Positions 1 through 64,000 of a stretch of DNA of 64,000 nucleotides are shown here, piece after piece. How positions within the stretch are numbered: the first letter of the stretch is position 1; every line of letters begins with the position of its first letter. Source of the stretch: a virus; IMG/VR virus record IMGVR_UViG_3300037755_001058, positions 1 through 64,000 of that record. One strand, given 5' to 3'. The notes under the pieces were generated by a model. The model was not told the origin of the DNA. It did no database searches and was given only the letters and a program-made list of their open reading frames with translations. A program made the position numbers and the translations under genes.

Positions 1-43
1 TAGGAACCAGCCTAATCCCCGGTGCAATACCGGGGGTCCCTAT
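1..43 (+). repeat. 43-bp direct repeat copy 1 (structured leader element, cut by the window edge)
   Basis: TAGGAACCAGCCTAATCCCCGGTGCAATACCGGGGGTCCCTAT is identical at 1-43 and 463-505; each copy is followed by GGAGG and an ATG. Confidence 0.95.
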
Positions 44-58
44 CAGGAGGAAACACCC

Positions 59-457
59 ATGAAATGGGGAAAAGGCACGGGTAAGCCCCCGGAATTTCCG
101 GGAGCTTTCTTCGGTCATTGTGTCATCTGGACCGAACGGGTTCGGAAGGGTCAAGGTCGGTTCGATAAGCTGAATTCCCCGGTCTATACGGACCGTGGAC
201 AGTACCCGGAGGTTCCTATCGGATGGGAATCCGGACGGTTCGCTATCAGTGAAATTCAGGACCGTGTAACCTGGATTTGGGATGGGTCCTTTTGGGTGGA
301 TACGTTCACCTGGAATCGCCGCCATACCAGCGCAGGTCGGATTTTGGCCAGGAAGGGGGCTTACTCTCTCCCTAGCCACGATTCCCCGACCGTGGCCCGC
401 AGCAAGGGGGCTACCCTCCCCAGTCCTCCTAGTAGGAAGGGAAAGAGACGGAAGTAA
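59..457 (+). CDS. hypothetical protein
   Basis: AGGAGG RBS 8 nt upstream; ORF lies between the two 43-bp repeats. Confidence 0.6.
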   Translation: MKWGKGTGKPPEFPGAFFGHCVIWTERVRKGQGRFDKLNSPVYTDRGQYPEVPIGWESGRFAISEIQDRVTWIWDGSFWVDTFTWNRRHTSAGRILARKGAYSLPSHDSPTVARSKGATLPSPPSRKGKRRK

Positions 458-505
458 GGGATTAGGAACCAGCCTAATCCCCGGTGCAATACCGGGGGTC
501 CCTAT
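457..505 (+). repeat. 43-bp direct repeat copy 2; tRNA-like three-way junction
   Basis: AGGGAT(457-462)/GTCCCT(498-503) stem encloses a TAGG-AACCAG-CCTA hairpin and a CCCCGG-TGCAATA-CCGGGG hairpin. Confidence 0.85.
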
Positions 506-515
506 GGAGGTAGAG

Positions 516-671
516 ATGACCAAGGTCGATGTGACCTGGGGGATGATCGTGGCAGTCATGATCATCGCCCTGGTCTGGGCCCTGAGCCCGAGCCCGAGTG
601 TCGAGGACCATACCATGCTCGAGATGATCGAGTCGGGATGTTCGGTGAGTCGCCCGTGCGTGCTGCCATGA
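516..671 (+). CDS. small membrane protein
   Basis: GGAGG RBS; hydrophobic stretch WGMIVAVMIIALVWAL. Confidence 0.6.
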   Translation: MTKVDVTWGMIVAVMIIALVWALSPSPSVEDHTMLEMIESGCSVSRPCVLP

Positions 672-844
672 TCTGCCTGGGGGCCCTGCCCTTCGTCCCC
701 CTCGTGGTGGGGATCGTGGCCTTCGCAGCCATGAGGGCAGAGGGGGCCAGGTCGATCAGGCCCAGCTCCAAGGCCAACAGGGTGACTCGAGCGCTGGACC
801 GGTACAACCGGGAGCGAGGGAGGTACGACTGTTCGAACTGGTGA
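668..844 (+). CDS. small membrane protein
   Basis: ATGA overlap with upstream ORF; N-terminal hydrophobic helix. Confidence 0.55.
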   Translation: MICLGALPFVPLVVGIVAFAAMRAEGARSIRPSSKANRVTRALDRYNRERGRYDCSNW

Positions 845-919
845 GGGCCTCTGCCCTCACCGATCTATGAGCGACCATGTCGGTCGATGTGACAATGTCA
901 GTCAGGTCAGGAGGACGAG

Positions 920-1249
920 ATGTTCAGGGTGAAGTTCAAAATGTTCGACGTCGAGATCGACCTCAAGGTCGAGGACAGTGTCTCGAGGGGGTCCGACCCC
1001 ACGGCCATCCGAAAGGTGTGGGGCCGCGTCGGTCCCCACGAGGTCAACCTCAGCGAGTGCTGGGGGATCGTGATGGGCAAATACGGTGAGGCCTCGGTCA
1101 ACGTCGACCTGCACAACCGGGACGAGCAGGTCGAGCAGGACTCGACCGAGTACTCCGCCCGCGAGCTGTTCCGCATGATCGACCGGATGGAGTCGTTCAT
1201 GCGCGAGGTCCCGACCGACGAGTGCACGATGCCCCACCCCAGCGCGTAG
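920..1249 (+). CDS. hypothetical protein
   Basis: GGAGGACGAGATG RBS; GC3-biased codons. Confidence 0.75.
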   Translation: MFRVKFKMFDVEIDLKVEDSVSRGSDPTAIRKVWGRVGPHEVNLSECWGIVMGKYGEASVNVDLHNRDEQVEQDSTEYSARELFRMIDRMESFMREVPTDECTMPHPSA

Positions 1250-1278
1250 CTAATGTGATCACACCGAAGGAGGACGAG

Positions 1279-1503
1279 ATGATCGATCAGCTGAGGCTCG
1301 CCTGGGCGGGCATCCTGGGTGCTCTGAGCATCCTGAACTGGCCCCTGTTCCTGGGCCTGACCGTCGCCACCCTGGTGTTCGGCCTGGCCATCCGGCTGGT
1401 GGTGCGCCTGATCGCGCGCCGTCGGCGGGCCCGCCTCGAGCAGGCCGTGGCGAACTACTTCCAGAACGAGTACGTGTTCGAACTGCCCGGAGATGGACGA
1501 TGA
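1279..1503 (+). CDS. membrane protein
   Basis: Same GGAGGACGAGATG RBS; hydrophobic segments followed by an Arg-rich stretch. Confidence 0.7.
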   Translation: MIDQLRLAWAGILGALSILNWPLFLGLTVATLVFGLAIRLVVRLIARRRRARLEQAVANYFQNEYVFELPGDGR

Positions 1504-1889
1504 ACATCGACCGAGAGCTCGATGCCGGCACCACCAGCCGGATCCGCGAGGGGATCGATCGGGGGCTGTACCCCCCGGTACAGCTCCAGAAGGAGGCCTG
1601 GCTCCTCTGTGGAGGCGACGACCTGTGCCGCGAGTACTGGTTCACCCTGTACCGGGTGGACCACACGAACATGGGTGGCACCGTGTACCGGGCCGAGGCC
1701 TGGTCGGGCAAGGCCTGCACAACCGACACGAGCACGGGCGCGAACCTGCACCTGAGCGTGCTCCTACTGGTCCGAGCGAACGGGACCACCCGGTACAGGG
1801 TGCGCGTGCTGCCACCCGGAACGGTCGTGCACTACGATCGTGAGCAGGACCTGTTCGACGCGCCGGGACCGGCATGGTTCACCCTGTGA
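1500..1889 (+). CDS. hypothetical protein
   Basis: ATGA coupling; GC3 bias. Confidence 0.7.
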   Translation: MNIDRELDAGTTSRIREGIDRGLYPPVQLQKEAWLLCGGDDLCREYWFTLYRVDHTNMGGTVYRAEAWSGKACTTDTSTGANLHLSVLLLVRANGTTRYRVRVLPPGTVVHYDREQDLFDAPGPAWFTL

Positions 1890-2039
1890 CACCCGACCAG
1901 CTGGCCCTCGCGTGGGCGTCAGCCCACGTCCTGGGCTGGCGTCGGACCCCCCCTCGTGCTGAAGAAACCCCTCGTGCTGAAGAAACCTCGTCCCACGGTC
2001 GGTTTCCCGATCCGTGGGACCTAGCCCTGGAGAGCGTCG

Positions 2040-2348
2040 ATGACCACGACCACCCCCTACCTCCAGCTCATGGAGCTGGTCAACGGCTTTTGCGACCTGA
2101 TCATGGACCACGGTAGCCTGCCAGAGGGTGGGTTCACCATCCGATCGGTGACCGTCGGACGCTCCGAGCGTGGACTGCCACCCTGGCAGGACAGCCTCGT
2201 GCCAGTCGACGTGACGTTCGTCGGCATGGACGAGAACGACAACGCATACACCGGCACCGCCGTGATCGTCCACGGGCGGGTGGCCAACCTGGAGTGGGAG
2301 TACGATCGACCCGACGCCTTCGGCGATGAGTACATCGACACCCTGTGA
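2040..2348 (+). CDS. hypothetical protein
   Basis: GGAGAG RBS; GC3 bias. Confidence 0.7.
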   Translation: MTTTTPYLQLMELVNGFCDLIMDHGSLPEGGFTIRSVTVGRSERGLPPWQDSLVPVDVTFVGMDENDNAYTGTAVIVHGRVANLEWEYDRPDAFGDEYIDTL

Positions 2349-2372
2349 ACCTGTGGAGGACCGACATGACCG

Positions 2373-2567
2373 ATGGAATACACCCGCGCCCAGCAGGGCG
2401 CCATGAAGCGGGCAGTCGCGGGCATCGATGATGCCCGTACCGAGATCGAGGTGGCCGCGCGGCTGCTCGAGTCGCTCGGACTCGACCGCGATGGTCGGGC
2501 GCTCCGCGCCGTATCGGCTCGACTGGCGTCGACCAAGTCCGTACTGACCACGATGGTCGTGCGCTGA
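2373..2567 (+). CDS. hypothetical protein
   Basis: GGAGG RBS; TGATG coupling to the next ORF. Confidence 0.6.
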   Translation: MEYTRAQQGAMKRAVAGIDDARTEIEVAARLLESLGLDRDGRALRAVSARLASTKSVLTTMVVR

Positions 2568-2830
2568 TGGCCGCCATGACCGACCTCACCACCACGATCC
2601 GCGACTTCCTGGCCCTCCCCCACGAGGCGCTCCCCTCCGCGATCGTCGACGGGTACGTCGACAACGACGTGGACACCGACCCTTGGTCGGACCTGCGGGC
2701 AGCCGCCCGCGGGCGCCTCCCGATCTACTCGCCCGGCGAGGTGGTCCTCCTCCGCGCCGACCGGGACGGCTGGCGGGAGGGCGTCCGGATCCGGCTGCCG
2801 TGCCTGGACCAGCCCGGCGCGGTGCTCTGA
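2567..2830 (+). CDS. hypothetical protein
   Basis: TGATG coupling; GC3 bias. Confidence 0.65.
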   Translation: MAAMTDLTTTIRDFLALPHEALPSAIVDGYVDNDVDTDPWSDLRAAARGRLPIYSPGEVVLLRADRDGWREGVRIRLPCLDQPGAVL

Positions 2831-3566
2831 CCTCGACTACCGACCTCGATGTTCGTGTGGTGAACCTCGATGTTCGTGCTTTGCCGCCACGGTGATCACC
2901 GTGGCGGCCAAATCGTTGTGTGTCGCACAGACGAACCATGGTTTTGGGCACATCGAGCGTGATTCGAGGGCTTTACCGCGCGTGACGAAGCGCAGTTCCC
3001 GCGCCACGATTTGCCGATAGATAACGAAACCGTACAACCCCCTGATGTGCCCCAATGAGGCCCCAATGAGGCTTCCGGCTATGTTTTCGGGCACCCCGAC
3101 CTCCTCGTGCCCACGACGCTTCAAGCACCGACGCTTCGAGCTCCAACTGGCCAGGCACCGACTGAAGGCACCGACTGCAGGCACCGACTGCAGGCGTCAA
3201 CGGTTCAACGGCACAGTCCTACGAGCCGAACATGTGATACTATCCAACCCTATCCAACCCTATACACGCGCGCGCGTCAGGCCGACACGCGCGTCAGGCC
3301 GACCCGCCGGTCGGCCTGACGTCAGGCGCGCGCGATATATACGCGCGCGCCTGACGCGCATAGCGTAGTGATGCACATTTCCAGGGCAAGCTAAGAAACT
3401 AAAACTACCCTACTCATGTACTCGGTCTCTCTAGTGGACGATTTTTTGAGTCTTCTAAGATAACCTATATAAGGGGGCCAGAACCAAACTTCCTTAGCTC
3501 CCCCTACAAAAGTGCATCACTACGCTATGCGCGTCACGCGTGGTATAAGGTAGTTTTGGAACAACC
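2831..3566. other. non-coding palindrome/repeat block (candidate replication origin or genome-end/packaging region)
   Basis: Perfect stems at 3292-3321 (13 bp) and 3320-3356 (15 bp); 25-bp inverted repeat 3352-3376/3512-3536 around an AT-rich core; several short tandem duplications. Confidence 0.6.
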
Positions 3567-4079
3567 ATGACACAGGTGCCCATGACACAGGTGAAAGCGA
3601 AGCGAACTCCGCGATACGCGGTCTACTACAGCCCACCACATGTCGAACTGACGGACGCGGTGTGCGATGCCCTCGGCTCCAGGGGGGTTGGAGCCGTCAT
3701 CGACAGCCCCCATCAGGCGACGGACCACGACCTCCTGAACGAGGTGATTCCCTGGAAGCGGGCCGTGTTCATTCGCAAGCTCGACGCCCCACACCTGGTC
3801 GGAGCAATGCGGGCCGTACGTCGCCCTGCACACGTCATGCTGAACACGGTGTTCCATGACACGCCTCAGGCCGTGTGGCAGGCGCTTGCCACCGGCGAGG
3901 AGCACCCCGGAGCCGACGCCTTCAGGAAGATCGTGGCGGAGGAGCTCTCCACCATGCCATGGAGCCGGGTGGCGGACCGCGATCCGACGACCATCACAGA
4001 GGGGGTGAACATCACCCTCCTCGTGCGGGACATCAGCATCAAGGCAGCGGCAACTGTCCACCGTTGGGGCCGCCAATGA
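3567..4079 (+). CDS. hypothetical protein
   Basis: 170-aa ORF downstream of a TGGTATAAG -10-like element. Confidence 0.7.
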   Translation: MTQVPMTQVKAKRTPRYAVYYSPPHVELTDAVCDALGSRGVGAVIDSPHQATDHDLLNEVIPWKRAVFIRKLDAPHLVGAMRAVRRPAHVMLNTVFHDTPQAVWQALATGEEHPGADAFRKIVAEELSTMPWSRVADRDPTTITEGVNITLLVRDISIKAAATVHRWGRQ

Positions 4080-4142
4080 TGCACGCCCCCGCGTAAGCCC
4101 CACCCCCTCCACGCGCACCATTTCCGCAGGCCTAGGAAGGAG

Positions 4143-4243
4143 CTAGGCCCTACGAACCATGCTCTACACTAGAAACATTAACCCACCATGCTTCGTAAGC
4201 CCCTGCAAGCTCACTCAGCCTACGCAACAACCAAGGAGAAGTC
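4143..4243 (+). promoter_or_regulatory. conserved intergenic element A (shared with 9486-9620)
   Basis: CTAGGCCCTACGA at 4143-4155 and 9486-9498, followed in both regions by CCCACC, CTTCGTRAGCCCC and GCTCAC blocks. Confidence 0.6.
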
Positions 4244-4528
4244 ATGGGCTTCGCCTTCAGGACCCTCCTCGACGAGGAGGGCAGCTGGTTCGTCCGTGAG
4301 GATGGCAGTGCAGGCTCCGTCCAACGCGACGACACCGTGTACACCACCCTGTACCGGTCGCTCATCCCGACCGACGTGACATGGTACGACTGGCCGTCCG
4401 ATCGCACGGATCTCGACGAGCCGGCGATCATGCGTGTCCGTGGGATGGATGATGCCTCCAGGGCCAGGCGAGAGATCGCCCGGCGGTGGGGTGAGATGAT
4501 GCTGTCGTTCGTGAAGAACGGCCGCTGA
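4244..4528 (+). CDS. hypothetical protein
   Basis: AAGGAG RBS. Confidence 0.7.
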   Translation: MGFAFRTLLDEEGSWFVREDGSAGSVQRDDTVYTTLYRSLIPTDVTWYDWPSDRTDLDEPAIMRVRGMDDASRARREIARRWGEMMLSFVKNGR

Positions 4529-4554
4529 CCACACCTGGTAAGGGGAGAGACCCA

Positions 4555-5487
4555 GTGAGTGCAACATCGACCCTCGAGTCGCTGACCCGCGACCTGTCCA
4601 ACCGACTGGTTGCCAGTCTAATGTCCGTCGACTACGGCGTGCACTGGACTGCCAACACGAGCACCGTCTACCTGTACATCGCACCGACAGGTCGACTCGG
4701 AAAGGCCGACATCGGCTTCATCAGAGAGAGGATCCTCTCGGGCCTTCCGCCCGAGGCCAGCCTGTACAGGTACAGAACGGTCAAGTTGATACACGGTGGC
4801 TACCACCCTGCCAGGTTCGAGGAGGCTGGCATCGAACAGTGGGTGGAGGCCACCATCAGCATGGGTCTCCCACTGCAGGACCTGCAGCGGCCCCGGCCGC
4901 GCACCAACCTATCGCAGGCACTCCGGCGAATCTGTCTGGTGCTGGCAGAATCGCTGGTAGAGTTACCCGACCGTGAGCTGATGGCTCGCGCCACGGCCGA
5001 CCTGCCCACCCTGCCAAGCCCGACAGACGCCGACTGGAGGGCGATCTACACCGCTGGTCGAGGAGCTCTGGCACCGGGTTCCAGGTACACCGGCGGCCTG
5101 GTCACCATCCGAAAGGCGCGGTCCAAGGAACCCATCCCAGATGGCGTCTTGTCCGCGTACGCCTCACGGCGTGTCTACCGCGGCGGGACGAAGCTGTACA
5201 GTCTGTCCCAGCACGCCCTGCCAACCCTCACCGGCTGGAACTGGCTTCGTCCCGTCCAGCCTGCAGCATTCGTGCTGCAGGACTACCTCCTCTCTCGAGA
5301 GCATGCCACCCCCCACCCTGACAGGTCAGGTCTCCTGATCCTGCCCAACGACCAAGGCCTGCTGCTCCAAGCACCATCCACCCAGGCGCTGAATGCCTGT
5401 AGGCTGCTCGACCCGGCGGACACCAGGCTCGTCGACTTGATCAACAACATAGACGAAGACGTCAACGTCAACAACGAAGGAGAGTGA
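4555..5487 (+). CDS. hypothetical protein
   Basis: 310-aa ORF, GTG start after GGGGAG. Confidence 0.7.
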   Translation: MSATSTLESLTRDLSNRLVASLMSVDYGVHWTANTSTVYLYIAPTGRLGKADIGFIRERILSGLPPEASLYRYRTVKLIHGGYHPARFEEAGIEQWVEATISMGLPLQDLQRPRPRTNLSQALRRICLVLAESLVELPDRELMARATADLPTLPSPTDADWRAIYTAGRGALAPGSRYTGGLVTIRKARSKEPIPDGVLSAYASRRVYRGGTKLYSLSQHALPTLTGWNWLRPVQPAAFVLQDYLLSREHATPHPDRSGLLILPNDQGLLLQAPSTQALNACRLLDPADTRLVDLINNIDEDVNVNNEGE

Positions 5488-5819
5488 CATGGATACCAAC
5501 AACACCCATCTCGAGGAGGAGATCGCCACCGCCGTGAAGCAGGTAGTCGCGGCGTTCACCCGCCTCGGTGACATCATGTGCCACCGCGCCCTGGCGGACT
5601 GTGAGGAGATCGCCGCCGCCGATGAGACCATCGTCGACCTGCTCACCAAGGGAGAACTCATCCGTCCGCCCGAGAGCGTGCTGCACGCACGCCTGGTGCG
5701 TGGCGCGATGGATGACTTCATCAAGACCCTGCGCACCCTGTGCATGTACGGTGATACCAACGTCAACATCGACGACAACATCAACGACATCAACGTCAAC
5801 AACGAAGGAGAGTGACATG
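5462..5819 (+). repeat. 30-bp direct repeats (5462-5491, 5790-5819) bracketing one gene
   Basis: TCAACGTCAACAACGAAGGAGAGTGACATG occurs twice and contains RBS, stop and start. Confidence 0.95.
5489..5815 (+). CDS. hypothetical protein
   Basis: RBS lies in the repeat; ends NVNNEGE like the upstream gene. Confidence 0.7.
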   Translation: MDTNNTHLEEEIATAVKQVVAAFTRLGDIMCHRALADCEEIAAADETIVDLLTKGELIRPPESVLHARLVRGAMDDFIKTLRTLCMYGDTNVNIDDNINDINVNNEGE

Positions 5820-6032
5820 TCCAACATCAAGCGTGGCCCCAACCGCGAGGACGACGGCCTCCCCGAGTACGTCGAGTGGAGCCACGAGCGCTACGAGACG
5901 CCGCCGTACGAGCAGGTCGAGGAGTGGGTCAGCGACTCGGTGTGCGAGAGCCTGACCGGAGACATGGTCGAGCCCGACGGGCACGGCCCCGACGGCGCGC
6001 CCAGCTGGCTGATCGCGCTCGGCCTCATCTGA
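5817..6032 (+). CDS. small phage protein (VEPDG...SWL..LGLI type)
   Basis: RBS lies in the repeat; C-terminal VEPDGHGPDGAPSWLIALGLI recalls a common small phage family. Confidence 0.7.
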   Translation: MSNIKRGPNREDDGLPEYVEWSHERYETPPYEQVEEWVSDSVCESLTGDMVEPDGHGPDGAPSWLIALGLI

Positions 6033-6078
6033 TGCTGTACACCGCGCGTGCCGTGTTGGCACGCTGTCAGGAGGCAAC

Positions 6079-6423
6079 ATGAGCGACAGGATCGTCGTCC
6101 ATGCGAGTGACGACGACGGCAACGACATCGAGATCGAATTCCCCACCAGGTGGGAGGTGTGCGACGACTGCGGTGGTGAGGGCAGTCACATCCACGAGTC
6201 CATGCGCATCCTGACGTGCGCGGGCACGGAGGACTGGGATCACGAGGACTGGGACAACTTCCGGAGTGGCGTGTACGACGTCACCTGCGACACCTGTGGC
6301 GGCCGGCTCGTCGTCCGGGTGGTGGACGACCTGGCCGCCTGCCGCCGGGAGCAGGAGGCCGAACTGCGGGCCGAGCACTTCGCCGCGTGCAGGTTCATGG
6401 GGGTGGACCCGTGGCGGGCGTGA
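6079..6423 (+). CDS. CxxCxGxG zinc-finger protein
   Basis: WEVCDDCGGEG and YDVTCDTCGG motifs; GGAGG RBS. Confidence 0.75.
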   Translation: MSDRIVVHASDDDGNDIEIEFPTRWEVCDDCGGEGSHIHESMRILTCAGTEDWDHEDWDNFRSGVYDVTCDTCGGRLVVRVVDDLAACRREQEAELRAEHFAACRFMGVDPWRA

Positions 6424-7211
6424 CCCTGAGGGACCGTATCAGGGTGGCCCTCGAGCCGACGTACGAGGTGCACGTCTGGATGCGCGGGCCGCACGCCGAC
6501 GTGGTGGTACGGTTCGCCAACCCGGCGTTCACCGCCACGGTGAACGCCGGCGCCGGCGCCGACGTCCTCTGCAAGCTTGAGGCGGCCGGCCTGTCGGCGA
6601 GCCTTGCCACCGGGCCCCACCCCGGCAGGTGGCCCGGCCGGGTAGCTCTCACCAGCGATGAGGACTACTACACCCGCATGCGCTCCCTGAGGGAGGAGCA
6701 CCAGCGCCGAGGGTACACCTGCGTCAGCGTGCAGGTCCCGCCCAATGAGGCCAAGGCGCCCAAGCCCACCACGAAGGGTGGTGCCACGCTCAGGTGTCTG
6801 ACTGCCATCCTGCGCGACCATGACCCTCAGTCGGGGCATGCCATCGAATCGTACCTCAGGCGTCGTGTCGAGGCGCTGCTGCCTGTCGGCCTGGTGATCT
6901 ACACCCAGGACGGGCAGCTCGCTCCGTTGATGCCGAGTGCCGGGTGGATCGGGACGTTGTTCGACCGCTCGCGCAGCAAGAGCACCTGGCACACGCCCGA
7001 CGGCAAGACCGTGCGTCGCAACACGTGCGTCTGGCGCCTGGCTGAGAGCTGGCAGGACGTGGCCGTGGCCAACGGCTGGGTGGAGTTCTTCCCCTCCGTC
7101 ATCGAAGCCGTGGCCTCGGCCATGGCCATGGGTCTCACTGCAGGTGATGACCAGTCCAGGGCCGTGCTCCGGGACTTCGTGTACGAGCGTACCGGGGAGG
7201 TGCTGCCATGA
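6420..7211 (+). CDS. hypothetical protein
   Basis: GTGA overlap start; GC3 bias. Confidence 0.7.
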   Translation: MTLRDRIRVALEPTYEVHVWMRGPHADVVVRFANPAFTATVNAGAGADVLCKLEAAGLSASLATGPHPGRWPGRVALTSDEDYYTRMRSLREEHQRRGYTCVSVQVPPNEAKAPKPTTKGGATLRCLTAILRDHDPQSGHAIESYLRRRVEALLPVGLVIYTQDGQLAPLMPSAGWIGTLFDRSRSKSTWHTPDGKTVRRNTCVWRLAESWQDVAVANGWVEFFPSVIEAVASAMAMGLTAGDDQSRAVLRDFVYERTGEVLP

Positions 7212-7355
7212 CCATCAATGGCACGCCGCGGTTCAGCCCACCACCGTCGAACGCGGGAACGGCAGGATCGTGATGCGCATCCCCCTGCCAGAGCTCGAGG
7301 ACGAGAACGCCAAGCTGAGGGCCACCATCATCAACCTCCTGCTGAGGAGTACGCC

Positions 7356-8012
7356 ATGAGCGACTACCGACCCGTCTGGATCCTCGACCCGCGCTCCATG
7401 AAGCGCCTGGTCTTCGCCCTCCGCCACGTCAACGGCGGCCTGCTCTACGCCGGCAGCACGCACGCCGTGATGGAGGCGTACCCCGATACGGCGACGAACG
7501 ACGTGGACCAGGCTGACGTCGACCCGACGAACGACCTGTTCGACTACCTCCACCTGCCCGAGGGTGTGCCCATCCGCCAGACCGGTGGCGGCGTCATCAC
7601 CGAGGACGTGGATGCCAAGCTCACGGGCTACCTGCCCGATGGCTATGGCTCGTCCGTGGAGCTCGAGCTCATCGACTGCGTCTGCGCGGGGGAGGTGTGG
7701 TTCGTCTTCCGCGTCGTCGGCCCCACCGGCCACCGGGAGATCGCCGTCTGTGAGGACTCGCCCATCATGACGTACCACGCAATGAACGAGTGGAGCGACG
7801 GCTACGTCAGCAACGTCCCGACCGACGCCACCAACCTGCCGTACCGTCGAGGTGGGGCGCTCGACGGCTCCGGAACCGGCATGGGTGGCGACGTCCATCC
7901 TGACTTGGACGGGCTGTGGATGACGGACGATGCGGTGCGCGCCGCCGAGTCGTACCTCAGGTACCGCCTCCACGCTGAGGGGTACGAGGTGGACCTCGGG
8001 GCTGTCGACTAA
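7356..8012 (+). CDS. hypothetical protein
   Basis: GAGGAG RBS. Confidence 0.7.
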   Translation: MSDYRPVWILDPRSMKRLVFALRHVNGGLLYAGSTHAVMEAYPDTATNDVDQADVDPTNDLFDYLHLPEGVPIRQTGGGVITEDVDAKLTGYLPDGYGSSVELELIDCVCAGEVWFVFRVVGPTGHREIAVCEDSPIMTYHAMNEWSDGYVSNVPTDATNLPYRRGGALDGSGTGMGGDVHPDLDGLWMTDDAVRAAESYLRYRLHAEGYEVDLGAVD

Positions 8013-8122
8013 CCGCCGAGTGGTATCCACTTGGCTGGTGTGTTATATCAAATAGACCACCCGGTTGGGGGTAAGCTCCCTCCCCACCGGTCACCACACC
8101 TGGGGAGCAATGAGAGGGAACC

Positions 8123-8719
8123 ATGTCCAAGCAGACCGCGCCCGCCGCTCCCGAGACCGGCAAGCGCTTCTTCGCCATCCAGGCCGCTGCCATCGCGCTG
8201 GCCCGGATGGCCACCGATGAGGCCATCGACAAGGCGCTCGTCGACGCCAAGGTGGAGCTGGCCGGTGAGCAGCCGGCCGAGGAGCGGGTCGCCCACCTGC
8301 TGCGGGGCGTCACCAGCCAGTCGGCGTTCGCCGCCGTGGTGCTCAACCTGACGATCGAGCAGGGCCAGGCCTTGACCGACGCCGAGCTGACCCGCGCCCT
8401 GGCGGAGGCGTTCCCCAACGCCAGCGTCGGGAACCGGCACGGGAAGCACTACATGTCGCTCGCCCGAAAGGGGCGGCTCCCGGGGCTGGAGCGCAAGCTG
8501 GCCATCCCGTACGCCAAGCGCGCCACCAAGGCCGAGACGGAGACCGAGACCGAGGTCGCCCCGCCCAAGCCGATCACCCCGGAGGTCCTCTGCGAGGAGA
8601 ACAGCATCGATGTGCTGCGCGAGATGGCGACCTCCCTGGAGGTGCCGTTCGGCAAGGGCACCAAGCCCCTGACCATCGCCAAGCGCATCGTCGAGGCGTG
8701 GGCCGCGAAGGCGGCCTGA
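8123..8719 (+). CDS. putative DNA-binding protein (helical domain shared with 44731-45480, plus HeH/Rho-N-like C-terminus)
   Basis: Internal paralogy ELT.A...AFP...V..RHG.HY.SL.R.GRLP; strong GC3; promoter-like TGTTATATC at 8041. Confidence 0.7.
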   Translation: MSKQTAPAAPETGKRFFAIQAAAIALARMATDEAIDKALVDAKVELAGEQPAEERVAHLLRGVTSQSAFAAVVLNLTIEQGQALTDAELTRALAEAFPNASVGNRHGKHYMSLARKGRLPGLERKLAIPYAKRATKAETETETEVAPPKPITPEVLCEENSIDVLREMATSLEVPFGKGTKPLTIAKRIVEAWAAKAA

Positions 8720-8847
8720 CACCAGTGGCACCTACCTGGTGGGTGCCACCACCCCTTCGAGTACGGCGCCTCATCAGCCCCGCAGGTTCTTCCTCCTGAC
8801 CAGGCACCAGTCAGGTTGGTGGGGCGCCTTCCCATCCGGAGTCAATC

Positions 8848-9489
8848 ATGTCGAACAACGAGAAGATCGGTGGCATCCCGGCCGCCGACGTGTGGAACCT
8901 GTTCACGGTGGACGCCGTCCATGGCGAGACCTTCCATGGTCAGGTCAGGACGATCCAGTGCTTCCTGGACGACGGACCCAACCCCGGCCGGTACGTCCTG
9001 ACCAACCACCTGGACGACCGGGTGATCGTCACCTTGGAAGAGCGGCCGCCCCTGCCGTGGAACGCGGTGTTCGTCGACGGCCCGGTCGGTGATGAGGCCA
9101 AGCACGGTGGGAGCTGTGGTGAGTGGAGCTCGGTCGACGTCTTCGTCGAGATGGGGCTCATGCCCGGTGTGTACGAGCTGCACCACGGCTCGTTCAGCAT
9201 GACGATCGAGCTCGAGGAGTCGAACAACGACCTCCTCCTCGATCGCGTCGAGACGCACGACTTCGATGACTGCCAGGTGCGGCACCTGTTCTACAAGAAC
9301 GGGCAGCACTGCCTGGGGATCGATGTCGACGGCGAGGAGGTGGCTGCCTCCGAGATCTTCGCTGGCGAGGAGCTGGCCGTGGTGAAGGCGCCGATGGTGC
9401 CGGGCCTCAGATTCGTCGGCGTTAGCCCCGACGGCCATCGGGTGGTCGAGCTGCTCGGCGTCGGTGTGCACCGGGTGTACCCCACCTAG
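8848..9489 (+). CDS. hypothetical protein
   Basis: 213-aa acidic ORF, GC3 bias. Confidence 0.75.
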   Translation: MSNNEKIGGIPAADVWNLFTVDAVHGETFHGQVRTIQCFLDDGPNPGRYVLTNHLDDRVIVTLEERPPLPWNAVFVDGPVGDEAKHGGSCGEWSSVDVFVEMGLMPGVYELHHGSFSMTIELEESNNDLLLDRVETHDFDDCQVRHLFYKNGQHCLGIDVDGEEVAASEIFAGEELAVVKAPMVPGLRFVGVSPDGHRVVELLGVGVHRVYPT

Positions 9490-9537
9490 GCCCTACGACA
9501 GGGACGGGGGTAGCCATTGCCCCACCTTCCTACCTTC

Positions 9538-9589
9538 GTGAGCCCCAGAGGCTAGCTAGCCCTACGAGACTAGCGCCTCTGGGGCTCAC
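9538..9589. repeat. 15-bp perfect inverted repeat hairpin in a leader
   Basis: GTGAGCCCCAGAGGC / GCCTCTGGGGCTCAC; loop contains CTAGCCCTACGA. Confidence 0.85.
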
Positions 9590-9620
9590 CAGCTTCAACA
9601 CCAACGATGAGAGGGACTGA

Positions 9621-10046
9621 ATGAATGATGACCTCGCGCACTGTGCGCGTCGGGCCTGCGACGATGTCGGTCTGGACCCTGTCCAGTTCATGGACGTCGT
9701 CGTGCTCTGTGCGCAGAGGCCGGAGTTCTGCTCGGCGGCGGCCAGGGGCGTGCTCATCTGCGCGGCTACCGGTCTCACCGATCCGGTCATGGAAGATCCC
9801 GGCGTGGTGGTCAAGATCGGCGATCTTGACATCGTGAAGGAGGCCGTCGACATCGTGATGATGTCGACCTCCCCTCAGCCGGTCCGTGAGCTCTTCCTCA
9901 TCATCACGATGATGATGTACAACCACAGCGGAGGCGCCGTCTCAGCTGAGGAGCGCAACTCCTGGTTGGCGCTCACCACCGCTGCAGGACGGGCGCTGAA
10001 CAGGCTCATGTTCCCCGATGGAGTTCCCGTCACGATGGATACGTGA
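9621..10046 (+). CDS. hypothetical protein
   Basis: GAGAGGGA RBS. Confidence 0.7.
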   Translation: MNDDLAHCARRACDDVGLDPVQFMDVVVLCAQRPEFCSAAARGVLICAATGLTDPVMEDPGVVVKIGDLDIVKEAVDIVMMSTSPQPVRELFLIITMMMYNHSGGAVSAEERNSWLALTTAAGRALNRLMFPDGVPVTMDT

Positions 10047-10456
10047 GAGGCCCTATCGACTGGAAGCGGCGGTGCGCGACAGGCTCCTCTGACGCCGGGC
10101 GGCGCACCTCTCTAGAATTGTATCTAGAAGCATCAATTCTAGAGAGGTGCGTCGTGTCCGTCATCGAGATTTCCGTCATGATCATGGTCTCGTTTCTCAC
10201 CGCCATGGTGGTGGTGACGGCCCTGCTGGTGGTGCACTGTGCTGCCGGGTCCTGATCGTGATGTAGTCATGATAAGAATGCTGTTGGCCGCACTGGGCGT
10301 GTTCACGTACGCCGCCATCGCCACGCGCTACTCTAGCGCCGTGGCCGCGGTCCTGACGGCAATGTTCGTAATCGCAATGCTCGTCGAATGGAGGGAGATG
10401 TGATCAGCATGAACCGCAACTGGCCCACTGGAACTCGATCATTCATGGAGGGCGAT

Positions 10457-10831
10457 ATGCCTGTTCAACGTGTGTGTTGCCTTGGGCTGATCGCCTGCGG
10501 GCAGGAGTACGTGGTAGAGATGCCGTGCCTGGAGGCCAACGGCATCATGGTCTGCGAGACCAAGGTCACCTGGGGTGAGGCCGATGCGATCTGCACCGAG
10601 ATGGGCGGGGCGCTGCTGGATGTGATGGTCGATGATACCCACGTCGATGCCTCGAAGCACTTCGTTGCCGAGACTCTTATCCACGACCTTGATGACCCCA
10701 AGGCCGTGTGGGTCGGGTTCCCTTGGGACTTCGTCTGCCCGGCCATGGATACGTTGGGAGCTGTGGTAGATCAGCCGTGTGGCGGCCTGCGTGGGTATGC
10801 CTGCTCCATCGAGAACATCGATGCTTGGTAG
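10457..10831 (+). CDS. lipoprotein with C-type lectin-like domain
   Basis: Lipobox LIAC; CTLD pattern TWGEADAIC..MGGAL / WVG / C / D.PC.....YAC. Confidence 0.65.
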   Translation: MPVQRVCCLGLIACGQEYVVEMPCLEANGIMVCETKVTWGEADAICTEMGGALLDVMVDDTHVDASKHFVAETLIHDLDDPKAVWVGFPWDFVCPAMDTLGAVVDQPCGGLRGYACSIENIDAW

Positions 10832-11324
10832 GGCCAAGCGTGATGTCCTCAAGCTTCTGACCACCAGGCGCATGACTGCGGCTGCGTTGGCGGCCGATGT
10901 AGGGTTGCGGCCGAACCACGTTCGGGTCGTGATCCACCGCCTCTTGCAGGATGGGCTGGTCGAACCGGTGGGTAGGCTGAATGACAACTGCACTCGGGTG
11001 TACGCGGCCACCATGGCCGGCCACGACGTGCTGTCGACACCGTCGGAAGACGGCCAGACCAGGAACCCTACCCTCGGCCAGGTTCACATCGATATTCTGG
11101 ATTCTCTCGATGGTACGAGAGATTCGCGTGCCCTCGGTATGACCATCAAGCAGGTGGCGCGGGATACGCGATACATGGTTGGCGCGGTCAACAGGACCAT
11201 CGGCACTCTAATCCGCTGGGATCTCGTCGAGCCTACCGGCAACAGAAGCTACACCCCAGCTGAGAGACGTTGGCGAATAACGCAAGCTGGGCGCGCCTCG
11301 CTCGTTAGGTTCTATAATTCATGA
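10821..11324 (+). CDS. tandem winged-helix DNA-binding protein
   Basis: Two repeats of the MT...(L/V)A..........I..L....LVEP.G pattern (MarR/ArsR-like). Confidence 0.7.
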   Translation: MLGRAKRDVLKLLTTRRMTAAALAADVGLRPNHVRVVIHRLLQDGLVEPVGRLNDNCTRVYAATMAGHDVLSTPSEDGQTRNPTLGQVHIDILDSLDGTRDSRALGMTIKQVARDTRYMVGAVNRTIGTLIRWDLVEPTGNRSYTPAERRWRITQAGRASLVRFYNS

Positions 11325-11830
11325 AGCCTGTCGACCAAGTACGAATTGGGTTCGGCCGTGGTCAATGTACCGAGGCTGCCATCGCCTCTTTACTCGGCGT
11401 ACCGCTAGACGCGGTGCCTGACCTCTGGGCAGGTCCAGATGCTGGCCCTACGGCGGAAGAGCAGCAGCCGATAGTCAATCTCATCAGGATGTGGGAATGG
11501 CTTAAGACAAATCACGGAGTGCAGCTGTGCGGCGTTAGGTTGGCTACGCCGATGCCACTCTACGAGGCGTGGATGAGGGCGCGCGACGTGCTACCTGGCG
11601 TCGCCGTACTCGACGATTGGGCCAGGTGGAACCTGGCCGTAGGGCCCAACCCGGATGGTGTCGGCCACTACGTGGTGTGTCGAGACGGGACCATGGTGCA
11701 CGATCCAAACCCGCGACGACGAGGCATCGTTGAGTGTACTCACGTCCAATGGCTCGTGCCTCTGGGCCTGCTGGACGGTGATGTTCTAGCGCTTCCGAGC
11801 GCCGAGTGGGTGGCCCACGAGATAGAGTAA
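11321..11830 (+). CDS. papain-fold (C39-like) peptidase-like protein
   Basis: Q...GQCTEAAIASLL, GHYVV and VHDP give a Cys-His-Asp triad in papain order. Confidence 0.55.
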   Translation: MKPVDQVRIGFGRGQCTEAAIASLLGVPLDAVPDLWAGPDAGPTAEEQQPIVNLIRMWEWLKTNHGVQLCGVRLATPMPLYEAWMRARDVLPGVAVLDDWARWNLAVGPNPDGVGHYVVCRDGTMVHDPNPRRRGIVECTHVQWLVPLGLLDGDVLALPSAEWVAHEIE

Positions 11831-11832
11831 TG

Positions 11833-11841
11833 TGCTAAAAT
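11833..11841 (+). promoter_or_regulatory. extended -10 promoter
   Basis: TGcTAAAAT upstream of a CACCACA-loop hairpin and RBS. Confidence 0.55.
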
Positions 11842-11889
11842 AGTCCTTGGCCCCACCACCACATTTGGGGTCACAACCGAGAGGGAATC

Positions 11890-12114
11890 ATGACCATCAT
11901 CAGTGCGTGGGACTCGCTCCTCCTCGAGGAGGGTGAGGGACCCCACCTGTGTCATGACTGCGATACCGAGCTCTGGCCGGACAACTGCTACTGCTACGGC
12001 GACACCGAGTACCAGTGCGCCGAATGCTACGGCGCGGACGATCGTCCTGTGTACCGCGAGGAGCACCACCTTCAGGCGTACGACGTGGGCGACCGCGCGT
12101 ACTGGGACATGTGA
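11890..12114 (+). CDS. small Cys-rich protein
   Basis: CHDC and CAEC motifs; GAGAGGGAATCATG leader. Confidence 0.65.
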   Translation: MTIISAWDSLLLEEGEGPHLCHDCDTELWPDNCYCYGDTEYQCAECYGADDRPVYREEHHLQAYDVGDRAYWDM

Positions 12115-12440
12115 TGAGTGGCTACTACTGCTACGGATGTGGGCTGGAGACGTCCTCGCACGATCCGTTCGTCGGTGCTCTCGGCACTCGGGTGCACTCT
12201 CTGTGCAAGGGTCTGGCCCGCCAGGTGTACAACCTCCGAGAGTTCGTGAGGTTCCAGGCCGACTCGGCGTCGGTCCGTGAGTCCGTGCCGTGCCCTCACT
12301 GCCTGGCAGAGATCGGGCAGTCGTGCATCACCCCTAAGGGTGCTGCCGTGGCCAACCACAAGATCCGGCTCCAGCTCCACCGGATGGTGATGTCTGGGGC
12401 TGACCTCGGGCCTGCCTTCGAGGCGGCCTTCGGTCGGTAG
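12114..12440 (+). CDS. zinc-finger protein
   Basis: CYGC and CPHCLAEIGQSC...H motifs; TGATG coupling. Confidence 0.65.
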   Translation: MSGYYCYGCGLETSSHDPFVGALGTRVHSLCKGLARQVYNLREFVRFQADSASVRESVPCPHCLAEIGQSCITPKGAAVANHKIRLQLHRMVMSGADLGPAFEAAFGR

Positions 12441-12473
12441 TCAATAACAGTCAACAACTGCAGGAGGTGAGAG

Positions 12474-12962
12474 ATGGGACTCAAGGCGGAAGAGATCGTC
12501 GGGGTGAGCAGCCTCAAGGTGGGAGAGGTCGGCGGACAGGTCGTCGAGCTCGGCACCAGCTCCGACCCGAACAAGTTCGTCCTCTCTTTCGGGGGGCGCA
12601 CGCTGGGGCACTTCGGTGCCAACGAGCTGGCGATCCTCGGTGAAATCATCCTCGAGGGGGTCACGAGGTTCGAGGAGAGGATGGCCTTCGCGCCGCTGAG
12701 CGACCGACAGCTCCGGTGGTACCTGGCATCGTGTCAACTGATGTCGCTCCGGGACAATTTCAACGAAGAAGTGTTCGATGTGACCGCCCGGCTGGTCGAC
12801 GGGCATGTCGAGATGACCCGCGACGAGCTCATCGCCGAGGTGATGAGCTGGAACGACGACCTCACTCCCATGGAGATGGTCGAGACGCGAGTCAAGCCCA
12901 GCCTCAACGGTGAGGCCGACGGCATGGCGATGTACCGACGGCTTCGAGGCCGAGCACCCTGA
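12474..12962 (+). CDS. hypothetical protein
   Basis: AGGAGGTG RBS. Confidence 0.75.
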   Translation: MGLKAEEIVGVSSLKVGEVGGQVVELGTSSDPNKFVLSFGGRTLGHFGANELAILGEIILEGVTRFEERMAFAPLSDRQLRWYLASCQLMSLRDNFNEEVFDVTARLVDGHVEMTRDELIAEVMSWNDDLTPMEMVETRVKPSLNGEADGMAMYRRLRGRAP

Positions 12963-13121
12963 GGAGTTGACTGCTCGACAGGCTGAACACCTGCTGCTTG
13001 TCACCATGCGAATCGTGCAGCTGGGTGGCCATGACCCACTCGAGGTTCTCGAGTCACTGAAACGACAGAAGGAGGCACACTGATGGGACTCGATGTCAGT
13101 CACGACGCCTGGTACGGCAAG

Positions 13122-13770
13122 TGCCGGCGAGCCGCTCGTATTCATGTGACCAACAACAGAGGAGGATGAGATGATGATCGATGACCAGAAGGACCGCCAC
13201 ATCGGAGGTGCGGCATGACCGGCCTCTTTCTGGGTGGTCTGCTGCTGATCATCGCTGGAGGCCTGGCCATGCTCGTCGCAGCAGCGGTCAGCCGCGCCAC
13301 CCGCGGCATCGGTCGCCAGATGGCTGCGTCGATCCCGATGCGCCCGGGCCCGGTGGTCCGCCCGCCCGAGTCGGCGAACTCGATCGCCACCCGCCTGTGC
13401 CACACGCTCGCGGTGCAGGCGGCGGAGATGCGCGAAGGCGCAGTCACCTACACCGAGTGGATCTCGCTGGCCGAGACCCGTCGCATCGAGGTGCGGCAGC
13501 GCGAGGTGTACGGGGAGACTGCCTACGTCGTGCTGGTGATGGGCGCCGTGCGCCACGTCGTGCCCGACTTGCACGCTGTGGAGCTGGCGCTTGTCGTGGA
13601 GATCCAGCGCTGGCGCCGGATCGGGTCCGTCGACGGACGGACTGGTGTGGTGATGGGGTGGCCATGAAGTTCGCCGAGGGATGCGAGCGTGCAGCCACTG
13701 CCGGCGAGCCGCTCGTATTCATGTGACCAACAACAGAGGAGGATGAGATGATCGATGACCAGAAGGACCG
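13122..13770 (+). repeat. 72/75-bp direct repeats (13122-13196, 13699-13770) flanking an inserted gene
   Basis: Copies are identical apart from one extra ATG triplet; the repeat spans a gene end, RBS and the start of the next gene. Confidence 0.95.
13215..13667 (+). CDS. membrane-anchored hypothetical protein
   Basis: GGAGGTG RBS; N-terminal TM helix. Confidence 0.7.
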   Translation: MTGLFLGGLLLIIAGGLAMLVAAAVSRATRGIGRQMAASIPMRPGPVVRPPESANSIATRLCHTLAVQAAEMREGAVTYTEWISLAETRRIEVRQREVYGETAYVVLVMGAVRHVVPDLHAVELALVVEIQRWRRIGSVDGRTGVVMGWP

Positions 13771-14002
13771 TGTGGTGCGCCTGATGGGTGCCACGTGGGA
13801 GGAGATGGCTGGCGACGCTGAGGATCTTGGCGGCACCACCAAGGCCGACGCGATTGAGCTCGTGCTAGACGCCGACCGGCTCGAGTCCATGGCGTCCAGG
13901 ACCGGCGACCCGGCCGACGCCGAGGCGCTGGCCGAGCTGCGCAAGCTCTCGTACGACGACCAGAAGACGCTGGCCCGGCGGACCAGTAAGAGCTGGTACT
14001 GA
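13748..14002 (+). CDS. hypothetical protein
   Basis: RBS lies in the repeat. Confidence 0.7.
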   Translation: MIDDQKDRVVRLMGATWEEMAGDAEDLGGTTKADAIELVLDADRLESMASRTGDPADAEALAELRKLSYDDQKTLARRTSKSWY

Positions 14003-14196
14003 TGGGACTGGTCAAGCCTGACATCCGGATGAGGTTCAAGGCCATGGGTGGGCACATCCACGTAAGGGTGTTCACCTCCCACGACGGCCACAACTTCGCG
14101 AAGAACGGCGACCTCGTGTTCGACGAGGACGAGTGGCGGGTGGTGTCGGAGCGGTTCCGCCACATCAACGTCGAGATCCTCGAGGAGGACGAGTGA
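14002..14196 (+). CDS. hypothetical protein
   Basis: TGATG coupling. Confidence 0.65.
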   Translation: MGLVKPDIRMRFKAMGGHIHVRVFTSHDGHNFAKNGDLVFDEDEWRVVSERFRHINVEILEEDE

Positions 14197-14432
14197 CCAA
14201 ACATCAGCGCATCAACATGCTCGTGAGACGCATCGTGCGCTCACGCGCCGAGATCGCCAGGGTGATCGAGCGCGTCGGCATGGAGCGCACGATCCATGGC
14301 CAGATGATGAACCTGTCGAGCCTGATCGGCGATCAAACCGAGCTGCTTCTCCTTCTGGAAGACGAACCACAGTCCGTCGTGTGCCGGGTGGAAGACGAGC
14401 TGGACGCGGTGTGTCCTCCCAGGGGGAGGTGA
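14193..14432 (+). CDS. hypothetical protein
   Basis: GTGA coupling. Confidence 0.6.
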   Translation: MTKHQRINMLVRRIVRSRAEIARVIERVGMERTIHGQMMNLSSLIGDQTELLLLLEDEPQSVVCRVEDELDAVCPPRGR

Positions 14433-14435
14433 CAG

Positions 14436-15077
14436 GTGTCGATGACCGACCCGCGCCCCACCCTGCGCCAGCTCGCGCGGGACGACCGCCCGGGCGCCGT
14501 GTGGTGCGCCTCGCTCTGCGCGCTGACCGTGGCGCACCGCTGGACTGATCCGCGCCCCCGCCGCACCGTCCGCCTCACGCTGGCCTGGGCTGTGGGCGTG
14601 CCAGTGCCGCGGGAGAGGCTGCGGGCCGCCGCCTACGCCGCCGACGCCGCCGCCGCCTACGCCGCCGACGCCGCCGCCAACGCCGCCGCCTACGCCGCCT
14701 ACGCCGCCGCCGCCTACGCCGCCGACGCCGCCGCCTACGCCGCCAACGCCGCCGCCAACGCCGCCGCCTACGCCGCCAACGCCGCCGCCTACGCCGCCGC
14801 CTACGCCGCCGCACTCGCCCAACTGGCCGCCCTGGTCGACTACCAGGTCCGCCCCGTGGACCCCCGTATCACCGACCACCGCAGCGCTCGTCCTGGCGCG
14901 CTGGTGGCCTGGGACGCCGCGGCAGCGGAGCTGGGGCCCGTCCGGCAGGGCACGCTCGGTGACGCGCTGCGGCGTGCCCGGGTGCTGCGACTGCGCTGGA
15001 CCGAGCCGGTGGAGCGGGCTGTGGCGGAGCGGCTGCCACTCGATCACCCGGCCCTGGCGGCCATCAGGAGGAAGTGA
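14436..15077 (+). CDS. Ala-rich low-complexity repeat protein
   Basis: (GCC)n interspersed with TAC/GAC/AAC at 14625-14813, encoding AAAYAADAAAN... Confidence 0.75.
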   Translation: MSMTDPRPTLRQLARDDRPGAVWCASLCALTVAHRWTDPRPRRTVRLTLAWAVGVPVPRERLRAAAYAADAAAAYAADAAANAAAYAAYAAAAYAADAAAYAANAAANAAAYAANAAAYAAAYAAALAQLAALVDYQVRPVDPRITDHRSARPGALVAWDAAAAELGPVRQGTLGDALRRARVLRLRWTEPVERAVAERLPLDHPALAAIRRK

Positions 15078-15114
15078 TGGACCAGGGCTTCATTCTCATG
15101 CGAAGGAGACAGTG

Positions 15115-15729
15115 ATGAAGAAGCACGAGTACGAGGTGTACGCCACCGTTACCTTCACCACCCAGGTGAAGGTGCGGGCGGTGGATGAGGATTCCGCCCA
15201 GTTGCTGGCCTATGACATGATGGAGCGCAGCAAGCTCCTGCTCGATCCCAAGGACGAAGATGCCGTGCATGTCGGCCACCAGGATGTCGAGATCGACGAC
15301 TGTGACATCATCGACGGCGATCCGGAGAGCGTGCGCATCAGGTACGTGGATGCCCTCGGGAACGTGAACGACAAGACGCTTCCCATCGTCGAGGGGGATC
15401 CGAATGATGGGGTCTTCGACGTTGAAGGAGGACTTCACGTTCGATGTGAGCGCGGAGCCTGGATGATCGGCTACAACGTGGCGTTGGTAGGGAGGCCGGA
15501 CTCGACCTTCGTCGAGATCAAGTACCGGGACGGATCTCCCACGGTCGCTGGTGTCGTGGTAGGACCGTTCACCGTAGACGGACCGTTCACCGTCGTGGAC
15601 CTGGCCGGCGTCATCCGACGGTTCACCACGCTCACCGACCTGTACAGCAGCATTTCCTCGCTCTACGAGGTCACCGAGTCAGGTGACCTCGGGCCCATCG
15701 ACACCGAGGTCCTCACTCCCCCTGCGTGA
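15115..15729 (+). CDS. hypothetical protein
   Basis: AAGGAG RBS; acidic. Confidence 0.7.
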   Translation: MKKHEYEVYATVTFTTQVKVRAVDEDSAQLLAYDMMERSKLLLDPKDEDAVHVGHQDVEIDDCDIIDGDPESVRIRYVDALGNVNDKTLPIVEGDPNDGVFDVEGGLHVRCERGAWMIGYNVALVGRPDSTFVEIKYRDGSPTVAGVVVGPFTVDGPFTVVDLAGVIRRFTTLTDLYSSISSLYEVTESGDLGPIDTEVLTPPA

Positions 15730-15743
15730 ACCGCCAAGGTCGA

Positions 15744-16880
15744 TCACGGCACCTCCGTCAGAGGCCACGTCCACGCGGTGCGGGCGCCCGTGGTCAGCGT
15801 CGGTCGGACGTGCCACGCGTTGTGCGGCTCGGTCAGCACCTCGACCGAGCCGATTAGGACAGTTCGGTGGATGGACAGCCCGCCCACGAGCACGTCGGTC
15901 ACGGTGACCTCGCCGTGCAGCCCGCGTATGGTCGCGCCGAACAGCGCCGAGGACCGGGCGCCCAGCGTCAAGCCGCTCCCGCACACCTCGCACATCACGG
16001 CGGTCGCGTGGCACCCGTACAGCGAGGCTATCTGCAGCCCGTGCCCGGCGTACTGGGCATAGACCGAGCCCACCACCACCTGCGTGGTGTTGCCTCCGGT
16101 GAGCTTCAGCGCGCCGCCGATGATGCCCTCGATCGGCCAGGGCCCCTCGCCCTGCATCTCGCCCGGCCACGGGTACACGAGCAGCCCGTCCGGCTCGACC
16201 GACACCACCTCGGCCAGCCACCCGCCGTTCTTGGGCAGGTCGCCGATCCGCAGGTAGTCGCCTGGCTCGACGGGCAGGGCGGTCGAGACGAGTCGGGCGC
16301 GCTGCACCGGTGAGCCGGCCAGACCCTCGCGGGTGATTGAGGCCGCGGTGCCCATCACCCGGGTGTGGGGTGGGCCTGCGGTCCCGGGCGCGCCGCAGAA
16401 GCTGCACCGCACGCGTCCGATCTGCATGCCGATCGTGTTGCCGCCCGTGGTCCGGGCGCCATACCGCCGGACGTACTCGACCGAGATCGCGTCGATCGCG
16501 CAGCCGTTCGCGTTCGTGAGGTGGACCCCGTCGCCGAGGTTACGGCCCGCCAGGTGCGAGGTCACCTGCCCGGCCACCCGCAGCGTGCCGCGGATCGTGC
16601 AGTCCCGGCCGGTATCTACCACCACCGCGACCTGGAGGTCGGCGTCGTCGTGCACCCGGATGGTGCCGGCCTCCACCGTCAGGTAGGGCTGCCCGGTCAT
16701 GGTCACCGTCTCGCGGACCCACCAGGTACCGCGAAGGTCGACCACCGCGGCCGGGTCCTGCGCGGCGGCGGAGAACGCGGCATTGATTCCAGGCCCGTCG
16801 TCGTGGTTGCCGTCGCCCACAGCGCCGTAGTCGGCAGGTTTGTAGGTAGCGGCGAGGGCGGTGGCTAGCCAGGCGATCAC
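15744..16880 (-). CDS. pectate-lyase-like beta-helix protein (tailspike/depolymerase-like)
   Basis: YKPADYGAVGDGNHDDGPGINAAF is a Pectate_lyase_3-type N-terminal motif; GTG start overlaps the upstream stop. Confidence 0.7.
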   Translation of the reverse strand: MIAWLATALAATYKPADYGAVGDGNHDDGPGINAAFSAAAQDPAAVVDLRGTWWVRETVTMTGQPYLTVEAGTIRVHDDADLQVAVVVDTGRDCTIRGTLRVAGQVTSHLAGRNLGDGVHLTNANGCAIDAISVEYVRRYGARTTGGNTIGMQIGRVRCSFCGAPGTAGPPHTRVMGTAASITREGLAGSPVQRARLVSTALPVEPGDYLRIGDLPKNGGWLAEVVSVEPDGLLVYPWPGEMQGEGPWPIEGIIGGALKLTGGNTTQVVVGSVYAQYAGHGLQIASLYGCHATAVMCEVCGSGLTLGARSSALFGATIRGLHGEVTVTDVLVGGLSIHRTVLIGSVEVLTEPHNAWHVRPTLTTGARTAWTWPLTEVP

Positions 16881-17617
16881 GACGCCCCCAGCGCCGCCCA
16901 GAGCCGGTCTACGACGTCGTCGTAGCCTCCGCCGGTGCCGCTCGAGTAGTGCACGACACTGGCCGCCTCGAGCTCGATCGGCGTCGGGAGCAGCGTGTCC
17001 ACCAGCCGGCGGGACCCACGGCGGGCCGCCACCACCCGCTGGGCGTCGCGGATCGTCGCGTAGTACGCGCCGTAGTCGTCGTCTGAGCGCAGGAGCGAGA
17101 TCGCGACGAGCGCGTGTTCGAACAGCGACTCGCAAATCCTCACATTGCGCTCCAGCTTGTCGGCGGCGTAGTCGACGGCCTGGTCCTCGACCAGGGACGG
17201 GCTCTCGCCGTGGACCAGCCACACCAGCCCCACGTCCTCGGGCGTCAGCTCGAGCGCCGCCAGGTCGGTGAGGACGCCCGGCAGCTGGGTCAGCCGCATC
17301 GACGACTCCGGCGAGGCGCTGACCGCTCGGCGGATCACGACCGGGCTCGAGTCCTCGGCACCCATCAGCTCGATCAGCCGCGGTAGGGGGCCCACCTCGG
17401 TGGCGTCGTACGTCGTCACCTCGACGCCCGCGTCGTAGAACGTCGGGGTCAGCGTCGGGTGCACGGTGGCCAGGTCCTCGCCGCTGACGCCGGTGTACGT
17501 CGACGCCCCGCGGGCGTTGGACTGCCCGACCAGGACCGCGACGCCGATCGGCGTCTGCCGGGTGGCGACGCCCTGCGCCCAGCTGTCGCCGTACAGGTGG
17601 GTCCCACGGACGCTCAC
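16877..17617 (-). CDS. SGNH hydrolase, SASA/DUF303 carbohydrate O-acetylesterase-like
   Basis: VLVGQSNA (block I), WLVHGES (QGES-like), C-terminal VVH. Confidence 0.7.
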   Translation of the reverse strand: MSVRGTHLYGDSWAQGVATRQTPIGVAVLVGQSNARGASTYTGVSGEDLATVHPTLTPTFYDAGVEVTTYDATEVGPLPRLIELMGAEDSSPVVIRRAVSASPESSMRLTQLPGVLTDLAALELTPEDVGLVWLVHGESPSLVEDQAVDYAADKLERNVRICESLFEHALVAISLLRSDDDYGAYYATIRDAQRVVAARRGSRRLVDTLLPTPIELEAASVVHYSSGTGGGYDDVVDRLWAALGAS

Positions 17618-18324
17618 GCGGCCAGCCCCTGCAGGGCGGCCTGGGGGACCAGGACGAGCCGCGGCGACAGACGCGCCACCGCTCCAGCGGACCCACCGCT
17701 CCCAGTCGCCCAGCCGGCGCCCCAGCTAATCGTGTCCAGCGGATCGCCGTAGGTGTTGTGGGCCCCGGTGAGCGTGTTGGCGTTCACGCCCGTCACCTTG
17801 AGGCCGCCCGCGTCGACACCGTAGGCGGAGACGCGCCCATTGGTGTGGGACACGCCGACCACCACCTGGAGCACGCCTCCCCGCGTGCTCGCGTCCACCG
17901 CCGACGCGTTCGTTATGGACCAGCTCGTGGCGTTGTTCGTGGCGTGCTGGACCCTCCAGTTGCCAGCGACGGCCTCGAGCATCACGGCAGCGCCGAAGGA
18001 GTCGGTTGCGAGTGCGCCGCGCGTCAGCGCGGCCCAGAGTACCACGTCGGCGGGAGGCTCTGCGTCCTCGGACCAGAGCCACAACTGCAACGTGTCGCCC
18101 AGGGTGAACGCTGCACCTGGAGCGCCTAGCGCGTCGACCAGAGGGGCCGAGAAGGACGCGCCCAGGTGCGGGATGCGCGACACCTCGGTCTCGTTCTCGA
18201 CGGTGAGGCGGGTGTACAGGCCCGCCGCCTCGTAGCTGGTTAGGATCGAGCTCGGGTCGGCTGCCGTGCCCGAGCCGACGGGCTGCTGGGCGCGCAACCT
18301 ATTGGTGAGTCCGATGATTCTCAT
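17614..18324 (-). CDS. hypothetical protein (virion/beta-rich)
   Basis: Overlapping stop/start within the operon; Ala/Gly/Thr rich. Confidence 0.65.
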   Translation of the reverse strand: MRIIGLTNRLRAQQPVGSGTAADPSSILTSYEAAGLYTRLTVENETEVSRIPHLGASFSAPLVDALGAPGAAFTLGDTLQLWLWSEDAEPPADVVLWAALTRGALATDSFGAAVMLEAVAGNWRVQHATNNATSWSITNASAVDASTRGGVLQVVVGVSHTNGRVSAYGVDAGGLKVTGVNANTLTGAHNTYGDPLDTISWGAGWATGSGGSAGAVARLSPRLVLVPQAALQGLAA

Positions 18325-18812
18325 ACCAGCCCCGGGACTAGTGCCGTATCGTTTTTGATTGAATCGGCAGTGGCCTGAATCGCCGCGATGTCAGTGTCCA
18401 CGCCGCCTATGTCTGTAACGGCCTGCGCGGCGTCGGCGGCAATGTTGGCGATCCTCTCGCCGTAGGTCCCTGCCGTCTCGTCACCAGCATCGTCGTTGGC
18501 AGTGGGATCTACCGTGTCCACCACCGCGCCGCCACCCTGCTGACCTACAACGTAGGTCATGATGGAGAACGGGGTGTTATCGTACAGGTCCGGGTCACAG
18601 CCGGCCTCTTGGTCTTCGGGATCGGCGGCACCACCGTGCCACGCCGATCCGACCAGAAGCTCCAACCCACTGATGGTAACGGTATCGTACGGGGCTGAGG
18701 CCCCCGGATCTCCGAGAGCTACCCGCAGAGGGGCGTACGTGGTACTGTCAGACGCGTACAACGCCTCCACAACACCAACGATGGTGGCCTTGATGTTCGC
18801 GTCTGCTGGCAC
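18321..18812 (-). CDS. hypothetical protein
   Basis: First gene of the minus-strand operon; acidic, coiled-coil-like C-terminus. Confidence 0.6.
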   Translation of the reverse strand: MPADANIKATIVGVVEALYASDSTTYAPLRVALGDPGASAPYDTVTISGLELLVGSAWHGGAADPEDQEAGCDPDLYDNTPFSIMTYVVGQQGGGAVVDTVDPTANDDAGDETAGTYGERIANIAADAAQAVTDIGGVDTDIAAIQATADSIKNDTALVPGLV

Positions 18813-19012
18813 GGAATTTACCTATCGTGGGTGGTATTCCCGTATCATTGCGAGGACATCGAATATAGTCGAACAGGGATGTCACACACGGCCGATCGGG
18901 AGAGGGACCCAACCGATCGACCGTGCGTGACCGGCCCCCACCACAGGGCCGCCCTTATCATAAAGCAGCGTAACACCTGGGTCCTATTCAGTCCAATTCG
19001 TGAGGAACCGAG

Positions 19013-19244
19013 ATGACCATCGATGACTTGATCGCGCAACTCGAAGAACTCAGGGAGGCAGCGCCTTAGTGGTGGCGACACCGAGGTGCTCGTCGCTACT
19101 CAACGGGAATGGCCGTTGGCACTCGTCGTGGAGCGGCTGTCCGTGGTGACGGAGGACTGCGATGAGCCGGCGGTGTGGATCGCCACCGGAGGCCATCCAT
19201 CGTGGCGGCGTCCGTACGCTCCGAAGGAGGCGTGGGATGAGTAG
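19013..19244 (+). pseudogene. small phage gene split by a +1 frameshift at CCT-TAG-T
   Basis: MTIDDLIAQLEELREAAP* continues in the +1 frame as SGGDTEVLVATQREWPL...PYAPKEAWDE*, ending across the next ATG. Confidence 0.6.
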
Positions 19245-19782
19245 GGATCCGTTCCGGTTGGCTCATGGGATCGATCCGTCGTCCGAGTACGAGTGGGCCG
19301 ATCTCAGGGCTAAGGTGGTTCGTGAGGTTATCGACGGACTGTCTCCTCTGCTCCTGGCGCAGGAGATGGTGGGTTCGACTGGATCGCACGAAGCGGCTCA
19401 ATTTGAGCACCGGTGGCGTGTGACCCTCGCGTCCATGTTCCACGTCAGGACCAGACGCGAGCAGGGCCATCCCACTCTGTGGAGATTCCTCTACAGGTGG
19501 CCGTCTGTGGTCCAGGTGGCCGATGCATCGGTTCAGGAGATTCAAGGTGTCGTCAGACCCCTGGGACTTCAGGTGCGTCGCGGCCGTCTCATCAAGACCG
19601 CTGCGAGGCAGCACATCATGGGTGTTCGTCCGTGGCCGGCCGACCCTGATGTTCCCATGGCGGGGGTCGGCCAGTACGTCATGGACGCGTACAGGATCTT
19701 CGCACTGAAGGAGAACATCTCTACTGACGACAGAGAGCTGAGGGCGTTCGTAGCATGGAGGCTACGAAACAGGTCGGGGTGA
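19237..19782 (+). CDS. MBD4-like HhH-GPD DNA glycosylase (T:G/U:G mismatch)
   Basis: SPLLLAQE...WRVTLASMFHVRT...LWRFLYRWPS...RPLGL..RR...GVGQYVMDAYRIF...DDREL closely parallels the MBD4 glycosylase domain. Confidence 0.85.
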   Translation: MSRDPFRLAHGIDPSSEYEWADLRAKVVREVIDGLSPLLLAQEMVGSTGSHEAAQFEHRWRVTLASMFHVRTRREQGHPTLWRFLYRWPSVVQVADASVQEIQGVVRPLGLQVRRGRLIKTAARQHIMGVRPWPADPDVPMAGVGQYVMDAYRIFALKENISTDDRELRAFVAWRLRNRSG

Positions 19783-19803
19783 CACCCTGGACGAGGGTGT
19801 CAC
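19779..19803. repeat. 10-bp hairpin preceding an extended -10 element TGGTAAGGT (19809-19817)
   Basis: GTGACACCCT-GGACG-AGGGTGTCAC. Confidence 0.7.
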
Positions 19804-19823
19804 CTACGTGGTAAGGTTAGCGT

Positions 19824-20510
19824 ATGGATCTCTCGGAAGAGCAGCTGTCCGTGATCGAACGAGTGTCTCGGTGTGAGTCGCCGCTGACTACGCTCAGGCT
19901 CGTGTTCGCCGACCCGGCCGAGGCGTTCGTGTGCTCCCCGGTGCCGTTCACGATCCGTGAACTTGCGAAGCTCTACGAGGATACGGTCCCGAACGCCGTG
20001 GCCAGGACCAGGTTCATCACCGATCTACGCCGCCGGTCGTCTCTCGAGCGCTGGACCGAGCAGCGCGCGCAGTTTCAGACCGCGCGAAACATGGCCCGTA
20101 GACAGGCGCTACTCAAGGCTGAAGCCGACGTGTGGGCGATCCTCGGTCTCGAGTTCCACTCGAAGCGCATCCGCGGCCTGATGGATAGGTACGAGATGCT
20201 CCTGGACTACGTGGTTCGGAAGCTCGAGGAGATCGAGTCCTCCAGTCCTGATGTGGAGGGAGGACGACTCGATTTCGACGATCCCTTGCGCGATGCGTGC
20301 AAGGCACTCGACCAGGTCGAATCTCGGCTCGTGGAGATCATGCCAGAGTTGAACCTTCGTACGAAGGCCCTGGATGCATGGATGTCGGGGTCGGAGGGGC
20401 GTGACAAGCTCCTCGACGATTGCGAGGTAAAGCTGGTTAGCTTGCGCTCGGGAGAGAGGGCGATGGCCACCTTCGACCTCATCGAGGGTGGCTTCAACAA
20501 GGAGGAATGA
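19824..20510 (+). CDS. helical protein, possibly terminase small subunit
   Basis: TIRELAKLY HTH-like segment then RRSSLERWTEQRAQF and a coiled coil, as in many TerS proteins; weak. Confidence 0.4.
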   Translation: MDLSEEQLSVIERVSRCESPLTTLRLVFADPAEAFVCSPVPFTIRELAKLYEDTVPNAVARTRFITDLRRRSSLERWTEQRAQFQTARNMARRQALLKAEADVWAILGLEFHSKRIRGLMDRYEMLLDYVVRKLEEIESSSPDVEGGRLDFDDPLRDACKALDQVESRLVEIMPELNLRTKALDAWMSGSEGRDKLLDDCEVKLVSLRSGERAMATFDLIEGGFNKEE

Positions 20511-20971
20511 TGTCGGACGGTTCCTTAATCGACCGCGTGGCCTCCATCGAGCGGGCCGTTCTCGGGATGGATGGGCTCCTGGTCCGTCAGGCCGTCTCCG
20601 ACACGAAACTCGAGAAGGTCGGTGATGAGGTCGGACAGATTCGAGGAATGCTCGAGAAGCTCGTCGCAAAGAGCGACGAGGGCAGTCGTCCGAAGAAGGT
20701 GAACGGCGAGCCAGAGAAGTCCGGGCCAGCTGCGTCGCTGACGATCAACCTGGCCCCCAAGGGAGCCAAGGACATCGGAATCATCGGTGGGGTGTTCACC
20801 ACCCTCGTTGGCGGGCCTCTGATGCTGTGGCTGTACATGGCGCAGTCGCTTCCAGCTGAGATCAAGGCGGCCGTGAATCGAACCTTCGTGGTGCACCAGC
20901 TCGAGTCTCCGTCTGGGTCAACGAATGGTCGTCAGAGCTACTCTCCGGGAAAGGACGAACCCACGGAGTGA
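20507..20971 (+). CDS. coiled-coil plus single-TM membrane protein (holin-like?)
   Basis: N-terminal heptads; TM IGIIGGVFTTLVGGPLMLWLYM. Confidence 0.55.
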   Translation: MMSDGSLIDRVASIERAVLGMDGLLVRQAVSDTKLEKVGDEVGQIRGMLEKLVAKSDEGSRPKKVNGEPEKSGPAASLTINLAPKGAKDIGIIGGVFTTLVGGPLMLWLYMAQSLPAEIKAAVNRTFVVHQLESPSGSTNGRQSYSPGKDEPTE

Positions 20972-21020
20972 CACGGCTTCAAGTTGAGAGATATTCTTAG
21001 CTTGGAGGTAGATCACGCCG

Positions 21021-21347
21021 ATGATCAGACACGATACGATCGTCGATTGTGGTGTTCGTAGAGTACGCGAGGTACGGACGGATTGGCCCAGGGGGGGTCA
21101 GACCATGCACGTTCTCGTGGTACGAGGTCCGAACGCACTGACACGTCCAGACCGATCCATACCGGTTCTCGAGGAGCTTCAAGGTTCCATCGTCGAGATC
21201 AACTCCTACGAATGGGGGGATCTTCGTGTGATCACAGCGTTCACTGGATCACCACCGGACGGATGGGTGTGGGCTCCGATCGTCGATATTCAATGGGAAT
21301 CGCCGTTCGGGGATTCCATGGGGGAGGCACTTCTCTGTGGAGGATGA
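21021..21347 (+). CDS. hypothetical protein
   Basis: GGAGG upstream. Confidence 0.55.
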   Translation: MIRHDTIVDCGVRRVREVRTDWPRGGQTMHVLVVRGPNALTRPDRSIPVLEELQGSIVEINSYEWGDLRVITAFTGSPPDGWVWAPIVDIQWESPFGDSMGEALLCGG

Positions 21348-21588
21348 ACCAATCAACTTTCCAGGCTGTGACAGCGTGCCATGGTGGTCTGGGGCGGCGC
21401 TGCTGGCGGCCGTGGCCATGTTCTACGTTGACAGCCAGTCGTGGCTTCCTTGGCTGGCATTCCTGTTCTCAGCCGTGGGTGCGGCCGTGACGGCCCTCCA
21501 CGTTCAGCACATGAACAGGAGAGTCGCTGAGTCGTTCATCGATTCGATCTCGGCTGCCATCGTCATCAAAGAAGGTGGGGACGACTAA
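21337..21588 (+). CDS. two-TM membrane protein
   Basis: Two hydrophobic helices. Confidence 0.55.
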   Translation: MEDEPINFPGCDSVPWWSGAALLAAVAMFYVDSQSWLPWLAFLFSAVGAAVTALHVQHMNRRVAESFIDSISAAIVIKEGGDD

Positions 21589-23226
21589 GTGTTCGTCGGT
21601 GATGTAGTTCCTATGTCCCATCAGCGTGAGGACGTCGAACGGTTGTCGGCATTCTCACGAATTCATGTGTGGAACGGGCTAGGTACCGGGAAGACGTTCA
21701 CCGTGGTGTGGTGGTTAGCATCTCTCTGGATGCGTGGTGTAGTGGACGAGGTGGTACTGCTAGCCCCAGGCATGTGCCTTGCGGACTGGCGCAGTTCGTT
21801 CGAGCGCGCGATGCCAGATGGATTGGTCGACTTCACCGACTGTCGGCCTCCTGATGCCGGTCTGGTTCGTGAGGCGTTAGAATCCCGGCTAAGACCTCCA
21901 CAGCACGCGTTGAGCGTCTACTCCACCACGTACGGTGGCCTCAGGGATCTGTTAGCCCTCAAGACTAGGGGGTGGGCGGTCGACGAAGCGGACAGGATGT
22001 TGGTGGGTGCCAGAGGTAGACGCACAGCATTCGTAGTTGATGAGGCTCAGGGCGTGGCCCTGTCGAATTCCGCACAGGGAGTCGCGGCCAGGGGGCTCGC
22101 GGCGTGCTGCAGGGCCGTATGTGGGATTACGGCCACTCCGGTGGGTAGACCGGAGCACCTGCGACTCTGGGGGTTGACCGGCCTAGTACGTCCTGACATT
22201 CTCACCAGGCTTCCGGTCGATATGTACAAGCCGAGGCCCAACGCGCCTCCAACGCCGGCAGGTAGGCCAGGTTCGTTCGACGCGTTCAAGTACCGGTTCG
22301 CGTTCCTGCGAGACCCGATGGAATCAAAGTGTAGGGGATTCCGGGTATCTCGGGCATTTCCGGTCGACGTGTACGTGGACAGGATCGAACACGAGATCCT
22401 AAGGCCGCAGGCTCCGTTCACGGTGCGCCGACGAAAGGAGGACTGTCTCGACCTTCCACCGAAGGTAAGGTTGATGCGGGCTATGCGATTGTCAGCTAAC
22501 GCACAACGGGCGATGATCGGTTTGGTGGAAGATGACCGGGCTATCCTAGAGGACGGTCATGCCGTCGTACCAGCAAATGTTCTAGAGGAGCGTCTTCGTA
22601 CGATCGAGCTATGCGGGGGATGGCTCGAGGGGCGACCTGTGCATGATGGGAAGCTTCGTCTTCTCAGAGATACCCTGCTGGAGGTGGAAGAAGCCGTTGG
22701 AGCCAACGCTCCGATCCACGTTTGGGCCTCTCGTAGCAGGGAGGTGTTCGCAGCCGCAATGGTGTGTGGCTCGGCCAAGCCTGAGGATGCGATGAGGATC
22801 GCATCCGAGGTCTACCCGCCGGATGGTACGGTGGTGGATCGTACTCGGTACCGAATGGAAGTACAGTCGTTGGAACGACGGGGTGTTGGGGTCATTCACG
22901 GGCCAACGGAGTCCAGAGATCGAGAACGTATCCAGACCGAATGGAAGAGCGGATCGATCAAGCGAGTAGTAGCCCATCCAGGCGTTGCTGGAGCCGGCTT
23001 GAACTGGCAGCACTCCAAGGCCGCGCTGTACTATTCGCAGCCGCTCGGCACCATCGCTAGACAGCAGAGCGAGGACAGGGTCCACAGGAAGGGCCTAACC
23101 CACGAGGCGCTAATCTACGACATGGTCGTGGAGAATGGGCCGGACTTCGAAGTTGCACGGGCCCATGCGCAACAGCGGAATGCAGCCGCAGCCATGCTCG
23201 ACTGGTTGTCCAGTATGATGGGGTAA
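21589..23226 (+). CDS. SNF2-like SF2 helicase/ATPase
   Basis: GLGTGKT, VVDEAQ, ITATP, RRRKEDCLDLPPK, GAGLN, QSEDRVHRKG. Confidence 0.9.
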   Translation: MFVGDVVPMSHQREDVERLSAFSRIHVWNGLGTGKTFTVVWWLASLWMRGVVDEVVLLAPGMCLADWRSSFERAMPDGLVDFTDCRPPDAGLVREALESRLRPPQHALSVYSTTYGGLRDLLALKTRGWAVDEADRMLVGARGRRTAFVVDEAQGVALSNSAQGVAARGLAACCRAVCGITATPVGRPEHLRLWGLTGLVRPDILTRLPVDMYKPRPNAPPTPAGRPGSFDAFKYRFAFLRDPMESKCRGFRVSRAFPVDVYVDRIEHEILRPQAPFTVRRRKEDCLDLPPKVRLMRAMRLSANAQRAMIGLVEDDRAILEDGHAVVPANVLEERLRTIELCGGWLEGRPVHDGKLRLLRDTLLEVEEAVGANAPIHVWASRSREVFAAAMVCGSAKPEDAMRIASEVYPPDGTVVDRTRYRMEVQSLERRGVGVIHGPTESRDRERIQTEWKSGSIKRVVAHPGVAGAGLNWQHSKAALYYSQPLGTIARQQSEDRVHRKGLTHEALIYDMVVENGPDFEVARAHAQQRNAAAAMLDWLSSMMG

Positions 23227-23239
23227 TGGGGGTTACCCA

Positions 23240-24103
23240 ATGGCCAGCGTTCCGCGCCCGCCCAGCAACAAGAGGAAAGCCGAGATCGACAAGGAGAGCC
23301 TCGCCACTCTGATAGAGGCGAGGCGGCTAGAGGATGAGGTCTTGAGGGATGTGGTCCCACAAGGCCCACGACCGAGACGTGCCATTATCCGCGACAAGCT
23401 CATCAGGTCATCAGACGCGGCTGATGACCAACGGTTTGTGGAATCCCAACGGTTGTGCTGGCACGCTGCCCATCTCATCGAGTACACCGTCTATACGGTT
23501 GCCCGTAAATGGGCGGCCCATAATGATAGCGTGTGTGATGAGGAGAGGGCCTGGGGTATGTGGGGCGCGTTCGAGGCCGCCAGGAGGTTCGATCCGGATA
23601 TGGGCGTCCTGTTCAGGACGTACGCGCGATGGTGGATCAGGGCGAAGATCACCAGGTCCATGCCCAATTCGAACCTTCCGGCTGGAAAGATCGAACAGGT
23701 GAGAAACCTACAGATCCTCAGAGATGAAGGAATCACCGATACTGACACGGTATGCCGGCGGATGGGCATAGACCGAGAGAGTCTGGAGAGGCTCAAGGTC
23801 TACGCGATGTCGAAATACTCCGTGTCTCTGGATTCTGGGCAGACCGACGAATATGACGATGTCCCGTTGGTTCTTGCATCTCCTGAGCCGGACTACCATG
23901 GTAGAGACATCGAGAAGCTGGTAGAGGCGCTGGACTCCCTCAGCGAACGTGAGAGGCACGTGGTGATCTGGAGGTACGGCATCGGTCAGTTAGAGCCAGT
24001 TCCTCTGTCTGAGGTCGGTCGTCGGCTGGATCTCTCGCGCGAGCGGGCCAGGCAGATCGAGGCCAAAGCCATCGAAGAGCTGAGACTCGCCCTCGCGGGT
24101 TAA
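23240..24103 (+). CDS. RNA polymerase sigma-70 family factor
   Basis: Region 2 AARRFDPDMGVLFRTYARWWIR; region 4 LSERERHVV..RYG...LSEVGRRLDLSRERARQIEAKA. Confidence 0.92.
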   Translation: MASVPRPPSNKRKAEIDKESLATLIEARRLEDEVLRDVVPQGPRPRRAIIRDKLIRSSDAADDQRFVESQRLCWHAAHLIEYTVYTVARKWAAHNDSVCDEERAWGMWGAFEAARRFDPDMGVLFRTYARWWIRAKITRSMPNSNLPAGKIEQVRNLQILRDEGITDTDTVCRRMGIDRESLERLKVYAMSKYSVSLDSGQTDEYDDVPLVLASPEPDYHGRDIEKLVEALDSLSERERHVVIWRYGIGQLEPVPLSEVGRRLDLSRERARQIEAKAIEELRLALAG

Positions 24104-24152
24104 GACACGCACTTCCGATAGTCACCCACGATGAGTATGGTGGATACACCCT

Positions 24153-24437
24153 ATGGGTGTATCCACCCACCAAGGAGGGCAGTTGCCGAGGATGATTACT
24201 GTCAGCAAGGGTACCCTTGCGAAGGTTGAGATCACTGTAGGAGGTGACGCTCAGCTCGATGTCAAGTACTGGCCTCATGAGAACGCAGCCGTTCATCTGC
24301 TGGTCCTGGCGCTCGACGCCCTGGGGTACGAGGCCTCCCTCATTAAGAGGACCGACGGGGATACCAGTAGTGCTGTGGTACTCACCGATGTTCAAGACGC
24401 AGATTTTGCGTCTCTCGGAGAACCGGCCGTCGGATAG
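24153..24437 (+). CDS. hypothetical protein
   Basis: Short ORF between sigma and the SSB-like gene; start uncertain. Confidence 0.45.
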   Translation: MGVSTHQGGQLPRMITVSKGTLAKVEITVGGDAQLDVKYWPHENAAVHLLVLALDALGYEASLIKRTDGDTSSAVVLTDVQDADFASLGEPAVG

Positions 24438-24519
24438 TAACGACCATCGGTTCTGGCCCTACTGCCGCAAACGCGGTATGGGTGTAGAACCATCAGACCA
24501 TCACAAAAGAGAGGGAAGG

Positions 24520-25578
24520 ATGGCACGAAAGAAGGAAGAGGAGACGGAGACGGGACTCGCTGTCGTGGAAGAAGACGACATGATGGTTCCCGTGATCGCC
24601 CCGACCTACGGGGAGGATGACGCAGGTCTCGGGTCGGAGGACGTCGGCGCGGGGGACGTGATCCTCCCGCGCGTCAGCCTGCTTCAGGGGTTGTCCACCG
24701 CCGTCGCCGAGGACCTTCCCGGTGCCAAGGCCGGCGTGTACTGGCTCACCCCCGCCAACAGGCCGCTCGGGAAGCCCGGAGACCCGATTCGGTTCACCGT
24801 GGTTCGCATCTACCCCACACAGCGGCTGTGGACCCCCCTGAACGAGGGAGGTGGGATCATCTGTGAGGCACCGGACGGGAAGCTCATCGCTAGCAACCCG
24901 TTCGGCCTGACCGACGCCGAACTCGACATCTCCATCGAGAATGGAGTGGCCACGGGGATCGAGTGGCGGGGTGGCGAGCCGACCGATCGGTGCGCCGAGT
25001 GTGTGTACGGACCAGGCGCTTCGGCCGCTCTCAGTGGCCGCAAGAACGCTCGGGGTGGTGGCAGCGGATGGCTGCCGAAGGTCATCGAGCGTGACGGTCA
25101 GCACATCCGTCTCTCGGACGAGCTCCGTGCACCACGCTGCACCCAGGGTCTCGACGCCCTGGTCCTGGTGGCCGTTCCCGAGTTCAACGATCCGGACTCC
25201 GGCATCTCCCTCCCCAGGGACATCATGCCGGCGTTCATCACCTTCACCCGCACGAGCTTCTCTGCCGGACGAAGCTTGGCGGGTCAGATCAAGACCGCCG
25301 CCCGTGAGCCGGCGTGGTCCCGCGTCTTCGCTCTCGGGGCGAAGAAGGTGACCAACGACAAGGGCACGTTCTTCGTGTCGACCGTTCAGCAGCTCGGGTT
25401 CAGCAGTCAGCGGCTCTTGCAGTCTGCCCGTGAGCTGTACGATGCGACCAGCGATCGGGCGTACCGCCCGGCGATGGACGGGGTCCAGGAGGAGACCTCC
25501 TCCGGCCACTCGCACGCCGAGGATTCCATCGCGAAGCCTCCCTCCGATGATGAGCCCGCCCCGGACGACTCGTTCTGA
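24520..25578 (+). CDS. putative ssDNA-binding/annealing protein
   Basis: DVILPRVSLLQGLS motif, NDKGTFFV, acidic tail ending in F; lies upstream of the primase. Confidence 0.6.
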   Translation: MARKKEEETETGLAVVEEDDMMVPVIAPTYGEDDAGLGSEDVGAGDVILPRVSLLQGLSTAVAEDLPGAKAGVYWLTPANRPLGKPGDPIRFTVVRIYPTQRLWTPLNEGGGIICEAPDGKLIASNPFGLTDAELDISIENGVATGIEWRGGEPTDRCAECVYGPGASAALSGRKNARGGGSGWLPKVIERDGQHIRLSDELRAPRCTQGLDALVLVAVPEFNDPDSGISLPRDIMPAFITFTRTSFSAGRSLAGQIKTAAREPAWSRVFALGAKKVTNDKGTFFVSTVQQLGFSSQRLLQSARELYDATSDRAYRPAMDGVQEETSSGHSHAEDSIAKPPSDDEPAPDDSF

Positions 25579-25595
25579 CAACGGGCTGACATCGC

Positions 25596-28460
25596 ATGAA
25601 GCTAACGGTCCAGGCACTCAGCACCAGCCTAATGGCGTTGGGTCTGGACCCGTCGGAGGGCAACTCTCAGGGATGGGCCACCACCGTGTGCCCAGCGTGT
25701 GGCGCGGAATCGGACCGGCCATCGCTGAGAGTCCAGGTCGATACCGGTAACTACAAGTGCTGGCGATGCGGCGCCTCCTCCAGTGGAGATGCCAGCGTTC
25801 CGCTGGATGTATTCGTAGGCAACCCGGTAGCTCCAGGCGCTAGCTCCAAGACGGGTTCAGACCTACCTAAGTTGACCGAAGAGCTGGTTCTCACGTACGC
25901 AAGACTCCTGATGGAGTCTCCCGCCGTCGTGTCTGACCTGGAACGACGCCGGGGTTGGAACAGCACGACTACAGAGCGTATCAGCCTGGGATGGGATGGT
26001 AGCCATCTGTGGATTCCGGTACGCTCGGCCGATGGGGCGCTACAGAACGCGCGAATGTACGACCCGTTCAAGCGTCATAGGGTCAAGTCGTTCCATTACG
26101 CCAACGATGATGGCCTCAAGAGGACGGTGGCTTGGGTACCGTTCGGTCTGGAGTCGCTGGATGGTAGCGATGAGATCTGGATGTTCGAAGGTGAACCTGA
26201 CGCCATTCTTGCAGCCCAGATGGGCTTTCCGACGCTGGTAATCACGGGTGGGGCTGGAACTTGGACCGACGAGGTCTTGTCGATAGTGGCAGATCGCCGT
26301 GTAGTCCTGTGCTACGATATGGATGGGCCTGGCATCAACGGCGCCAAGGCCGTCAGGTCTAGATTAATCGCGGCAGGGAAGGACGTCGTCCATCTGAGCT
26401 TTCCGCTCAGTGATCCGTCGTACAAGGACTTCACCGATGCTGTGATGCATGACAGCAGGAATGCTGCGTGGTTTCGGCAGTTGGCCGATGATATGCGCGA
26501 GGGGGCTTCAGCCGGTGGAAGCGGAAAGGTACCGACCCCGCCTATGCCGGTAAAGTTCGGTGGAGGGACGCCGGGAGAGCCTATCATCGTCAAGGCCCAC
26601 GTCATGGGTTCGCATACAACTCCAGTGCTAGCGCCTCAAGTGGTAGAGGCCACCTGCACGATGAACTGGGGTGACGCGTGCGAGCGGTGTCCAGCGAGAC
26701 GGGCCGAGGGTCGTCTCACCGTCAGGGTAGACCCTGAGTCCAAGGCACTGATGAGTCTATGTGCCATGCCGGCTAGGACTCAGTCGGGTGAGCTGAAGAG
26801 GCTCGTAAGAGTTCCGTCCAGATGTCCCATCGTAGAGTTGACCACTCCAGCCATGTGGCAAGTGCAGCACTTGAAGCTGATAGCTCCGATGGCAGAGAGG
26901 GTGGGGGGCGACGATATCATCAGGGCTGCCATGTTCGTATCTCCTGCCGATGGAAGGCCACTCCCAATCAGGGCCAACCAGCTGTACAATTTCATTGGCA
27001 AGATCGAACCAGACGTCCTAACAAACGAGTGGACGTTAGTGTCTGGTGAGGCGCGTGCCGCCGAAGATGACGTGGAGTCGTTCAGACTGGATGCAGGTCT
27101 GGCGGAGGCCATGGCATCGATGGCTAGCCCGCCTGAATGGACGGTAGAGGCGATAGATGCGATCCTTCAGGACGAAGAAGACTCGATGGCTCGGCACACG
27201 ACGCATGTGTACGGACGGAGGTCGCTGCTGAGGGCTATCGACCTTGTGTATCACAGCGTGGTACAGTTTCCGTTCAAGGGCCGACCAACGACGCGTGGAT
27301 GGCTGTCTCTGGCCATCGTCGGAGATACGCGGACTGGTAAATCGGAGACCATGTCTGCTTACCAACGACATGTTGGAATGGGTCGATACGTTATGGACCC
27401 AGCCAACACGACATACGCCGGTCTGGTAGGAGGACTTCAGCAGGTAGGCAAGGGCGACAAGGCCTGGGTCATCACGTGGGGGCTCATCCCGACGAACGAT
27501 CGTGGTCTAGTAATCGTGGATGAGATCTCATCGTTGGACGTGGCCGATATCGGCAAGATGTCTGGCATGCGGTCATCTGGTGTGGCAGAGATCACTAAGA
27601 TCAGAGGTGCATCGACCCCCGCAAGGACCAGACTCATCATGGCGGGGAACCCACGAGGCCTGGGAAGGATGCTGTCGTCGTTCGGCACTCCTATCGAAGC
27701 TCTCATGGAGTTGATCGGAGCACCAGAGGACGTGGCACGGTTCGATCTTGCTCTGGCCGTTCCTCAGGGTTTGGACAAGGAACGGGCCGACAGGGATCTG
27801 GGAAGTCGGCCTCAACCGATGCCTGTTGAGCTACGTCGCGCGTTGATCAAGTTCGCTTGGTCCAGGGCGTCTGACCAGGTGGTCTGGGAGGATGGTGCTC
27901 AGGAGCTGTGCACATCGGAGGGATCTAGGCTAGCCTCCAAGTACTCTCACAGGATTCCACTGGTTGAGCCGTCAGAACAAGATTTGAAGATTGCCAGGAC
28001 GGCCGTAGCCTCTGCCTGTCGAACATTTTCAGTGGCCAACGACGATTTCAACACGGTATTTGTGCGATGCTGTCACGTACAGTTCGCCGTGACAACGCTC
28101 GAGCGACTGTTCGACGGTGAGCTGCAATATCGAGACTACTCGGAGTTCATGGATCGTCAGCGCATCGATAGAGGCGAGGTTACCAAGGTAGTCGTAGGAC
28201 TTCAACCACGCGCTGTACCAGCAACGTGTAGAGCCCTTCTGGGCCTGAGGAAGGTGAACCCCAATTCGATTGGAATGGTGCTAGGTCTGGACGGTGGAGA
28301 GGCGCGCCTGTTCATGTCCAAGCTGGCACAGAATGGCGCTGCGATCTTCGACACCGAGAACGGTCGAAACACTTCGATGGTGTGGACCTCAGACTTCGTA
28401 GGGTTGCTGCGAGACATGGAGACGAACCCTCCTGAGGTAGATGGGGAGGACCTCTTCTAA
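25596..28460 (+). CDS. primase (Zn-ribbon + TOPRIM) fused to an MCM-type AAA+ helicase
   Basis: CPAC..CWRC; MFEGEPD and CYDMDGPG TOPRIM; IVGDTRTGKS, IVDEI, IMAGNP, ARFDL (MCM SRFD arginine finger). Confidence 0.88.
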   Translation: MKLTVQALSTSLMALGLDPSEGNSQGWATTVCPACGAESDRPSLRVQVDTGNYKCWRCGASSSGDASVPLDVFVGNPVAPGASSKTGSDLPKLTEELVLTYARLLMESPAVVSDLERRRGWNSTTTERISLGWDGSHLWIPVRSADGALQNARMYDPFKRHRVKSFHYANDDGLKRTVAWVPFGLESLDGSDEIWMFEGEPDAILAAQMGFPTLVITGGAGTWTDEVLSIVADRRVVLCYDMDGPGINGAKAVRSRLIAAGKDVVHLSFPLSDPSYKDFTDAVMHDSRNAAWFRQLADDMREGASAGGSGKVPTPPMPVKFGGGTPGEPIIVKAHVMGSHTTPVLAPQVVEATCTMNWGDACERCPARRAEGRLTVRVDPESKALMSLCAMPARTQSGELKRLVRVPSRCPIVELTTPAMWQVQHLKLIAPMAERVGGDDIIRAAMFVSPADGRPLPIRANQLYNFIGKIEPDVLTNEWTLVSGEARAAEDDVESFRLDAGLAEAMASMASPPEWTVEAIDAILQDEEDSMARHTTHVYGRRSLLRAIDLVYHSVVQFPFKGRPTTRGWLSLAIVGDTRTGKSETMSAYQRHVGMGRYVMDPANTTYAGLVGGLQQVGKGDKAWVITWGLIPTNDRGLVIVDEISSLDVADIGKMSGMRSSGVAEITKIRGASTPARTRLIMAGNPRGLGRMLSSFGTPIEALMELIGAPEDVARFDLALAVPQGLDKERADRDLGSRPQPMPVELRRALIKFAWSRASDQVVWEDGAQELCTSEGSRLASKYSHRIPLVEPSEQDLKIARTAVASACRTFSVANDDFNTVFVRCCHVQFAVTTLERLFDGELQYRDYSEFMDRQRIDRGEVTKVVVGLQPRAVPATCRALLGLRKVNPNSIGMVLGLDGGEARLFMSKLAQNGAAIFDTENGRNTSMVWTSDFVGLLRDMETNPPEVDGEDLF

Positions 28461-28564
28461 TCATGAACGGTAGTGATCGATCATCGAGAGTGATTTAGTT
28501 ATGGATCATGATATGTACTAAGATACATATCATGCACGTGAAGAAACCACCACGGAGGATGAGA

Positions 28565-29770
28565 ATGGCACTCGCGCTCACACTGGCCGCCACACAGGCG
28601 GCCCTCGTCTACCTCGGAGAAGAGCCCGACGAGAAGGACCCCGGTGACCAGCTGGCCGGTGTCCTCGCCGACTACAACCTGGACCCCGCCGAGTTCATGA
28701 CCGAGCAGACCCTGTTCGCCTGCGGCTATCACCGCGGCCTGACGGGTGGCACCTTCAGCAAGGAGCAGCAGGTTCCGAGCAACGGCTCGGGGCCCGACGA
28801 GGTGCTCGGCAACGCGCTCGACACCGGCTTCTCGTTCGGACTCGAGGCCCGCGACCTGAAGACCCCGCCGCCGCCGAGCCTCGTGTTCGAGGCGGTCAAG
28901 TCCGGCGATCTCACCTGGGGTCGCCTCGGCGAGTGGGTCGCCACGGCGAAGCCCGACCTCGCCACCACCCATCGCCTCGCGTCTGCCATCGAGGTGGGCT
29001 CCGGCAAGGCAGCCGTCGTGGTCCCGGCCGGCACCCCGGTGGACGTCATCGCCGATGACATCGAGAAGGATGGCCAGCCGCACGTCATCGTCCTGTGGGA
29101 CGGCCTGGCCCTGATGGTTCCGAACCCGTCGGACAGCCCGAGGATCGTCTCTGGCGACACCGACGTGGTCCCCGAGCGGAAGCGGAGGTCGAGCACCGCC
29201 GGTGGGGGTACCAGGAAGGCCTCTGGGCCGACCAAGCCGAAGGGTCCCTCCTTGAAGGATGCGATCCTGCGCGTCGCCATGGGCGAGGATGGTGGTCCGG
29301 GTCCGCTCCAGACCAACGGCGCGTTCGCGTCGCGGGTGATGGGTGAGGCCCGCCGGATGGGGATCGAGGAAAAGGCGCAGAAGTTCGTCCAGAAGGCCGA
29401 CAAGCACGTGCCGTACTACCTGAACGCGATCAAGCCGGACAGCAAGACCGGCGCCCCGGGGCGGATGAGCGTCACCGATCCGCCGGACCACCTGATCGCC
29501 GCGATCGAGGCGCGGAAGTTCTACCTGAACGCCGACGGTACCCACGACGAGAAGATGGCGGCGATTCCCACCGAGCTGGCCGATCGCATCGCCGACAAGA
29601 CCACCGTCGTGAAGACCGCACCACCGGTCGAGCGGCCGAAGAAGAAGGCCGCCGACGAGGCCGCCGACGAGGCCGCCGACGAGGCCGCCGACGAGGCTGC
29701 CGGGCTCGTCACCGACGAGCCCGCCGAGCCCAAGAAGGGCAAGGGCAAGAAGGACAAGGCCGAGGGATAG
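28565..29770 (+). CDS. highly expressed hypothetical protein with Lys-rich tail and AADE repeats
   Basis: Very strong GC3; (GCCGCCGACGAG)x4 at 29648-29695. Confidence 0.75.
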   Translation: MALALTLAATQAALVYLGEEPDEKDPGDQLAGVLADYNLDPAEFMTEQTLFACGYHRGLTGGTFSKEQQVPSNGSGPDEVLGNALDTGFSFGLEARDLKTPPPPSLVFEAVKSGDLTWGRLGEWVATAKPDLATTHRLASAIEVGSGKAAVVVPAGTPVDVIADDIEKDGQPHVIVLWDGLALMVPNPSDSPRIVSGDTDVVPERKRRSSTAGGGTRKASGPTKPKGPSLKDAILRVAMGEDGGPGPLQTNGAFASRVMGEARRMGIEEKAQKFVQKADKHVPYYLNAIKPDSKTGAPGRMSVTDPPDHLIAAIEARKFYLNADGTHDEKMAAIPTELADRIADKTTVVKTAPPVERPKKKAADEAADEAADEAADEAAGLVTDEPAEPKKGKGKKDKAEG

Positions 29771-30090
29771 TGGCCGACCCTTCCGAGGGGGTGAGGCGTT
29801 TTTTCGTGAACGCCGCCCAGCGCATATCGAGGCGACCCGTCGCCAAGGCAGCCTACGCGGCTACCTTGGTCGTCGGGCCGTTCAGTTTCAGTGTGGCAAC
29901 CAAAGGTACCGGGTCATCCTCATTGATTCCGAAGATCGGAATGCCAACAGCGACCAGATCAGACTCGTGGACGTCAGCCGTACTAGCGCGGCCCGAAGAA
30001 CAACGACGTACGAGGCTGTCTCGAGAAGAACGTAGGGATAAGAAGAGGCGTAGAAAGGTTACCCGCGCCGCCAAACGGAGGAACCGTTGA
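29770..30090 (+). CDS. basic hypothetical protein
   Basis: Coupled to neighbours on both sides; Arg/Lys-rich C-terminus. Confidence 0.5.
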   Translation: MADPSEGVRRFFVNAAQRISRRPVAKAAYAATLVVGPFSFSVATKGTGSSSLIPKIGMPTATRSDSWTSAVLARPEEQRRTRLSREERRDKKRRRKVTRAAKRRNR

Positions 30091-30866
30091 ACGTTCAGGC
30101 CTGCGCCCCAAATGGTATCGATCTCGTCGACCTGCCTTCGGACCCTCAGGCCGATATGATCTCTCGCCAGAGGCGCTTCCAGGCTCGGGTATACGGAGAA
30201 GCCAAGCTGGCAGAGTTGCGCGATTTCGGCTCATCACGGCGCTGTGACGTACGGGCCGTGTTGCATCACCTAGACATGGGTGGTCAGGAGTGCTCCGAGG
30301 CCTGGGACATGGTCGAGGGTGGATGGAAACACCACAAGACCAATCCGCACGATCCTGACAAGCTCGAACTCATGATGGAGCTCGTCGATATCATGTGTTT
30401 CGCGCTGAACACGTACATCTACATGGGGGGTCAGCCTGAATCGGAACTCGTGGCGGCGGCCGTTGCCAGGAGCAAGGAACAGATGCGATACCCGAAGATT
30501 GGCCTCGACGAGGCATGGGTCATCGGGGCATCGAGCTGGGAGAGGAACGGCCCGAAGATGCGAGCCCTGTACGATCATGGCCGCGGTAGCCATGGGCGGG
30601 AGTGGACCAAGGAAGCCGCGACGCGCATCAACTTCCTCAGGGCACAGTTCTTCGACTCAGCAGCAACCATCAGGTACGGTCTGTCGAGGATGACCAAGGC
30701 CGAGCGCGAGACGTTTCCGCCGGCGTCCGGTTATGTCTACATCCAACTCGTTCCGTGGATCTGCGGTGCGGTTCAGGCGATCCCTGGAATGGGACTACAG
30801 GACCTGTACTCTGCCTTCGTGAAGAAGGACCAGATCAACAATGAGAGGCAAGATGCAGGCTATTAG
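30087..30866 (+). CDS. all-alpha NTP pyrophosphatase (dimeric dUTPase / T4 gp56 dCTPase-like)
   Basis: QECSEAWD..WKHHK, MELVDIMCF, C-terminal KKDQINNERQDAGY. Confidence 0.8.
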   Translation: MNVQACAPNGIDLVDLPSDPQADMISRQRRFQARVYGEAKLAELRDFGSSRRCDVRAVLHHLDMGGQECSEAWDMVEGGWKHHKTNPHDPDKLELMMELVDIMCFALNTYIYMGGQPESELVAAAVARSKEQMRYPKIGLDEAWVIGASSWERNGPKMRALYDHGRGSHGREWTKEAATRINFLRAQFFDSAATIRYGLSRMTKAERETFPPASGYVYIQLVPWICGAVQAIPGMGLQDLYSAFVKKDQINNERQDAGY

Positions 30867-32064
30867 CCTGGGGTACCAATCGCATCCGTTGGACGACCAG
30901 TTCTCTGCGATCACGGTTCGTTTGAACGAGGCGTCCGATGAGCACACAGCTCTCGGGACATGCATCTTCGCCGGAGGATTTTCCTTCGGAATGGAAGAGG
31001 CCGGGTTCACGGTGGCCGGTCATCTCGAACTTCCGGACCTGGCCCTCGGGTCTCACACCTCCAAGCAGAGGTGGCCGGTTGCCGTAGCCAGTCTCGATCT
31101 ATGGAAGGAGTACATCGATCAGCTGCGGGATAAGGACATCGTTCCAGATGTATTCTACGCCAATCCACCTTGCGTTGCTTACGCCGGTACTGGGAAGCAC
31201 GATGGAACGATGGATAGTCGTATGTGCTATACCAGGTACTGCGCGTACGATGCAGCCATGAGACTTCAGCCTGACGTCTGGATGTGGGAGCTGGTCGACG
31301 GAGTCATGCGAGACCGAGGATTTCTCGATGCGATGGCGTTCCGAGCGAAGTCCCTCGGGTACAGGTGCTACGCATTCCTTACATCATCGGCTATCCATGG
31401 TGGATACCAGGACAGGCGTAGATTCCACTTCGTTGCTAGCCGGTTCGAGCTAGACTTCGAGGATGTGTGGGCCAACGAGCCCGTTCCTCGTAGGACCGTG
31501 CACACCCTCTCAGAGGCGTTGGCGTCGGTGCCTGCAGGTTCTACCAACCACGAGACCGTGTATAGGGGAGCATTCCGATCGATCTTCCCGTTCTGCCCCC
31601 CGGGAATGCACCTTCGGGATGTGTCTGATGATGTCATGCGTGAGCACTACCGTCCACGTGGTACTGCGTGGACAGGCACGGGGAGACCTGGGTTCTCACA
31701 CACGCGTGCGAGGATGGACCGGCCATCCCCTAATGTCCTCGGAGGCCATACGATAATCCACCCCATCGAGAACAGGTACCTCACACCTCGTGAGTGCGCC
31801 GCTATCATGGGGTTTCCCCATGACTACGCCTTCAGCCACGGTGCTATGGCGTACGCTGAGATAGGCAGGGGGTTGTGCACCCACAACGCCGCGTTCCTGG
31901 GGAGGGTAGTCAAGAACGCTCTTGAGAGGCGCGTGCGTACGGTGCCGACCAGGGTTGACGACTCCTGGATGACAGTGGTAGACTGGCGCCGGAGGGCCAA
32001 GCCCCTTCGGCTGAAGATGACCGAAGCCGAAATCGAGGCTTGGTGGAGTGAGCGAGTTTCGTAA
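30853..32064 (+). CDS. atypical C5-cytosine DNA methyltransferase homologue (candidate carboxymethyltransferase)
   Basis: IFAGGF (I), NPPC (IV), ELV (VI), QDRRRF (VIII), RYLTPRECAAIMGFP (IX), AYAEIGRG (X, N replaced by R). Confidence 0.85.
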   Translation: MQAISLGYQSHPLDDQFSAITVRLNEASDEHTALGTCIFAGGFSFGMEEAGFTVAGHLELPDLALGSHTSKQRWPVAVASLDLWKEYIDQLRDKDIVPDVFYANPPCVAYAGTGKHDGTMDSRMCYTRYCAYDAAMRLQPDVWMWELVDGVMRDRGFLDAMAFRAKSLGYRCYAFLTSSAIHGGYQDRRRFHFVASRFELDFEDVWANEPVPRRTVHTLSEALASVPAGSTNHETVYRGAFRSIFPFCPPGMHLRDVSDDVMREHYRPRGTAWTGTGRPGFSHTRARMDRPSPNVLGGHTIIHPIENRYLTPRECAAIMGFPHDYAFSHGAMAYAEIGRGLCTHNAAFLGRVVKNALERRVRTVPTRVDDSWMTVVDWRRRAKPLRLKMTEAEIEAWWSERVS

Positions 32065-33043
32065 CACAATAACGTACTCCACCAGCCGCGATCGCATCCT
32101 TAGATCGTGTCCCAGGAAGTACTGGTACCACGTGTACGCATCTTGGCGCGGATGGTGGAGGCGTGGCAAGCCTCCGACTGATAGACGCGCAGAGGATACG
32201 TACCAGGCCAGGTTCTTCGACAATATCCCTGCCTTAACTGGTAGGATTGTGCACGACCAAGCGGCTAGGATGTTGAGAGGTGCTCAAGAGGGACGTCGGT
32301 GGGTGGACGCAAATGGCGTTGGACAGACGCTTCTGAGAAACACTCGATCTGATGCAGAGCACCGACTAAATGTGGCCAGGGGGCGTCGCTACGTCAACCC
32401 TAAGGTCAATACCAGACTCCTGGAGTTCGAGCTGGGGGGCGAGGTAGACGACTTCGATTTTTTTGATCGGGTACGAACGAAGACTCTGTCCATCGTTTCT
32501 CCGGATGAGTGCTGGAACGGAATGGAGGAACGAAGGAATCTGTTCCTCCATGCCATCACCAATGGGAAGAGCATCGTCCTAGTGGAGGACCTCGTAACAT
32601 ATCACGTCAACGGCGTGCAGGTCTGGTTGCAGGTGGACATGATGATGAGGTCTGACCACGATCCAGTGCATGACTGTGTGATCGTGGACTGGAAGACTGG
32701 TCGCCCAAAGCCTGAAGATGTCCATCAGGCAGAACTGTACGGTCACTGGGCGTGGATGAAGGGTTGGACCGGAGCTCAGGTGATCATGGCGTACCTAAAG
32801 AACGTTGACTCGGTGGAGCTCAGAGCCATCGAGATGAATCGTCACAGAGTGGTAAGTGCCGAAGCCAGAATCGCCAGGTTCATAGACGATATCCGGTCTC
32901 GCATCGTTGATGGCGATATTTTGAGGAACGAGCCGATAGAAGAGAGGTTCGAAGCCATTGGCAGCCCGGTTGGATGCGCTGTATGCGAGTTCCAGGCGAT
33001 CTGCGGGGCTGACGGAACGAAGCCGAGCTGGGTGGACCGTTGA
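32048..33043 (+). CDS. PD-(D/E)XK nuclease (RecB/Cas4-like)
   Basis: SCPRKY, VD...IVDWKTG, Q..LY, C-terminal CAVCEFQAIC. Confidence 0.8.
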   Translation: MSEFRNTITYSTSRDRILRSCPRKYWYHVYASWRGWWRRGKPPTDRRAEDTYQARFFDNIPALTGRIVHDQAARMLRGAQEGRRWVDANGVGQTLLRNTRSDAEHRLNVARGRRYVNPKVNTRLLEFELGGEVDDFDFFDRVRTKTLSIVSPDECWNGMEERRNLFLHAITNGKSIVLVEDLVTYHVNGVQVWLQVDMMMRSDHDPVHDCVIVDWKTGRPKPEDVHQAELYGHWAWMKGWTGAQVIMAYLKNVDSVELRAIEMNRHRVVSAEARIARFIDDIRSRIVDGDILRNEPIEERFEAIGSPVGCAVCEFQAICGADGTKPSWVDR

Positions 33044-33075
33044 TGGAAGTCGTGGTAAGTTAGGCTGTCGGAGGT

Positions 33076-34335
33076 TTGATGTACCCATCCGAGACACTCA
33101 AGCGGAACTGGTTCGCCCGGGAAGAGATCCAGGAGGTCCTGCGAGGTCTGGGACTTCCAGTGGCGATGGACAGCACACACGTCGTAGTGGCCGGCGTTGG
33201 TGATCTCACCAACTGGCTCGCCGCGTGTAGCGACGATCATGTCGCCGGTCTCCTTGGGATGACGGAGAGGTGGACTACCGCATTCAGGAATGCGTCCGCT
33301 CCGTTCTCTGTGCGACACCTCTCCTCTCCGGGTGTGTCGTTCAGGCACGGGGGACGGGCCGCGCTTCTCGATGGCGCGTGCATGTCGGTGACGTTCCCGA
33401 GCAGCGGTGCGGCATCGGATGGACCCATCGCATACGTCGTCCCGGTGCGGAAGCAGATGTTGAACACCCGCGCCGAGTGGGTGGAGCACGTGGCTCTGGT
33501 GCCGAAGAGTGCGTTCGGCCAGTGGACAGCGCTCTCGGGCGCCGTGGACATCGTCCAGCGCGAGATGAACGCGAGCTCACTCACGCTGCGCTGCTTCAAC
33601 GGCCCGGATGAGCGCATCCAGCCCATGAAGCTCGACTCCATCATCATGGAGTCCGGCCTCAAGGCTTCGGTCGTCGATGATGTGCTTGGGTTTCTCGGCA
33701 GGCGAGATGCGTTCGTATCTCGTGGACTTCCGTGGACCAGGAAGTACCTGTTCAACGGACCCCCGGGTACGGGCAAGACGAGTCTGGCCAGGTGGATGGC
33801 GACCGAGCTCGGCCTGCCGGCGTACACGTTCGACTTCACGGATCGGTTGGCCGACGGTCGTGATCTGAAGTACTTCATCGGCTGGGTGTCCAGGCAGGCT
33901 CCGGCTTTGGTCATCCTCGACGACTTCGAGAAGGTGTTCGGCGGGGACAACGCTACCGGCATCACCAGGCACGCACTTCTGACGATGATGTCTGGGATGG
34001 GTAGCCTGGACGGGCTGGTGTTCTCGGTCACCTGCAACTCCACCACCCCGTTCGACGGACCGATGAGGCGCAGGTTCGACGCCATCTTCGACGTCCCCCT
34101 TCCCGCTACGGAGGAGCGCCGAGTGTACCTCCACAGGATGCTCGATTCCGAGGGGATCTCGGGAGACTCCGTGGTGCGCCTGGCCGGACAGACCGATGGG
34201 TGGTCGTTCGACGACCTGCGAGGATTGGTCGCCACGGCACTCGGCCTGTCGGTGACGGCAGGTACGATCGCCGAACGAGACCTCTCCAGGGCGATGCGGG
34301 TCATGGAGCAGCGCCGGATGCAGCCGCTCGAGTGA
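33076..34335 (+). CDS. AAA+ ATPase (BCS1/FtsH-like AAA core)
   Basis: YLFNGPPGTGKTSLA, LVILDDFE, TCN, MRRRFD. Confidence 0.85.
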   Translation: MMYPSETLKRNWFAREEIQEVLRGLGLPVAMDSTHVVVAGVGDLTNWLAACSDDHVAGLLGMTERWTTAFRNASAPFSVRHLSSPGVSFRHGGRAALLDGACMSVTFPSSGAASDGPIAYVVPVRKQMLNTRAEWVEHVALVPKSAFGQWTALSGAVDIVQREMNASSLTLRCFNGPDERIQPMKLDSIIMESGLKASVVDDVLGFLGRRDAFVSRGLPWTRKYLFNGPPGTGKTSLARWMATELGLPAYTFDFTDRLADGRDLKYFIGWVSRQAPALVILDDFEKVFGGDNATGITRHALLTMMSGMGSLDGLVFSVTCNSTTPFDGPMRRRFDAIFDVPLPATEERRVYLHRMLDSEGISGDSVVRLAGQTDGWSFDDLRGLVATALGLSVTAGTIAERDLSRAMRVMEQRRMQPLE

Positions 34336-34343
34336 GGTGAGCA

Positions 34344-36083
34344 GTGGCAGACGAGTATGCTCGCGAGGATGTTGCCATCATCCTCGAGAAGACGAACCTA
34401 CAAATCGGGTACATGGAGGGCGAGGTTCCTGGGTCTCCACCCCAGGAGGACCCGTTCGTCGTCGGAGCTGGTCAGATCGTCGAGCCACCGGTGAATCCTA
34501 CGCGCGCAATGCGCGCGGTCAAGTCGAACGGCCATCTTGCTGCGGTGTGTGCAGTAGTGGCGGAGGGGTGTGCCGGAGTCCGGTACGAGATGGTTCCCAG
34601 GTTCAGATCGAAGTTCGTTCCAGGGATGGAGAACTTCGACGCGGCCAGGCCGGATACGTGGCCCCCTGAGGCTCGAGAGCAACGGCGGAAGCTCCAGGTA
34701 CTCGTGCAGGCGGGCTTCATTGGAAGAGGCGCGGAGTCCATCCGGTCCGGGTTCAAGGACCAGGAGCTCGATAGGATCATCCTGGGGTGGGGTGGAGTCC
34801 AGGTCCGGCGAGAACCGACGGTGCGCGGTGGTCCATCGGTTCCGCCACCGCGAGGTCTATCACGGTTCGAGGCCTGCAACGCTCGGTTCACACATCCAGA
34901 TAGAACTGCCACCATGACACCGGTGCCGGTGGCGTTGGAAGATGGTACGATCTGGTGGGTAGAGGAACCACGATTCTTCAGGAAGCTGCGAGTGCAGCTG
35001 GCCAACGGCCGCTACACCTGGTTCAAGGAATACGGTGATTGGCGGTCGATGTCGTCTCGTACGGGCAATCGTTCTACGGGAGCAAGGCGCAAGCCTTCCA
35101 TGGTTCCTGGCCAGCCAGGAACGTACACCCCCGGACAGGTTCCGGACGGACATCCGGCTGCGATCGAGGTGATGCACTGGAGGACCTCGTTTCCAGGAGT
35201 GTACCCGTACGGATGGTCGGCGTGGCATAGCGAGATGCGAGCGGCCGATGCGGCCGATGAGCACATCGGCCTCGTTCTTCAGTACCTCAAGTCTGGATTG
35301 CACTCGCTGGTGTTGGCTGCTAGCACCAGACCGTTCGACCAGGCTGCAGCACAGGCTGCCATCCAAAAGGTCGATGAGCTCGGTCGTGGTCGGAAGGGGT
35401 TAGGTTCCTTGGTCACTCTGGCCTTGGTGCCATCAGACAGCGACGCCAGGTCGCCGGCTGCGATGTTCGACAATGGGACTGCCGATACTGGGAAGCTGGT
35501 CCTCCATGAGATCAGTACGAAGCTTCCCGATGCGCTCCTCAGCAAGGACGGCCTTCAGGAATCCACATCAGTACGGTTCAGCAACGCAGAGCGGATCCCT
35601 GGGCTGTTGCTGGGACGGTCAGAGACGTACAACTTCGCCACGGCGTCAGCAGCATGGGCGGTGGTAAACCGACTGAGGTTTGGCCCTAGTCACGAGGAGC
35701 GCGAGTCGTTCCTCGATAGGTTCCTGATCGAGATGGGGATCACCTTCTGGCGCCTGGACGTAGTCTCACCTGAATGGGATGACAAGGAGCCATTGTCTGG
35801 CATTGCCTCCGTGGCCGGTCAGTACGGTGGTATGTCGGCCAACGATGCCATGATGATGTTGAGCGATGTCCTCAACACCGAGTTCAAGCCGTCGAAGGAC
35901 TGGTGGGGCGACGTTCCATTCGCGCTCGTCAACGCCATCATCAACGCAACGGACCCTTCGGGGCTGGCCAAGCTGATGGGAGTTGATCTTCCTGAAGACT
36001 TCAAGAACGTCGTTCCGCAGGTGGCCACACTGGCTGCCATGGTAGAGGAGCGTCTTACGGCGCTCGAGGCTCAGGTTCCGTAG
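34344..36083 (+). CDS. phage portal protein
   Basis: WFKEYGD, IEVMHWR...PYG, IPGLLLGRSETYNFATA resemble PBSX-type portals; 579 aa. Confidence 0.7.
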   Translation: MADEYAREDVAIILEKTNLQIGYMEGEVPGSPPQEDPFVVGAGQIVEPPVNPTRAMRAVKSNGHLAAVCAVVAEGCAGVRYEMVPRFRSKFVPGMENFDAARPDTWPPEAREQRRKLQVLVQAGFIGRGAESIRSGFKDQELDRIILGWGGVQVRREPTVRGGPSVPPPRGLSRFEACNARFTHPDRTATMTPVPVALEDGTIWWVEEPRFFRKLRVQLANGRYTWFKEYGDWRSMSSRTGNRSTGARRKPSMVPGQPGTYTPGQVPDGHPAAIEVMHWRTSFPGVYPYGWSAWHSEMRAADAADEHIGLVLQYLKSGLHSLVLAASTRPFDQAAAQAAIQKVDELGRGRKGLGSLVTLALVPSDSDARSPAAMFDNGTADTGKLVLHEISTKLPDALLSKDGLQESTSVRFSNAERIPGLLLGRSETYNFATASAAWAVVNRLRFGPSHEERESFLDRFLIEMGITFWRLDVVSPEWDDKEPLSGIASVAGQYGGMSANDAMMMLSDVLNTEFKPSKDWWGDVPFALVNAIINATDPSGLAKLMGVDLPEDFKNVVPQVATLAAMVEERLTALEAQVP

Positions 36084-36109
36084 TCCCGAATTGAGCGGAG
36101 CTACGAGAC

Positions 36110-36138
36110 TTGATGCAACCTACCATGAGTGTTATAAC
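36110..36138 (+). promoter_or_regulatory. sigma-70-type promoter for the MTase-NDT-kinase-TS-PolA operon
   Basis: TTGATG-17 bp-TATAAC with TG extended -10. Confidence 0.65.
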
Positions 36139-36157
36139 TCTTGTGGGAGGAGCAAGG

Positions 36158-37105
36158 ATGGAAGGATTGATCTGTCTACGAACTGGACAGCTCCGCAGAG
36201 GTTCTGACGGACAGTCAGAGCCAGTCGATCCCGATGGAATCGAGCACATGTGGGTGCCCATCATCGAGGGTGAGCCAATGTTCGTTCAGAACGTGGGCTC
36301 TACCTCTAACCCGCACGACCGAACCGACGATGGAAGGTTCGACAGATCGCACCTCTCCCCAGAGAGGGCATACAGGATCGGTCGCGATTACTTGGCGCAC
36401 TGTATTCGGTACGGTTTCCCGATGAAGGTGATCAAGGAGCACTTCGGGGCTGGGGTTCGCATCCTGGAGATGGGGTGCGGGAAGGAGATCCCGTTGTTCA
36501 GGACGCTCACCTGCGACCATTCCGCCACGAAGTACTACAAGCCGAGTCAGTACTGCGGAGTCGACCTGAATCCCATCAAGTACCATCCTCGAGTGACAGG
36601 CATCGAGAGCAAGGTTCTCTCGCGCGTCAACTGCGTGACCGAACCGGAGAAGGTGCCAGATTGGACGTTCGATCTGGTCTTGTCCTTCGAGGTCGTCGAG
36701 CACATGGACAAGCCCGACGGTGACAGGTTCCTCGATGCCATGGTGACCTTCGCCAAGCGCAAGGTCGATCGTGAGGGCAAGCCAGGAATGATCCTCCTGT
36801 CGACACCCGTGAACAACGGAACCATCGCCAAGAACCACATCTACGAGTGGCGGCGCTCGGAGCTGGAACGAGCCTGGACCAGGCGTGGGTGCAGAGTGCT
36901 CGAGCAGTACGGTACGTTCAGCAACCTCAGGGACCTGTTCGCGGCTATGGACGACACCGAGATCGAGGTGTGGAATCGCATGGCGGCCTACCACAGTCCG
37001 AACACGCTGTCATGCGTGTTCAGCGCCATGCATCCTGAGGCCGCTAGGAACGTGGCCTGGAAGATCGAGGTTGGTGAGGATTCACACCCTCTGGATGGAC
37101 GATGA
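36158..37105 (+). CDS. class I SAM-dependent methyltransferase
   Basis: RILEMGCG, YCGVD, FDLVLSFEVVEHM, LLSTP; GGAGG RBS. Confidence 0.85.
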   Translation: MEGLICLRTGQLRRGSDGQSEPVDPDGIEHMWVPIIEGEPMFVQNVGSTSNPHDRTDDGRFDRSHLSPERAYRIGRDYLAHCIRYGFPMKVIKEHFGAGVRILEMGCGKEIPLFRTLTCDHSATKYYKPSQYCGVDLNPIKYHPRVTGIESKVLSRVNCVTEPEKVPDWTFDLVLSFEVVEHMDKPDGDRFLDAMVTFAKRKVDREGKPGMILLSTPVNNGTIAKNHIYEWRRSELERAWTRRGCRVLEQYGTFSNLRDLFAAMDDTEIEVWNRMAAYHSPNTLSCVFSAMHPEAARNVAWKIEVGEDSHPLDGR

Positions 37106-37317
37106 GCAAAGGTACGACGTGTCTGGCGTGCCGGCACTGTTTCATGGAGCCGGACGATGACTTCTGCTGCGGGCATCCAGATGCCGGAGAGGTGGGGACG
37201 TACGTCAAACGCGCAGCGGTGGAGGGGGGACACTGCGGCCCAGAGCGGCCGAAGTTCGAGCAGCACCCGCTCCGCACCGCCGACGGCTACATGAAGCCGA
37301 TCGAGCGTACCACATGA
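37102..37317 (+). CDS. small Cys-rich protein
   Basis: CLACRHC...CCGH...HCG; ATGA coupling. Confidence 0.6.
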   Translation: MSKGTTCLACRHCFMEPDDDFCCGHPDAGEVGTYVKRAAVEGGHCGPERPKFEQHPLRTADGYMKPIERTT

Positions 37318-37733
37318 ATTACTACCTCGCAACCAAGCTCGAACGTGCCGAAGAAGCACGCGCAGTGCACTTCAACCTGGTTTCTCTCGATGTAGGCTTC
37401 AAGTGTACCTACGACTGGACAACCCATGGTTCGGTCAAGAACACCTCCAGGATCCGTCTGGCAGAGGTTGGACTGAACGAGACCAAGGGTGTCCTCAGTG
37501 CTGACGTGGTGATCGTTCTTCTTCCTGGAGGGCGAGGCACCCACGCCGAGCTCGGAATCGCGATCGGCGCTGGCAAACGAGTGATCCTTCATTCGAAGAC
37601 CGGCAATGAGTTCGAGGTCAACGACGGGACCTGTGCGTTCTACTGGCAGCCGCTGTGCGAGAGGGTCGTGGGAGACCTAACCGCGCTCGTCAAGTACCTC
37701 GCCGAGCCGGCCGTCGGGATGATCGTCAGGTGA
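37314..37733 (+). CDS. nucleoside 2-deoxyribosyltransferase-family N-glycosidase (NDT/DNPH1/MilB-like)
   Basis: YYLA...GVLSADVVIVLLPGGRGTHAELGIA. Confidence 0.75.
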   Translation: MNYYLATKLERAEEARAVHFNLVSLDVGFKCTYDWTTHGSVKNTSRIRLAEVGLNETKGVLSADVVIVLLPGGRGTHAELGIAIGAGKRVILHSKTGNEFEVNDGTCAFYWQPLCERVVGDLTALVKYLAEPAVGMIVR

Positions 37734-38611
37734 ACCCAGTCATCATCATCGAGGGTCCGGACGGGGTGGGCAAGACCACCCTGTGCGATGCCCTCGCACA
37801 GAGGTTTTTGGGCTCGTGTACGATTGTTCATTCCGTTCACTATGGCCCACCACCCGGTGATGAACCAACCGCCCTGTACTACTGGGACGAGGTGGACAAC
37901 ATCCTGGGCCTGGCGAAGTCCGGTCCAGTGATCGTCGACAGATTCCATGTTGGTGAGATGGTCTACGGCCCGATCCTCCGGGGTGATGCTGGGATGAGCC
38001 TCGACGAGGCTTGTGTCATCGACATGCGACTGCAGGCCATCGGCGCCATGATGTGTCATTGTAGGCTATCATCCACAGACCTATCGTCCAGATTGCTGTC
38101 CAGGGACGGCGGCCTTCCGGATTCTGCTAGCGGCGCCGCGCTGGGCCACAGCGAAGCCGTTCGGGCAGCGTTCTTTGGGATGACCAACGGAGTGCTTCCG
38201 TCGTCTTGGGAGCAGCTCGATATGACCTGGTACCCAGCACAGCTGGTTCCACTGGTGGCGCTGTCGTCGATCTCCCTGAGCACATTCGGTGCGGAGGTTG
38301 GGGTCATCGGCAATGTCAGGTCTCCACAAGTGCTCATCAAGGTGCCGAACTCTGACATGGATACCCTCTCGAGGGTAGTTCGAGGTTTGAGGTTGGCGGG
38401 GATGGTACGGGTCTCTGCCATCGAATATGATGACACCGATCTGAACTACACAACCGTATCTCGATCAGTAGCCATGGGGTTGTCACTGCATCGTACCCTC
38501 ATGGAAAGGGGGTTCAAGCTCCCGTCTGTCGTGTCCACCGACGCGACTCCGGAAGATATCGCCGAGGCAGTACGAACCGCCGTGGTGGCACAGCCCAGTC
38601 CGGAAGGATAG
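37730..38611 (+). CDS. dNMP/thymidylate kinase-like P-loop kinase
   Basis: IIIEGPDGVGKTT, IVDRFHVGEMVYGPILRG. Confidence 0.85.
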   Translation: MNPVIIIEGPDGVGKTTLCDALAQRFLGSCTIVHSVHYGPPPGDEPTALYYWDEVDNILGLAKSGPVIVDRFHVGEMVYGPILRGDAGMSLDEACVIDMRLQAIGAMMCHCRLSSTDLSSRLLSRDGGLPDSASGAALGHSEAVRAAFFGMTNGVLPSSWEQLDMTWYPAQLVPLVALSSISLSTFGAEVGVIGNVRSPQVLIKVPNSDMDTLSRVVRGLRLAGMVRVSAIEYDDTDLNYTTVSRSVAMGLSLHRTLMERGFKLPSVVSTDATPEDIAEAVRTAVVAQPSPEG

Positions 38612-38631
38612 ACACATGGGTGAGGTGAACG

Positions 38632-38886
38632 ATGAAGTTCAACGAGACGGCCATCAAGGCGCTCCCGGAGCGAAACCAGAGAACGATCATGAACCTCCTC
38701 AAGGAGTTGGAGGTCTCCCCGGAGCGGGGGACCTTCGTGATCAGTCGGGAGATCCTCGACCGGATGACCCCCCGGCAGCTCAGGACGCTCAGGCTGATGC
38801 GGCGCGTCCACGACGCGATGGACGTTCCGGTGGTGACACGAGGCCGTTCATCAATCAAGCGGAAGGAGTCGACCGCGACGGAGTGA
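38632..38886 (+). CDS. hypothetical protein
   Basis: GAGGTG RBS; TGATG coupling to the TS homologue. Confidence 0.6.
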   Translation: MKFNETAIKALPERNQRTIMNLLKELEVSPERGTFVISREILDRMTPRQLRTLRLMRRVHDAMDVPVVTRGRSSIKRKESTATE

Positions 38887-39842
38887 TGTCATTCGGCTCG
38901 ATGGATGAGCTCTTCAGGTTCGCCGTCTGGAAGTGCATCGAGCATGGACGGATGACCAAGCCGAGGGGCTTTTCGGTTCTGGAGATCGCCACTCCCACCG
39001 TGCTCACCTTGCGGGACGTCCACAGGCCGTTCATCCACTCGCCTCTGCGACGGCCCAACTACCGATTCGGCCTGGTAGAGGCCGCATGGATCGCAGCCGG
39101 ATCCGATCGTCTGGCCCACCTTTCCGCCGTGAACTCGCGGATGGCACGGTTCAGCGATGATGACTCCACGATGTGGGGTGGGTATGGGCCGCGCGTGATC
39201 GGTCAACTCGACCATGTCATCGAGACACTGCGGCGGGACAACGACAGTCGCCAGGCGGTCGTGACGACATGGCGACCCATGGTTCCACCGGTGGTGGGCA
39301 AGTCTCAAGGCCCGATTCGATCGGCTGGCCTGATGGCCACAGGTTCTGAGACGGTCAGTCCTACATGGGATGGCTACTCCTGGCGATCAAAGGACGTCCC
39401 GTGCACCGTAGCATGGCACTTCCAGTTGCGGAACGGCGGACTGGCTCTGACCGTATTCATGCGGTCTAACGACGTGTGGCTGGGGTTGCCGTACGACGTG
39501 CTGAGCTTCACCACCATCCAGCGTGTGGTTGCTTCTGCACTTGGTGTGAGACTCGGTGCGTACCACCATGTGGTCAGCAACCTTCATCTGTACCAGAAGA
39601 ACTACGAGGCTGCTGTCAGTCTCATGGGGGAGACCGTCTCCAACGAGACTGTGGTGATGCCACCATTCGATGACCTGTTCCTCGGTGGCAGTAGTGATTC
39701 GATGTCGACGATCTTCAACACGACTCTCAACGGCTCTCTCATCTTGATGTCCAAGCCCGGGATGCAGCCGTTCATCTCGGCGGTGATTGGATCCGATGAA
39801 TGGGACGACTTCCGAAAGCTCATGGCTGCTAACGGAAGGTGA
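38886..39842 (+). CDS. thymidylate-synthase homologue, Asp-type (dCMP methylase/hydroxymethylase-like)
   Basis: YGPR, DSRQAV, KDVPCT, MRSNDVWLGLPYD (Asp at the EcTS N177 position), NLHLY. Confidence 0.85.
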   Translation: MSFGSMDELFRFAVWKCIEHGRMTKPRGFSVLEIATPTVLTLRDVHRPFIHSPLRRPNYRFGLVEAAWIAAGSDRLAHLSAVNSRMARFSDDDSTMWGGYGPRVIGQLDHVIETLRRDNDSRQAVVTTWRPMVPPVVGKSQGPIRSAGLMATGSETVSPTWDGYSWRSKDVPCTVAWHFQLRNGGLALTVFMRSNDVWLGLPYDVLSFTTIQRVVASALGVRLGAYHHVVSNLHLYQKNYEAAVSLMGETVSNETVVMPPFDDLFLGGSSDSMSTIFNTTLNGSLILMSKPGMQPFISAVIGSDEWDDFRKLMAANGR

Positions 39843-39854
39843 TAGGATCTCAGT

Positions 39855-42242
39855 ATGCTCGACGCCTCCTACAGGATCTGTTGGTCTATCGACTCTTGGG
39901 TATCAACCCTTCGAGAGGCTCAGGATTCGTGGATAGTTGGGTATGACTTCGAAACCTGTCCTGACAGGTTCCATGCCGACTACCACCCGAAGAAGGGTCG
40001 CGATGGCAAGCCGAGTAAGTGCATCCCCAGCGCTCTTCGTCCTGAGGATGGAGCAAGAATCGCGGGCATAGCCATTTCATGGCTCGACACCAATGACCGA
40101 ATCAGGTCCGCGTACGCCCCCATCAGGCACGATCCACGGTTCGCGGGTGGTGATCAGCTTGACCCATTGCAGGTCTGTAAGGCATTCAGCGACTTCATCG
40201 CCGACAGGCCTGCTGATAGGTATCTGGTTGTTCACAATCTCATGATGGAGCTTAGTTGTCAGCTGGCCGAGAATATCGTGTGGCCGAAGGAGGGGCAACT
40301 TCACGACATTCAGATCGCGGCCAGGGTTCTCAACCGGGGAGTAGGATTCCAGGAGCTGATCGGCCTCAAGCCACTCCAGGCCGAGGTGTTGAAGCGAGAC
40401 ATGGGGTCCAAGAACGACTTGGATCGTTGGCTGAAGGCCCATAGGTTCAAGCCTGGTCGTGACATCTGGAGAGCCCCTGCACCATTGGCCGGTTGGTACG
40501 CTCAGGATGATGCCCGTGACACTCTCGAGATCTGTCTGAAGTGGTGGAAGCTGATTCATCAGCCACCTACCAGATGGTGGTGGCACAGGGCACCAGATAG
40601 GTCTCAGCGCCTGGACCTGTACGAACTCGAGATTCGTGCGGCTATTGAAGCCACAATCTCATGCATGCGTGGGACACGGTACGATGCACCCTTCTGCCGG
40701 CGTCAAGGACGCGCGGCCGAGGTACTGCAGTCCATCGCTCGCGACTGGATCCGAGGATACCTGGGAATGCCGGCCCTCAATCCAGGAAGCCAAACCCAGC
40801 TCAGAGGTGTTCTGTTCGGAACTCGGTTCAACTTCGAAGTCTCGCTCGAGCACACGACGGAGAGCTTCAAGAAGCTACCAGAGCGTGAACAGGCATCGAC
40901 AATAGCTGGGCATGGCAAGGCACCTCTGGTGAGTTACGCCTCTCTCGATGTTGATGCCCTCAAGTACTACGAGTCCAAGTACATAGAACACGCGGACCTG
41001 CTGTTCATGCTGGCTGTGTACCGTAAGTGCTCCACAGCCATATCGTGGTTCGATGACAGGGTCCTGCAGTTCGGCGTTCGTGGATCTCCAGATCCATGGT
41101 GGAATTCAGACGCTGGTTCGTACCTGAACTTGATGTTCCATCGTCTGAGGACGGTAGGGACCGGCCCGGGCCGGATGAGCAGTTCAGACTACAACGCTCA
41201 GCAGGTGCCGAAGCGACTGAAGATGCTGCTGAACGCAGCTCGGCTATTCCGTATCCTGGAGGAGGTCATGCACCCGTCCAGGCTAAACGGAATCATGTCG
41301 ATTCTGATTAGAGTACCGTGTAAGGAGGGCGACGAGGCGAAGGTCCTTGGACTGCAGCCTGGTGACGAGGTGGTGGACTTCTCCATCAGGAGAATGTTTA
41401 TCTCCAGGCCGGAGTTCAACCTCAGGACGTTCGACCTCTCACAGGTCGAGATGCGTGGGTTTGCCCATTACACGGGTAATCGCCTACTGTGTAACGGGTA
41501 CGGGCCACCGTTGGCTAACGTCGCGGCCTTAGCAGAGTTAGACGCCGTCCAAGCTCTCATGGAGGAACGTGAGCCTGATTGGTCGAATGTCGATGTTGAA
41601 CGCCATGTTAGGATGGAGGAGAACGAGTTCGACATTCATGGATTCGTCAGTGACGAGCTGAGCATCTCACGCAAGGGTGGAAAGGGGATCAACTTTGGGC
41701 TCGTCTACGGAATGGGTGAAAAGAAGCTGGCTCGAGGTCTAGGGTGGTCACCTGGCGACGGAAAGCTGTACCTAGCCAGATACCATGCCAAGTTTCCAGA
41801 GATCAGGCAGATGCAGGGAAAGATCGTCATCGCCCTGAGGAGCAGGGGATACGTCTTCGATCCATTCGGCAGACGTTACTACCTACCGGTGGCCAGAGCG
41901 TACGTAGGCTTGAACCGCCTGATCCAAGGGTGGGCTGCCACTGCGTTCAAGGTGGGATTCGTCAGGACCTCCGAGGTGTTCAGGTCACCAGGGTTCGGTG
42001 GTGGGTCTATCGATTCTGTCACTGGACTCCGTCGTAGTGATGGAGCCAGAATCCTCACCTGTATCCATGACGAGCAGATGGGTGAGATCCACAGGTCGCT
42101 CGATAATGTCAGGACTGACTGGGTGGTCAGGTCGTGCATGACGAACCTGTTCGGATTGAACGTACCGCTAGCATCGTCATCTGAACGTTCCGACGGCCCG
42201 TGGGACAATGCTACCGGTGTCTCGGCTAAACTACCAGTATGA
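39855..42242 (+). CDS. polA: family A DNA polymerase with 3'-5' exonuclease
   Basis: YDFET, HN, YAQDDA exonuclease; TGPGRMSS, FDLSQVEMR (A), RKGGKGINFGLVYG (B), IHDE (C). Confidence 0.95.
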   Translation: MLDASYRICWSIDSWVSTLREAQDSWIVGYDFETCPDRFHADYHPKKGRDGKPSKCIPSALRPEDGARIAGIAISWLDTNDRIRSAYAPIRHDPRFAGGDQLDPLQVCKAFSDFIADRPADRYLVVHNLMMELSCQLAENIVWPKEGQLHDIQIAARVLNRGVGFQELIGLKPLQAEVLKRDMGSKNDLDRWLKAHRFKPGRDIWRAPAPLAGWYAQDDARDTLEICLKWWKLIHQPPTRWWWHRAPDRSQRLDLYELEIRAAIEATISCMRGTRYDAPFCRRQGRAAEVLQSIARDWIRGYLGMPALNPGSQTQLRGVLFGTRFNFEVSLEHTTESFKKLPEREQASTIAGHGKAPLVSYASLDVDALKYYESKYIEHADLLFMLAVYRKCSTAISWFDDRVLQFGVRGSPDPWWNSDAGSYLNLMFHRLRTVGTGPGRMSSSDYNAQQVPKRLKMLLNAARLFRILEEVMHPSRLNGIMSILIRVPCKEGDEAKVLGLQPGDEVVDFSIRRMFISRPEFNLRTFDLSQVEMRGFAHYTGNRLLCNGYGPPLANVAALAELDAVQALMEEREPDWSNVDVERHVRMEENEFDIHGFVSDELSISRKGGKGINFGLVYGMGEKKLARGLGWSPGDGKLYLARYHAKFPEIRQMQGKIVIALRSRGYVFDPFGRRYYLPVARAYVGLNRLIQGWAATAFKVGFVRTSEVFRSPGFGGGSIDSVTGLRRSDGARILTCIHDEQMGEIHRSLDNVRTDWVVRSCMTNLFGLNVPLASSSERSDGPWDNATGVSAKLPV

Positions 42243-42252
42243 GGAGGACGCA

Positions 42253-42648
42253 GTGGCAGAAGGATCTGAGGATCTGGAGCGGAACAAGGAAGGCAAGAAG
42301 TGGAAGAACGACAAGCAGAGCCGCCGCGAGAACCATGTCATCATCGAGGAGAGGACGCTGCTGACCTTGGTGAAGTCGGGTAACGTCGACATCAGGGTCG
42401 AAGTCAAGCGTCACATGACCAAGAAGAATCAGATCCCGCAGAACTTCATCGACATTCGTGAGTGGTGGTACGCTCAAGGCCCGGACGAACCGCCCGTCCC
42501 GAAGAGGGCCGGGGTGATGCTACACCGTGAGCACATGGGCCGCATCATCGAGGCCATCTTGAAAGAGTTGGCCGTAGGTGAGATCAGCGAGGAGCACCTC
42601 GAGAGCATCTCGGTCGAGATAGAGAGGATCGGTGCCACCGAACCCTGA
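42253..42648 (+). CDS. PC4/p15-like ssDNA-binding protein
   Basis: FIDIREWWY...PKRAGVML matches the PC4 signature DIR.w...P.kkGi.l. Confidence 0.7.
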   Translation: MAEGSEDLERNKEGKKWKNDKQSRRENHVIIEERTLLTLVKSGNVDIRVEVKRHMTKKNQIPQNFIDIREWWYAQGPDEPPVPKRAGVMLHREHMGRIIEAILKELAVGEISEEHLESISVEIERIGATEP

Positions 42649-43033
42649 AACCAAGATCACGGTGACCATAAGGAAGCACCTCGAGACTCGAGGTGCACAC
42701 TTCGTGAAGCTGAGCGACAGTTTCACCCGTGGAGTTCCTGACGCCCTGGTCGTTACCAACCGACCTGTCATGGTAGAATTCAAGGTCGACAGGCTTGTTG
42801 GTACCGATATGATGAGGACGTATCGATCTCTAGGGTTGTCAGGCGCTCAGGACCACCACATCAAGGCCCTGCATCGACGGTGTCTGAACTCGGCGGCTGT
42901 TGTCACCAACACCGCCCGTGAGAATCGACTTCGGGTGTGGGTCCCACTCAACCCGCACGACGAGAAAAACGAGACGTACATCTGCATCGCCGAAGGATGG
43001 AGGGAGTTCGATCTGTTCATGGGAGTCGCATGA
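42632..43033 (+). CDS. VRR-NUC/Holliday-junction resolvase-like nuclease
   Basis: E.KI..., GVPDALV, MVEFK, LSGAQ. Confidence 0.8.
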   Translation: MPPNPETKITVTIRKHLETRGAHFVKLSDSFTRGVPDALVVTNRPVMVEFKVDRLVGTDMMRTYRSLGLSGAQDHHIKALHRRCLNSAAVVTNTARENRLRVWVPLNPHDEKNETYICIAEGWREFDLFMGVA

Positions 43034-43506
43034 TGGACAGCCCACCAGACCTTAGGGTGCTGTTGGTGGAGCTCGCCCGGGAGCTCAATCGGATTCGTCC
43101 TGAATCCGTTCTGGGTGCGGAGCTGGAGCGAGTATCCACGGCCAAGAACACGTTGTTAGTGCTCAGTCGTGTTCTAACGGCCATGGCCGTTCGGGCCGGC
43201 GTATCGAAGGATGCGGTTGACAGGGCCGTGGCCAAGGCCCGTCGGGCTAACGAACCCAAGCAGGGTGACATGTTCGTTCCTGTTGTGGTCAGCCCGGTTG
43301 CTGAGACGTTGACGACTACCACGGATTGGTACATCATCGCTGAGGTTGACCTGGTGCTTCTCAAGCACCGAACGGAACTTCCAGACTGGTTCGTTAACGA
43401 TTTCTGGCCAGGCTGCATACGGCGCGCGGCTCAGGGCCTGAGGTTGACTGATCGAGAGCGAGCAATTGCCGAGTACCAAGCCAGTAAGGCCAGGGGGGAA
43501 CGGTGA
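43030..43506 (+). CDS. hypothetical protein
   Basis: ATGA coupling. Confidence 0.65.
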   Translation: MMDSPPDLRVLLVELARELNRIRPESVLGAELERVSTAKNTLLVLSRVLTAMAVRAGVSKDAVDRAVAKARRANEPKQGDMFVPVVVSPVAETLTTTTDWYIIAEVDLVLLKHRTELPDWFVNDFWPGCIRRAAQGLRLTDRERAIAEYQASKARGER

Positions 43507-43967
43507 TGAGGCCATCTTGGGACGAGTACTTCATGCACATGGCGGTGATGATCTCCACCAGATCGACGTGTGACCGTCGCAGGGTGGGGTGCGTACTGGT
43601 GTCGCCTCAGTGGAATGTGGTGAGCACCGGGTACAATGGCTCGGCTCCTGGAACTGAACACTGTGACGATACGGGTCACATCATGCACGATGGGCACTGC
43701 GTTCGTACCATCCATGCCGAACGCAACGCCATCGCCCATGCTGCCAAGCGCGGAGTGGCTACCGACAGGACTACGGCGTACATCACCACGATGCCGTGTC
43801 CCACGTGCATCACCGATCTTGTTGCAGCAGGGATCAAGTCGGTGGTCTTCCTAGAAGGCTACCACGACGAGGAGGATCAGGTCACTCGTCGCTTGGCCGC
43901 GGCGAGCGGTGTCGTGCTGTACGAATACGACGGGAGAAAGACATGGGAAAGTCCGATCGACCGGTGA
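43503..43967 (+). CDS. dCMP deaminase
   Basis: RPSWDEYFM, RSTC.RRRVG, GYNG, HAERNAI, PCPTC. Confidence 0.92.
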   Translation: MMRPSWDEYFMHMAVMISTRSTCDRRRVGCVLVSPQWNVVSTGYNGSAPGTEHCDDTGHIMHDGHCVRTIHAERNAIAHAAKRGVATDRTTAYITTMPCPTCITDLVAAGIKSVVFLEGYHDEEDQVTRRLAAASGVVLYEYDGRKTWESPIDR

Positions 43968-44611
43968 GAATAGCTCTCATCGGAGCATCAGGTACTGGCA
44001 AGACCACGCTGGCAACCCACATCTCCACCACGTTCGGGATTCCCATGAACCCACACGGTTCCAGGTCCACAGCCGCCGCCATGGGTTTCGGTAGCCCGTA
44101 CGACGTGGATAGGGCATCGAAGCAGGCGTACAAGGCAGCCCTCATGGAGGGGTACGACCCCAAGTCGGCTGCACAAATCTCCATGATAGATTGGGCCACC
44201 TACGGCCGTGGTGGTACGGTACGACCGCTGTTCCAGACCGGTCTTCAGAAGACGAAGATAGAATGGGAACGTGCCAACCTCCCCTTCGTCACGGATAGAA
44301 CCACTATCGACGACCTGTGCTACGCCCTGCTACACTGCGTCGAGGTCGTGAACTATGAGTTTCTAGAGGCGGCTCGTGCGCACATGGCCATCTACGATCT
44401 GGTGGTGTACTGTCCCGCCTACGCATTCATCAACCTGGGTGACGACCCTGCGAGGCTGTCCAGTCGAGCGTACCATACCACATTCGACATCATGCTGTCT
44501 GGGTTCATGCACTCGTGGGACATCATGCGAAATGCGTTGGTGCTGGACACTTCAGACCTGAACTGGCGGTGTGAGGCTACTGAACTGGCTGTACGTGCCA
44601 TCGCGTCCTGA
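43964..44611 (+). CDS. P-loop nucleotide kinase (AAA_28-like)
   Basis: IALIGASGTGKTTLA, FVTDRTTID. Confidence 0.8.
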   Translation: MRIALIGASGTGKTTLATHISTTFGIPMNPHGSRSTAAAMGFGSPYDVDRASKQAYKAALMEGYDPKSAAQISMIDWATYGRGGTVRPLFQTGLQKTKIEWERANLPFVTDRTTIDDLCYALLHCVEVVNYEFLEAARAHMAIYDLVVYCPAYAFINLGDDPARLSSRAYHTTFDIMLSGFMHSWDIMRNALVLDTSDLNWRCEATELAVRAIAS

Positions 44612-44644
44612 GCGGAATAGCGAAGTAACCCCGCTGATACCATA

Positions 44645-44677
44645 TTGACACCATACGACGTGTTGATGTGGTATAGA
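44645..44677 (+). promoter_or_regulatory. promoter-like region
   Basis: TTGACA (44645) and TGgTATAGA (44669-44677); spacing is non-canonical. Confidence 0.45.
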
Positions 44678-44730
44678 TGTGAGAAGCTCACCATACCCCC
44701 CCTCTCCACCACAAGACAGAGAAACGAACC

Positions 44731-45480
44731 ATGGCTACCAAAAACGAGATGAGGGACGAAATCTGTCGGGCGGAGCCCGACAACGTGGTAGCCACCAACA
44801 AGAAGGCATCGCACGCGGAGCTCAAGGCAGAGCTCTCAAAAATTCATGACCGACTCAACTCCGTGGCAGATCGTCCTGCTCCTGTCGAGCCCGTGTCTGT
44901 GGCACTGCACTTCCGGATCGATGGCGAGAACGTCACCTGGAAGTACGCAGATGCAGACGGCAACATGTCTGTCCTGAAGGTCGGCGAATCGATGCCAGGT
45001 ATCGGTCACACCGTACTTCTCGATGATGGAAGGCCGGCGACCATCACGAGTCGGTCCGGTGGCCTGCCCATCACCGCAGGAGACCTCGTCACCATCGAGG
45101 TGTTCGACCCACGACGAGTGTACGAGACCCCGAACAGAACCAAGGTGGTCTTCAAGCGTGCGGATCGAGGCAGAACGGTGCTATGGTCCTACACCGCTCA
45201 GGGTGAGATCGCGATCGGAGGCCATGTGGTGCTATCGCGCACAGACAGCACCGCCAAGCCGACATCCCAGCGAAAGAAGCGGATGAGCCAAAAGGCGTTG
45301 GCAGCCTGGCTCATCGCCAACGATCCGACCATCACCGGCAAAGAGCTGACGGCGGCGATTCGCGATGCGTTCCCGTCCAGTAACGTCAGTGACCGACACG
45401 GCCCCCACTACCTCTCGTTGTCGCGACACGGTAGGCTCCCGGAGCCTACCGACGATGATCCAAGGACCTGGGAGGAATGA
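44731..45480 (+). CDS. putative DNA-binding protein, paralogue of 8123-8719
   Basis: C-terminal SQKALAAWL...ELTAAIRDAFPSSNVSDRHGPHYLSLSRHGRLP. Confidence 0.75.
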   Translation: MATKNEMRDEICRAEPDNVVATNKKASHAELKAELSKIHDRLNSVADRPAPVEPVSVALHFRIDGENVTWKYADADGNMSVLKVGESMPGIGHTVLLDDGRPATITSRSGGLPITAGDLVTIEVFDPRRVYETPNRTKVVFKRADRGRTVLWSYTAQGEIAIGGHVVLSRTDSTAKPTSQRKKRMSQKALAAWLIANDPTITGKELTAAIRDAFPSSNVSDRHGPHYLSLSRHGRLPEPTDDDPRTWEE

Positions 45481-45560
45481 CGAAACCCACTTTTAATTGG
45501 CACGGGGAGGTTGGCTAAACTACCTGGACTATACCACCACACCAACCAGGAGAGTGGCGC

Positions 45561-46673
45561 ATGGATAGCAGCATGACGATGGAAGATCTCGCTCGTACCG
45601 TGGAGGCCCTCCCTCAGCCTACCGATGTCCCGGTGTCCCTCGATTGGGACTGGGACATCGACGACGACTTCCGTATCCGCTTCGGCGGGCGAATCGCCCC
45701 TGCTCTGGCCATGTACCAGGGCAAGAGCATGTTCGACGCCAAGGTCGATCTCACCGGAACGCGGTGCCTTCAGCTCGAGGCCCGTTGGGCCAAGGTCCAG
45801 AACGTCGACGCCGCAACACTGGCCAAAGCGGAGCGTGCCGCTGTGGCCCTTCGCCATCAGGTGGCGAGTCTGAACGCTGCCATGGCCGCCACGGATGACA
45901 TCGACGCCACCGCCCGAACCTACATCGACGAGTCCGGCAACGAAGTGGTCGGAGGCCTGGTGAGCCGTCGGTACGCTCCGATCAGCCACCTTCGCCTCGT
46001 CGAGCTGATGATGGACAACGTCCAGTTCGACTCGGCAGTCGTTCAGAAGGCTCGGGTGAGCCCTTCCAGGCTCGACGCTGTCATCATGCTCGATGGGTCG
46101 AGCTGGAAGGTCGACGGGGGGATCAAGAGCGGGATGCGGTTCCGCAACGGCCAGTTCGGCGACTACTCCTACGGGTGGGAGGGCATGCTGTTCTGGTTGC
46201 TCTGTACGAACGGGATGATGGACGTCGTGGCCTCCGAGGAGATGCTGCACCGTCACGTGAAGCGGGAGGGGATCGATCTCGGCGCAGACCTCGCCGCGGC
46301 AATGCAGCGTGGCGACGAGATGTTCGACCGTAGCCGATTGGCTACCGAGGTCAAGATCGACGTTCCCCACCTGATGGTGGAGCTGTTCCGTCGTGGATTC
46401 TTGACCAGGGGCTCGCTGCGCGAGACTGCCAAGCAGCTCGAGTCCATGGGCGGAGTGGCTGGCCACCAGCGCGACTCGACGCTCTGGGGTGCCAGCCAGG
46501 TCGTCACCGCCGCAGCCCGGAAGTACAGCTTCGGCCAGTACGACTCCATGGGACGCCTCGCTGGGCGTCTCGTGTTCAAGGGTGTCGACCCGGTACTCGC
46601 CAGCAAGCCTCTTCCGAACGACGCCCCGAACTCCGATGAGATCTACGAGGAGTTCTTCGCGGCAGCCGCGTGA
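45561..46673 (+). CDS. DUF932-family protein
   Basis: VSRRYAPISH, LLCTNGM, STLWG..QVVT motifs. Confidence 0.7.
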   Translation: MDSSMTMEDLARTVEALPQPTDVPVSLDWDWDIDDDFRIRFGGRIAPALAMYQGKSMFDAKVDLTGTRCLQLEARWAKVQNVDAATLAKAERAAVALRHQVASLNAAMAATDDIDATARTYIDESGNEVVGGLVSRRYAPISHLRLVELMMDNVQFDSAVVQKARVSPSRLDAVIMLDGSSWKVDGGIKSGMRFRNGQFGDYSYGWEGMLFWLLCTNGMMDVVASEEMLHRHVKREGIDLGADLAAAMQRGDEMFDRSRLATEVKIDVPHLMVELFRRGFLTRGSLRETAKQLESMGGVAGHQRDSTLWGASQVVTAAARKYSFGQYDSMGRLAGRLVFKGVDPVLASKPLPNDAPNSDEIYEEFFAAAA

Positions 46674-46709
46674 TATCCCCAGCAGGGGGCCATCCACCAC
46701 ACCAACACT

Positions 46710-46752
46710 CACTTCCGCTTACCCCTAGGATGGTCCTAGGGTAGCGGAAGTG
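46710..46752. terminator. long imperfect hairpin (terminator or RNase III-type site)
   Basis: CACTTCCGCT-TACCCCTAGGA-TGG-TCCTAGGG-TAGCGGAAGTG; no poly-T tail. Confidence 0.5.
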
Positions 46753-46811
46753 GCTATCGAAGAGGGACACATGACCAACTATGCGGAAGACGTCCGAGCC
46801 TGGATGCCCCT

Positions 46812-49466
46812 GTGACGGCGGGCCGCGCGTTCCATACCGATAGTCGCACGTGGAGCAACTTCCAGCCGAACGAACTGGTCAAGCTCTGCGGCGTCCCGAT
46901 GGGCCGGTGGCCCGTGTACGTCGTCAAGGAGCTCCTCGACAACGCCGTGGCGGCGCTTGAGGAACACGCTCTTCGGGTGCCGATGATTCGTGTGACGGTG
47001 ACCAAGGACTACGTTGAGGTCATGGACAACGGTCCTGGCATCTCAGACGTCGTTCTCGAGAAGGTCCTGGACTTCGAGCGGTTCGGTGGTAGCAACCGTC
47101 ATCACAAGCTGCCAACCAGGGGGGCCCAAGGCAACGCGATCATGACCATCGTCGGGATCGCCTCCGCCTGGGCACCGGACCGAAGCATCGAGGTCTCGCG
47201 GCCCTCTGGACCCCGAGTCGCACTGGATGTGAAGCTCGACAAGGTCCTGCAAGAGGTCAAGGTCGAGACCATCACTGTAGGCGAGCCAGGGCCGTCTGCC
47301 ATCAGGGTGCCGTGGCCGGTCGAGGTCCCGTGGAAGCGGGGTGGCTCTTCGTTCGAGGATGTTGTCTCCACGATCAGAGACTTCTCCTGGATGAACCCCC
47401 ACGTACAGTTCATGATGACGGACTCCACTGGGAAGTCCACGGCGACCAGGTCGGTCCTGATGGAGCCCGGGGCCACAGCCGCAATGCGCGGATCGTTCTC
47501 ATGTGGTGCCGCATCCTGGTTCACCAGAGACGAGTTCTACGAGAGGATGGCTGCAGACGTTCGTGCCAGACCCGACATCATGATGTCGGACTGGTGCAAG
47601 GAGTTTGCCTTCTCGAAGGTGGGCCCGGCCGTGCTGTCCCTCTCCGGAGAGCCCGATGGGACGCTGTCCGCCAAGGTAACGGTGGACAGCGGGCACAAGG
47701 TGTCGTCATTCCTTCAGGGCCTCGTCCTCGGATGCAGCAACCTGAAGCTGGCGGAGAATCCACAGTTCGTACCGCTGGGCAAGGATCGGATGGCAGGGTT
47801 TCTGACCTCGGAGCGTGGGTCAGATCGTGACTGTGATGCCCAGTACCATTCGCTCACCGGGTCATTCGGCGACGGCGATACCAAGGTCCCATTCCTGGTG
47901 GAGGTCTGCCTTCAGCAGATGCCTGACAGGGTCAGGTACTCGCCAGAGCCAACACTGGCGATGAACCGTACCGTGCTGTACGGCTCTCCGTCGTTCCGGC
48001 GGAAGGACGGCTTCCAGTGGCGCGAGAAGGTCCGTGGCAACTGGCATGGCCTGGATGGGGACTTGGGGGCCCTGGCCAGGGCGTACCAAATCGACCACGG
48101 GAAGACGCCGGCGGCTATCCTGGTCCATGTGACCTGTCCATCGCCGGGGTACGCCGGCTATGGCAAGCAGCAGTTCGACACCTCATGGCTGGCCGGACCA
48201 CTCAGCCAGTGCTTCGAGCGCGTGACGCTCGAGGTCAGGAGACAGCGGGCTGGAGAGGCTCGACGTAAGAACGCGAACCGCCCGAAACGGGATACCATCC
48301 GTGAGGAGATGTTCCGACTCGTTCCAGGTGTACTGGACGAGGTCACCGATAGCGGAAAGTACGAGCCGCTCATCAGGCAGTTCTACTACTCCTTCAGGAA
48401 GGAGTGGTACACTCAGGACGATCGAGAGCTTCACTACGGAACGTTCTGTGCGTACGTCGACGAGTACGAGCGCAGCATCGGAAGGTTGGTCTGTCTGAGA
48501 GACCCCCGTGGAACCCTGTACGAGCCACATAGCAACAAGGTGGTCCGCCTCGGTACGAGCGATGTGCGGGACTACAAGCCGAAGAAGTGGGAGGGCCACA
48601 CCATCATCTTCGTCGAGAAGGAGAACCTCGCCTCTCAGATGAGGGCGATGAACATCCACAAGCGGTGGGATGCCATCATCGTCGGGTCCAAGGGGTTCGC
48701 CGTCGAGGCCATCCGGGAGGTACTCCAAAAGTACCGACGGCTGCTCGGAGATCTGGTGAAGATCGTCGTCCTGCACGACGCCGACCCGGCAGGGTACATG
48801 ATCGGATACGATCTGGCCACCAACCTCCCGAGGTTCGGTGATACGGTCGACGTCCAGGTCATCGACGTCGGTCTCACGATCAGAGATGCTGTCACCATGG
48901 GGCTTCAGGACGAACCATTCGACCTGTCCAAGCAGGTCTGGTCGATGATCACGAAGACCATGATGACCAAGACCCTCAAGGACCCTGACGGAACCACTCG
49001 GCCCCTGCTAGAACCGGAGGCGCGTGACTCCTTCGTTCCGAGCATCTGGCAGGGCGCCGAGTATCCATCCTGGGCTGACAAGCCTCGCGGTCGACGAGTG
49101 GAGCTCAACGCGATGCCTCCACGAGAATTCGAGGCTTGGGTCGAAAGGAATCTGGAGATACATGGCTGCAGGAAGGTCAGGCCACCGGATGAGGTCGTGA
49201 GCGAGCAGATGGTGAACGCTCGAACGAACGCCATCACGAACCAGACCGGCGAACTGTTCATGCGCCTGATGGGTCAGGAAGTGGTTGATGAGGTGCTGCG
49301 CGAGATCGGCGTGCCATCGTACGATCTGGACTCTGTTCTGGAGAGCCGGCCTGAACAGCACTGGCACTACCTGGTCACCAGAGCTGCCCAGTCCGGACAG
49401 GACATCGGCCAGGCAGTGGAACGGGTGATGAAGCGGCGGTTCCCCCAAATGTTCGGAGGTGGGTGA
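46812..49466 (+). CDS. single-chain type IIB topoisomerase (TopoVI-B GHKL fused to TopoVI-A/Spo11; Topo VIII-like)
   Basis: VKELLDNA, DNGPGI, TRGAQGNA (GHKL); IRQFYY (catalytic Tyr), IFVEKE, SKGF, LHDADPAG, VELNAM (TOPRIM). Confidence 0.85.
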   Translation: MTAGRAFHTDSRTWSNFQPNELVKLCGVPMGRWPVYVVKELLDNAVAALEEHALRVPMIRVTVTKDYVEVMDNGPGISDVVLEKVLDFERFGGSNRHHKLPTRGAQGNAIMTIVGIASAWAPDRSIEVSRPSGPRVALDVKLDKVLQEVKVETITVGEPGPSAIRVPWPVEVPWKRGGSSFEDVVSTIRDFSWMNPHVQFMMTDSTGKSTATRSVLMEPGATAAMRGSFSCGAASWFTRDEFYERMAADVRARPDIMMSDWCKEFAFSKVGPAVLSLSGEPDGTLSAKVTVDSGHKVSSFLQGLVLGCSNLKLAENPQFVPLGKDRMAGFLTSERGSDRDCDAQYHSLTGSFGDGDTKVPFLVEVCLQQMPDRVRYSPEPTLAMNRTVLYGSPSFRRKDGFQWREKVRGNWHGLDGDLGALARAYQIDHGKTPAAILVHVTCPSPGYAGYGKQQFDTSWLAGPLSQCFERVTLEVRRQRAGEARRKNANRPKRDTIREEMFRLVPGVLDEVTDSGKYEPLIRQFYYSFRKEWYTQDDRELHYGTFCAYVDEYERSIGRLVCLRDPRGTLYEPHSNKVVRLGTSDVRDYKPKKWEGHTIIFVEKENLASQMRAMNIHKRWDAIIVGSKGFAVEAIREVLQKYRRLLGDLVKIVVLHDADPAGYMIGYDLATNLPRFGDTVDVQVIDVGLTIRDAVTMGLQDEPFDLSKQVWSMITKTMMTKTLKDPDGTTRPLLEPEARDSFVPSIWQGAEYPSWADKPRGRRVELNAMPPREFEAWVERNLEIHGCRKVRPPDEVVSEQMVNARTNAITNQTGELFMRLMGQEVVDEVLREIGVPSYDLDSVLESRPEQHWHYLVTRAAQSGQDIGQAVERVMKRRFPQMFGGG

Positions 49467-49837
49467 TGGAACCCTGCGACGGTTGCGGTGCCACCGGCAC
49501 CTACGACTCTGAGCTCCCAGGATACCGCATCAAGGTCTGCAACTGTGAGACCGTCAGGAGCGTGGTCCAACACCCGCAGCGTCCCATGCCCCCGAAGAGG
49601 TGGGCCAACCGTCGGGGCAAGCTCAACGGGCTCGTGGCGCTGCGCCGCGTCCTCGACAGCTCCTGGCTCCGCAGGTATGCCAGGGAGGCCCTCACGGACG
49701 AGGAGCTGCGTCTGGAGATCGAGCGTCGAACCATGGTCGAGGCCAGGGCAGAGTCTGTGCGGAAGGTCGATCGACGGAAGGCAATGGCCAGTTTGGTAAG
49801 GGCAGTCGGTGAGTTCGTCAGGGGAGGTCACGAATGA
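49463..49837 (+). CDS. hypothetical protein
   Basis: Coupled start; CDGC..CNC. Confidence 0.6.
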   Translation: MMEPCDGCGATGTYDSELPGYRIKVCNCETVRSVVQHPQRPMPPKRWANRRGKLNGLVALRRVLDSSWLRRYAREALTDEELRLEIERRTMVEARAESVRKVDRRKAMASLVRAVGEFVRGGHE

Positions 49838-50607
49838 TCATGGATACCCGACTGATGCTTCAGGTGCGAGAGGTACCTAGCATCGATCTGTACGGGCTCT
49901 GGCTGTACATCGAAGCAGCTCTTCCGATGGATGGGTATCGACGTTGGATGATTCCAACTGGTGGGACCCACGGCTTCGATGGGGCCAAGACTTGGCTATC
50001 GATGGTCGATTCATCCACGCGCGACCGAGTGCTCCGACTACTCGCCGACATGAAGGGATTAGAGCCTGAGTGCGGATCTCCTGGGTGGTGCTACTGGGAT
50101 TCCGACTGGTGCGTCGGTGGGCCTGTGAAGGGATGGGTGCTAGGCTTCCGGGCACAGATGCCTGTGTGGTGGTCAGTCCATCATCTTGACCCCAGAGATG
50201 ATACCCGTCTCCAGGATGGTTCTCGCCGTGTGGCGGCGCTGGCTCTGGCCGATGTCGCACGACGCGAGTGTGCGCCATACCAACAAAACCTAGTTCACTC
50301 ACACGGGGAGCGGGCGATGAGCAAGAAGCGAGTGATCCTCATCATCACCGAGGACCCGGACAGCGTCGAGGTTCGGATGGTCAGGCCTGAAACGTTGCTC
50401 CGTGGTCATCGGTACGATGCCGTCATCACCGCCGATACGCTTCCGAGCATCGTCGTGGACGACCTGGGGCCGCCGCGGGAGGTGAGCTCGGCTGATATCG
50501 AGAAGATGAAGCGGTGGTGGGAACGCGACGTGCTACCGGCGCAGCGTCGGTTCGTTCAGGAGTACCAGCAGGAACCGTTCATTCAGAAGGAGGGCGACGA
50601 TGGGTGA
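49834..50607 (+). CDS. hypothetical protein
   Basis: Coupled start; possible internal start at MSKKRV. Confidence 0.55.
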   Translation: MIMDTRLMLQVREVPSIDLYGLWLYIEAALPMDGYRRWMIPTGGTHGFDGAKTWLSMVDSSTRDRVLRLLADMKGLEPECGSPGWCYWDSDWCVGGPVKGWVLGFRAQMPVWWSVHHLDPRDDTRLQDGSRRVAALALADVARRECAPYQQNLVHSHGERAMSKKRVILIITEDPDSVEVRMVRPETLLRGHRYDAVITADTLPSIVVDDLGPPREVSSADIEKMKRWWERDVLPAQRRFVQEYQQEPFIQKEGDDG

Positions 50608-51007
50608 CCACTGCTGGGATCTTCCCTGGGCGGAAGAGGCCAAGTTCGGTGAGCCACCAATGGGCGAATTCAACTGGGCGTTGGACCAGATAGGTCCAGA
50701 ACTCAAGCCTGGAGATTCGCAGATCCTGGGCATTTGCGAAGGACACGGATCTACCGTCTACCTCAAGAGGAAGGACGACGGCACGCTGTGGTTCACCCAT
50801 GGGCGCGTGTTCGTTCCCAATCTGGGAAGTGTCTGCCCCAGGCCAAGGCTGGTGCACAGACCCAAGCGGTGGTTCGACGGTCTCGCACTCTTGCGTGGCC
50901 TCTGGTGTCAGATGAGACGCCACTTCATCGTCATCGAGACGTTCGACATCGACCAGGAGTGCTGGCGGTGCGAGGACTGCGGCATTCATTGGTGGGACCG
51001 GAAATGA
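50600..51007 (+). CDS. hypothetical protein
   Basis: GGAGG RBS; C-terminal CWRCEDC. Confidence 0.6.
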   Translation: MGDHCWDLPWAEEAKFGEPPMGEFNWALDQIGPELKPGDSQILGICEGHGSTVYLKRKDDGTLWFTHGRVFVPNLGSVCPRPRLVHRPKRWFDGLALLRGLWCQMRRHFIVIETFDIDQECWRCEDCGIHWWDRK

Positions 51008-52653
51008 GTACAGAGCCTGACTGGCAGTCCTACATTCCGGAAGTCAGCCTCCGGCCACAACAGTTCGACGCCCTGTCTCAGATCTGGGATGTCCTGTACG
51101 TTCAGGACAGAAGGGTTTGCATCCTCGAGGCACCGACCGGTGTTGGCAAGAGCCTGATCCAGCTTGCACTCTGCAGGCACAACGCCGCGCACGGCAAGAG
51201 ATCGTACATCGTGACACCTCAGAGGGTTCTCCAAGATCAGATGCGGTCCTGGGATGAGGTGGCCGTCATGAAGGGCAAGTCGTCGTATGACTGTAGACTT
51301 GTGGCATCATGTAGCGCCGCCACCGCCCCGTGTACCCTAGACTCGGATGTTCGCAACCAGAATGCTGGCGATTGTTCCGTGGGACGGTGTCCGTACTTCA
51401 CGGCACTGGACACGGCGCAGAACTCCTCGGTAGTGGTTCACAACTACGCCAGCCTTCTGTCTCAGGCACACATCGGCCGTCATTTCACCACGCGCGGTCT
51501 GCTGTGCTTGGACGAGGGTCATACAGCTGTGGACTGGATTCGCAACTACATGACGGTTGAGATGACGCCTGGTGACGTGCGAGAGCTGACGTCGCTATCA
51601 CCACCAGAGAAGATCGAGCTGTTCATGCCGTGGCTTCGCTGGATCCTCTCGAACGTGGACGAGGTACCGAAGGGTCTCAGTGACCAGCTGAAGGTTACAC
51701 TCATGCGTCTGTTGGCTTGGCGTAAGCCGTTCGGTTTGTTGACCAAGCTGCAGCTCGAGGCGATGTTCGAAGAAGACCCCAAGTTCGCCTCGTACGAGGC
51801 CGACGCCAAGAACCGGTTGTTGGACTCCGGTGACGTACCGTTTGCCACGGTATGGAACGAACCGACCAAGTGGCGTGATGAGGGATGGTGGACTACGATA
51901 CCACTTCGGGTGGCCCCCATGGCTGGGGCGCTGACGGAGTTGGGTGACAAGGTGCTCGTAGTGACGGCCACAGTACTCAATCGGCCGCTGCTGGCGGCTG
52001 AATTGGGACTCAACGCCGAAGAAGCCGGCCTTGTGATGATCGATTCCGCCTTCGAACCTGGCAACCGCCCAATCGTTCGAAGGTACAGCGGGAAGATGAG
52101 CCAGCGACACCAGAGGTCGACGTTTCCCAAGCTCATCGACGAGCTCTGTCGGATCGCTGCCCGGCACCACGACGAGCCTGGGATGGTACATACCGTCAGC
52201 CATCGGCTTTCAGCAGAGATCTGCTACGAGCTGAGAAACCGTCTGGGAGGACGAACGGTGGAACAGCTCCCCACCGGTGGCGCTCGAGAGCTGATCATCC
52301 ATAGGTTCCTGTCTGGAGGCCTCGGACCGAATGCCATCCTGGTGGGTCCATCGCTCATCGAAGGGGTAGACGGAGAGGGAGACTCCTGCCGGTGGCAGGC
52401 CATGTGCAAGGTGCCGTGGCCATTCATGGGTGACCCAGTGGTGAAGTACATCAGGTCCAGGCCGGGGCAAACGGCGAAGTCTTGGGCCGAGGCATGGTAC
52501 ACCTGGAAGGCAGCTCAGGCAACGGTCCAGGGCATCGGTAGGGTCTGCCGGACCCCCCACGACTTCGGCACCACGTATCTGCTGGATTCAGGGTTCGACA
52601 CGATCCTGAAGTCCAAGTACGTTCCAGACTACGTCAAGGCAGCCATCACCTGA
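51004..52653 (+). CDS. DinG/XPD-family SF2 helicase
   Basis: LRPQQ, EAPTGVGKS, Cys cluster (FeS-like), LDEGH, TAT, EGVD, KVPWP, QGIGRVCR...YLLD. Confidence 0.9.
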   Translation: MSTEPDWQSYIPEVSLRPQQFDALSQIWDVLYVQDRRVCILEAPTGVGKSLIQLALCRHNAAHGKRSYIVTPQRVLQDQMRSWDEVAVMKGKSSYDCRLVASCSAATAPCTLDSDVRNQNAGDCSVGRCPYFTALDTAQNSSVVVHNYASLLSQAHIGRHFTTRGLLCLDEGHTAVDWIRNYMTVEMTPGDVRELTSLSPPEKIELFMPWLRWILSNVDEVPKGLSDQLKVTLMRLLAWRKPFGLLTKLQLEAMFEEDPKFASYEADAKNRLLDSGDVPFATVWNEPTKWRDEGWWTTIPLRVAPMAGALTELGDKVLVVTATVLNRPLLAAELGLNAEEAGLVMIDSAFEPGNRPIVRRYSGKMSQRHQRSTFPKLIDELCRIAARHHDEPGMVHTVSHRLSAEICYELRNRLGGRTVEQLPTGGARELIIHRFLSGGLGPNAILVGPSLIEGVDGEGDSCRWQAMCKVPWPFMGDPVVKYIRSRPGQTAKSWAEAWYTWKAAQATVQGIGRVCRTPHDFGTTYLLDSGFDTILKSKYVPDYVKAAIT

Positions 52654-52665
52654 AGGAGAACGCGC

Positions 52666-53544
52666 ATGTTCTACATCGACAAGGACACACAACGTGTTCG
52701 ACGGATCGTGACGGTGGAGACCGAAGCTCCAGACTTCATCCACGCTACCGTCGTGGCTGGGTTCCGTGAGATGCGATCCACCGCCGGACGACGCCCTGGA
52801 CCGGAGTGGAGGCCGGACCCCAAGTTTCAGGGGGACTCGAGGAAGTGGCTCTCGTACAAGGCGGTCATCAAGGAGGGGGTGATGATCCGTCGCGAGGATA
52901 TCACTCCAGAGTACCCGAGGGGCGCCGAGAAGTACCAGTTCGGCCGAGAGACTTACGACGGGATCGTCAGGCCCATCGTCAAGAGTGCGATCGATGCACG
53001 TCCTGCGCGTCGTCGGAAGGTCCCGCTGTCGATCCGTGAGGCGGTCGTGGACAACGAGTGCGAGCGCGCCGGGGTACCGAAGCTCGAACCCGAGGAACTC
53101 GAGTCGATCGTCGCTTCCATCCAGAAGGAGATCACCGAGCCCAATGCCGAGAAGCGCGAGAAGGCCCGACGGGCCATCGTGGCGGATGGGAGGACGATCG
53201 TACCGGCTCAGAAGGAGCCCCCTGTGGAGGAGCCCCCTGTGGAGGAGCCCCCTGTGGAGGAGCCCCCTGTGGAGGACAGCGGAAGTGCCGTCGAGAAGCG
53301 CGAGAAGGAGAACTCTCGATGGTCGGACAGTCTCTCGATGGTCGTCAACAACAACGAGGATGGAGACCTCTTCGAAGAGGCGGTGGCCGTGAGAGGATGG
53401 CCGATCCCTCTGGTCGCCGATGCCAAGCGTCGGGTGAAGGGAGCGGCTGGTGTCACTCTCGCCTTCGCGGCGAAGACCAACTACAACCCGGACAAGCACG
53501 GAACCGTGAAGAGCCACGAGATCGAGACTGGTACCAGCGAGTAA
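52666..53544 (+). CDS. hypothetical protein with EEPPV repeats
   Basis: (GAGCCCCCTGTGGAG)x4 at 53215-53274. Confidence 0.75.
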   Translation: MFYIDKDTQRVRRIVTVETEAPDFIHATVVAGFREMRSTAGRRPGPEWRPDPKFQGDSRKWLSYKAVIKEGVMIRREDITPEYPRGAEKYQFGRETYDGIVRPIVKSAIDARPARRRKVPLSIREAVVDNECERAGVPKLEPEELESIVASIQKEITEPNAEKREKARRAIVADGRTIVPAQKEPPVEEPPVEEPPVEEPPVEDSGSAVEKREKENSRWSDSLSMVVNNNEDGDLFEEAVAVRGWPIPLVADAKRRVKGAAGVTLAFAAKTNYNPDKHGTVKSHEIETGTSE

Positions 53545-53603
53545 TCGCGAACCAGCTCTCTGGCACTGATCGATCAACCAGGTTACCCTGAACCTGGGTA
53601 GGT

Positions 53604-54431
53604 GTGATGAAATTGTACGAGGCAGTCGTACTTGATGGGGTTCCTGAGCCCGACCTGCCTGGCCACGTCAAGGCTCAGATCCCTGAGTTGTACGCCGACG
53701 CCGAGTACCCGTACCTCATCCCACCATTGTACCCCGGTCCGTCTCTAGGCGGATGGCAGAGTGTCCCCTCGGCTGGTGAGGGGATTGCCGTCATCGACCT
53801 CGGAGGTGGATCGTTCAGATGGATCGGCACCCTCGACACGGCGGCCGCGATCGGTGCCAATCCAGCTGGAAGGGTTGGAGCTCGATCGAAGGACGGTCGG
53901 CATAGCATCATCATCGATGATACCTACGGAGTGCAGTTCGCGGTGCAAGATGATGCAGCCGACGAGATGCAGTTCGTTCGTATCGATCCTGATGGGACCA
54001 TCCAAATCAACACGGCCCTCGGTCACACGTTCCTGATGCAGACCGATGACGAACTGGTCCATCTGCAGACTCCTGGTGGAAACATCCTCCAAATGAGCAC
54101 CGATGGCATCATGATGGTCCACTCCGACGGGGTGGCCAGCATGGAGCTGAAGTCCGGTGACATCGCCACTCTCGGCGGAACGGTGGTACAGATCAGCGGT
54201 GGTAGTATCGAACTCGGAGATGGTTCGATTCCACCGACGAACCCATACATACTGTCACTCAGCTTCATGGCAGACCTCGCTCTCCTGTGTGCTGACGTGA
54301 TCGCCATCGGTGCTGCCATTCCCACCATGTCACCGTACGTAGCGACGAATGCTGCGTCAATGTCTGGTAAGATCGGTTCATCACTAGGTGCAGGTGCGCC
54401 GTACCTCTCGACGAGGATCTACGGAGACTAG
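53604..54431 (+). CDS. baseplate spike / gpV-like protein
   Basis: OB-like N-terminus (GHVKAQIP, W.SVP..GE.I.V) then beta-strand repeats; position before gp25 and J. Confidence 0.65.
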   Translation: MMKLYEAVVLDGVPEPDLPGHVKAQIPELYADAEYPYLIPPLYPGPSLGGWQSVPSAGEGIAVIDLGGGSFRWIGTLDTAAAIGANPAGRVGARSKDGRHSIIIDDTYGVQFAVQDDAADEMQFVRIDPDGTIQINTALGHTFLMQTDDELVHLQTPGGNILQMSTDGIMMVHSDGVASMELKSGDIATLGGTVVQISGGSIELGDGSIPPTNPYILSLSFMADLALLCADVIAIGAAIPTMSPYVATNAASMSGKIGSSLGAGAPYLSTRIYGD

Positions 54432-54433
54432 AT

Positions 54434-54583
54434 ATGGCTACGCGCTGCAAATTCCCCGCGCTGCCAATCCCTGCCATCCCAAGCTTCACGTTTCCACCAC
54501 CACTGCCGGCGCTACCGATTCCCAAGATACCATCGTTCAAGTGCATCCTCGACGAAGTACTGGGGCCACCCCCGGAGAAGTGA
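54434..54583 (+). CDS. 49-aa Pro-rich Cys-flanked baseplate-region protein (absent from the ORF track)
   Basis: MATRCKFPALPIPAIPSFTFPPPLPALPIPKIPSFKCILDEVLGPPPEK*; GGAG RBS; fills the gap exactly. Confidence 0.6.
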   Translation: MATRCKFPALPIPAIPSFTFPPPLPALPIPKIPSFKCILDEVLGPPPEK

Positions 54584-54586
54584 CGA

Positions 54587-54916
54587 ATGGCCAGAACCAT
54601 GAAGTGGCCCCCGGTTCCGATCAACGGTCGGATCGGAATGGTAGAGGGGGTCGACGCGACCAACATCCTGCTGCTACAGACTCTCGGGGATCTGCGGGCC
54701 AACCCTTTCAACGACGACAACATCTCGCTCGGCAACATCACCTACAAGCCAGTGGGTGTAGCCAAGGGACGAATTCAAGGAGCGCTAGAACGACTCCGAA
54801 GGATCGTGTCGGTAGAGTCGGTGGTGGAATCGGGTGATGTCGAGGATCGTACGTACACCATTCGGTTCACTGATCGCGAGACCAGGGTACGGTCAGAGGT
54901 AACGATCGATGGCTGA
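54587..54916 (+). CDS. gp25/GpW-like baseplate protein
   Basis: 109 aa, position upstream of baseplate J, RIQGALERL..IVSVESV...YTIRF. Confidence 0.6.
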   Translation: MARTMKWPPVPINGRIGMVEGVDATNILLLQTLGDLRANPFNDDNISLGNITYKPVGVAKGRIQGALERLRRIVSVESVVESGDVEDRTYTIRFTDRETRVRSEVTIDG

Positions 54917-57107
54917 CAGGCCCAGCGACGTCAGGTGGCCACCGTCGAACGACATCTCGTTCGATTCCATCTTCGACCGCCTCATCGATCTCAAGGTGCA
55001 GCACTTTCCAGAGCACACCGTCCGTGACATTGCCGATCCGTACGTACAAATCATGGCTTTGACTGCAGCTCTTGGGCAACACGCGTTCGGGCGAGCGAAC
55101 CACGCCCTGAAGCAGCTCGCCCCGAAGACTGCCACATCACGCCGTGCACTCGTCTCGCTACTGGAGATCGTCAACCGACCGCTCGCACCGATACAACCCG
55201 CCCGAGGGAAGGTGTACGCTCGGCTGAAGGCAGCCTCCGTGGCTGACACGGTCATGATCGAAGAGGGTCAACGCATCGCGCCGACCAACACCGTCGACCC
55301 TGTGTTCACGATTGATAGCGATGTGTCCATCGGTTCTGTGGCCGGGATCTCGACATGGTCAGTTCTAGCAGGATCGGTCACCCTGGAGTCCGTGTACCCG
55401 GCTACGTTGTCCGCCATGGAGGTGGACGACTACATCATCTTTGGGTCTGACGGCTCATTCTTCGATGAACTGACGATCGACGTTGGAACTACCGCGCTTC
55501 CAGCGATCACAGCATCGTGGGAGTACTACAACGACGAGACCGGTGAGGTGACATCTGCATCGATCGTGGGATCTAACCTCGAGTTCGACATCAGCGACTA
55601 CCTGAACGGATCGGTCCCTGAGGGGTTGGAGGTGACTATCACCCACACCCCTACGAACGTATCGGAGACCGTTGACACGGCCTCGGGTGTCGCGACCACA
55701 TCGTTCCTCGGCCAATCATCTCCAAGCGAATCGGCAACGGACTACTCGGTCTTCGCCGAATGGAGACCCGTTCCTGGAGTCACCGATGGCACGGTTGGGA
55801 TGACCCAGGACGGAGTGGTATCTTGGGACGTGACCGGAGTCAAGGATTCCGATAACGACTGGGTGCCCCATGACACGTACGGGTTTGCAGTCAGGATGCG
55901 CATTGCTGACGACCCGTCCGTACTCCTGCCCTCGGACCTTGATCTCGACTCGGCTCCAGACAATCCCGATGGGGATTGGTTCGTCGAGGGGTACATCACC
56001 CAAGGTGTGCGAAGGACGATTTCGCTCGGACAGACGGATGGGTCTGCATTTCAAGCCCTTCCGATCAGTTCGGTGTTGATCGACGAGCCGGTGGCCGATC
56101 CAATGTGGGAAATCTCGATCGGTACAGAGACCGATTGGGCCGTGGTGGCAGACTTCAGCAACTCCGGCCCTGCATCGAAGCACGCAGTCCTCAAGGAGGA
56201 CCCTGACGACGGCTGGACGGTCGTACTCGGCAACGGTACGGTCGGCGTGCTGCCAACCTCGGGGCTCGGAGTGTCCGTCACGATCCGAACCGACTCACAG
56301 AGTCCAGGGGATCTCGATCCCAACGCCGGGATCAGAGCTCTCAGTGGTTTGGGTCTGGTGACAGGTTTCGTTCTGTTCCGCGGAACCACAGGATTTGCCG
56401 AGGCCGAGGCGTCTGATGCGAATGCCGTGATGGAATTTCGAAACAGCATCCTGCCTCAGCTTGCCCTCAGGGCAGAGAGTGCCATCACAGCACCAGAGAT
56501 CGTCACAGCCCTCACTGGTGGAGCACCAAACAGAGCCACGTTCACTACCGCAGATGGAAGGACGCCATTCAGTCGAGCCCTCTTCTCCCTGGAAGGCGCT
56601 GGTGATCGTCAGTACCGAGTGATGGTCGTGGGCGCTGAGTCTGACCCGTACGGTACGGTTGACTCGAACGATCTGGATGAGGCGGAGACCTGGTTGAACG
56701 GAACCCCCGTGGGGGTAGAGATCGTCGGCGGGCACGGGCCGAACAATACCGAGGCGATCGTTGGTTCATTCGTCTCCAGGCCCATGCGTCCAACCATCGT
56801 CCTCACGGTGAAATCGGCCCAGGGTGTACTGGCTCAAGCTGACCAAATTGTGCGGCAGTTCTTCAAGCCGCATAGCAAGGATGAAGATCTCGTCTACCGT
56901 TGGTCGTTCGGAGGGAAGGTGCCCGTGCCCATCCTATTCGGCCTCTTATGGGAAGGAGTTCCCAACAGGACATTTCTGACGCTCACCGTCAGTGATGGGG
57001 TCCTCGCCTACACGGCTGGCGACAGCATTCAGCTCGAGTCGTTCGAACTGCCCACACTTGATCCGGCCTACAGCGCAGCGGCAGACATCTCCATCGTGGT
57101 GGGATGA
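54909..57107 (+). CDS. baseplate wedge / J-like protein
   Basis: FDSI...L...FPE....D.ADP, LAPIQPARG, DGSAFQ, VLGNG..G..P, GFAEAE, RAESAIT. Confidence 0.75.
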   Translation: MADRPSDVRWPPSNDISFDSIFDRLIDLKVQHFPEHTVRDIADPYVQIMALTAALGQHAFGRANHALKQLAPKTATSRRALVSLLEIVNRPLAPIQPARGKVYARLKAASVADTVMIEEGQRIAPTNTVDPVFTIDSDVSIGSVAGISTWSVLAGSVTLESVYPATLSAMEVDDYIIFGSDGSFFDELTIDVGTTALPAITASWEYYNDETGEVTSASIVGSNLEFDISDYLNGSVPEGLEVTITHTPTNVSETVDTASGVATTSFLGQSSPSESATDYSVFAEWRPVPGVTDGTVGMTQDGVVSWDVTGVKDSDNDWVPHDTYGFAVRMRIADDPSVLLPSDLDLDSAPDNPDGDWFVEGYITQGVRRTISLGQTDGSAFQALPISSVLIDEPVADPMWEISIGTETDWAVVADFSNSGPASKHAVLKEDPDDGWTVVLGNGTVGVLPTSGLGVSVTIRTDSQSPGDLDPNAGIRALSGLGLVTGFVLFRGTTGFAEAEASDANAVMEFRNSILPQLALRAESAITAPEIVTALTGGAPNRATFTTADGRTPFSRALFSLEGAGDRQYRVMVVGAESDPYGTVDSNDLDEAETWLNGTPVGVEIVGGHGPNNTEAIVGSFVSRPMRPTIVLTVKSAQGVLAQADQIVRQFFKPHSKDEDLVYRWSFGGKVPVPILFGLLWEGVPNRTFLTLTVSDGVLAYTAGDSIQLESFELPTLDPAYSAAADISIVVG

Positions 57108-59068
57108 TGGGATCGTCATTCGGAGACTCTGACAAGTTTGGCCTGTCGACGCTAGCGCGGCGTTGGACTCCGTCGTCCATGGTTCAAGACCCCAGCGCTC
57201 AGCAGATGATGGACGCCATCGCTGACCAGCTGGCCGACGCACTGAATATTCTGCTGGAGCTCGAAAACTACATCCCGATCATCTGGTCTCCGACACGGTG
57301 TTTGAACGCGGATCTGATCAGGCTCCTGCAACTCAACGGCATCGACGGATCTTTGGGGACTGTAACGGTAGAAAAGGCCAGGAGGCTCGCTGCCATCACC
57401 ACCACCGATCTGAGAGCATGGCGGGGTGCGTTTCGAGCGCATCGGGCCGTGGCTGGCGCCCTCACTGGTGGTCAGGTCATTATCCAATCCTGGCTTGTAG
57501 ATAGGTTCGTGGTAGACGAGTCCACCATGAACTTCGTCCTCTTGGAGGATGATCGAGAGAGCCTGTCGTTCGTGTACGTCATGGGTCAAGGTCCTTCCGG
57601 CACCGAGTACGATGCAGGCGAGCTTGCCACGCGCCTGGACGATCTTGCAAAGCCGGTTCTCGATGAGTTGGATTTCATATCGTGCTTTGCGCTGACGGCC
57701 TGGCGTGACGGTCTGGCCGGCTGGGGACTGGACGGTGCCAGCGTAATCCTCACTGATGTTCCTGGCGAGTACGAGGCCGTGGAGATGGGCCCTGATGTGG
57801 CACTCGATGCCGTACAGGGAGTGCGGTCGGCGTCCGATAAGGATGATCTGGTAGGTGACGAGGTCATGCTCGTCACGGCTTGGTTCAAGACTGATGGGGC
57901 GGCCTCGGGAGACTACTGGGAGGTGATGGCATACGCCACAGAGGACGCCCACCTGGCGGCATCTCCCGGAGATGACGCATTCGTCGCCAGAGTGAACGTT
58001 GGAAACGGCATCGCGGATATCGGTCGCATGACTGACGGGGTGTACACATCGATCGGAACGGATGCATTCTACATCCCAGATGGCACCGACGGACAATACC
58101 ACCGTGTCGACTTCTTCATCGATCGTCGGTTGTTCAAATCTCGAGTGAAGCTGGCAGTCGATGGTAACGAAGGATACTGGCACGAGGAGGCGTTTTACGG
58201 GCCTGATGCGCCGTCCGGAGTCAAGGCCGCCGTGGTGTGTAGAACGTCGGCATTCACCCAAGGCCGAATCCAGGTCGCTGCCATCGTGGCACGGATGCTG
58301 CGCACGTCCATCGCTGAGTGGGACCTATCTGGCCCGCTAAGCGTACCAGACCTCAGGTCTTGGTGGAACGCGCTGGATTCGGATAACCTGTCGCTAGACG
58401 GTGGGAACAACGTACTGTCCTTGACTGATGTTGGCCCGATGGGTGTTGACGTTGTTCCCATTGCCACCCCCTTGGCTACCACACTGCTAACGGTTGGTAC
58501 TAGTGCGGCCAGACTTCCAGGACCGTTCCTCGGAGCCAACAACAACAGGCTGAGCGGATCTTGGACCGCCGTTGACACGACAGGTGGGTGGTCCGTGATG
58601 GCGATCATTCCGTTGACCGTAGAGTCTGTATACACACGCACATTCGCCACGCTTCGTGGTGGCAACAGCGTTCTCATACGCCGAGCTAGCGCGGCAGGGC
58701 AGCTCGAAGTACTCGTCGCTGCAGCAGCTGGTACAGCATTCGACGCTGGATTGGGGGCTGCCAACGGGGCCGGTGCATTCGCCGTGGTGTTCGTCCGGCG
58801 TGACATCACCGGCGGCGTCATCAAGGTGGACTGCTGGTACGATCAGAAGCTCGGAGGAGGACTGCAGAGCAACTCAACATCGTACGCCGACGCCGCAGGA
58901 CCTACGTCTACCCTGTCCTCGGTGTACATTGGCGGTCGAAATTTGGTTGGTCTCGAATGGGAAACAGGCCACGCAGCATCTGTGGCGTGGTGGGATCGCT
59001 CACTGTCGGATGACGAAATCACGCAATTGGCACAATGGGCCGGCTCAGTGCTAGGGTACCCCATCTAA
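57104..59068 (+). CDS. baseplate wedge/tail protein with C-terminal LamG/ConA-like domain
   Basis: P2 gpI-like N-terminus; SWWNALD and WWDRSLSDDEITQL. Confidence 0.65.
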   Translation: MMGSSFGDSDKFGLSTLARRWTPSSMVQDPSAQQMMDAIADQLADALNILLELENYIPIIWSPTRCLNADLIRLLQLNGIDGSLGTVTVEKARRLAAITTTDLRAWRGAFRAHRAVAGALTGGQVIIQSWLVDRFVVDESTMNFVLLEDDRESLSFVYVMGQGPSGTEYDAGELATRLDDLAKPVLDELDFISCFALTAWRDGLAGWGLDGASVILTDVPGEYEAVEMGPDVALDAVQGVRSASDKDDLVGDEVMLVTAWFKTDGAASGDYWEVMAYATEDAHLAASPGDDAFVARVNVGNGIADIGRMTDGVYTSIGTDAFYIPDGTDGQYHRVDFFIDRRLFKSRVKLAVDGNEGYWHEEAFYGPDAPSGVKAAVVCRTSAFTQGRIQVAAIVARMLRTSIAEWDLSGPLSVPDLRSWWNALDSDNLSLDGGNNVLSLTDVGPMGVDVVPIATPLATTLLTVGTSAARLPGPFLGANNNRLSGSWTAVDTTGGWSVMAIIPLTVESVYTRTFATLRGGNSVLIRRASAAGQLEVLVAAAAGTAFDAGLGAANGAGAFAVVFVRRDITGGVIKVDCWYDQKLGGGLQSNSTSYADAAGPTSTLSSVYIGGRNLVGLEWETGHAASVAWWDRSLSDDEITQLAQWAGSVLGYPI

Positions 59069-59078
59069 CGGAGCCTCG

Positions 59079-62000
59079 ATGAGCACCGGAGTCATTCACG
59101 CCGGATTCTTCCCGAACCAGATCATGGGTTCGACCAGACTCCGTGAAGACATGTTCGAGGCGGCCAGGCAGTACGCCAAGGACCTCGGCGGGCGAGTCAT
59201 TGGGGAATGCGTCATCGACGCCACGCTCGCTGGCCTCGTCGTCACCGATGACGCGGCAGCCATCAACGAGCGCAAGCTGACCGTTGCTGGGGCATTGGCG
59301 GCTCTAGCAGAGTCCGGCGACATGTTCAACGACATGGGTGACACGTCAACCCTGCTCCAGCAGGTGGAGGGATCGCGCACCATCACTCTTCATGATCCAG
59401 ACTGGTTCGTCGACATTCCGTACGAGAATGCGAACGGATCATCGTACTCGGTGTACCTGCACCTCACCGAGTACCCCATCGATGTGGGCGTCGGCAAGCC
59501 TGGCGGACGCGGATACTCCAGGTGGGTGGAGGTTCCGGGGATCACCATCAATCCCGACTCGGTGTCGGACGCGAGTGACCACTTAGAGTTGGTCGTCCTG
59601 ACAGGCCTGACCGTTCTCGGGGTCCAGCCATGGCTGACCTCGAATGAAGAAGATGCTGACTGGTCCATGGACTGCGTCGTCTACCTCGACACGGATGTTA
59701 CCGGGGTGGAGATCGCCATCGATGATCCTGACGTGGCAATCGCCTTCACGGCGAAACTCACGAAACGGGTGGGAAACCCAGACTGGATCGTCGACCTCAC
59801 AGGGATCGGAGACGGATACCTCGGACAGGAGACCCCCAGTACTACTGCGGCAGAGTACAAGATCGTCGTGTTGGGTCCGGTCGTCACGACTACCGACTTC
59901 GACTCTGACCCAGACTACGTTCACATCGCGCAGGTCGACTCGGCTACCGGATCTGAGACCATCAGCCATTCCGGTCAGGTGATCGTCGATTCCCTTGCCA
60001 GCGGAATCATCAGCATGCCAGACGGGCTGCTCGATGGTGGCTGTCTGACAGTTCCAGGTGTCACGAACGGTACTACCACGGCTGACATCGACGGAACTGG
60101 AGTGATCCATACCCGAGGCCAGCTCTGGCAACCCGGGGCCGAGAGCGTCGGTGGCATTCCAACGTCCGATGAGTTCTTCGTCTCGTTCGATCCCGACACT
60201 ATGTCGTACGACCTGTACACCACCATGGCGGATGCTCTACTCGACGATCGAGTGCCAGTGGCGTACGGAATCACCGATGGGACTCCAAACATCACGTTCC
60301 TGATCGGAATCGGGAAGAGTGTTAGGCACGTCTCGCGCGTGGTCGAGCTGACTCTGAGCTCAGATGCCGAGGCGCGCACAGCTTTCACGAACCTGAAGGA
60401 GGCTCTGGGCTACTGCGCGGCTCTGAGTAACCTCGCTGATGTACGAGGGTTCCGCATCAACGTTCAGGGCACCGTTAACGTTGGAACGGATGTGGTGAAC
60501 GAAACGGAACTGCTGTCCGTTCCCGGAGTGCACTTCGTCGGTGCACGGATGCTCAACTCTAGCGCCGCTGCTGGAGTGTCCAGTGGATTCGAGTGGACTG
60601 GGGTGTCGAACTCCCTATTCTCGATTCCATCAGGTACCACCCTGGAGTCATGGACCTTCGAGAACATCAGGTTCAGCTACGTCACAACGGTGGCTACTGA
60701 CATGACCGTGGCGGCATTCAGCAACGCTCACATCACTAGCAACCTGACGTTCATCGGGTGCCTGTTCGACGCCCCCAGCACCCAGATCTTCACGGCGTAC
60801 TACAGTACCGGCAACAGCGTCAACCTGAAGTTCGTCGACTGTATCAATGCCAATAACGGTGTGTGGATCTACAACACAGGTTCCAACTCACTCGGTCCTC
60901 TCACGATGCGGAACTGTCGTCAAGACGGTTCCGCATCGGCAAGCGTCGGTCCAGCGTACGGAGTAGTGTGGGATGCCTCAACTTCCCCAGGAGCTTCCTG
61001 GAGGATTCAGGACTGCGACTTCACGAATCTGGATGGTCCAGCGCTCTACTCAGCGTCTGGTCTGGTCAACGGTTGGATCAAGGACAACCGGATTCACTTC
61101 CAATCTGGAGCTCAGTCCGGAGCCGGGATCGATCTGGGGAATGGTACGGCTACGGCGGACTGTGAGAATCTCTTCATCCACGACAATCACGTAGACCTGA
61201 CGGCGTACTCTTCCGCTACAGATGGGATCAGAGTGTACTCCGATCGTGGAGTTCCGCCAAACATGTGTGGAATCTTCATCCATGACAACTACGTGGAGAT
61301 GGCGTCCTATCCATCGGGCAGCGTGGGAATCGAGGTAGGCGGGAACGCCAACGATGGGGTAATCGTCCATTCCAACGTCGTTGGTGGATCGGAATTCGGT
61401 ATCTTCATGACGGGTACCGGTACCCAAAACGTGGTTTCCAGCAACTGTGTGTTCAGCGAGCAACAGGCGTTGAACATCGGTGCCGATCAGTACGCACTCG
61501 TTGCTAGCAGCAATTCGCTGCTGATCGGGACTGGATCAGTTCCGTGTGTCCTGTGGAGTGGTGACCACGGAGTGCTGACGGGTAACTACGTTGATGGCTC
61601 TGGAGGAGCGGGGGCTATCGGTCTCATCACCGGTTCCTCCGCGACCAACCTCGTGGTCACCGGTAACTTCATCGAGGGGTTGGACTATTCCATCGACATT
61701 GATGCGTCCACGGTGGTGGTGTCCGGTAACAGGTTGTCGGGCGATCTGAGAAGCCAGGACAACACCCATCTCATCATCGGCAACGTGATGACTGGCGACC
61801 TCGACAACGTCACCTCCACCCAGGTGACTGTGATCGGGAACCATTGGACCGGTAACATGGACCTCAACTCCGGTACTGGTTGTATTGTCGGTGCTAACAG
61901 GGTAACCGGGTACGTCAACGAGATCGGCAATGGCTCGATGCTGGTCTGCAACAGGGTTGATGGTGCCACCGGAACTGCAACGTCCGTCGGGATGGTGGTC

Positions 62001-62324
62001 ACCGGAAATCTGTTCGAGGACACCACCGCGCCTACCACCACGTTCGATGAGATTGGGGACCTCGTGATTACTGGGAACATCTTCCGTCACGACCCGAACA
62101 TCGATACAAACACGAACAATGACATCGTCATGACCGGCAACGCATTTCTCGATTCGTCTGCATGGACCATCGAGGCCGTCGATGGCGCTGTTACTGGAAA
62201 CTACGTGGAAGGGGCCTTGACTCTTGGAGCGGGAAGCGCCAACCTCGCCGTGGTAGGCAACAGGTTCAACGCCGGGGCTCCCACCGATAGCGGCTCTGGC
62301 AACGCTGTGGCCAGCAATACCTGA
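59079..62324 (+). CDS. tail fibre/tailspike with right-handed beta-helix
   Basis: 1081 aa; repeated (I/V)xGN and HDN beta-helix rungs. Confidence 0.8.
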   Translation: MSTGVIHAGFFPNQIMGSTRLREDMFEAARQYAKDLGGRVIGECVIDATLAGLVVTDDAAAINERKLTVAGALAALAESGDMFNDMGDTSTLLQQVEGSRTITLHDPDWFVDIPYENANGSSYSVYLHLTEYPIDVGVGKPGGRGYSRWVEVPGITINPDSVSDASDHLELVVLTGLTVLGVQPWLTSNEEDADWSMDCVVYLDTDVTGVEIAIDDPDVAIAFTAKLTKRVGNPDWIVDLTGIGDGYLGQETPSTTAAEYKIVVLGPVVTTTDFDSDPDYVHIAQVDSATGSETISHSGQVIVDSLASGIISMPDGLLDGGCLTVPGVTNGTTTADIDGTGVIHTRGQLWQPGAESVGGIPTSDEFFVSFDPDTMSYDLYTTMADALLDDRVPVAYGITDGTPNITFLIGIGKSVRHVSRVVELTLSSDAEARTAFTNLKEALGYCAALSNLADVRGFRINVQGTVNVGTDVVNETELLSVPGVHFVGARMLNSSAAAGVSSGFEWTGVSNSLFSIPSGTTLESWTFENIRFSYVTTVATDMTVAAFSNAHITSNLTFIGCLFDAPSTQIFTAYYSTGNSVNLKFVDCINANNGVWIYNTGSNSLGPLTMRNCRQDGSASASVGPAYGVVWDASTSPGASWRIQDCDFTNLDGPALYSASGLVNGWIKDNRIHFQSGAQSGAGIDLGNGTATADCENLFIHDNHVDLTAYSSATDGIRVYSDRGVPPNMCGIFIHDNYVEMASYPSGSVGIEVGGNANDGVIVHSNVVGGSEFGIFMTGTGTQNVVSSNCVFSEQQALNIGADQYALVASSNSLLIGTGSVPCVLWSGDHGVLTGNYVDGSGGAGAIGLITGSSATNLVVTGNFIEGLDYSIDIDASTVVVSGNRLSGDLRSQDNTHLIIGNVMTGDLDNVTSTQVTVIGNHWTGNMDLNSGTGCIVGANRVTGYVNEIGNGSMLVCNRVDGATGTATSVGMVVTGNLFEDTTAPTTTFDEIGDLVITGNIFRHDPNIDTNTNNDIVMTGNAFLDSSAWTIEAVDGAVTGNYVEGALTLGAGSANLAVVGNRFNAGAPTDSGSGNAVASNT

Positions 62325-64000
62325 TGCCTGGAATGGACGGTGTCAGCGGGATCCGCCGACGGGTAATGGCTGACATCGCAGAGCGAATCGGGGCCAACGA
62401 CGTGGATGACGTCGGAGAGCTCCTCCTTGAGATGGTCAACCGCGGACGGCGTAGGAACCTGACAGACGAGGAGGTCATGGAGCTCGATCAATTGATCGAC
62501 ATGCTCCAAAGGCTTGAGGCCCTAGACAGCGCGTGGGTGTTCGGACACCGGTATATGGGTCACAAGTTCGTGTCCACAGACCCAGTATGCCCCAAGTGCA
62601 ATAACGAGGTCCCACATCGTACGATTTTAGTGTGCCCATCGTGTGGGGAGATGGGCCCATGGGTACAGCTCGAACGTCATATCCAGAGCTCGTATTTGCA
62701 CTACTACTTGGTGGAGCAAGCTACCAGGCTCGTCAACAACTCACTCCTCATGCCTGATGGGGCGTACAGAGCCGACGGCACAGTAACGGCCGTGCCTCGA
62801 GGTGGTGCGAAGAGCACATGGTTGTGTGAGATCATGGGTACGTGGCTGGTGCTCACGGACAGAAGTCGGTGTCTTCTGCTCCTCTCCAATACCATCGAGC
62901 AGGTGACGGAAAGGTGTAACGAGATCAAGACGGAGCTGGAGGAGAACGAGTCTATTATTCGTGATTTCGGCCAGCTGTCCGCATCGCGAATGGAGAACAG
63001 AACGTGGACGAAGTCAGACTTCGTCCTGCCGAATGGAAACAGAGTGGTATCCAGGGGCGCCATGCAGTCCATGCGTGGCGTCAAGAACCGTGAGAATCGA
63101 CCCGACGTGGTCATCGCCGACGACTCGGACGATGAGAAGTTCCTCACTACTCCAGAGCAGGCGAGGAAGGTACACGAATGGTGGGACTCTCGTGTAGTTC
63201 CAGCCTGCCATCCAAACGCGTTGTTCATGTTCCATGGAACCGTCATCTCAGAGATGGGTCTCCTATGGCAGATGTTGTCAGGACACCGTGGGCGCACGTT
63301 CAGACAGCACGTTTTCAGGGCCGTTGAAGACAGGGCTGGATGCGCCAGCTGTGGAATGCCCGCACCTACCGTGGGTAGGTTCGACTGTCCAGTGTGCGCT
63401 AAGAAGACGAGGGCGGTCAGACCGAGCTCGTACTGGGGAGCTCGATTCACGGCCGAAGCCTTGGAAGTGACTAAGGCACGCGTAGGCCACTGGGCCTGGC
63501 AGACCGAGTTCCAACAGGAACCGCACGATGATTCCGCATCGTGGTTTCAACGTGAGTGGCTGGATCGGGCTCGTCGCGATGATCTTGCGCCGTTGCCACG
63601 GTCGTCACGACGTATCATTCCATGGTCGGCCATCGCGTGTACACTTACGGGATCAGAGGCGGTAGAATTGGCCACCATGGCCGACTCGAAGTACGCGAAG
63701 GTTCCTGGCGATCTAGGTCCGTACCAGGTGATCGTTCAGAGTTGGGACCCGGCATGGGCCAGGGCAAAGAAGAAGGGTCAGGAGAGGGACCACGCCACCG
63801 CGTACATGGCCGGTGTGGGCATTGGGCTCACGTGGGATGACACGTTCGACGTATTCTGGCTCGATCGTGGGCGTAACCTGCCGGGAAATTCGGCGTACCG
63901 CGAGTGGATGTACGAAGAATGGGTTCGGTCGATCCTCCCGTCAGGATCCATCGAGCGCCCTGGCCAACTCGGGATGATCGTAGAAAGAAACAGTGCCGGT
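62324..64000 (+). CDS. terL: terminase large subunit (partial; runs off the window, so absent from the ORF track)
   Basis: Reading frame from ATG 62324: AVPRGGAKST, IKTELEENESIIRDFG, MRG.KNRENRPDVVIADD, FHGT, WQTEFQQEP, WDPA, IVERNSAG. Confidence 0.88.
   Translation, partial: MPGMDGVSGIRRRVMADIAERIGANDVDDVGELLLEMVNRGRRRNLTDEEVMELDQLIDMLQRLEALDSAWVFGHRYMGHKFVSTDPVCPKCNNEVPHRTILVCPSCGEMGPWVQLERHIQSSYLHYYLVEQATRLVNNSLLMPDGAYRADGTVTAVPRGGAKSTWLCEIMGTWLVLTDRSRCLLLLSNTIEQVTERCNEIKTELEENESIIRDFGQLSASRMENRTWTKSDFVLPNGNRVVSRGAMQSMRGVKNRENRPDVVIADDSDDEKFLTTPEQARKVHEWWDSRVVPACHPNALFMFHGTVISEMGLLWQMLSGHRGRTFRQHVFRAVEDRAGCASCGMPAPTVGRFDCPVCAKKTRAVRPSSYWGARFTAEALEVTKARVGHWAWQTEFQQEPHDDSASWFQREWLDRARRDDLAPLPRSSRRIIPWSAIACTLTGSEAVELATMADSKYAKVPGDLGPYQVIVQSWDPAWARAKKKGQERDHATAYMAGVGIGLTWDDTFDVFWLDRGRNLPGNSAYREWMYEEWVRSILPSGSIERPGQLGMIVERNSAG

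Follow-up and report, generated by a model that had tools for sequence, protein, structure and literature searches.

A stand-alone MBD4-type DNA glycosylase encoded by an uncultured phage with apparent use of 5-modified cytosine in its DNA

A stand-alone DNA glycosylase of the MBD4 type is encoded by an uncultured phage (IMG/VR record IMGVR_UViG_3300037755_001058; 91.8 kb), within a window comprising positions 1 to 64,000 of that record (64,000 nt). The open reading frame at 19237-19782 represents a genuine MBD4-type HhH-GPD glycosylase, with a likeness to this family that lies far beyond chance. By sequence relationship, its product can be assigned to an extensive branch of viral MBD4 family members, in which the all-5-methylcytosine phage Xp12 is also represented. 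The phage itself appears, from its gene content, to build its DNA with 5-modified cytosine, and we consider it rather probable that the glycosylase guards a genome built with 5-substituted cytosine, where it would excise the thymine-like bases that arise opposite G after deamination.

Comparison of the translated product against the PDB using phmmer retrieved 15 MBD4 entries (e-value: 4e-13 to 1e-11), with MutY as the next family (e-value: 0.04; Bitscore: 17, vs 52 for MBD4). When an AlphaFold (AF2) model of the glycosylase (pLDDT: 91.8) was compared by means of Foldseek, ranks 1-16 were occupied exclusively by MBD4 chains (e-value: 2e-6 to 3e-5; TM-score by target: 0.76-0.84), followed by NTHL1, Mig and MutY from an e-value of 1.8e-3, and the modelled structure strongly resembles MBD4 alone. 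Mig.MthI of the Methanothermobacter plasmid pFV1 (PDB 1kea) is likewise an HhH-GPD enzyme, but belongs to the MutY/Mig family with a 4Fe-4S cluster (e-value: 2.6e-3 vs 2e-6 for MBD4). Both comparisons bear out the assignment to MBD4 rather than to Nth/MutY proposed in an earlier note on this DNA. Pfam recognized HhH-GPD alone in the 181 amino acid protein, as a weak match, while MutY models reached no more than 22 bits (cut-off: 286). None of the 181 residues is a cysteine, and a 4Fe-4S cluster of the Nth/MutY type, which the earlier note had also described as absent, is therefore impossible. Nth, MutY and Mig were considered as alternative families and ruled out, given the lack of cysteines for the C-terminal four-cysteine 4Fe-4S loop and of the catalytic lysine of Nth.

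The motifs previously recognized along the MBD4 catalytic domain are all present, namely SPLLLAQE (residues 36-43), W60, A65, F68 and R71-T72, LWRFLYRWPS (81-90), PLGL (108-111), GVGQYVMDAYRIF (143-155) and DDREL (164-168). The 'W...A' pattern had been written one dot short, a trivial slip. Q42, R71-T72, L109-G110, G143/G145/Y147 and D165 match in the alignment with animal MBD4, while L40, G143, G145, Y147, D165 and L168 are invariant in the family alignment. The catalytic aspartate placed in DDREL was correctly identified, with Asp165 aligning to MBD4 Asp560.

The mammalian MBD4/MED1 catalytic domain (PDB 6vjw, 3iho, 4dk9, 4e9e-h, 4evv, 4ew0 and 1ngn) has the same fold (TM-score by target: ~0.8) and is the best sequence match (e-value: 4e-13), with the pocket Gln, Arg finger, PLGL loop, HhH Tyr and catalytic Asp common to both proteins, neither of which has an FeS cluster or a lyase Lys. 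The phage protein differs in being a stand-alone protein of 181 amino acids without methyl-CpG-binding domain or linker; Pfam found no such domain (PF01429) in it, and it is thus not a full-length eukaryotic MBD4. It furthermore carries an N-terminal extension of ~35 amino acids restricted to its own clade, the first 35 residues being common to the short relatives only in the family alignment, as well as 10 residues inserted after the QE motif, ahead of the first core helix, and a Lys562 to Glu substitution, at an overall identity of about 26-30%. Family membership, fold and residue conservation are seen directly in these comparisons.

Table 1. Features of the glycosylase and of the genes for predicted cytosine modification and replication in the analysed window.
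Feature	Position	Strand	Basis or remark
Shine-Dalgarno GAAGGAGG	19223..19230	+	Read from sequence; 6 nt 5′ of ATG 19237; strong RBS
CDS, stand-alone MBD4-type HhH-GPD DNA glycosylase (P0001)	19237..19782	+	Translation, 181 aa
N-terminal extension, clade-specific	residues 1-35 of P0001		Family alignment
Glycosylase domain	residues 36-179 of P0001		
Gln42 codon	19360..19362	+	Aligned to QE motif of animal MBD4 (Gln449); Branchiostoma, flea and cockroach MBD4-like proteins
Arg71 codon (in RT)	19447..19449	+	Aligned to MBD4 Arg468 finger; phmmer and MAFFT
PLGL loop, Pro108-Leu111	19558..19569	+	Aligned to MBD4 loop 503-511
HhH hairpin and next helix, GVGQYVMDAYRIF (143-155)	19663..19701	+	Tyr147 aligned to MBD4 Tyr540
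Asp165 codon, catalytic Asp (MBD4 Asp560)	19729..19731	+	Invariant in 21/21 aligned relatives
Dimeric dUTPase/dCTPase-type NTP pyrophosphatase	30087..30866	+	Pfam dUTPase_2, E 1.4e-8
DNA C5-cytosine methyltransferase homologue	30841..32064	+	Pfam PF00145, E 3.8e-19
ThyA-fold enzyme, Asp at E. coli Asn177 position (RSNDVWLGLPYD)	38616..39842	+	Predicted (d)CMP C5-hydroxymethylase or methylase
Family A DNA polymerase	39855..42242	+	Pfam DNA_pol_A, E 7e-27
dCMP deaminase (ComEB-like)	43503..43967	+	NCBIfam TIGR02571, E 4e-40

The reading frame extends on the + strand from the ATG at 19237 to a stop codon at 19780-19782. This start is favoured over an upstream ATG at 19162, since the relatives have the same N-terminus, as exemplified by P0012 (MSRDQFALATG). 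The gene is the first after a divergent intergenic region and heads a rightward block of replication and nucleotide metabolism genes, with two ORFs without assigned function directly following it. No PHROGs family was found for the glycosylase or these two downstream neighbours, and neither a sigma-70-type promoter nor an intrinsic terminator was seen around the gene.

MBD4 removes T, U and hmU opposite G, which are the deamination products of 5mC, C and 5hmC, respectively. Within its pocket, the flipped base is read by Gln449, which contacts N3/O2 of T or 5hmU, and by Tyr540, while the Arg468 finger fills the gap vacated by this base and the Leu506 backbone in loop 503-511 reads the orphan guanine (PMC3479182). 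Cytosine in this pocket acts as an inhibitor, and the 5-hydroxymethyl group of 5hmU is not contacted by the protein (PMC3479182); the pocket therefore tolerates 5-substituents. In the alignment, Tyr147 of the phage protein occupies the HhH position of the lyase lysine of Nth. A lysine at this position distinguishes lyases from monofunctional HhH enzymes, which have a non-basic residue (PMC8307549), and as Tyr147 replaces the lyase lysine, the phage glycosylase is predicted to be monofunctional. It is thus probably a monofunctional, cluster-less enzyme with a catalytic aspartate. Specificity may nevertheless vary within the family, since the MBD4 Lys562 position is occupied by Glu167 here and the Arg-finger position by Leu in the Xp12 and cyanophage S-TIM54 homologues. 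From these correspondences and the genomic context we infer the substrate, activity and biological role of the glycosylase.

The suggestion in the earlier note that the phage modifies cytosine is supported by its other genes. The closest PDB match of the ThyA-fold enzyme is the CMP 5-hydroxymethylase MilA (e-value: 4e-24), with thymidylate synthases matching at 5e-14 or weaker, and its Asp state was read from the alignment with the Xp12 enzyme. It is accompanied by a dCMP deaminase, a dUTPase_2-type NTPase and a C5-methyltransferase homologue. A P-loop kinase is also encoded, and the phage thereby carries a gene set like that of phage cytosine-replacement systems (Xp12 5mC type and T4 5hmC type), consisting of Asp-type ThyA, NTP pyrophosphatase, kinase and deaminase. 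The glycosylase gene is located ~11-24 kb from the modification genes, a loose linkage unlike that in Xp12. The family A DNA polymerase is the sole downstream base-excision repair activity found in the ~92 kb record, where the Xth, Nfo, H2TH and ATP-ligase families had no match. With no phage AP endonuclease, Nei or ATP-ligase found, repair would rely on the host.

Ung-type uracil glycosylases do not recognize 5-substituted cytosines once these have been deaminated. By homology to MBD4, the DNA would be bent and a thymine-like base mispaired with G (T, U, 5hmU or another 5-substituted uracil) flipped out, to be read by Gln42, Tyr147 and the Ala41 backbone. Arg71 would plug the gap, the orphan G would be checked by the backbone at Arg71 and Leu109, and the N-glycosidic bond would be cut by Asp165. 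The abasic site might then be passed to the host AP endonuclease and ligase, together with a phage or host polymerase, and the (modified) C:G pair restored from the phage's own nucleotide pool. The underlying logic would be shared with mammalian MBD4, which acts as a T/5hmU:G glycosylase where 5-substituted cytosine is abundant in the genome, with the activity of the phage enzyme being predicted. T:G repair is similarly carried along with a 5-methylcytosine-making enzyme in the case of Mig, found with a methylase, and of Vsr, found with dcm, although E. coli Vsr is a sequence-specific endonuclease with a fold unrelated to that of the phage glycosylase. Work on how deaminated 5-methyl- and 5-hydroxymethylcytosine are repaired has, to our knowledge, been limited almost entirely to eukaryotes (MBD4 and TDG) and E. 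coli Vsr. The deamination itself may occur spontaneously, as in virions that persist for a long time, or may alternatively represent a side reaction of the phage dCMP-type deaminase on single-stranded DNA. Deaminases from 5mC phages favour 5mC/5hmC, with single-stranded DNA also serving as a substrate (bioRxiv 10.1101/2024.12.05.627091).

Uncultured tailed phages commonly encode members of the MBD4-type family, with 77 confirmed loci identified by scanning IMG/VR with one motif. Comparison of family members by tblastn against 50,697 deposited phage records retrieved essentially only Xp12 and its kin, a Janthinobacterium relative, cyanophage S-TIM54 and an archaeal virus, and the vast majority of these records lack the family. 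The deposited phages yielded nothing to tblastn with the query or with P0022, nor was anything found by megablast of the glycosylase region. A word-index search for protein homologues returned the query only, a related-locus search in IMG/VR seeded with A2, P0007, P0009, P0156, P0040 and the polymerase returned no relatives, hence no close kin by this method, and a metagenome scan produced one 1-kb contig and nothing else. No description of an MBD4-type glycosylase family in phages was found in the literature, including the MetaGPA papers.

The Xp12 homologue (QNN97216.1; 160 amino acids; annotated as 'hypothetical protein') is likewise a stand-alone phage MBD4-type glycosylase, with MBD4 as its best PDB match (e-value: 5e-14). 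It belongs to another clade of the family and shares 30% identity over 97 residues with the query. The homologue is located just before the genes for an NTP-pyrophosphatase, a 'thymidylate synthase' (dCMP methylase), a dCMP deaminase and DHFR in both Xp12 and the Janthinobacterium phage. Xp12 thus shares with the query phage a ThyA of the Asp type (in Xp12 the dCMP methylase), along with a dCMP deaminase and an NTP pyrophosphatase, but its glycosylase gene lies inside the 5mC cluster while that of the query is separated from the modification genes by at least 11 kb. The Asp is found in each of the ThyA homologues of Xp12, Donnerlittchen, S-TIM54 and the query phage.

A wider survey covered 48 IMG/VR records of at least 28 kb with a confirmed family member, most of which are fragments and which are phylogenetically non-independent and derived from one motif variant. 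ThyA-fold genes are present in 15/48 records and belong to the Asp type (dCMP-type) in 14 of the 15, representing at least four motif lineages, while a dCMP deaminase is encoded in 31/48 despite the predominance of fragments. A DNA C5-methyltransferase occurs in a single record, which is also the only one with an Asn-type ThyA, and the expected co-occurrence with C5-methyltransferases is hence not general (1/48). In these records the glycosylase is thus genomically associated with dCMP-type ThyA enzymes and deaminases, and both the Xp12-type synteny and the 14/15 Asp-type ThyA enzymes lend comparative support to the earlier view of a repair arm for cytosine modification. Taken as a whole, the interpretation given in the earlier note is partly supported.

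The absence of the glycosylase gene from the vicinity of the modification genes in the query phage would also suit a general housekeeping repair enzyme, acting on U:G or T:G from any source or on other damaged pyrimidines and carried by large phages along with other nucleotide metabolism genes without any special tie to cytosine modification. A ThyA-fold gene is found within the fetched flank at only 6/77 IMG/VR loci, one complete glycosylase-bearing record of 174 kb has no ThyA-fold, C5-methyltransferase or deaminase match, and large phages often encode dCMP deaminases. We nevertheless regard such a general role as rather unlikely, given that 14/15 of the co-resident ThyA-fold enzymes are of the unusual Asp type, with the exception having a C5-methyltransferase, that nearly all isolated phages with a family member belong to the 5mC Xp12 group, in which the gene is part of the 5mC cluster, and that the family is missing from most deposited phages.

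Quality control of the modification pathway represents a further, improbable, explanation, whereby the enzyme would remove un- or mis-modified bases, or misincorporated 5hmU/T made by the deaminase from modified dCMP/dCTP, from new phage DNA rather than deamination damage. The co-occurrence of the dCMP deaminase, also found in the query phage, is consistent with this, as are the unusual pools of Xp12, whose deaminase makes dTTP available from 5mdCTP (bioRxiv 10.1101/2024.12.05.627091), and the N-terminal extension and K562-to-E change could shift specificity. However, the residues by which MBD4 reads thymine/uracil and checks the orphan G are intact, T or hmU opposite A would be no substrate for an MBD4-like enzyme, and in the query phage there is neither fusion to nor tight linkage with modification enzymes.

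Cytosine-replacing phages such as T4 degrade C-containing DNA, and the earlier note had raised selective attack on unmodified host DNA. The leading position in the rightward block would suit the early expression of such a weapon, which would shut down the host by excising bases from DNA, of the host or of competitors, that lacks the modification, while sparing modified phage DNA. This role finds no support here and is very unlikely, since the pocket residues read thymine/uracil, with cytosine being inhibitory in MBD4 (PMC3479182), intact host DNA offers no G-mismatched pyrimidines and no nuclease or lyase partner adjoins the gene.

In a tree with L002, from a Spirochaetaceae MAG, as outgroup, the glycosylase falls in a clade of 17-21 short stand-alone proteins, apparently viral, which is split with 96-98% support from the clade holding named animal and other eukaryotic MBD4s. 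L002, the one locus from the genome-contig scan, was rejected as a family member, being a 314 amino acid MutY/Nth-like protein. The nearest relatives (P0002, P0007, P0009 and P0020) are located on contigs of 75-103 kb. Given the placement in the tree, the term 'eukaryote-type' used previously is misleading and not supported as a statement of origin. Recent capture of a eukaryotic MBD4 catalytic domain by a phage is highly improbable, for while eukaryotic MBD4s are the only characterised relatives and the S-TIM54 homologue groups with eukaryote-like sequences (40% identity to a 581 amino acid protein), the query lies across that split, shares just 26-37% identity with eukaryote-like members, has nearest ESM Atlas clusters that are 98-100% viral and belongs to a family represented at 77 IMG/VR loci.

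We tentatively raise the broader possibility that stand-alone MBD4-type glycosylases may form a dedicated, widespread 'guardian' module of cytosine-replacing phages, functionally paired with their own 5-modified-cytosine deaminases, that the N-terminally extended query clade may be specialized for an undescribed hypermodified cytosine in its deaminated state, and that the eukaryotic MBD4 domain may have descended from a viral/prokaryotic radiation, not the reverse. If phages that rewrite cytosine routinely carry such an enzyme, the modification would have a mutational cost, paid by a dedicated repair gene. The glycosylase gene would then serve as a simple marker of modified-cytosine phage genomes in metagenomes, the family would be a source of small T/5hmU:G glycosylases free of an FeS cluster, perhaps with novel specificities towards 5-substituents, for methylation sequencing and damage detection, and the question of where the eukaryotic MBD4 domain came from would also be affected. 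As Xp12 is cultivable, the guardian-repair hypothesis is directly testable in this phage, and Bradleyvirinae orthologues of its homologue are already deposited under the annotations 'endonuclease III' or 'ENDO3c domain-containing protein'.

The 181-amino acid product of the glycosylase gene is poorly recognized by family models, with a sub-threshold HhH-GPD match in Pfam (E-value: 0.0036), only a faint MutY similarity in NCBIfam (22 bits; cut-off: 286) and no match in PHROGs. In a phmmer comparison against all PDB chains, the top fifteen matches are MBD4 glycosylase-domain sequences (residues 55-178; E-values: 4e-13 to 1e-11), followed by MutY and MUTYH at only 0.04. Foldseek comparison of an AlphaFold2 model (alignment of 21 relatives; mean pLDDT: 91.8; pTM: 0.89) against the PDB likewise places MBD4 in the first sixteen chains (E-values: 2e-6 to 3e-5; TM-score by target: 0.76-0.84), with NTHL1, Mig and MutY behind it, starting at 1.8e-3. 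All the motifs quoted in the earlier note are present, and the resemblance to MBD4 on which it was built is clearly borne out, with both approaches ranking MBD4 first; the protein is clearly an MBD4-like glycosylase. Its best identity to any of 1.84 billion cluster representatives is at most 49%. Several relatives in the family alignment begin with the same N-terminal residues, and the start was therefore placed at 19237 rather than at the upstream ATG at 19162.

When aligned with the animal MBD4-like proteins of Branchiostoma (P0035), a flea (P0152) and a cockroach (P0017), drawn from an exhaustive search, Gln42, Arg71-Thr72, Leu109-Gly110, Gly143/Gly145/Tyr147 and Asp165 line up with MBD4 residues. 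MBD4 numbering was counted along the phmmer alignment and agrees with the published loops 466-471, 503-511 and 534-541. In MBD4, Gln449 is the base-reading residue, Arg468 intercalates, the Leu506 loop reads the orphan guanine, Tyr540 belongs to the HhH hairpin and Asp560 is catalytic (PMC3479182). The protein contains no cysteine and hence no 4Fe-4S cluster; the lack of the cluster had been noted previously. Tyr147 stands at the position occupied by the lyase Lys in bifunctional HhH enzymes (PMC8307549), which predicts a monofunctional glycosylase. The protein differs from MBD4 in lacking a methyl-CpG-binding domain, in its N-terminal extension of approximately 35 residues, in a 10-residue insertion following the QE motif and in carrying Glu167 where MBD4 has Lys562.

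The ThyA-fold enzyme encoded in the window has the CMP 5-hydroxymethylase MilA as its best solved relative (E-value: 4e-24; thymidylate synthases: 5e-14 or weaker), and is closer to it than to any solved thymidylate synthase or T4 gp42. The position of E. coli ThyA Asn177 is occupied by Asp (RSNDVWLGLPYD), a residue that, as in T4 dCMP hydroxymethylase, marks specificity for cytosine nucleotides. Together with the deaminase, the NTPase and the C5-methyltransferase homologue, this Asp-type enzyme suggests that the phage probably modifies cytosine, as the earlier note proposed. The glycosylase gene lies at least 11 kb from the modification genes.

Features of the glycosylase gene and its surroundings in the window
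Feature	Position	Strand	Remarks
Ribosome-binding site	6 nt upstream of ATG 19237	+	GAAGGAGG
MBD4-type glycosylase CDS	ATG 19237, stop 19780-19782	+	181 residues
Two ORFs directly downstream	19824-20971	+	products of 228 and 154 aa; reading frames share 4 nt; neither matches a Pfam or PHROG family; apparent hydrophobic segment at C-terminus of the second
SNF2-type helicase	21589-23226		just upstream of the sigma factor gene
Sigma-70 family factor	23240-24103	+	regions 2 and 4
Primase-helicase	25596-28460	+	954 aa; Toprim-like primase and MCM-type P-loop helicase domains
ThyA-fold enzyme	38616-39842	+	408 aa; Pro/Asp/Gly/Ala-rich N-terminal extension of ~95 residues; large insertion ahead of catalytic Cys region
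GHKL ATPase/Topo VI-A/Spo11 Toprim protein	46812-49466	+	884 aa, one ORF
Dimeric-dUTPase-type NTPase			rightward block
C5-methyltransferase homologue			rightward block
Class I SAM methyltransferase			rightward block
P-loop kinase			rightward block; weak dTMP-kinase similarity
PolA			rightward block
dCMP deaminase, ComEB-like			rightward block

By homology, the enzyme would flip a thymine-like base mispaired with G, the glycosidic bond of which would be hydrolysed by Asp165. Since the 5-hydroxymethyl group of 5hmU contacts no residue in MBD4 (PMC3479182), 5-substituted uracils would fit the pocket. Deamination of 5mC, 5hmC and larger 5-substituted cytosines yields exactly these bases. Such uracils are not removed by Ung-type enzymes. 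No Xth- or Nfo-type AP endonuclease, Nei/Fpg or ATP-ligase is encoded in the record (91,853 bp; linear; estimated completeness: 85%), and the later steps would therefore fall to host enzymes, with the polymerase of phage or host. The lesions may arise through spontaneous deamination or, alternatively, through the phage's own deaminase acting on DNA; the deaminases of 5mC phages prefer 5mC/5hmC, with single-stranded DNA also a substrate in vitro (bioRxiv 10.1101/2024.12.05.627091).

Comparison of the query by tblastn against 50,697 deposited phage records gave no matches. With its homologues P0010, P0016 and P0020 as queries, matches were obtained in the same records for Xanthomonas phage Xp12 and its relatives FMYAK-P1, MET13-T1, YB23, Ep029, DoCa6 and Stenotrophomonas AXL_1, as well as Janthinobacterium phage Donnerlittchen, cyanophage S-TIM54 and an Aeropyrum virus. 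The classic example of a phage with all its cytosine replaced by 5-methylcytosine is Xp12. Its ThyA homologue produces 5mdCMP (bioRxiv 10.1101/2024.12.05.627091). The top PDB match of the Xp12 homologue is likewise MBD4 (5e-14), and in both Xp12 and Donnerlittchen the glycosylase gene directly precedes those for an NTP pyrophosphatase, a 'thymidylate synthase', a dCMP deaminase and DHFR. Asp occupies the specificity position in all four ThyA homologues, namely those of Xp12, Donnerlittchen, S-TIM54 (locus L007; RSNDMATGVPLD) and the present phage. The Asp-type ThyA of S-TIM54 suggests that this phage may have an unreported modified cytosine. In this isolated T4-like cyanophage (OP053362.1), the MBD4-type gene (locus L006:4277-4663) is annotated as 'hypothetical protein', and its product clusters with eukaryote-like sequences, sharing 40% identity with a 581-aa protein. 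GenBank labels of the phage homologues are 'hypothetical protein', 'endonuclease III' and 'ENDO3c domain-containing protein', and a literature search covering few subscription journals returned no paper on MBD4-type glycosylases of phages or on a connection of these enzymes with modified cytosine. The present gene is a new, divergent member of a known enzyme kind, in a recurrent and apparently undescribed viral setting.

A degenerate DNA scan of IMG/VR with the motif G-x-G-x-Y-x-x-D-[SA]-[YW]-R-[ILV]-F matched 101 stretches, and the family HMM identified true members in 77 of the 80 loci examined, 75 of which score at least 96 bits. Whole records were searched for the 48 confirmed loci on contigs of at least 28 kb, which are mostly fragments (completeness: 7%-100%), related among themselves and sampled by one motif variant; the counts refer to glycosylase-bearing records only. 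A ThyA-fold gene is present in 15/48 of these records (it falls inside the fetched flank in only 6/77 loci), and is Asp-type in fourteen of the fifteen, spanning at least four motif lineages, while a dCMP-deaminase-family gene occurs in 31/48. The co-occurrence with DNA C5-methyltransferases anticipated in the earlier note was not found as a general feature: a single record (1/48) encodes one, and it is also the sole record with an Asn-type ThyA. The general partners of the glycosylase are dCMP-type ThyA enzymes and deaminases, not C5-methyltransferases. In that single record (G006, locus L022; 224,853 bp, terminal repeats, 100% complete), which has an ordinary ThyA, the methyltransferase would be a post-replicative 5mC route paired with the same glycosylase. 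Wherever a pyrimidine-C5 enzyme is seen beside the glycosylase, the record thus offers a route to 5-substituted cytosine. Record G018 (locus L043; 174,359 bp, 100% complete) encodes the glycosylase and has no ThyA-fold, C5-methyltransferase or dCMP-deaminase match, and would be either an exception to the association or a case of another modification route. The main rival to the repair of deaminated modified cytosine is a general repair enzyme with no special tie to cytosine modification, and a quality-control role within the modification pathway is less likely. Attack on host DNA, previously offered as the second possibility, is also less likely, given that the thymine/uracil-reading pocket is intact and such mismatches are absent from host DNA.

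The exhaustive HMMER search of the 1.84 billion representatives yielded 672 relatives (E-value up to 1e-3). They include many stand-alone proteins (120-250 aa) as well as long ones carrying the domain C-terminally, of which those with names are animal MBD4s. A maximum-likelihood tree was computed from the 150 best of the 672 relatives, with a MutY-like sequence as outgroup. Its long eukaryote-like proteins form one clade (78 rows; SH-aLRT: 98), and the query falls in a clade of 17-21 short proteins with a common N-terminal extension, on the opposite side of a split with 96-98% support. No direction of transfer is claimed, as the root depends on this single outgroup. The nearest ESM Atlas clusters (50, 376 and 110 members) consist of small HhH-GPD proteins, 98-100% of them viral and mainly from Uroviricota; together with the IMG/VR scan, this indicates that the family is common in uncultured tailed phages. 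The earlier designation 'eukaryote-type' is apt only insofar as the characterised members come from eukaryotes; the query itself lies outside the eukaryote-like clade and has viral nearest clusters. Recent capture from a eukaryote is the least likely explanation, in view of this placement and the abundance of the family in viruses. In about 17 IMG/VR loci (L031:3886-4704, L014, L053, L059, L060, L081, L083, L087 and others), the family member is contained in a ~270-aa open frame whose remainder, outside the HhH-GPD domain, has no Pfam match; as these frames were read from stop to stop, the additional residues may come from upstream sequence and not from a fused domain.

The window covers the first 64 kb of the IMG/VR record. 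Leftward genes of structural appearance end at 18812; beyond a divergent intergenic region of ~420 bp, the rightward genes begin with that of the glycosylase. Further along this strand, the 884-aa ORF is, from its domain content, a predicted fused type IIB topoisomerase.

Follow-up and report, generated by a model that had tools for sequence, protein, structure and literature searches.

Base modification influences how phages withstand restriction and CRISPR, and pyrimidine modification in phages is usually described either as pre-replicative, performed by thymidylate synthase (TS) homologs, or as post-replicative, performed by a methylase together with a dioxygenase. CmoX and the engineered methylases M.MpeI and M.SssI already serve as epigenome-mapping tools. 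A published survey found only six contigs encoding both ThyS and 5mYOX. Among the pre-replicative enzymes, 5hmdCMP synthases are recognized by an acidic residue at the position of ThyA Leu143 and by retention of ThyA Asp169 rather than Asn (PMC13326640), and deoxyribose-type enzymes by Arg126′ and Ser167, as opposed to Lys133 and Ala176 in MilA (PMC5175136). Xp12-like phages have been documented to make dTMP from dCMP by way of 5mdCMP (bioRxiv 10.1101/2024.12.05.627091). Within the cytosine-C5 methyltransferase (C5-MTase) fold, SpCmoX has no Gln after the catalytic Cys, and its R350 binds the carboxylate of carboxy-SAM (Cx-SAM); 4257 CmoA sequences are found on the contigs of 5615 published CmoX candidates. 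The MetaGPA study, with a selection designed to retain fully modified DNA only, enriched contigs encoding Asp-type TS, PRA-PH, and deaminase. The families enriched there on cytosine-modified contigs were Thymidylat_synt, dCMP deaminase, PRA-PH, DNA_pol_A, Thy1, dUTPase_2, AAA_28, and Thymidylate_kin, and PDDEXK_1 was enriched on fully C-modified contigs.

Gene content of the locus

We analyzed the first 64 kb (the window) of a 91.9-kb IMG/VR record from an uncultured phage, in which the named genes of a pre-replicative and a post-replicative cytosine-C5 system are all present and all on the + strand (Table 1). A preliminary description had reported a gp56-like pyrophosphatase overlapping the start of the C5-MTase homolog, with a dCMP deaminase, a second kinase, and an Asp-type TS downstream. 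The overlap is real, as the MTase ORF contains the stop codon of the pyrophosphatase (TAG, 30864-30866); the two ORFs share 26 nt if the MTase begins at ATG 30841 or 14 nt if it begins at ATG 30853, the likelier start. The three downstream genes were confirmed by Pfam matches, and the order 3′ of the MTase homolog is Tmk-like kinase, Asp-type TS, PolA, dCMP deaminase, and second kinase.

Table 1. Features of the locus, with activities predicted from sequence
Feature	Position	Strand	Family match
T4 gp56-like all-alpha NTP pyrophosphatase, predicted dCTPase/dUTPase	30087..30866	+	PF08761 (dUTPase_2) E 1.4e-8; phrog_173
C5-MTase-fold enzyme, NPPC[A/S/V] / E[S/L]V / [R/K/Q] subfamily	30853..32064 (longest ORF from 30841)	+	PF00145 E 3.8e-19
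PD-(D/E)XK nuclease, directly 3′ of MTase homolog	32048..33043	+	PF12705 E 1.1e-8
Hen1-like metal-dependent class I SAM O-methyltransferase	36248..37105 (longest ORF from 36110)	+	Methyltransf_23
NDT/Rcl/MilB-like nucleotide N-glycosidase-fold protein	37314..37733	+	PF05014 E 7e-5 (below curated cut-off); phrog_12607
Tmk-like P-loop nucleotide kinase, predicted hm-dCMP phosphorylation	37655..38611 (real start probably ~37730)	+	PF02223; phrog_761
Asp-type TS homolog, predicted dCMP hydroxymethylase (5hmdCMP synthase)	38886..39842 (longest ORF from 38616)	+	PF00303 E 7.8e-18
Family A DNA polymerase (PolA), directly 3′ of TS	39855..42242	+	PF00476 E 7e-27
dCMP deaminase, ComEB-like	43503..43967	+	PF00383 E 1.2e-25; TIGR02571 E 4e-40
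Second P-loop kinase (AAA_28)	43940..44611 (probable start; longest ORF from 43796)	+	PF13521 E 3e-9; phrog_2107

The pyrophosphatase matches T4 gp56 by BLASTP (E 3e-6), and T4 gp56 itself also matches PF08761. Both proteins have the ELVDI..F.LN and ..ERQD.GY termini, the C-terminus reading NNERQDAGY here and NFERQDNGY in T4. A pyrophosphatase of the gp56 type implies that dCTP is depleted, and in all three window-like phages (3/3) its gene directly adjoins that of the C5-MTase homolog. The Tmk-like kinase adjoins TS in many loci, and fused kinase-TS proteins were detected (P0013, 643 aa; P0020, 616 aa). TS followed by PolA is the order kept in most related loci, and the deaminase is found alongside TS in 20 of 29 TS loci. 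In the second kinase, the P-loop is located after Met49.

Among the other neighbors, the PD-(D/E)XK nuclease occupies the same position in the related loci L005 and G016. The Hen1-like methyltransferase lies upstream of the kinase-TS pair in ~14 of the 29 TS loci; the best PDB matches of its family profile are HENMT1 and bacterial Hen1 (E 1.6e-11), and the ExxEH...H motif is conserved. The sole PDB matches of the N-glycosidase-fold protein are MilB hmCMP hydrolases, at a nonsignificant E of ~0.6, with a GTHxE(L/I)G motif in common.

The TS homolog and thymidylate supply

The TS homolog reads RSNDVWLGLPYD, with Asp replacing ThyA Asn177, and its best PDB match is MilA (E 4e-24). Residues are numbered on the 408-aa ORF, the source gene call starting at 38886, and the key ones are R212, D260, C263, S284, D286, and D294. 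The catalytic Cys, equivalent to ThyA C146, is C263 in DVPC and is invariant across 23 relatives. Three residues N-terminal of it, at the ThyA Leu143 position, is D260, as in T4 gp42, and the LPYD motif containing D294 aligns with ThyA PFN and with the Asp of MilA and T4 gp42; T4 gp42 and MilA likewise have Asp at positions 143 and 177. The equivalent of ThyA Asp169 is retained as D286 (in RSND), which is invariant in the family, and the deoxy-type pair is present as R212 (in DSRQ) and S284 (in RSND). The homolog carries the published 5-hydroxymethyl-dCMP synthase signature and is predicted to make 5hm-dCMP. Two other activities were considered and rejected: a 5-hydroxy-dCMP synthase of the RB69 gp48 type needs Asn at ThyA Asp169, where the homolog keeps Asp286, and an Xp12-type dCMP methylase needs a nonacidic residue at 143 together with DHFR, the homolog reading KDVPC where Xp12 reads KNVPC.

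The preliminary description saw neither ThyA nor ThyX within the 64-kb window, and we likewise detected none. It suggested a check of the rest of the genome, where a tandem ThyX is encoded at 67835-69271, beyond the window; ThyX is also encoded in the complete relatives G001, G004, and G008. DHFR was not found in this genome or in the complete relative G001 by the same search that found DHFR in Xp12.

The C5-MTase-fold enzyme

The hallmarks of PF00145 (FxGxG in motif I, PC in motif IV, Glu in motif VI, and QxRxR in motif VIII) are all present in the MTase homolog, which reads IFAGGF, NPPCV, ELV, and QDRRR in these motifs. Its catalytic Cys, its Glu in motif VI, its QxRxR, and the motifs that bind adenosine are intact, and G45 and G50 (motif I), E63, C111, E150, Q190, R192, and R194 are invariant in an eight-sequence alignment. 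The methyl-transfer pocket is altered: the canonical PCQ, ENV, and motif X GN have become PCV, ELV, and GR, corresponding in HhaI numbering to Gln82→Val, Asn120→Leu, and Asn304→Arg. This last residue, Arg343 in EIGRGL, aligns with SpCmoX R350 in RVGRMV. None of 150 representatives of the subfamily, taken at 50% identity, has the Gln, Asn, and Asn of these three canonical positions, which argues for a selected state rather than drift. NPPC is found in 144 of the 150, and the position equivalent to HhaI Asn304 is R in 63, K in 52, and Q in 33. The homolog belongs to a distinct subfamily, which had zero matches in the cultured-phage collection. The preliminary description had overlooked that the enzyme is a noncanonical methylase, with CmoX-like remodeling of its cofactor and target pocket.

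One relative (L014) is fused to the TET-associated glycosyltransferase domain PF20691, which we take to be a 5hmC-DNA modifier family, and in further relatives the fusion partner is an unknown domain, which elsewhere occupies that gene position as a stand-alone protein. Beside the MTase homolog, the window showed no recognizable tailoring gene, ligases included. CmoA was not found in this genome, in one complete relative, or in >110 related loci, the control phage S-B43 giving E 2.5e-34. On the host side, the only lead points to a bacterial order in which 6 of 21 genomes encode CmoA, and the metagenome-assembled genome (MAG) carrying the related phage contig lacks it.

Linkage of the two systems

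Among loci with enough downstream DNA to be informative, an Asp-type TS gene is found within ~3 kb of the MTase-subfamily gene in 30/31 and 47/48, and it stands there as part of a pyrophosphatase-kinase-TS-deaminase module in the same proportions. The pairing is kept in two syntenic phages and in >100 other viral loci, indicating that the co-occurrence is not due to chance, and it spans differing gene orders and phage types (the window-like phages, L014, L017, L020, and eight clusters), although in the first sample 33 of 42 loci formed one clade at 70% identity. The apparent paradox of two cytosine-C5 systems in one genome is a conserved design. The preliminary description was right that both machineries coexist and that their pairing needs explaining, whereas the thymidylate route among its three options fits poorly; it had not recognized the pairing as a gene cluster under conservation, rather than an oddity of one genome. 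Because the pairing recurs in >100 viral contigs, the C5-MTase-like enzyme and the T4-like pathway probably work together toward an undescribed cytosine modification.

A tentative two-tier mechanism and its alternatives

We tentatively propose, with a probability of about 0.37, that one conserved gene set performs two-tier cytosine modification, in which the C5-MTase-fold enzyme acts on the cytosines left by the first tier. The first tier would be pre-replicative and T4-like: the gp56-like pyrophosphatase would convert dCTP (and dUTP) to the monophosphate, the Asp-type TS would hydroxymethylate dCMP to 5hm-dCMP, the Tmk-like kinase would begin its phosphorylation, and PolA would incorporate the product, with dTMP coming from the dCMP deaminase together with ThyX, whose gene lies beyond the window. 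The second tier would be a post-replicative DNA cytosine-C5 transferase using a bulkier, probably anionic AdoMet analog, as CmoX does carboxy-SAM. Its targets would be cytosines unsubstituted by the first tier, which implies the partial substitution that the preliminary description had listed as one option. Gene identities, diagnostic residues, and synteny are observed; every activity, the donor, the target base, and the degree of substitution are predicted from them. Several observations count against this proposal. CmoA was not found in the genomes and loci searched and occurs patchily in the bacterial order to which the host lead points, and the analogy with CmoX is weakened by NPPC in place of SPPC and by an uncharged Gln at the Arg position in 33 of 150 representatives. 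The MetaGPA selection of such contigs for full modification would leave no free C, and near-constant linkage to TS is unexpected for an independent protective methylase.

Linkage and selection for full modification would fit another option raised previously, that the MTase homolog acts on 5hmC, in this case after full replacement of C. The 5hmC would be flipped out, Cys would add to C6, and the hydroxymethyl group would be exchanged or extended, by hydroxyl substitution via an exocyclic methylene intermediate, by O-alkylation, or by a group swap, giving a sequence-specific hypermodified cytosine. The systematic replacement, across the 150 representatives, of the three residues flanking the C5 substituent is consistent with such chemistry, as are the PF20691 fusion, the fusions to a domain that elsewhere stands alone, and the ability of C5-MTases to derivatize 5hmC with thiols and to add aldehydes in vitro. 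However, we know of no natural 5hmC-acting enzyme of this kind, the conserved adenosine-binding motifs point to an AdoMet-like donor and a C5 bearing hydrogen, and the window has no recognizable tailoring gene or ligase beside the MTase homolog. We rate action on 5hmC as only slightly less probable than the two-tier scheme. About as probable would be the broader proposition that a large C5-MTase-fold family, known so far only from metagenomes and tied to pre-replicative hydroxymethyl-dC synthesis, uses 5hmC or an undescribed AdoMet-type donor for an undescribed cytosine hypermodification.

Orphan methylases are common in phages, and the homolog could be an ordinary 5-methylcytosine methylase with motifs changed by neutral drift and a position inherited with early-gene order. 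It clearly belongs to PF00145, retaining Cys, Glu, and QxRxR of the catalytic motifs, its profile ranks HaeIII and HhaI over SpCmoX, and most of the first-sample loci fall in one clade. Such a methylase is nonetheless improbable: Gln82, Asn120, and Asn304 are kept in 0/150 representatives, the linkage survives different gene orders and phage types, and wild-type SpCmoX used only Cx-SAM while its R350N variant was inactive with both donors. Less probable still is the thymidylate route, in which the TS product would mainly serve, through the in-cis deaminase, as precursor for thymidylate or 5hm-dUMP, leaving DNA C unmodified before replication and the MTase homolog as the sole cytosine modifier. 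In Xp12-like phages an Asp-type TS and an in-cis deaminase do make dTTP from 5mdCTP, some such deaminases turn 5hmdC into 5hmdU in vivo, and a deaminase accompanies TS in most loci here. Yet this phage and its complete relatives encode ThyX, DHFR was not found in this genome or G001, the TS has the hydroxymethylase signature, with Asp rather than the Asn of Xp12 at position 143 and Asp169 kept, and the pyrophosphatase implies dCTP depletion.

A distinct methylase-fold subfamily nearly always encoded with a pre-replicative module suggests that the two form a combined pathway, whose product is probably a new modified cytosine. If the hypermodification family were real, it would represent in nature the kind of "atypical" 5hmC chemistry that has so far been seen only with engineered methylases in vitro. 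The genes are short and assays exist, making the question directly testable.

Comparison with known systems

The T-even pathway (T4 gp56 dCTPase, gp42 dCMP hydroxymethylase, gp1 kinase, and Cd deaminase) resembles the locus in its gp56 homolog, its TS fold with Asp at 143 and 177, its nucleotide kinase and dCMP deaminase, and its separate thymidylate synthase for dTMP. However, T4 gp42 is very distant from the TS described here (21% identity), ThyX stands here where T4 has Td, and the kinase here is Tmk-like and sometimes fused to TS. No glucosyltransferase was recognized at this locus, and a C5-MTase-fold enzyme and a Hen1-like methyltransferase belong to the set. The Xp12-type dCMP methylase/5mdCTP deaminase system also has a TS fold with Asp177 and a neighboring deaminase but differs in having Asn at the third position N-terminal of the catalytic Cys and DHFR beside TS, where this phage has Asp, ThyX, and no DHFR found.

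CmoX (Synechococcus phage S-B43, PDB 8YF3, PMC12783734) is likewise a phage-encoded enzyme of the C5-MTase fold with Arg at HhaI Asn304 and a small residue replacing Gln82. It differs in having SPPC, by its published definition, and ENV, whereas the MTase homolog has NPPC and ELV, and in some relatives of the latter the Arg is replaced by Lys or Gln. The homolog does not resemble SpCmoX more closely than HhaI or HaeIII, both of which its profile scores above SpCmoX, and it was found with neither CmoA nor CmoY, being linked to the Asp-type TS module instead. The phage clusters of C5-MTase, TET/5mYOX, and glycosyltransferase, which form 5hmC post-replicatively, share with this family a C5-MTase-fold enzyme tied to 5hmC chemistry, as well as the domain fused in L014. 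No Tet_JBP gene was detected in the four genomes searched; unlike in those clusters, 5hmC here would derive from the nucleotide pool.

Gene Cluster Surrounding the C5-Methyltransferase Homolog

The source virus record is 91,853 bp long with an estimated completeness of 85%, and the window, its first 64 kb, has a G+C content of ~60%. No DNA-level relative of the whole region was detected by megablast among 50,697 deposited phage records. All of the genes named in the preliminary description are present, and all are on the + strand of the window. The stop codon of the pyrophosphatase gene sits 14 or 26 nt within the ORF of the C5-methyltransferase (MTase) homolog, which has two possible starts. 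Downstream of the MTase homolog, the cluster continues with genes for a PD-(D/E)XK nuclease, an AAA ATPase, a 579-aa protein, a class I SAM methyltransferase, an NDT-like protein, a Tmk-like kinase, an Asp-type thymidylate synthase (TS) homolog, PolA, a dCMP deaminase, and a second P-loop kinase. The label "T4 gp56-like," given earlier to the pyrophosphatase, is now a tested statement, since pairwise BLASTP with T4 gp56 gave an E value of 3e-6, with an ELVDI..F.LN helix common to both proteins, and T4 gp56 matches the same Pfam family (dUTPase_2). The C termini of the two proteins are near-identical (NNERQDAGY versus NFERQDNGY). No homolog of the pyrophosphatase was found by tblastn among the 50,697 phage records.

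Positions of the cluster genes and of other features in the source virus record
Feature	Position	Strand	Basis or remark
Toprim primase–helicase fusion	25596-28460		954 aa
HhH-GPD-type glycosylase, small candidate	19162-19782		PF00730 E 0.004; MutY E 1e-4
NTP pyrophosphatase, dUTPase_2 (all-alpha), C terminus NNERQDAGY	30087-30866	+	Pfam
MTase homolog, PF00145	30841/30853-32064	+	Pfam
579-aa protein, conserved in viral loci L005 and L080	34344-36083		no Pfam or PHROG match
Class I SAM methyltransferase, Hen1-like	36110-37105, probable start 36248		profile of 10 phage homologs
NDT/Rcl-fold protein, GTHxELG catalytic motif	37314-37733
Tmk-like kinase	37655-38611	+
Stretch between kinase stop and conserved TS start	38616-38885		270 bases open in frame
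TS homolog	38886-39842	+
Topo VIII-like protein	46812-49466		884 aa
Tandem ThyX	67835-69271 (L003:1315-2751)		478 aa; beyond the window

The TS Homolog Resembles Deoxycytidylate Hydroxymethylases

The closest solved structure to the TS homolog is the CMP hydroxymethylase MilA, with an E value of 4e-24 versus 5e-14 for the best true ThyA. The catalytic Cys lies within DVPC, and RSNDVWLGLPYD places an Asp at the position of ThyA Asn177. Asp177 determines the choice of cytosine, an acidic residue at the Leu143 position is typical of hydroxymethylases (T4 gp42 and MilA), and Asn at Asp169 is the mark of the new 5-hydroxy-dCMP synthases (PMC13326640). The TS homolog has Asp at the 143 position and has kept Asp169. 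In a direct alignment, Asp stands three residues ahead of the Cys in both T4 gp42 and the TS homolog, but its place is taken by Asn in the Xp12 dCMP methylase. A ribo-CMP substrate, suggested by the best match to MilA, is rejected, because at the positions of Lys133′ and Ala176, which give MilA its ribo-CMP preference (PMC5175136), the TS homolog has the deoxy-type Arg and Ser. When viral contigs were scanned with the single TS protein there was no match, and relatives were found with an alignment; the signature is common to all 28 of the distant viral relatives matched by a motif scan. Sequence signatures and gene context together make T4-like, pre-replicative synthesis of 5hm-dC a well-supported prediction.

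Kinase–TS fusion proteins are found among close relatives, which connects the Tmk-like kinase with the product of the TS. The stretch that separates the kinase stop from the conserved TS start would encode a low-complexity segment rich in Pro, Gly, and Asp, and linkers like it fuse kinase and TS into a single protein in relatives. At its N terminus, the TS ORF has a 90-residue extension of low complexity and without conservation, and the source gene call begins at 38886. The TS proteins of the source phage and its two syntenic relatives have a ~40-residue insertion just ahead of the catalytic Cys (TS ORF residues 222-258).

The only PF00303 gene in the whole genome is the TS homolog. The preliminary description had seen neither an Asn-type ThyA nor a ThyX, a statement limited to the window, and ThyX is encoded outside it (E 2.5e-36). 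This tandem ThyX comprises two Thy1 domains in one protein, as does the 481-aa ThyX of the complete relative genome G001, and the Asp-type TS and ThyX are found together in G001, G004, and G008, all of them complete relatives. Dihydrofolate is the product of neither hydroxymethylase nor ThyX. No DHFR was detected in the source genome or in complete G001; the same look at Xp12 found DHFR adjoining its TS.

Other Methyltransferase and Nucleotide-Metabolism Neighbors

A profile of the SAM methyltransferase, built from 10 phage homologs, best matched HENMT1 and bacterial or plant Hen1 (E 1.6e-11), and the metal-binding ExxEH...H motif is kept. In ~14 of 29 TS loci, the Hen1-like methyltransferase holds the slot of the C5-MTase homolog, upstream of MazG-kinase-TS, and no PF00145 gene was found in the near-complete genomes that encode it. 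One possibility is that it targets a hydroxyl of the modified nucleotide. A role as a CmoA-like Cx-SAM synthase is rejected given the match to Hen1, the lack of a TIGR00740 signal, and its presence mostly in genomes where PF00145 is missing.

The only PDB matches of the NDT/Rcl-fold protein, not significant, are MilB hmCMP hydrolases; the best match of the TS homolog is MilA. By analogy with human DNPH1, this protein, which is missing from L005, could remove 5hm-dUMP arising from 5hm-dCMP deamination. The protein atlas places the 579-aa protein near phage portal proteins (score 0.97), yet its gene lies among replication genes; on this placement and the lack of a Pfam match, a CmoY-like ligase is rejected. 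Elsewhere in the window are a single chain like Topo VIII (65% identity in L005), in which a GHKL ATPase (HATPase_c) and a Toprim domain of the TopoVI-A/Spo11 type are combined, and a fusion of zinc ribbon, Toprim primase, and MCM-type P-loop helicase. The candidate glycosylase has weak matches; an enzyme for G:T or G:hmU mismatches would fit a genome with C5-modified cytosine.

The MTase Homolog Represents a Noncanonical Subfamily Linked to the TS Module

Motif I (IFAGGF), the catalytic Cys, QxRxR, and the Glu of motif VI are all retained in the MTase homolog, as is a conserved Glu taken as motif II, but the protein differs from HhaI in having NPPC-V for PC-Q, E-L-V for ENV, and G-R-G for G-N. 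A full HMMER search across 1.84 billion representatives produced 468 matches at E ≤1e-10. Among the best 150 of the 468, motif X has R (63), K (52), or Q (33) and never N; the residue after the catalytic Cys is A (119), S (20), or V (6) and never Q; motif VI is ES (127) or EL (16) and never EN; and N precedes PPC in 144. Judged by these residues, the MTase homolog belongs to a subfamily of its own. The deposited phage collection (50,697 records), queried in two protein searches including tblastn, yielded no clear member and no cultured representative, the matches being 22 to 27% identical and the one examined, from Nostoc phage N1, being canonical (SPCQ/ENV/GN); the subfamily is therefore apparently known from metagenomes alone. 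In the Myxococcales-binned relative, locus L082 (G016:C1:26128-28658) contains two MTase copies in tandem, the first intact and the second having Tyr instead of the catalytic Cys (NPPY) and, where the Arg would be, Lys (GKG).

Synteny with the window extends through the whole region in two phages, L005 (complete, 107.8 kb) and a contig of 100.7 kb from a Myxococcales MAG bin, and in both the gp56-like gene is immediately ahead of the MTase homolog. In a TS-seeded scan, 7 of the 29 distant loci had a relative of this MTase homolog, placed immediately upstream of genes for a MazG/PRA-PH pyrophosphatase, kinase, Asp-type TS, and deaminase. In the MTase-seeded scan, with the gene order MTase-MazG-kinase-TS-deaminase-PolA, TS was present in 30 of the 31 loci having at least 3.5 kb of downstream DNA, and a second seed from Gln-type members gave 47 of 48. 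These counts take in related contigs; at 70% identity, the first sample reduces to 8 clusters, which puts the independent lineages at about ten rather than a hundred. At L014 (412-2739), a TET-associated glycosyltransferase domain is fused to the MTase domain. The MTase homologs of L015 and L016 have a long C-terminal extension, which in L016 (5838-8450) is an uncharacterized domain of ~340 aa that is also found as a free-standing protein in the corresponding gene slot of L006 (2560-4500) and L012.

Possible Activities of the MTase Homolog

We favor, with a probability of about 37%, an AdoMet-type transfer of a group larger than methyl to a C5 bearing hydrogen. The case for AdoMet-type transfer to C5-H comes from the conservation of the Cys, the Glu, and the adenosine-binding motifs, and the remodeled pocket, as in CmoX, speaks for the larger donor; such a transfer would entail incomplete cytosine substitution. 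Action on 5hmC itself is a possible and only somewhat less probable activity, to which the near-invariable linkage of the subfamily to the TS module, the L014 glycosyltransferase fusion, and the lack of CmoA in the genomes and loci searched all point. CmoA was detected neither in the source genome, complete G001, or G004, by a search that detects SpCmoA at E 2.5e-34, nor in any of the 42 loci of the MTase-seeded sample or in the Gln-type-seeded sample. The sole host lead is the Myxococcales MAG bin of the related phage contig, and within that order CmoA occurs only patchily. No Tet_JBP gene was found in the four genomes searched. C5-MTases engineered for 5hmC derivatization reportedly carry replacements at the equivalents of Gln82 and Asn304. 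Derivatization of 5hmC by C5-MTases has been achieved in vitro (PMC7176277).

The MetaGPA study, in which selection leaves only DNA with full cytosine modification, also favors 5hmC as substrate. The enriched Pfams given there include Thymidylat_synt, dCMP_cyt_deam_1, PRA-PH, DNA_pol_A, Thy1, PDDEXK_1, AAA_28, dUTPase_2, Nuc_deoxyri_tr2, and Thymidylate_kin. Nearly all gene classes of the window cluster have matching families on that list; in the part of the table covered here, there is no methyltransferase family. An ordinary methylase is unlikely, more so than transfer to C5-H or action on 5hmC. Less likely still, and the least probable reading of all, is the dCMP to 5mdCMP to dTMP route to thymidylate proposed earlier: it is real in Xp12-like phages (bioRxiv 10.1101/2024.12.05.627091), but with ThyX present and DHFR not found it is not an economical explanation here.

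The favored transfer to C5-H invites comparison with CmoX. As published, the definition of CmoX calls for SPPC (PMC12783734), whereas the MTase homolog has NPPC, and HaeIII and HhaI score above the SpCmoX structure 8YF3 with the family profile of the MTase homolog. SpCmoX, from phage S-B43, is like the MTase homolog in having no Gln after the Cys, and its R350, which in the crystal structure contacts Cx-SAM at the carboxymethyl group (PMC12783734), aligns with Arg343 of the MTase homolog.

Follow-up and report, generated by a model that had tools for sequence, protein, structure and literature searches.

An uncultivated phage from sediment encodes a 403-aa protein with the C5-DNA-methyltransferase fold (positions 30853 to 32064), and the clade to which this protein belongs is associated with a dCMP-specific ThyA homologue and a dNMP kinase. 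We propose, at a probability of roughly 40%, that the protein serves at the DNA level in a module for cytosine-C5 hypermodification that is based on synthesis of 5-hydroxymethyl-dCMP. We expect its product to be something other than plain 5-methylcytosine (5mC). Positions are those of the window, the 64,000-nt stretch of a 91.8-kb viral record that was analysed, and all features described lie on the + strand.

An intact catalytic core in a re-lined pocket

Profile, fold, and catalytic motifs place the protein in the C5 cytosine DNA methyltransferase superfamily. It matches PF00145 with E=3.7e-19 (69.8 bits; cut-off 22 bits), and its AF2 model has a pLDDT of 96.2. Foldseek matched it to M.HaeIII, 3G7U, MET1, DNMT1, and 8YF3, all with E values of ~1e-16 to 1e-17. 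The ATG at 30853 is preceded by GAGAGG, and an alternative ATG lies at 30841. The reading frame overlaps by 14 nt, stop codon included, the gene for an all-alpha NTP pyrophosphatase of the dUTPase_2 family (30087 to 30866). This candidate dCTPase/dUTPase is translationally coupled to the C5 gene and is a conserved neighbor in relatives.

Re-reading of the sequence bore out the frame, the motifs I, IV, VI, and VIII, and the codons of Cys107 and Arg339 that an earlier, sequence-only reading had given. Motif I is CIFAGGF. Motif IV (ANPPCVAYA, with N104-P-P-C107-V108 at 31162 to 31176) keeps the catalytic Cys107 (TGC, 31171 to 31173) but has Asn for the canonical Gly and Val for the canonical Gln. 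Motif VI (E146-L147-V148, 31288 to 31296) reads ELV instead of ENV, with a Glu that never varies in the clade, and motif VIII, QDRRRFHF, contains an intact QxRxR (Q186-R188-R190). The protein retains its nucleophile (Cys107), the residues that bind cytosine (Glu146 and Arg188/Arg190), and the one that binds ribose (Glu59), arguing for a predicted catalytically competent, Cys-dependent cytosine-C5 enzyme.

The AGG codon at 31867 to 31869 encodes Arg339, at the motif-X Asn position (N304 in HhaI, R350 in SpCmoX, R887 in mouse DNMT3A). Two methods agree on this placement, which was the central observation of the sequence-only reading. HMMER alignments set Arg339 opposite the Asn of IGNAV in M.HaeIII, FGNSV in M.HhaI, and IGNSV in 3G7U, and hhalign sets the K/R column of the clade opposite Arg350 of SpCmoX (probability 98%). 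By the latter alignment, Arg339 would fall at a cofactor-contacting position, as had been supposed. The canonical pocket residues (the Gln after PC, the Asn of ENV, and the motif-X Gly-Asn) are absent, with Val108, Leu147, and Arg339-Gly340 in their place. Across the clade, all of the positions that frame the methyl group in canonical enzymes are replaced: Gly by Asn104, Gln by Val108, Asn by Leu147, Asn by Arg339, and Ser by Gly340.

A separate clade of uncultivated phages

The residue at the motif-X site is a property of the clade. It is R or K in 48 close relatives (47-62% identity), with one C. The best 150 of 1,977 cluster representatives have R (65), K (52), Q (33), or C (1) there, and never N. 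R and K alternate freely within the tight clade of close relatives, Lys is commoner than the other residues in several subgroups, and Gln occupies the site in one third of the wider clade.

A natural enzyme with Arg at this site is already known. CmoX from Synechococcus phage S-B43 (SpCmoX; PDB 8YF3) is a DNA cytosine C5-carboxymethyltransferase (Yang et al., Nat Commun 2025, PMC12783734). We tried and rejected a closer kinship of our protein to CmoX than to ordinary methylases: 8YF3 ranks only ninth among the Foldseek matches, and the best matches in both sequence and fold are canonical C5 methyltransferases. In a phmmer search, SpCmoX scored 10 bits against the protein and 98 bits against the canonical methylase of Nostoc phage N1. 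Judged by these comparisons, the protein belongs to a separate phage clade and is not a CmoX relative. Arg339 is a trait of that clade and evolved separately from the arginine of CmoX, the same pocket change having arisen anew in a large clade of uncultivated phages.

The clade is known from metagenomes only, and a search of sequencing runs gave sediment metagenomes alone, among which is probably the source of this record. A set of 50,697 cultured phage records, searched at the nucleotide level and by tblastn with the C5 gene and the DNA polymerase, yielded nothing above 27% identity, and the matches of the C5 gene among these records are canonical methylases. A related phage-like contig of 100.7 kb was binned in a Myxococcales MAG (G006), which is a weak host hint only. 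In a survey of 401 genomes from the phylum of this MAG, the tight clade was found in that MAG alone; there were three other matches, and the two with readable motifs (L046 and L048) are canonical-type at motif IV. Related phages also carry a second, longer C5 paralogue, which on the G006 contig is adjacent to the short copy and has NPPY for NPPC.

Association with hydroxymethyl-dCMP synthesis

The genes around the C5 gene suggest synthesis of a modified cytosine nucleotide. Central to this is a ThyA-fold enzyme (38616 to 39842) with Asp at the positions of both N177 and L143 of the E. coli enzyme (LPYD and DVPC). Asp at both positions is the signature of the T4 and MilA hydroxymethylases (PMC13326640). 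The best solved relative of this homologue is the MilA CMP hydroxymethylase (E=4e-24), and a separate ThyX in the phage supplies dTMP. Just upstream are a P-loop dNMP-kinase-like protein (37655 to 38611), which is a conserved partner in the cassette, and a nucleoside 2-deoxyribosyltransferase or MilB-like fold protein (37314 to 37733), assigned from a weak Pfam match below the cut-off, a homologue of which follows the ThyA-like gene in locus L005. A dCMP deaminase is encoded at 43503 to 43967. Directly after the C5 gene is a PD-(D/E)XK nuclease (32048 to 33043) that distant clusters of the clade also carry.

This arrangement holds across the clade. On all 14 distinct clade contigs with at least ~2.5 kb of downstream sequence, homologues of the dNMP kinase and ThyA occur within ~3 kb of the C5 gene, and every one of these ThyA homologues has Asp at the N177 position. 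The C5 enzymes on the 14 contigs share only 25-60% identity with one another. Approached from the other side, the best 80 viral ThyA loci include nine with a C5 enzyme within 7 kb, and all nine enzymes are atypical at motif X (R in four, Q in three, K in two). No canonical C5 methylase was found near ThyA at any of these 80 loci; the HMM used for this search picks up canonical enzymes at 1e-37 to 1e-46.

Members of the clade with Gln at motif X are found in the same cassette as the R and K types. In a Q-type subclade, the C5 gene directly follows a group of genes for homologues of 5-hmdU DNA kinase (PF18748), amino acid:DNA transferase (PF18724), a DSP phosphatase, and an inositol-phosphate-synthase-like protein; one Q-type cluster lies at 5906 to 12997 of locus L005. 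These are hallmark enzymes of post-replicative hypermodification, and among the 80 ThyA loci the set occurs only where a C5 enzyme is present. Homologues of PF18748 and PF18724 were not found in the genome of the phage studied here. We found no description of the cassette in the literature searched, and the MetaGPA and TET papers provided no sequence-level link to the clade.

The window also contains a gene of the class I SAM-methyltransferase fold 4 kb downstream of the C5 gene (36248 to 37105), which the sequence-only reading had not mentioned. It has Hen1-type ExxEH and NH(I/V)YEW motifs, and its ortholog lies directly upstream of the R-type C5 enzymes in loci L055 and L112. Three divergent R-type lineages have in common an ortholog of this Hen1-like gene and an NTP pyrophosphatase next to the C5 enzyme. 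We considered whether the gene encodes a cryptic CmoA, the carboxy-SAM synthase that serves CmoX, and rejected this. There is no TIGR00740 match and BLASTP against SpCmoA gives E=0.99; the best solved relatives of its profile are Hen1 methyltransferases, with ExxEH and NHxYEW invariant; and CmoA is not among the top 50 fold matches.

A possible role on 5-hydroxymethylcytosine

Because the whole clade is tied to ThyA homologues of dCMP-hydroxymethylase type, action on 5-hydroxymethylcytosine (5hmC) gains support. The sequence-only reading had offered action on pre-modified cytosine as one option, and it is this option that has gained the strongest new support. A C5 methylase should be useless on cytosine that already has a C5 substituent, and the conserved pairing therefore points to either an unknown route of tailoring 5hmC in DNA or a two-layer strategy of cytosine protection. 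If cytosine is fully replaced, as in T4, a plain C5 methylase would be without substrate, yet the gene is conserved and coupled to the pyrophosphatase, which also counts in favor of hypermodification.

In the proposed mechanism, Asn104 and Arg339 would donate hydrogen bonds or charge in the re-lined pocket, which would hold an oxygen-bearing C5 substituent rather than a bare methyl. This substituent may be one that the flipped base already bears, namely hydroxymethyl or a derivative of it, or it may be a polar group delivered from an adenosyl cofactor. Attack of Cys107 on C6 would then activate C5 or its exocyclic carbon.

More tentatively, the entire clade (R, K, or Q at motif X; NPPC; ESV or ELV) may have been recruited by phages to work on cytosines of DNA that are hydroxymethylated, or on the phosphorylated form of these bases, with C6-thiol chemistry driving substitution or tailoring. 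In the R/K branch, to which this gene belongs, the basic residue might hold an anionic group that is leaving or coming in, and the last step on the base might fall to the Hen1-like methyltransferase. If true, this would be the cytosine counterpart of thymidine hypermodification, by a reaction type undescribed in the literature searched.

Several considerations weigh against hypermodification of 5hmC. Conservation of Glu59 and of the FAGG loop argues that the adenosyl cofactor is still bound, which fits ordinary transfer. Since this phage is without PF18748 and PF18724, the R/K-type genes have a less compelling setting for hypermodification. Shared gene order may owe something to inheritance of a replication module from a common ancestor rather than to function, and the proposal leans on the predicted full replacement of dC in this phage, if that indeed occurs. 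We know of no natural enzyme of the C5-methyltransferase fold that acts on 5hmC; the only precedents known to us are in vitro side reactions of M.HhaI and M.SssI.

What is new is the independent origin of the pocket change in a clade for which no carboxy-SAM synthase was found in the genomes and loci searched. Wherever its surroundings can be read, this clade neighbors a dNMP kinase and a ThyA homologue of dCMP-hydroxymethylase type; in one branch, homologues of DNA kinase and amino acid:DNA transferase are neighbors as well. Tailoring of 5hmC and two-layer protection would each extend the catalogue of phage DNA modifications, and the clade may provide new enzymes for labeling C or 5hmC in sequencing chemistry.

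Carboxymethylation and ordinary methylation as alternatives

The sequence-only reading had proposed a DNA carboxymethyltransferase. In this CmoX-like case, Arg339 would form a salt bridge to the carboxylate of carboxy-SAM (Cx-SAM) made by a host CmoA, unsubstituted cytosines would become 5-carboxymethylcytosine, and the Hen1-like methyltransferase could tailor that handle. We consider this doubtful for the present enzyme. The idea of a natural DNA carboxymethyltransferase marked by an Arg in motif X was correct as a prediction, but as a kind it is already published (CmoX, December 2025) and no longer new. Its structural premise stands: SpCmoX Arg350, the counterpart of Arg339, stands in for Asn304 of HhaI and touches the carboxymethyl group of Cx-SAM, whose carboxylate it binds (PMC12783734). 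Lys, with which Arg is swapped in the tight clade, gives engineered carboxymethyltransferases when placed at this site (PMC12015181), and Asn104 and Val108 parallel Ser95 and Ser99 of CmoX. In vivo, E. coli's own CmoA was enough for SpCmoX (PMC12783734).

The genomic context is where the proposal falters. The sequence-only reading had seen no CmoA in the window, and this now extends to the whole 91.8-kb record. TIGR00740 searches (E<=1) found no CmoA in this 85%-complete genome (G000), in the complete terminal-repeat relative (G001), in G002-G005, or on the related 100.7-kb contig; the positive control, S-B43 CmoA, was detected with E=2.5e-34. Among 121 related loci, phmmer with SpCmoA found nothing and no homologue of the ligase SpCmoY was present; CmoY was likewise not found in this genome or in two near-complete relatives, and Pfam scans of the window showed no AMP-forming ligase or ParB domain. 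A 579-aa ORF was considered as a CmoY-like ligase and rejected: neither Pfam nor PDB gave a match, and the features listed for it in the protein atlas suggest a portal protein, as a lead only. For CmoX itself, 4,257 CmoA sequences were reported on the contigs of 5,615 CmoX (Yang et al., PMC12783734).

A search for host cmoA, which the sequence-only reading had suggested, gave a mixed answer. True CmoA occurs in 6 of 21 genomes of the Myxococcales, but the MAG that holds the 100.7-kb relative has none, only weak generic class I methyltransferase matches on other contigs (best 32 bits; cut-off 193). The lineage also counts against carboxymethylation, as SpCmoX resembles canonical methylases more closely than it does this protein, and so does the presence of Gln in a third of the clade, within the same cassette. 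If 5hm-dCTP replaces dCTP, moreover, C5 would be blocked.

It is likewise unlikely, in our view, that the protein is an ordinary SAM-dependent 5mC methyltransferase of a divergent lineage, with R, K, or Q making another cofactor contact as in DNMT3A/3B, and with cytosines that escape replacement, or specific motifs, as its targets. The intact catalytic motifs and canonical fold are compatible with this, and the interchange of R, K, and Q suggests a generic long polar side chain. Basic residues at the site do permit methylation: DNMT3A R887 and DNMT3B R839 occur in true 5mC writers (PMC13594970), and M.MedI-N377K still methylates fully with SAM, at >99% (PMC12015181). However, five pocket positions have changed together and Asn104 is conserved in >90% of the clade. 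An ordinary methylase would also find little substrate in a 5hmC genome, and the clade keeps to the company of dCMP-hydroxymethylase-type genes wherever context exists, a setting from which canonical methylases are absent (0/80 loci).

A silent or accessory protein, such as a DNMT3L-like base-flipping or binding subunit without transfer chemistry of its own, might be suggested by the NPPY paralogue, but is very improbable because Cys107, Glu146, Arg188, and Arg190 are kept here and are invariant or >90% conserved in the clade, arguing for catalysis.

Comparison with known systems

CmoX and the protein described here are both phage-encoded C5-methyltransferase-fold enzymes with Arg at the HhaI N304 position (R350 and R339), a small residue after the catalytic Cys (Ser99 and Val108), and a polar residue for the Gly before PPC (Ser95 and Asn104). 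They differ in that CmoX has SPPC (S95-P-P-C98) and ENV, against NPPC and ELV. CmoX adjoins CmoA and the ligase CmoY, whereas the gene studied here adjoins the NTP pyrophosphatase, dNMP kinase, and dCMP-type ThyA homologue. The engineered enzymes M.MpeI-N374K and M.MedI-N377K resemble the clade in having a basic residue at the same motif-X position. Each is a canonical CpG methylase with a single substitution and, unlike the clade, has an otherwise canonical pocket.

Mouse DNMT3A and DNMT3B have a natural Arg at this position, and AdoMet kinetics are barely altered in DNMT3A R887A (PMC13594970). Like our protein, they have no Gln after the catalytic Cys; unlike it, they are eukaryotic 5mC writers with no tie to nucleotide-level cytosine modification. 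The DNMT3A motif presumably reads GGSPC and so keeps the canonical Gly before S/P-P-C, unlike Asn104. The canonical enzymes (M.HaeIII, M.HhaI, CP-933R 3G7U, and that of Nostoc phage N1) share with our protein the fold, the order of motifs I to X, PC, the motif VI Glu, and QxRxR, but have GGPPCQ, ENV, and GN(A/S)V where the clade has (N/H/Q)PPC(A/S/V), E(S/L)V, and (R/K/Q)(G/A)(V/L).

To our knowledge, the described 5hmC and thymidine hypermodification pathways include no C5-methyltransferase-fold enzyme, and we found none in the literature searched. Thymidine hypermodification proceeds via 5-HMUDK and aGPT-Pplase/ADDT (Lee et al., PMC8989533). This phage differs in having a dCMP-type rather than a dUMP-type ThyA homologue and in missing the DNA kinase and transferase. 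In both T4-type 5hmC synthesis and thymidine hypermodification, as in the module found here, the hydroxymethyl pyrimidine comes from a ThyA homologue together with a dNMP kinase and an NTP pyrophosphatase. The resemblance to thymidine hypermodification extends further in the Q-type relatives, where homologues of the DNA kinase and amino acid:DNA transferase stand beside the C5 enzyme.

The C5 enzyme and its clade

The IMG/VR virus record, from a sediment metagenome, is 91,853 bp long, 61% G+C and ~85% complete (CheckV), with its first 64 kb as the window. The C5 enzyme is encoded at 30853-32064 (+; 403 residues), with a ribosome-binding site (GAGAGG) 4 nt 5' of the ATG and a start that overlaps the preceding gene's stop codon (14 nt). 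Assignment to the C5 methyltransferases was supported by PF00145 homology (69.8 bits, E=3.7e-19) and by Foldseek matches (E ~1e-16 to 1e-17) of an AlphaFold2 model built with 120 homologues as input (pLDDT 96.2). The motifs read CIFAGGF (I), ANPPC107VAYA (IV), W-E146-L-V (VI), Q186-D-R-R-R (VIII), RYLTPRECAAIMGFP (IX) and AEIG-R339-GL (X). HMMER alignments to enzymes of solved structure, on which the placement of Arg339 is based, set it opposite the Asn of IGNAV (M.HaeIII), FGNSV (M.HhaI) and IGNSV (CP-933R prophage methylase). This confirms the position proposed in the sequence-only reading, whose codon positions were also exact.

A homologue search of 1.84 billion cluster representatives returned 1,977 matches. 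The tight clade (~40-60% identity; 17 representatives and a further 48 proteins found by a second search) shares GRGL or GKGL in motif X, NPPC(V/S/A)A(Y/F)A in motif IV and W-ELV in motif VI. A second, more distant tier (25-37% identity) shows (N/H/Q)PPCA and ESV, with R, K or Q in motif X. Among the best 150 of the 1,977 representatives, the motif X residue is R (65), K (52), Q (33) or C (1), and never N. Asn104, Cys107, Glu146, Arg188, Arg190 and Glu59 are invariant or >90% conserved in the clade, which has no member at E<1e-20 in the cultured-phage collection. Related phages also carry a second, longer paralogue with a ~200-aa C-terminal extension (L045; G006:C1:27426-29147; protein P0003). 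It adjoins the short copy on the contig of G006, a Myxococcales-labelled MAG, where Tyr replaces the catalytic Cys (NPPY), and lies ~40 kb from it in G001, a complete relative.

Coupling to dCMP-hydroxymethylase cassettes

The main new result is a clade-wide coupling to dCMP-hydroxymethylase cassettes, which makes the C5 enzyme worth bench testing. In 14/14 distinct contigs with enough downstream sequence, homologues of the kinase and of an Asp-type ThyA lie within ~3 kb of the C5 enzyme, and the link persists where C5 enzymes share just 25-30% identity. Starting instead from ThyA, a C5 enzyme was found within 7 kb in 9 of the 80 best viral loci, and all 9 are atypical. A search of these 80 loci with the clade HMM, which scores canonical methylases at 1e-37 to 1e-46 and so would have picked them up, detected none near ThyA. 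The clade occurs essentially only in a dCMP-hydroxymethylase-type setting, in places amid post-replicative hypermodification genes. Common ancestry of the replication module may be a partial source of the shared gene order.

The neighbors listed for the window are all on the strand of the C5 enzyme (+). An all-alpha NTP pyrophosphatase (30087-30866) is directly upstream, and others include a PD-(D/E)XK nuclease, an AAA ATPase, a dNMP-kinase-like protein, PolA and a dCMP deaminase. The ThyA-fold enzyme (38616-39842), which has a 110-residue N-terminal extension, is separate from a ThyX (67835-69271 of the record). In the ThyA-fold enzyme, Asp occupies the positions of both E. coli N177 and L143 (motifs LPYD and DVPC), a signature that sets T4-type and MilA hydroxymethylases apart from methyl-forming synthases (Lee et al. 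2026, PMC13326640). Among solved proteins, its closest relative is the MilA CMP hydroxymethylase. A nucleoside 2-deoxyribosyltransferase (NDT)/MilB-like protein (37314-37733) adjoins the kinase and ThyA homologue here and in a distant cluster (L005:13155-13730).

Only one neighboring gene (36248-37105) has a class I methyltransferase fold; it was considered as a CmoA and rejected. The protein is instead a Hen1-like SAM methyltransferase, with invariant Hen1-type metal-site motifs (ExxEH, NH(I/V)YEW), and shows 54-76% conservation across phage contigs that also carry the C5 enzyme. Orthologues are common to three divergent R-type lineages (hhalign 99.8-99.9%), namely those of the window, L055 (3657-4541, directly upstream of the C5 enzyme) and L112 (2943-3998, one ORF upstream), and absent from all Q-type lineages examined. 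In the three R-type lineages an NTP pyrophosphatase also adjoins the C5 enzyme, directly upstream in the window and directly downstream in L055 and L112, and a kinase and a ThyA homologue follow further downstream.

At L005:5906-12997, a Q-type cluster encodes, in order, an inositol-phosphate-synthase-like protein, an amino acid:DNA transferase (PF18724), a DSP phosphatase, a 5-hmdU-DNA-kinase-like protein (PF18748), the Q-type C5 enzyme, a dNMP kinase and a dCMP-type ThyA homologue. In this Q-type subclade the C5 gene is directly 3' of the first four homologues. This cluster, for which we found no description in the literature, also occurs in L006, L007, L008, L023, L024, L026, L028 and L113. 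Among the 80 ThyA loci, the four families were seen only where a C5 enzyme occurs; neither PF18748 nor PF18724 was found in the window's phage. In a K-type cluster (L103:5973-6914), weak matches suggest that the ORF after the C5 enzyme is a fusion of a P-loop dNMP-kinase-like N-terminus and a uracil-DNA-glycosylase-superfamily C-terminus.

Several other genes of the window stand out. A 579-aa ORF (34344-36083, +) has no Pfam or PDB match, and its place next to the AAA ATPase is conserved among relatives; features from the protein atlas suggest a phage portal protein, which would be oddly placed within a replication module. An 884-aa protein (46812-49466, +) combines GHKL ATPase and Topo VI-A/Spo11 Toprim domains, as expected of a fused type IIB topoisomerase; tailed phages do not usually have such an enzyme. 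The phage has its own sigma-70-type factor with regions 2 and 4 (23240-24103, +) and a 954-aa Toprim-primase/MCM-type helicase fusion (25596-28460, +). One ORF (19162-19782, +) has a weak, below-cut-off match to HhH-GPD glycosylases (E=0.0036); such a glycosylase would fit a modified-cytosine genome.

Possible activities

Based on sequence, models and gene neighborhoods, the sources of all our inferences, we tentatively favor (probability about 0.4) an enzyme that would work at the DNA level in a cytosine modification pathway based on 5hmC, its pocket presumably holding an oxygen-bearing C5 substituent. Five positions around the transferred group are altered, with Asn104 and Arg339 as new hydrogen-bond or charge donors. 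C5 methyltransferases such as M.HhaI and M.SssI can act on 5hmC in vitro.

Carboxymethyl transfer using host-made Cx-SAM is doubtful. A T4-like supply of 5hm-dCTP would mean that C5 is already occupied, leaving a C5 methylase or carboxymethylase without substrate. The CmoA profile TIGR00740, which recovered S-B43 CmoA as a positive control (E=2.5e-34), had no match at E<=1 in the whole record, in a complete 107.8-kb terminal-repeat relative or in any of four further virus records related to it; the earlier remark that no CmoA is visible in the window therefore extends to all 91,853 bp. Homologues of SpCmoA and SpCmoY were not detected by phmmer in 121 related loci. A related 100.7-kb contig sits in a MAG labelled uncultured Myxococcales, a weak host link; CmoA was not found in this MAG and is present in 6/21 genomes of its order. 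Supply of the cofactor by a host is thus conceivable.

Ordinary methylation of residual cytosines appears equally unlikely, as the same 5hm-dCTP supply would remove its substrate. Arg by itself is non-diagnostic, because mouse DNMT3A (R887) and DNMT3B (R839), both true SAM-dependent 5mC writers, have it at the same motif X position (PMC13594970), and M.MedI-N377K, although it has acquired activity with Cx-SAM, still methylates to >99% with SAM (PMC12015181). DNMT3A R887A hardly alters AdoMet kinetics (PMC13594970). A silent accessory protein is highly improbable; the nucleophile, cytosine-recognition residues and ribose-binding Glu are all kept.

Comparison with known systems

An enzyme of the kind proposed in the sequence-only reading, a natural DNA carboxymethyltransferase, has already been described by Yang et al. 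(Nat Commun, Dec 2025, PMC12783734), namely CmoX from Synechococcus phage S-B43. In the carboxy-SAM-bound crystal structure of CmoX (8YF3), Arg350 stands in for HhaI Asn304 and touches the carboxymethyl group; the R350N change abolishes activity, and the sole cofactor accepted by the wild type is Cx-SAM, which is made by phage CmoA (PMC12783734). The ligase CmoY attaches glycine to the product, and 5,615 CmoX candidates with SPPC and R350 are accompanied by 4,257 CmoA sequences on their contigs (PMC12783734). The reading is thus partly supported, but membership of the C5 enzyme in the CmoX family was rejected, given weak similarity to SpCmoX, 8YF3 ranking ninth among fold matches, and no CmoA or CmoY in the loci searched. 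Profile-profile alignment of the C5-enzyme family with SpCmoX (98% probability) pairs R339 with R350. With SpCmoX as query, a canonical Nostoc phage methylase scores 98 bits, no clade member exceeds 58 bits and the window's C5 enzyme reaches 10 bits; because the canonical methylase scores higher, we infer that the basic residue of the clade arose independently. The residue after the catalytic Cys is Gln in canonical enzymes, Ser in CmoX and Val in the window's enzyme, and that before PPC is Gly, Ser and Asn, respectively. The NDT/MilB-like gene beside the ThyA homologue recalls the MilA-MilB pair of mildiomycin biosynthesis, and the Q-type cluster resembles a version of the thymidine hypermodification pathway for cytosine.
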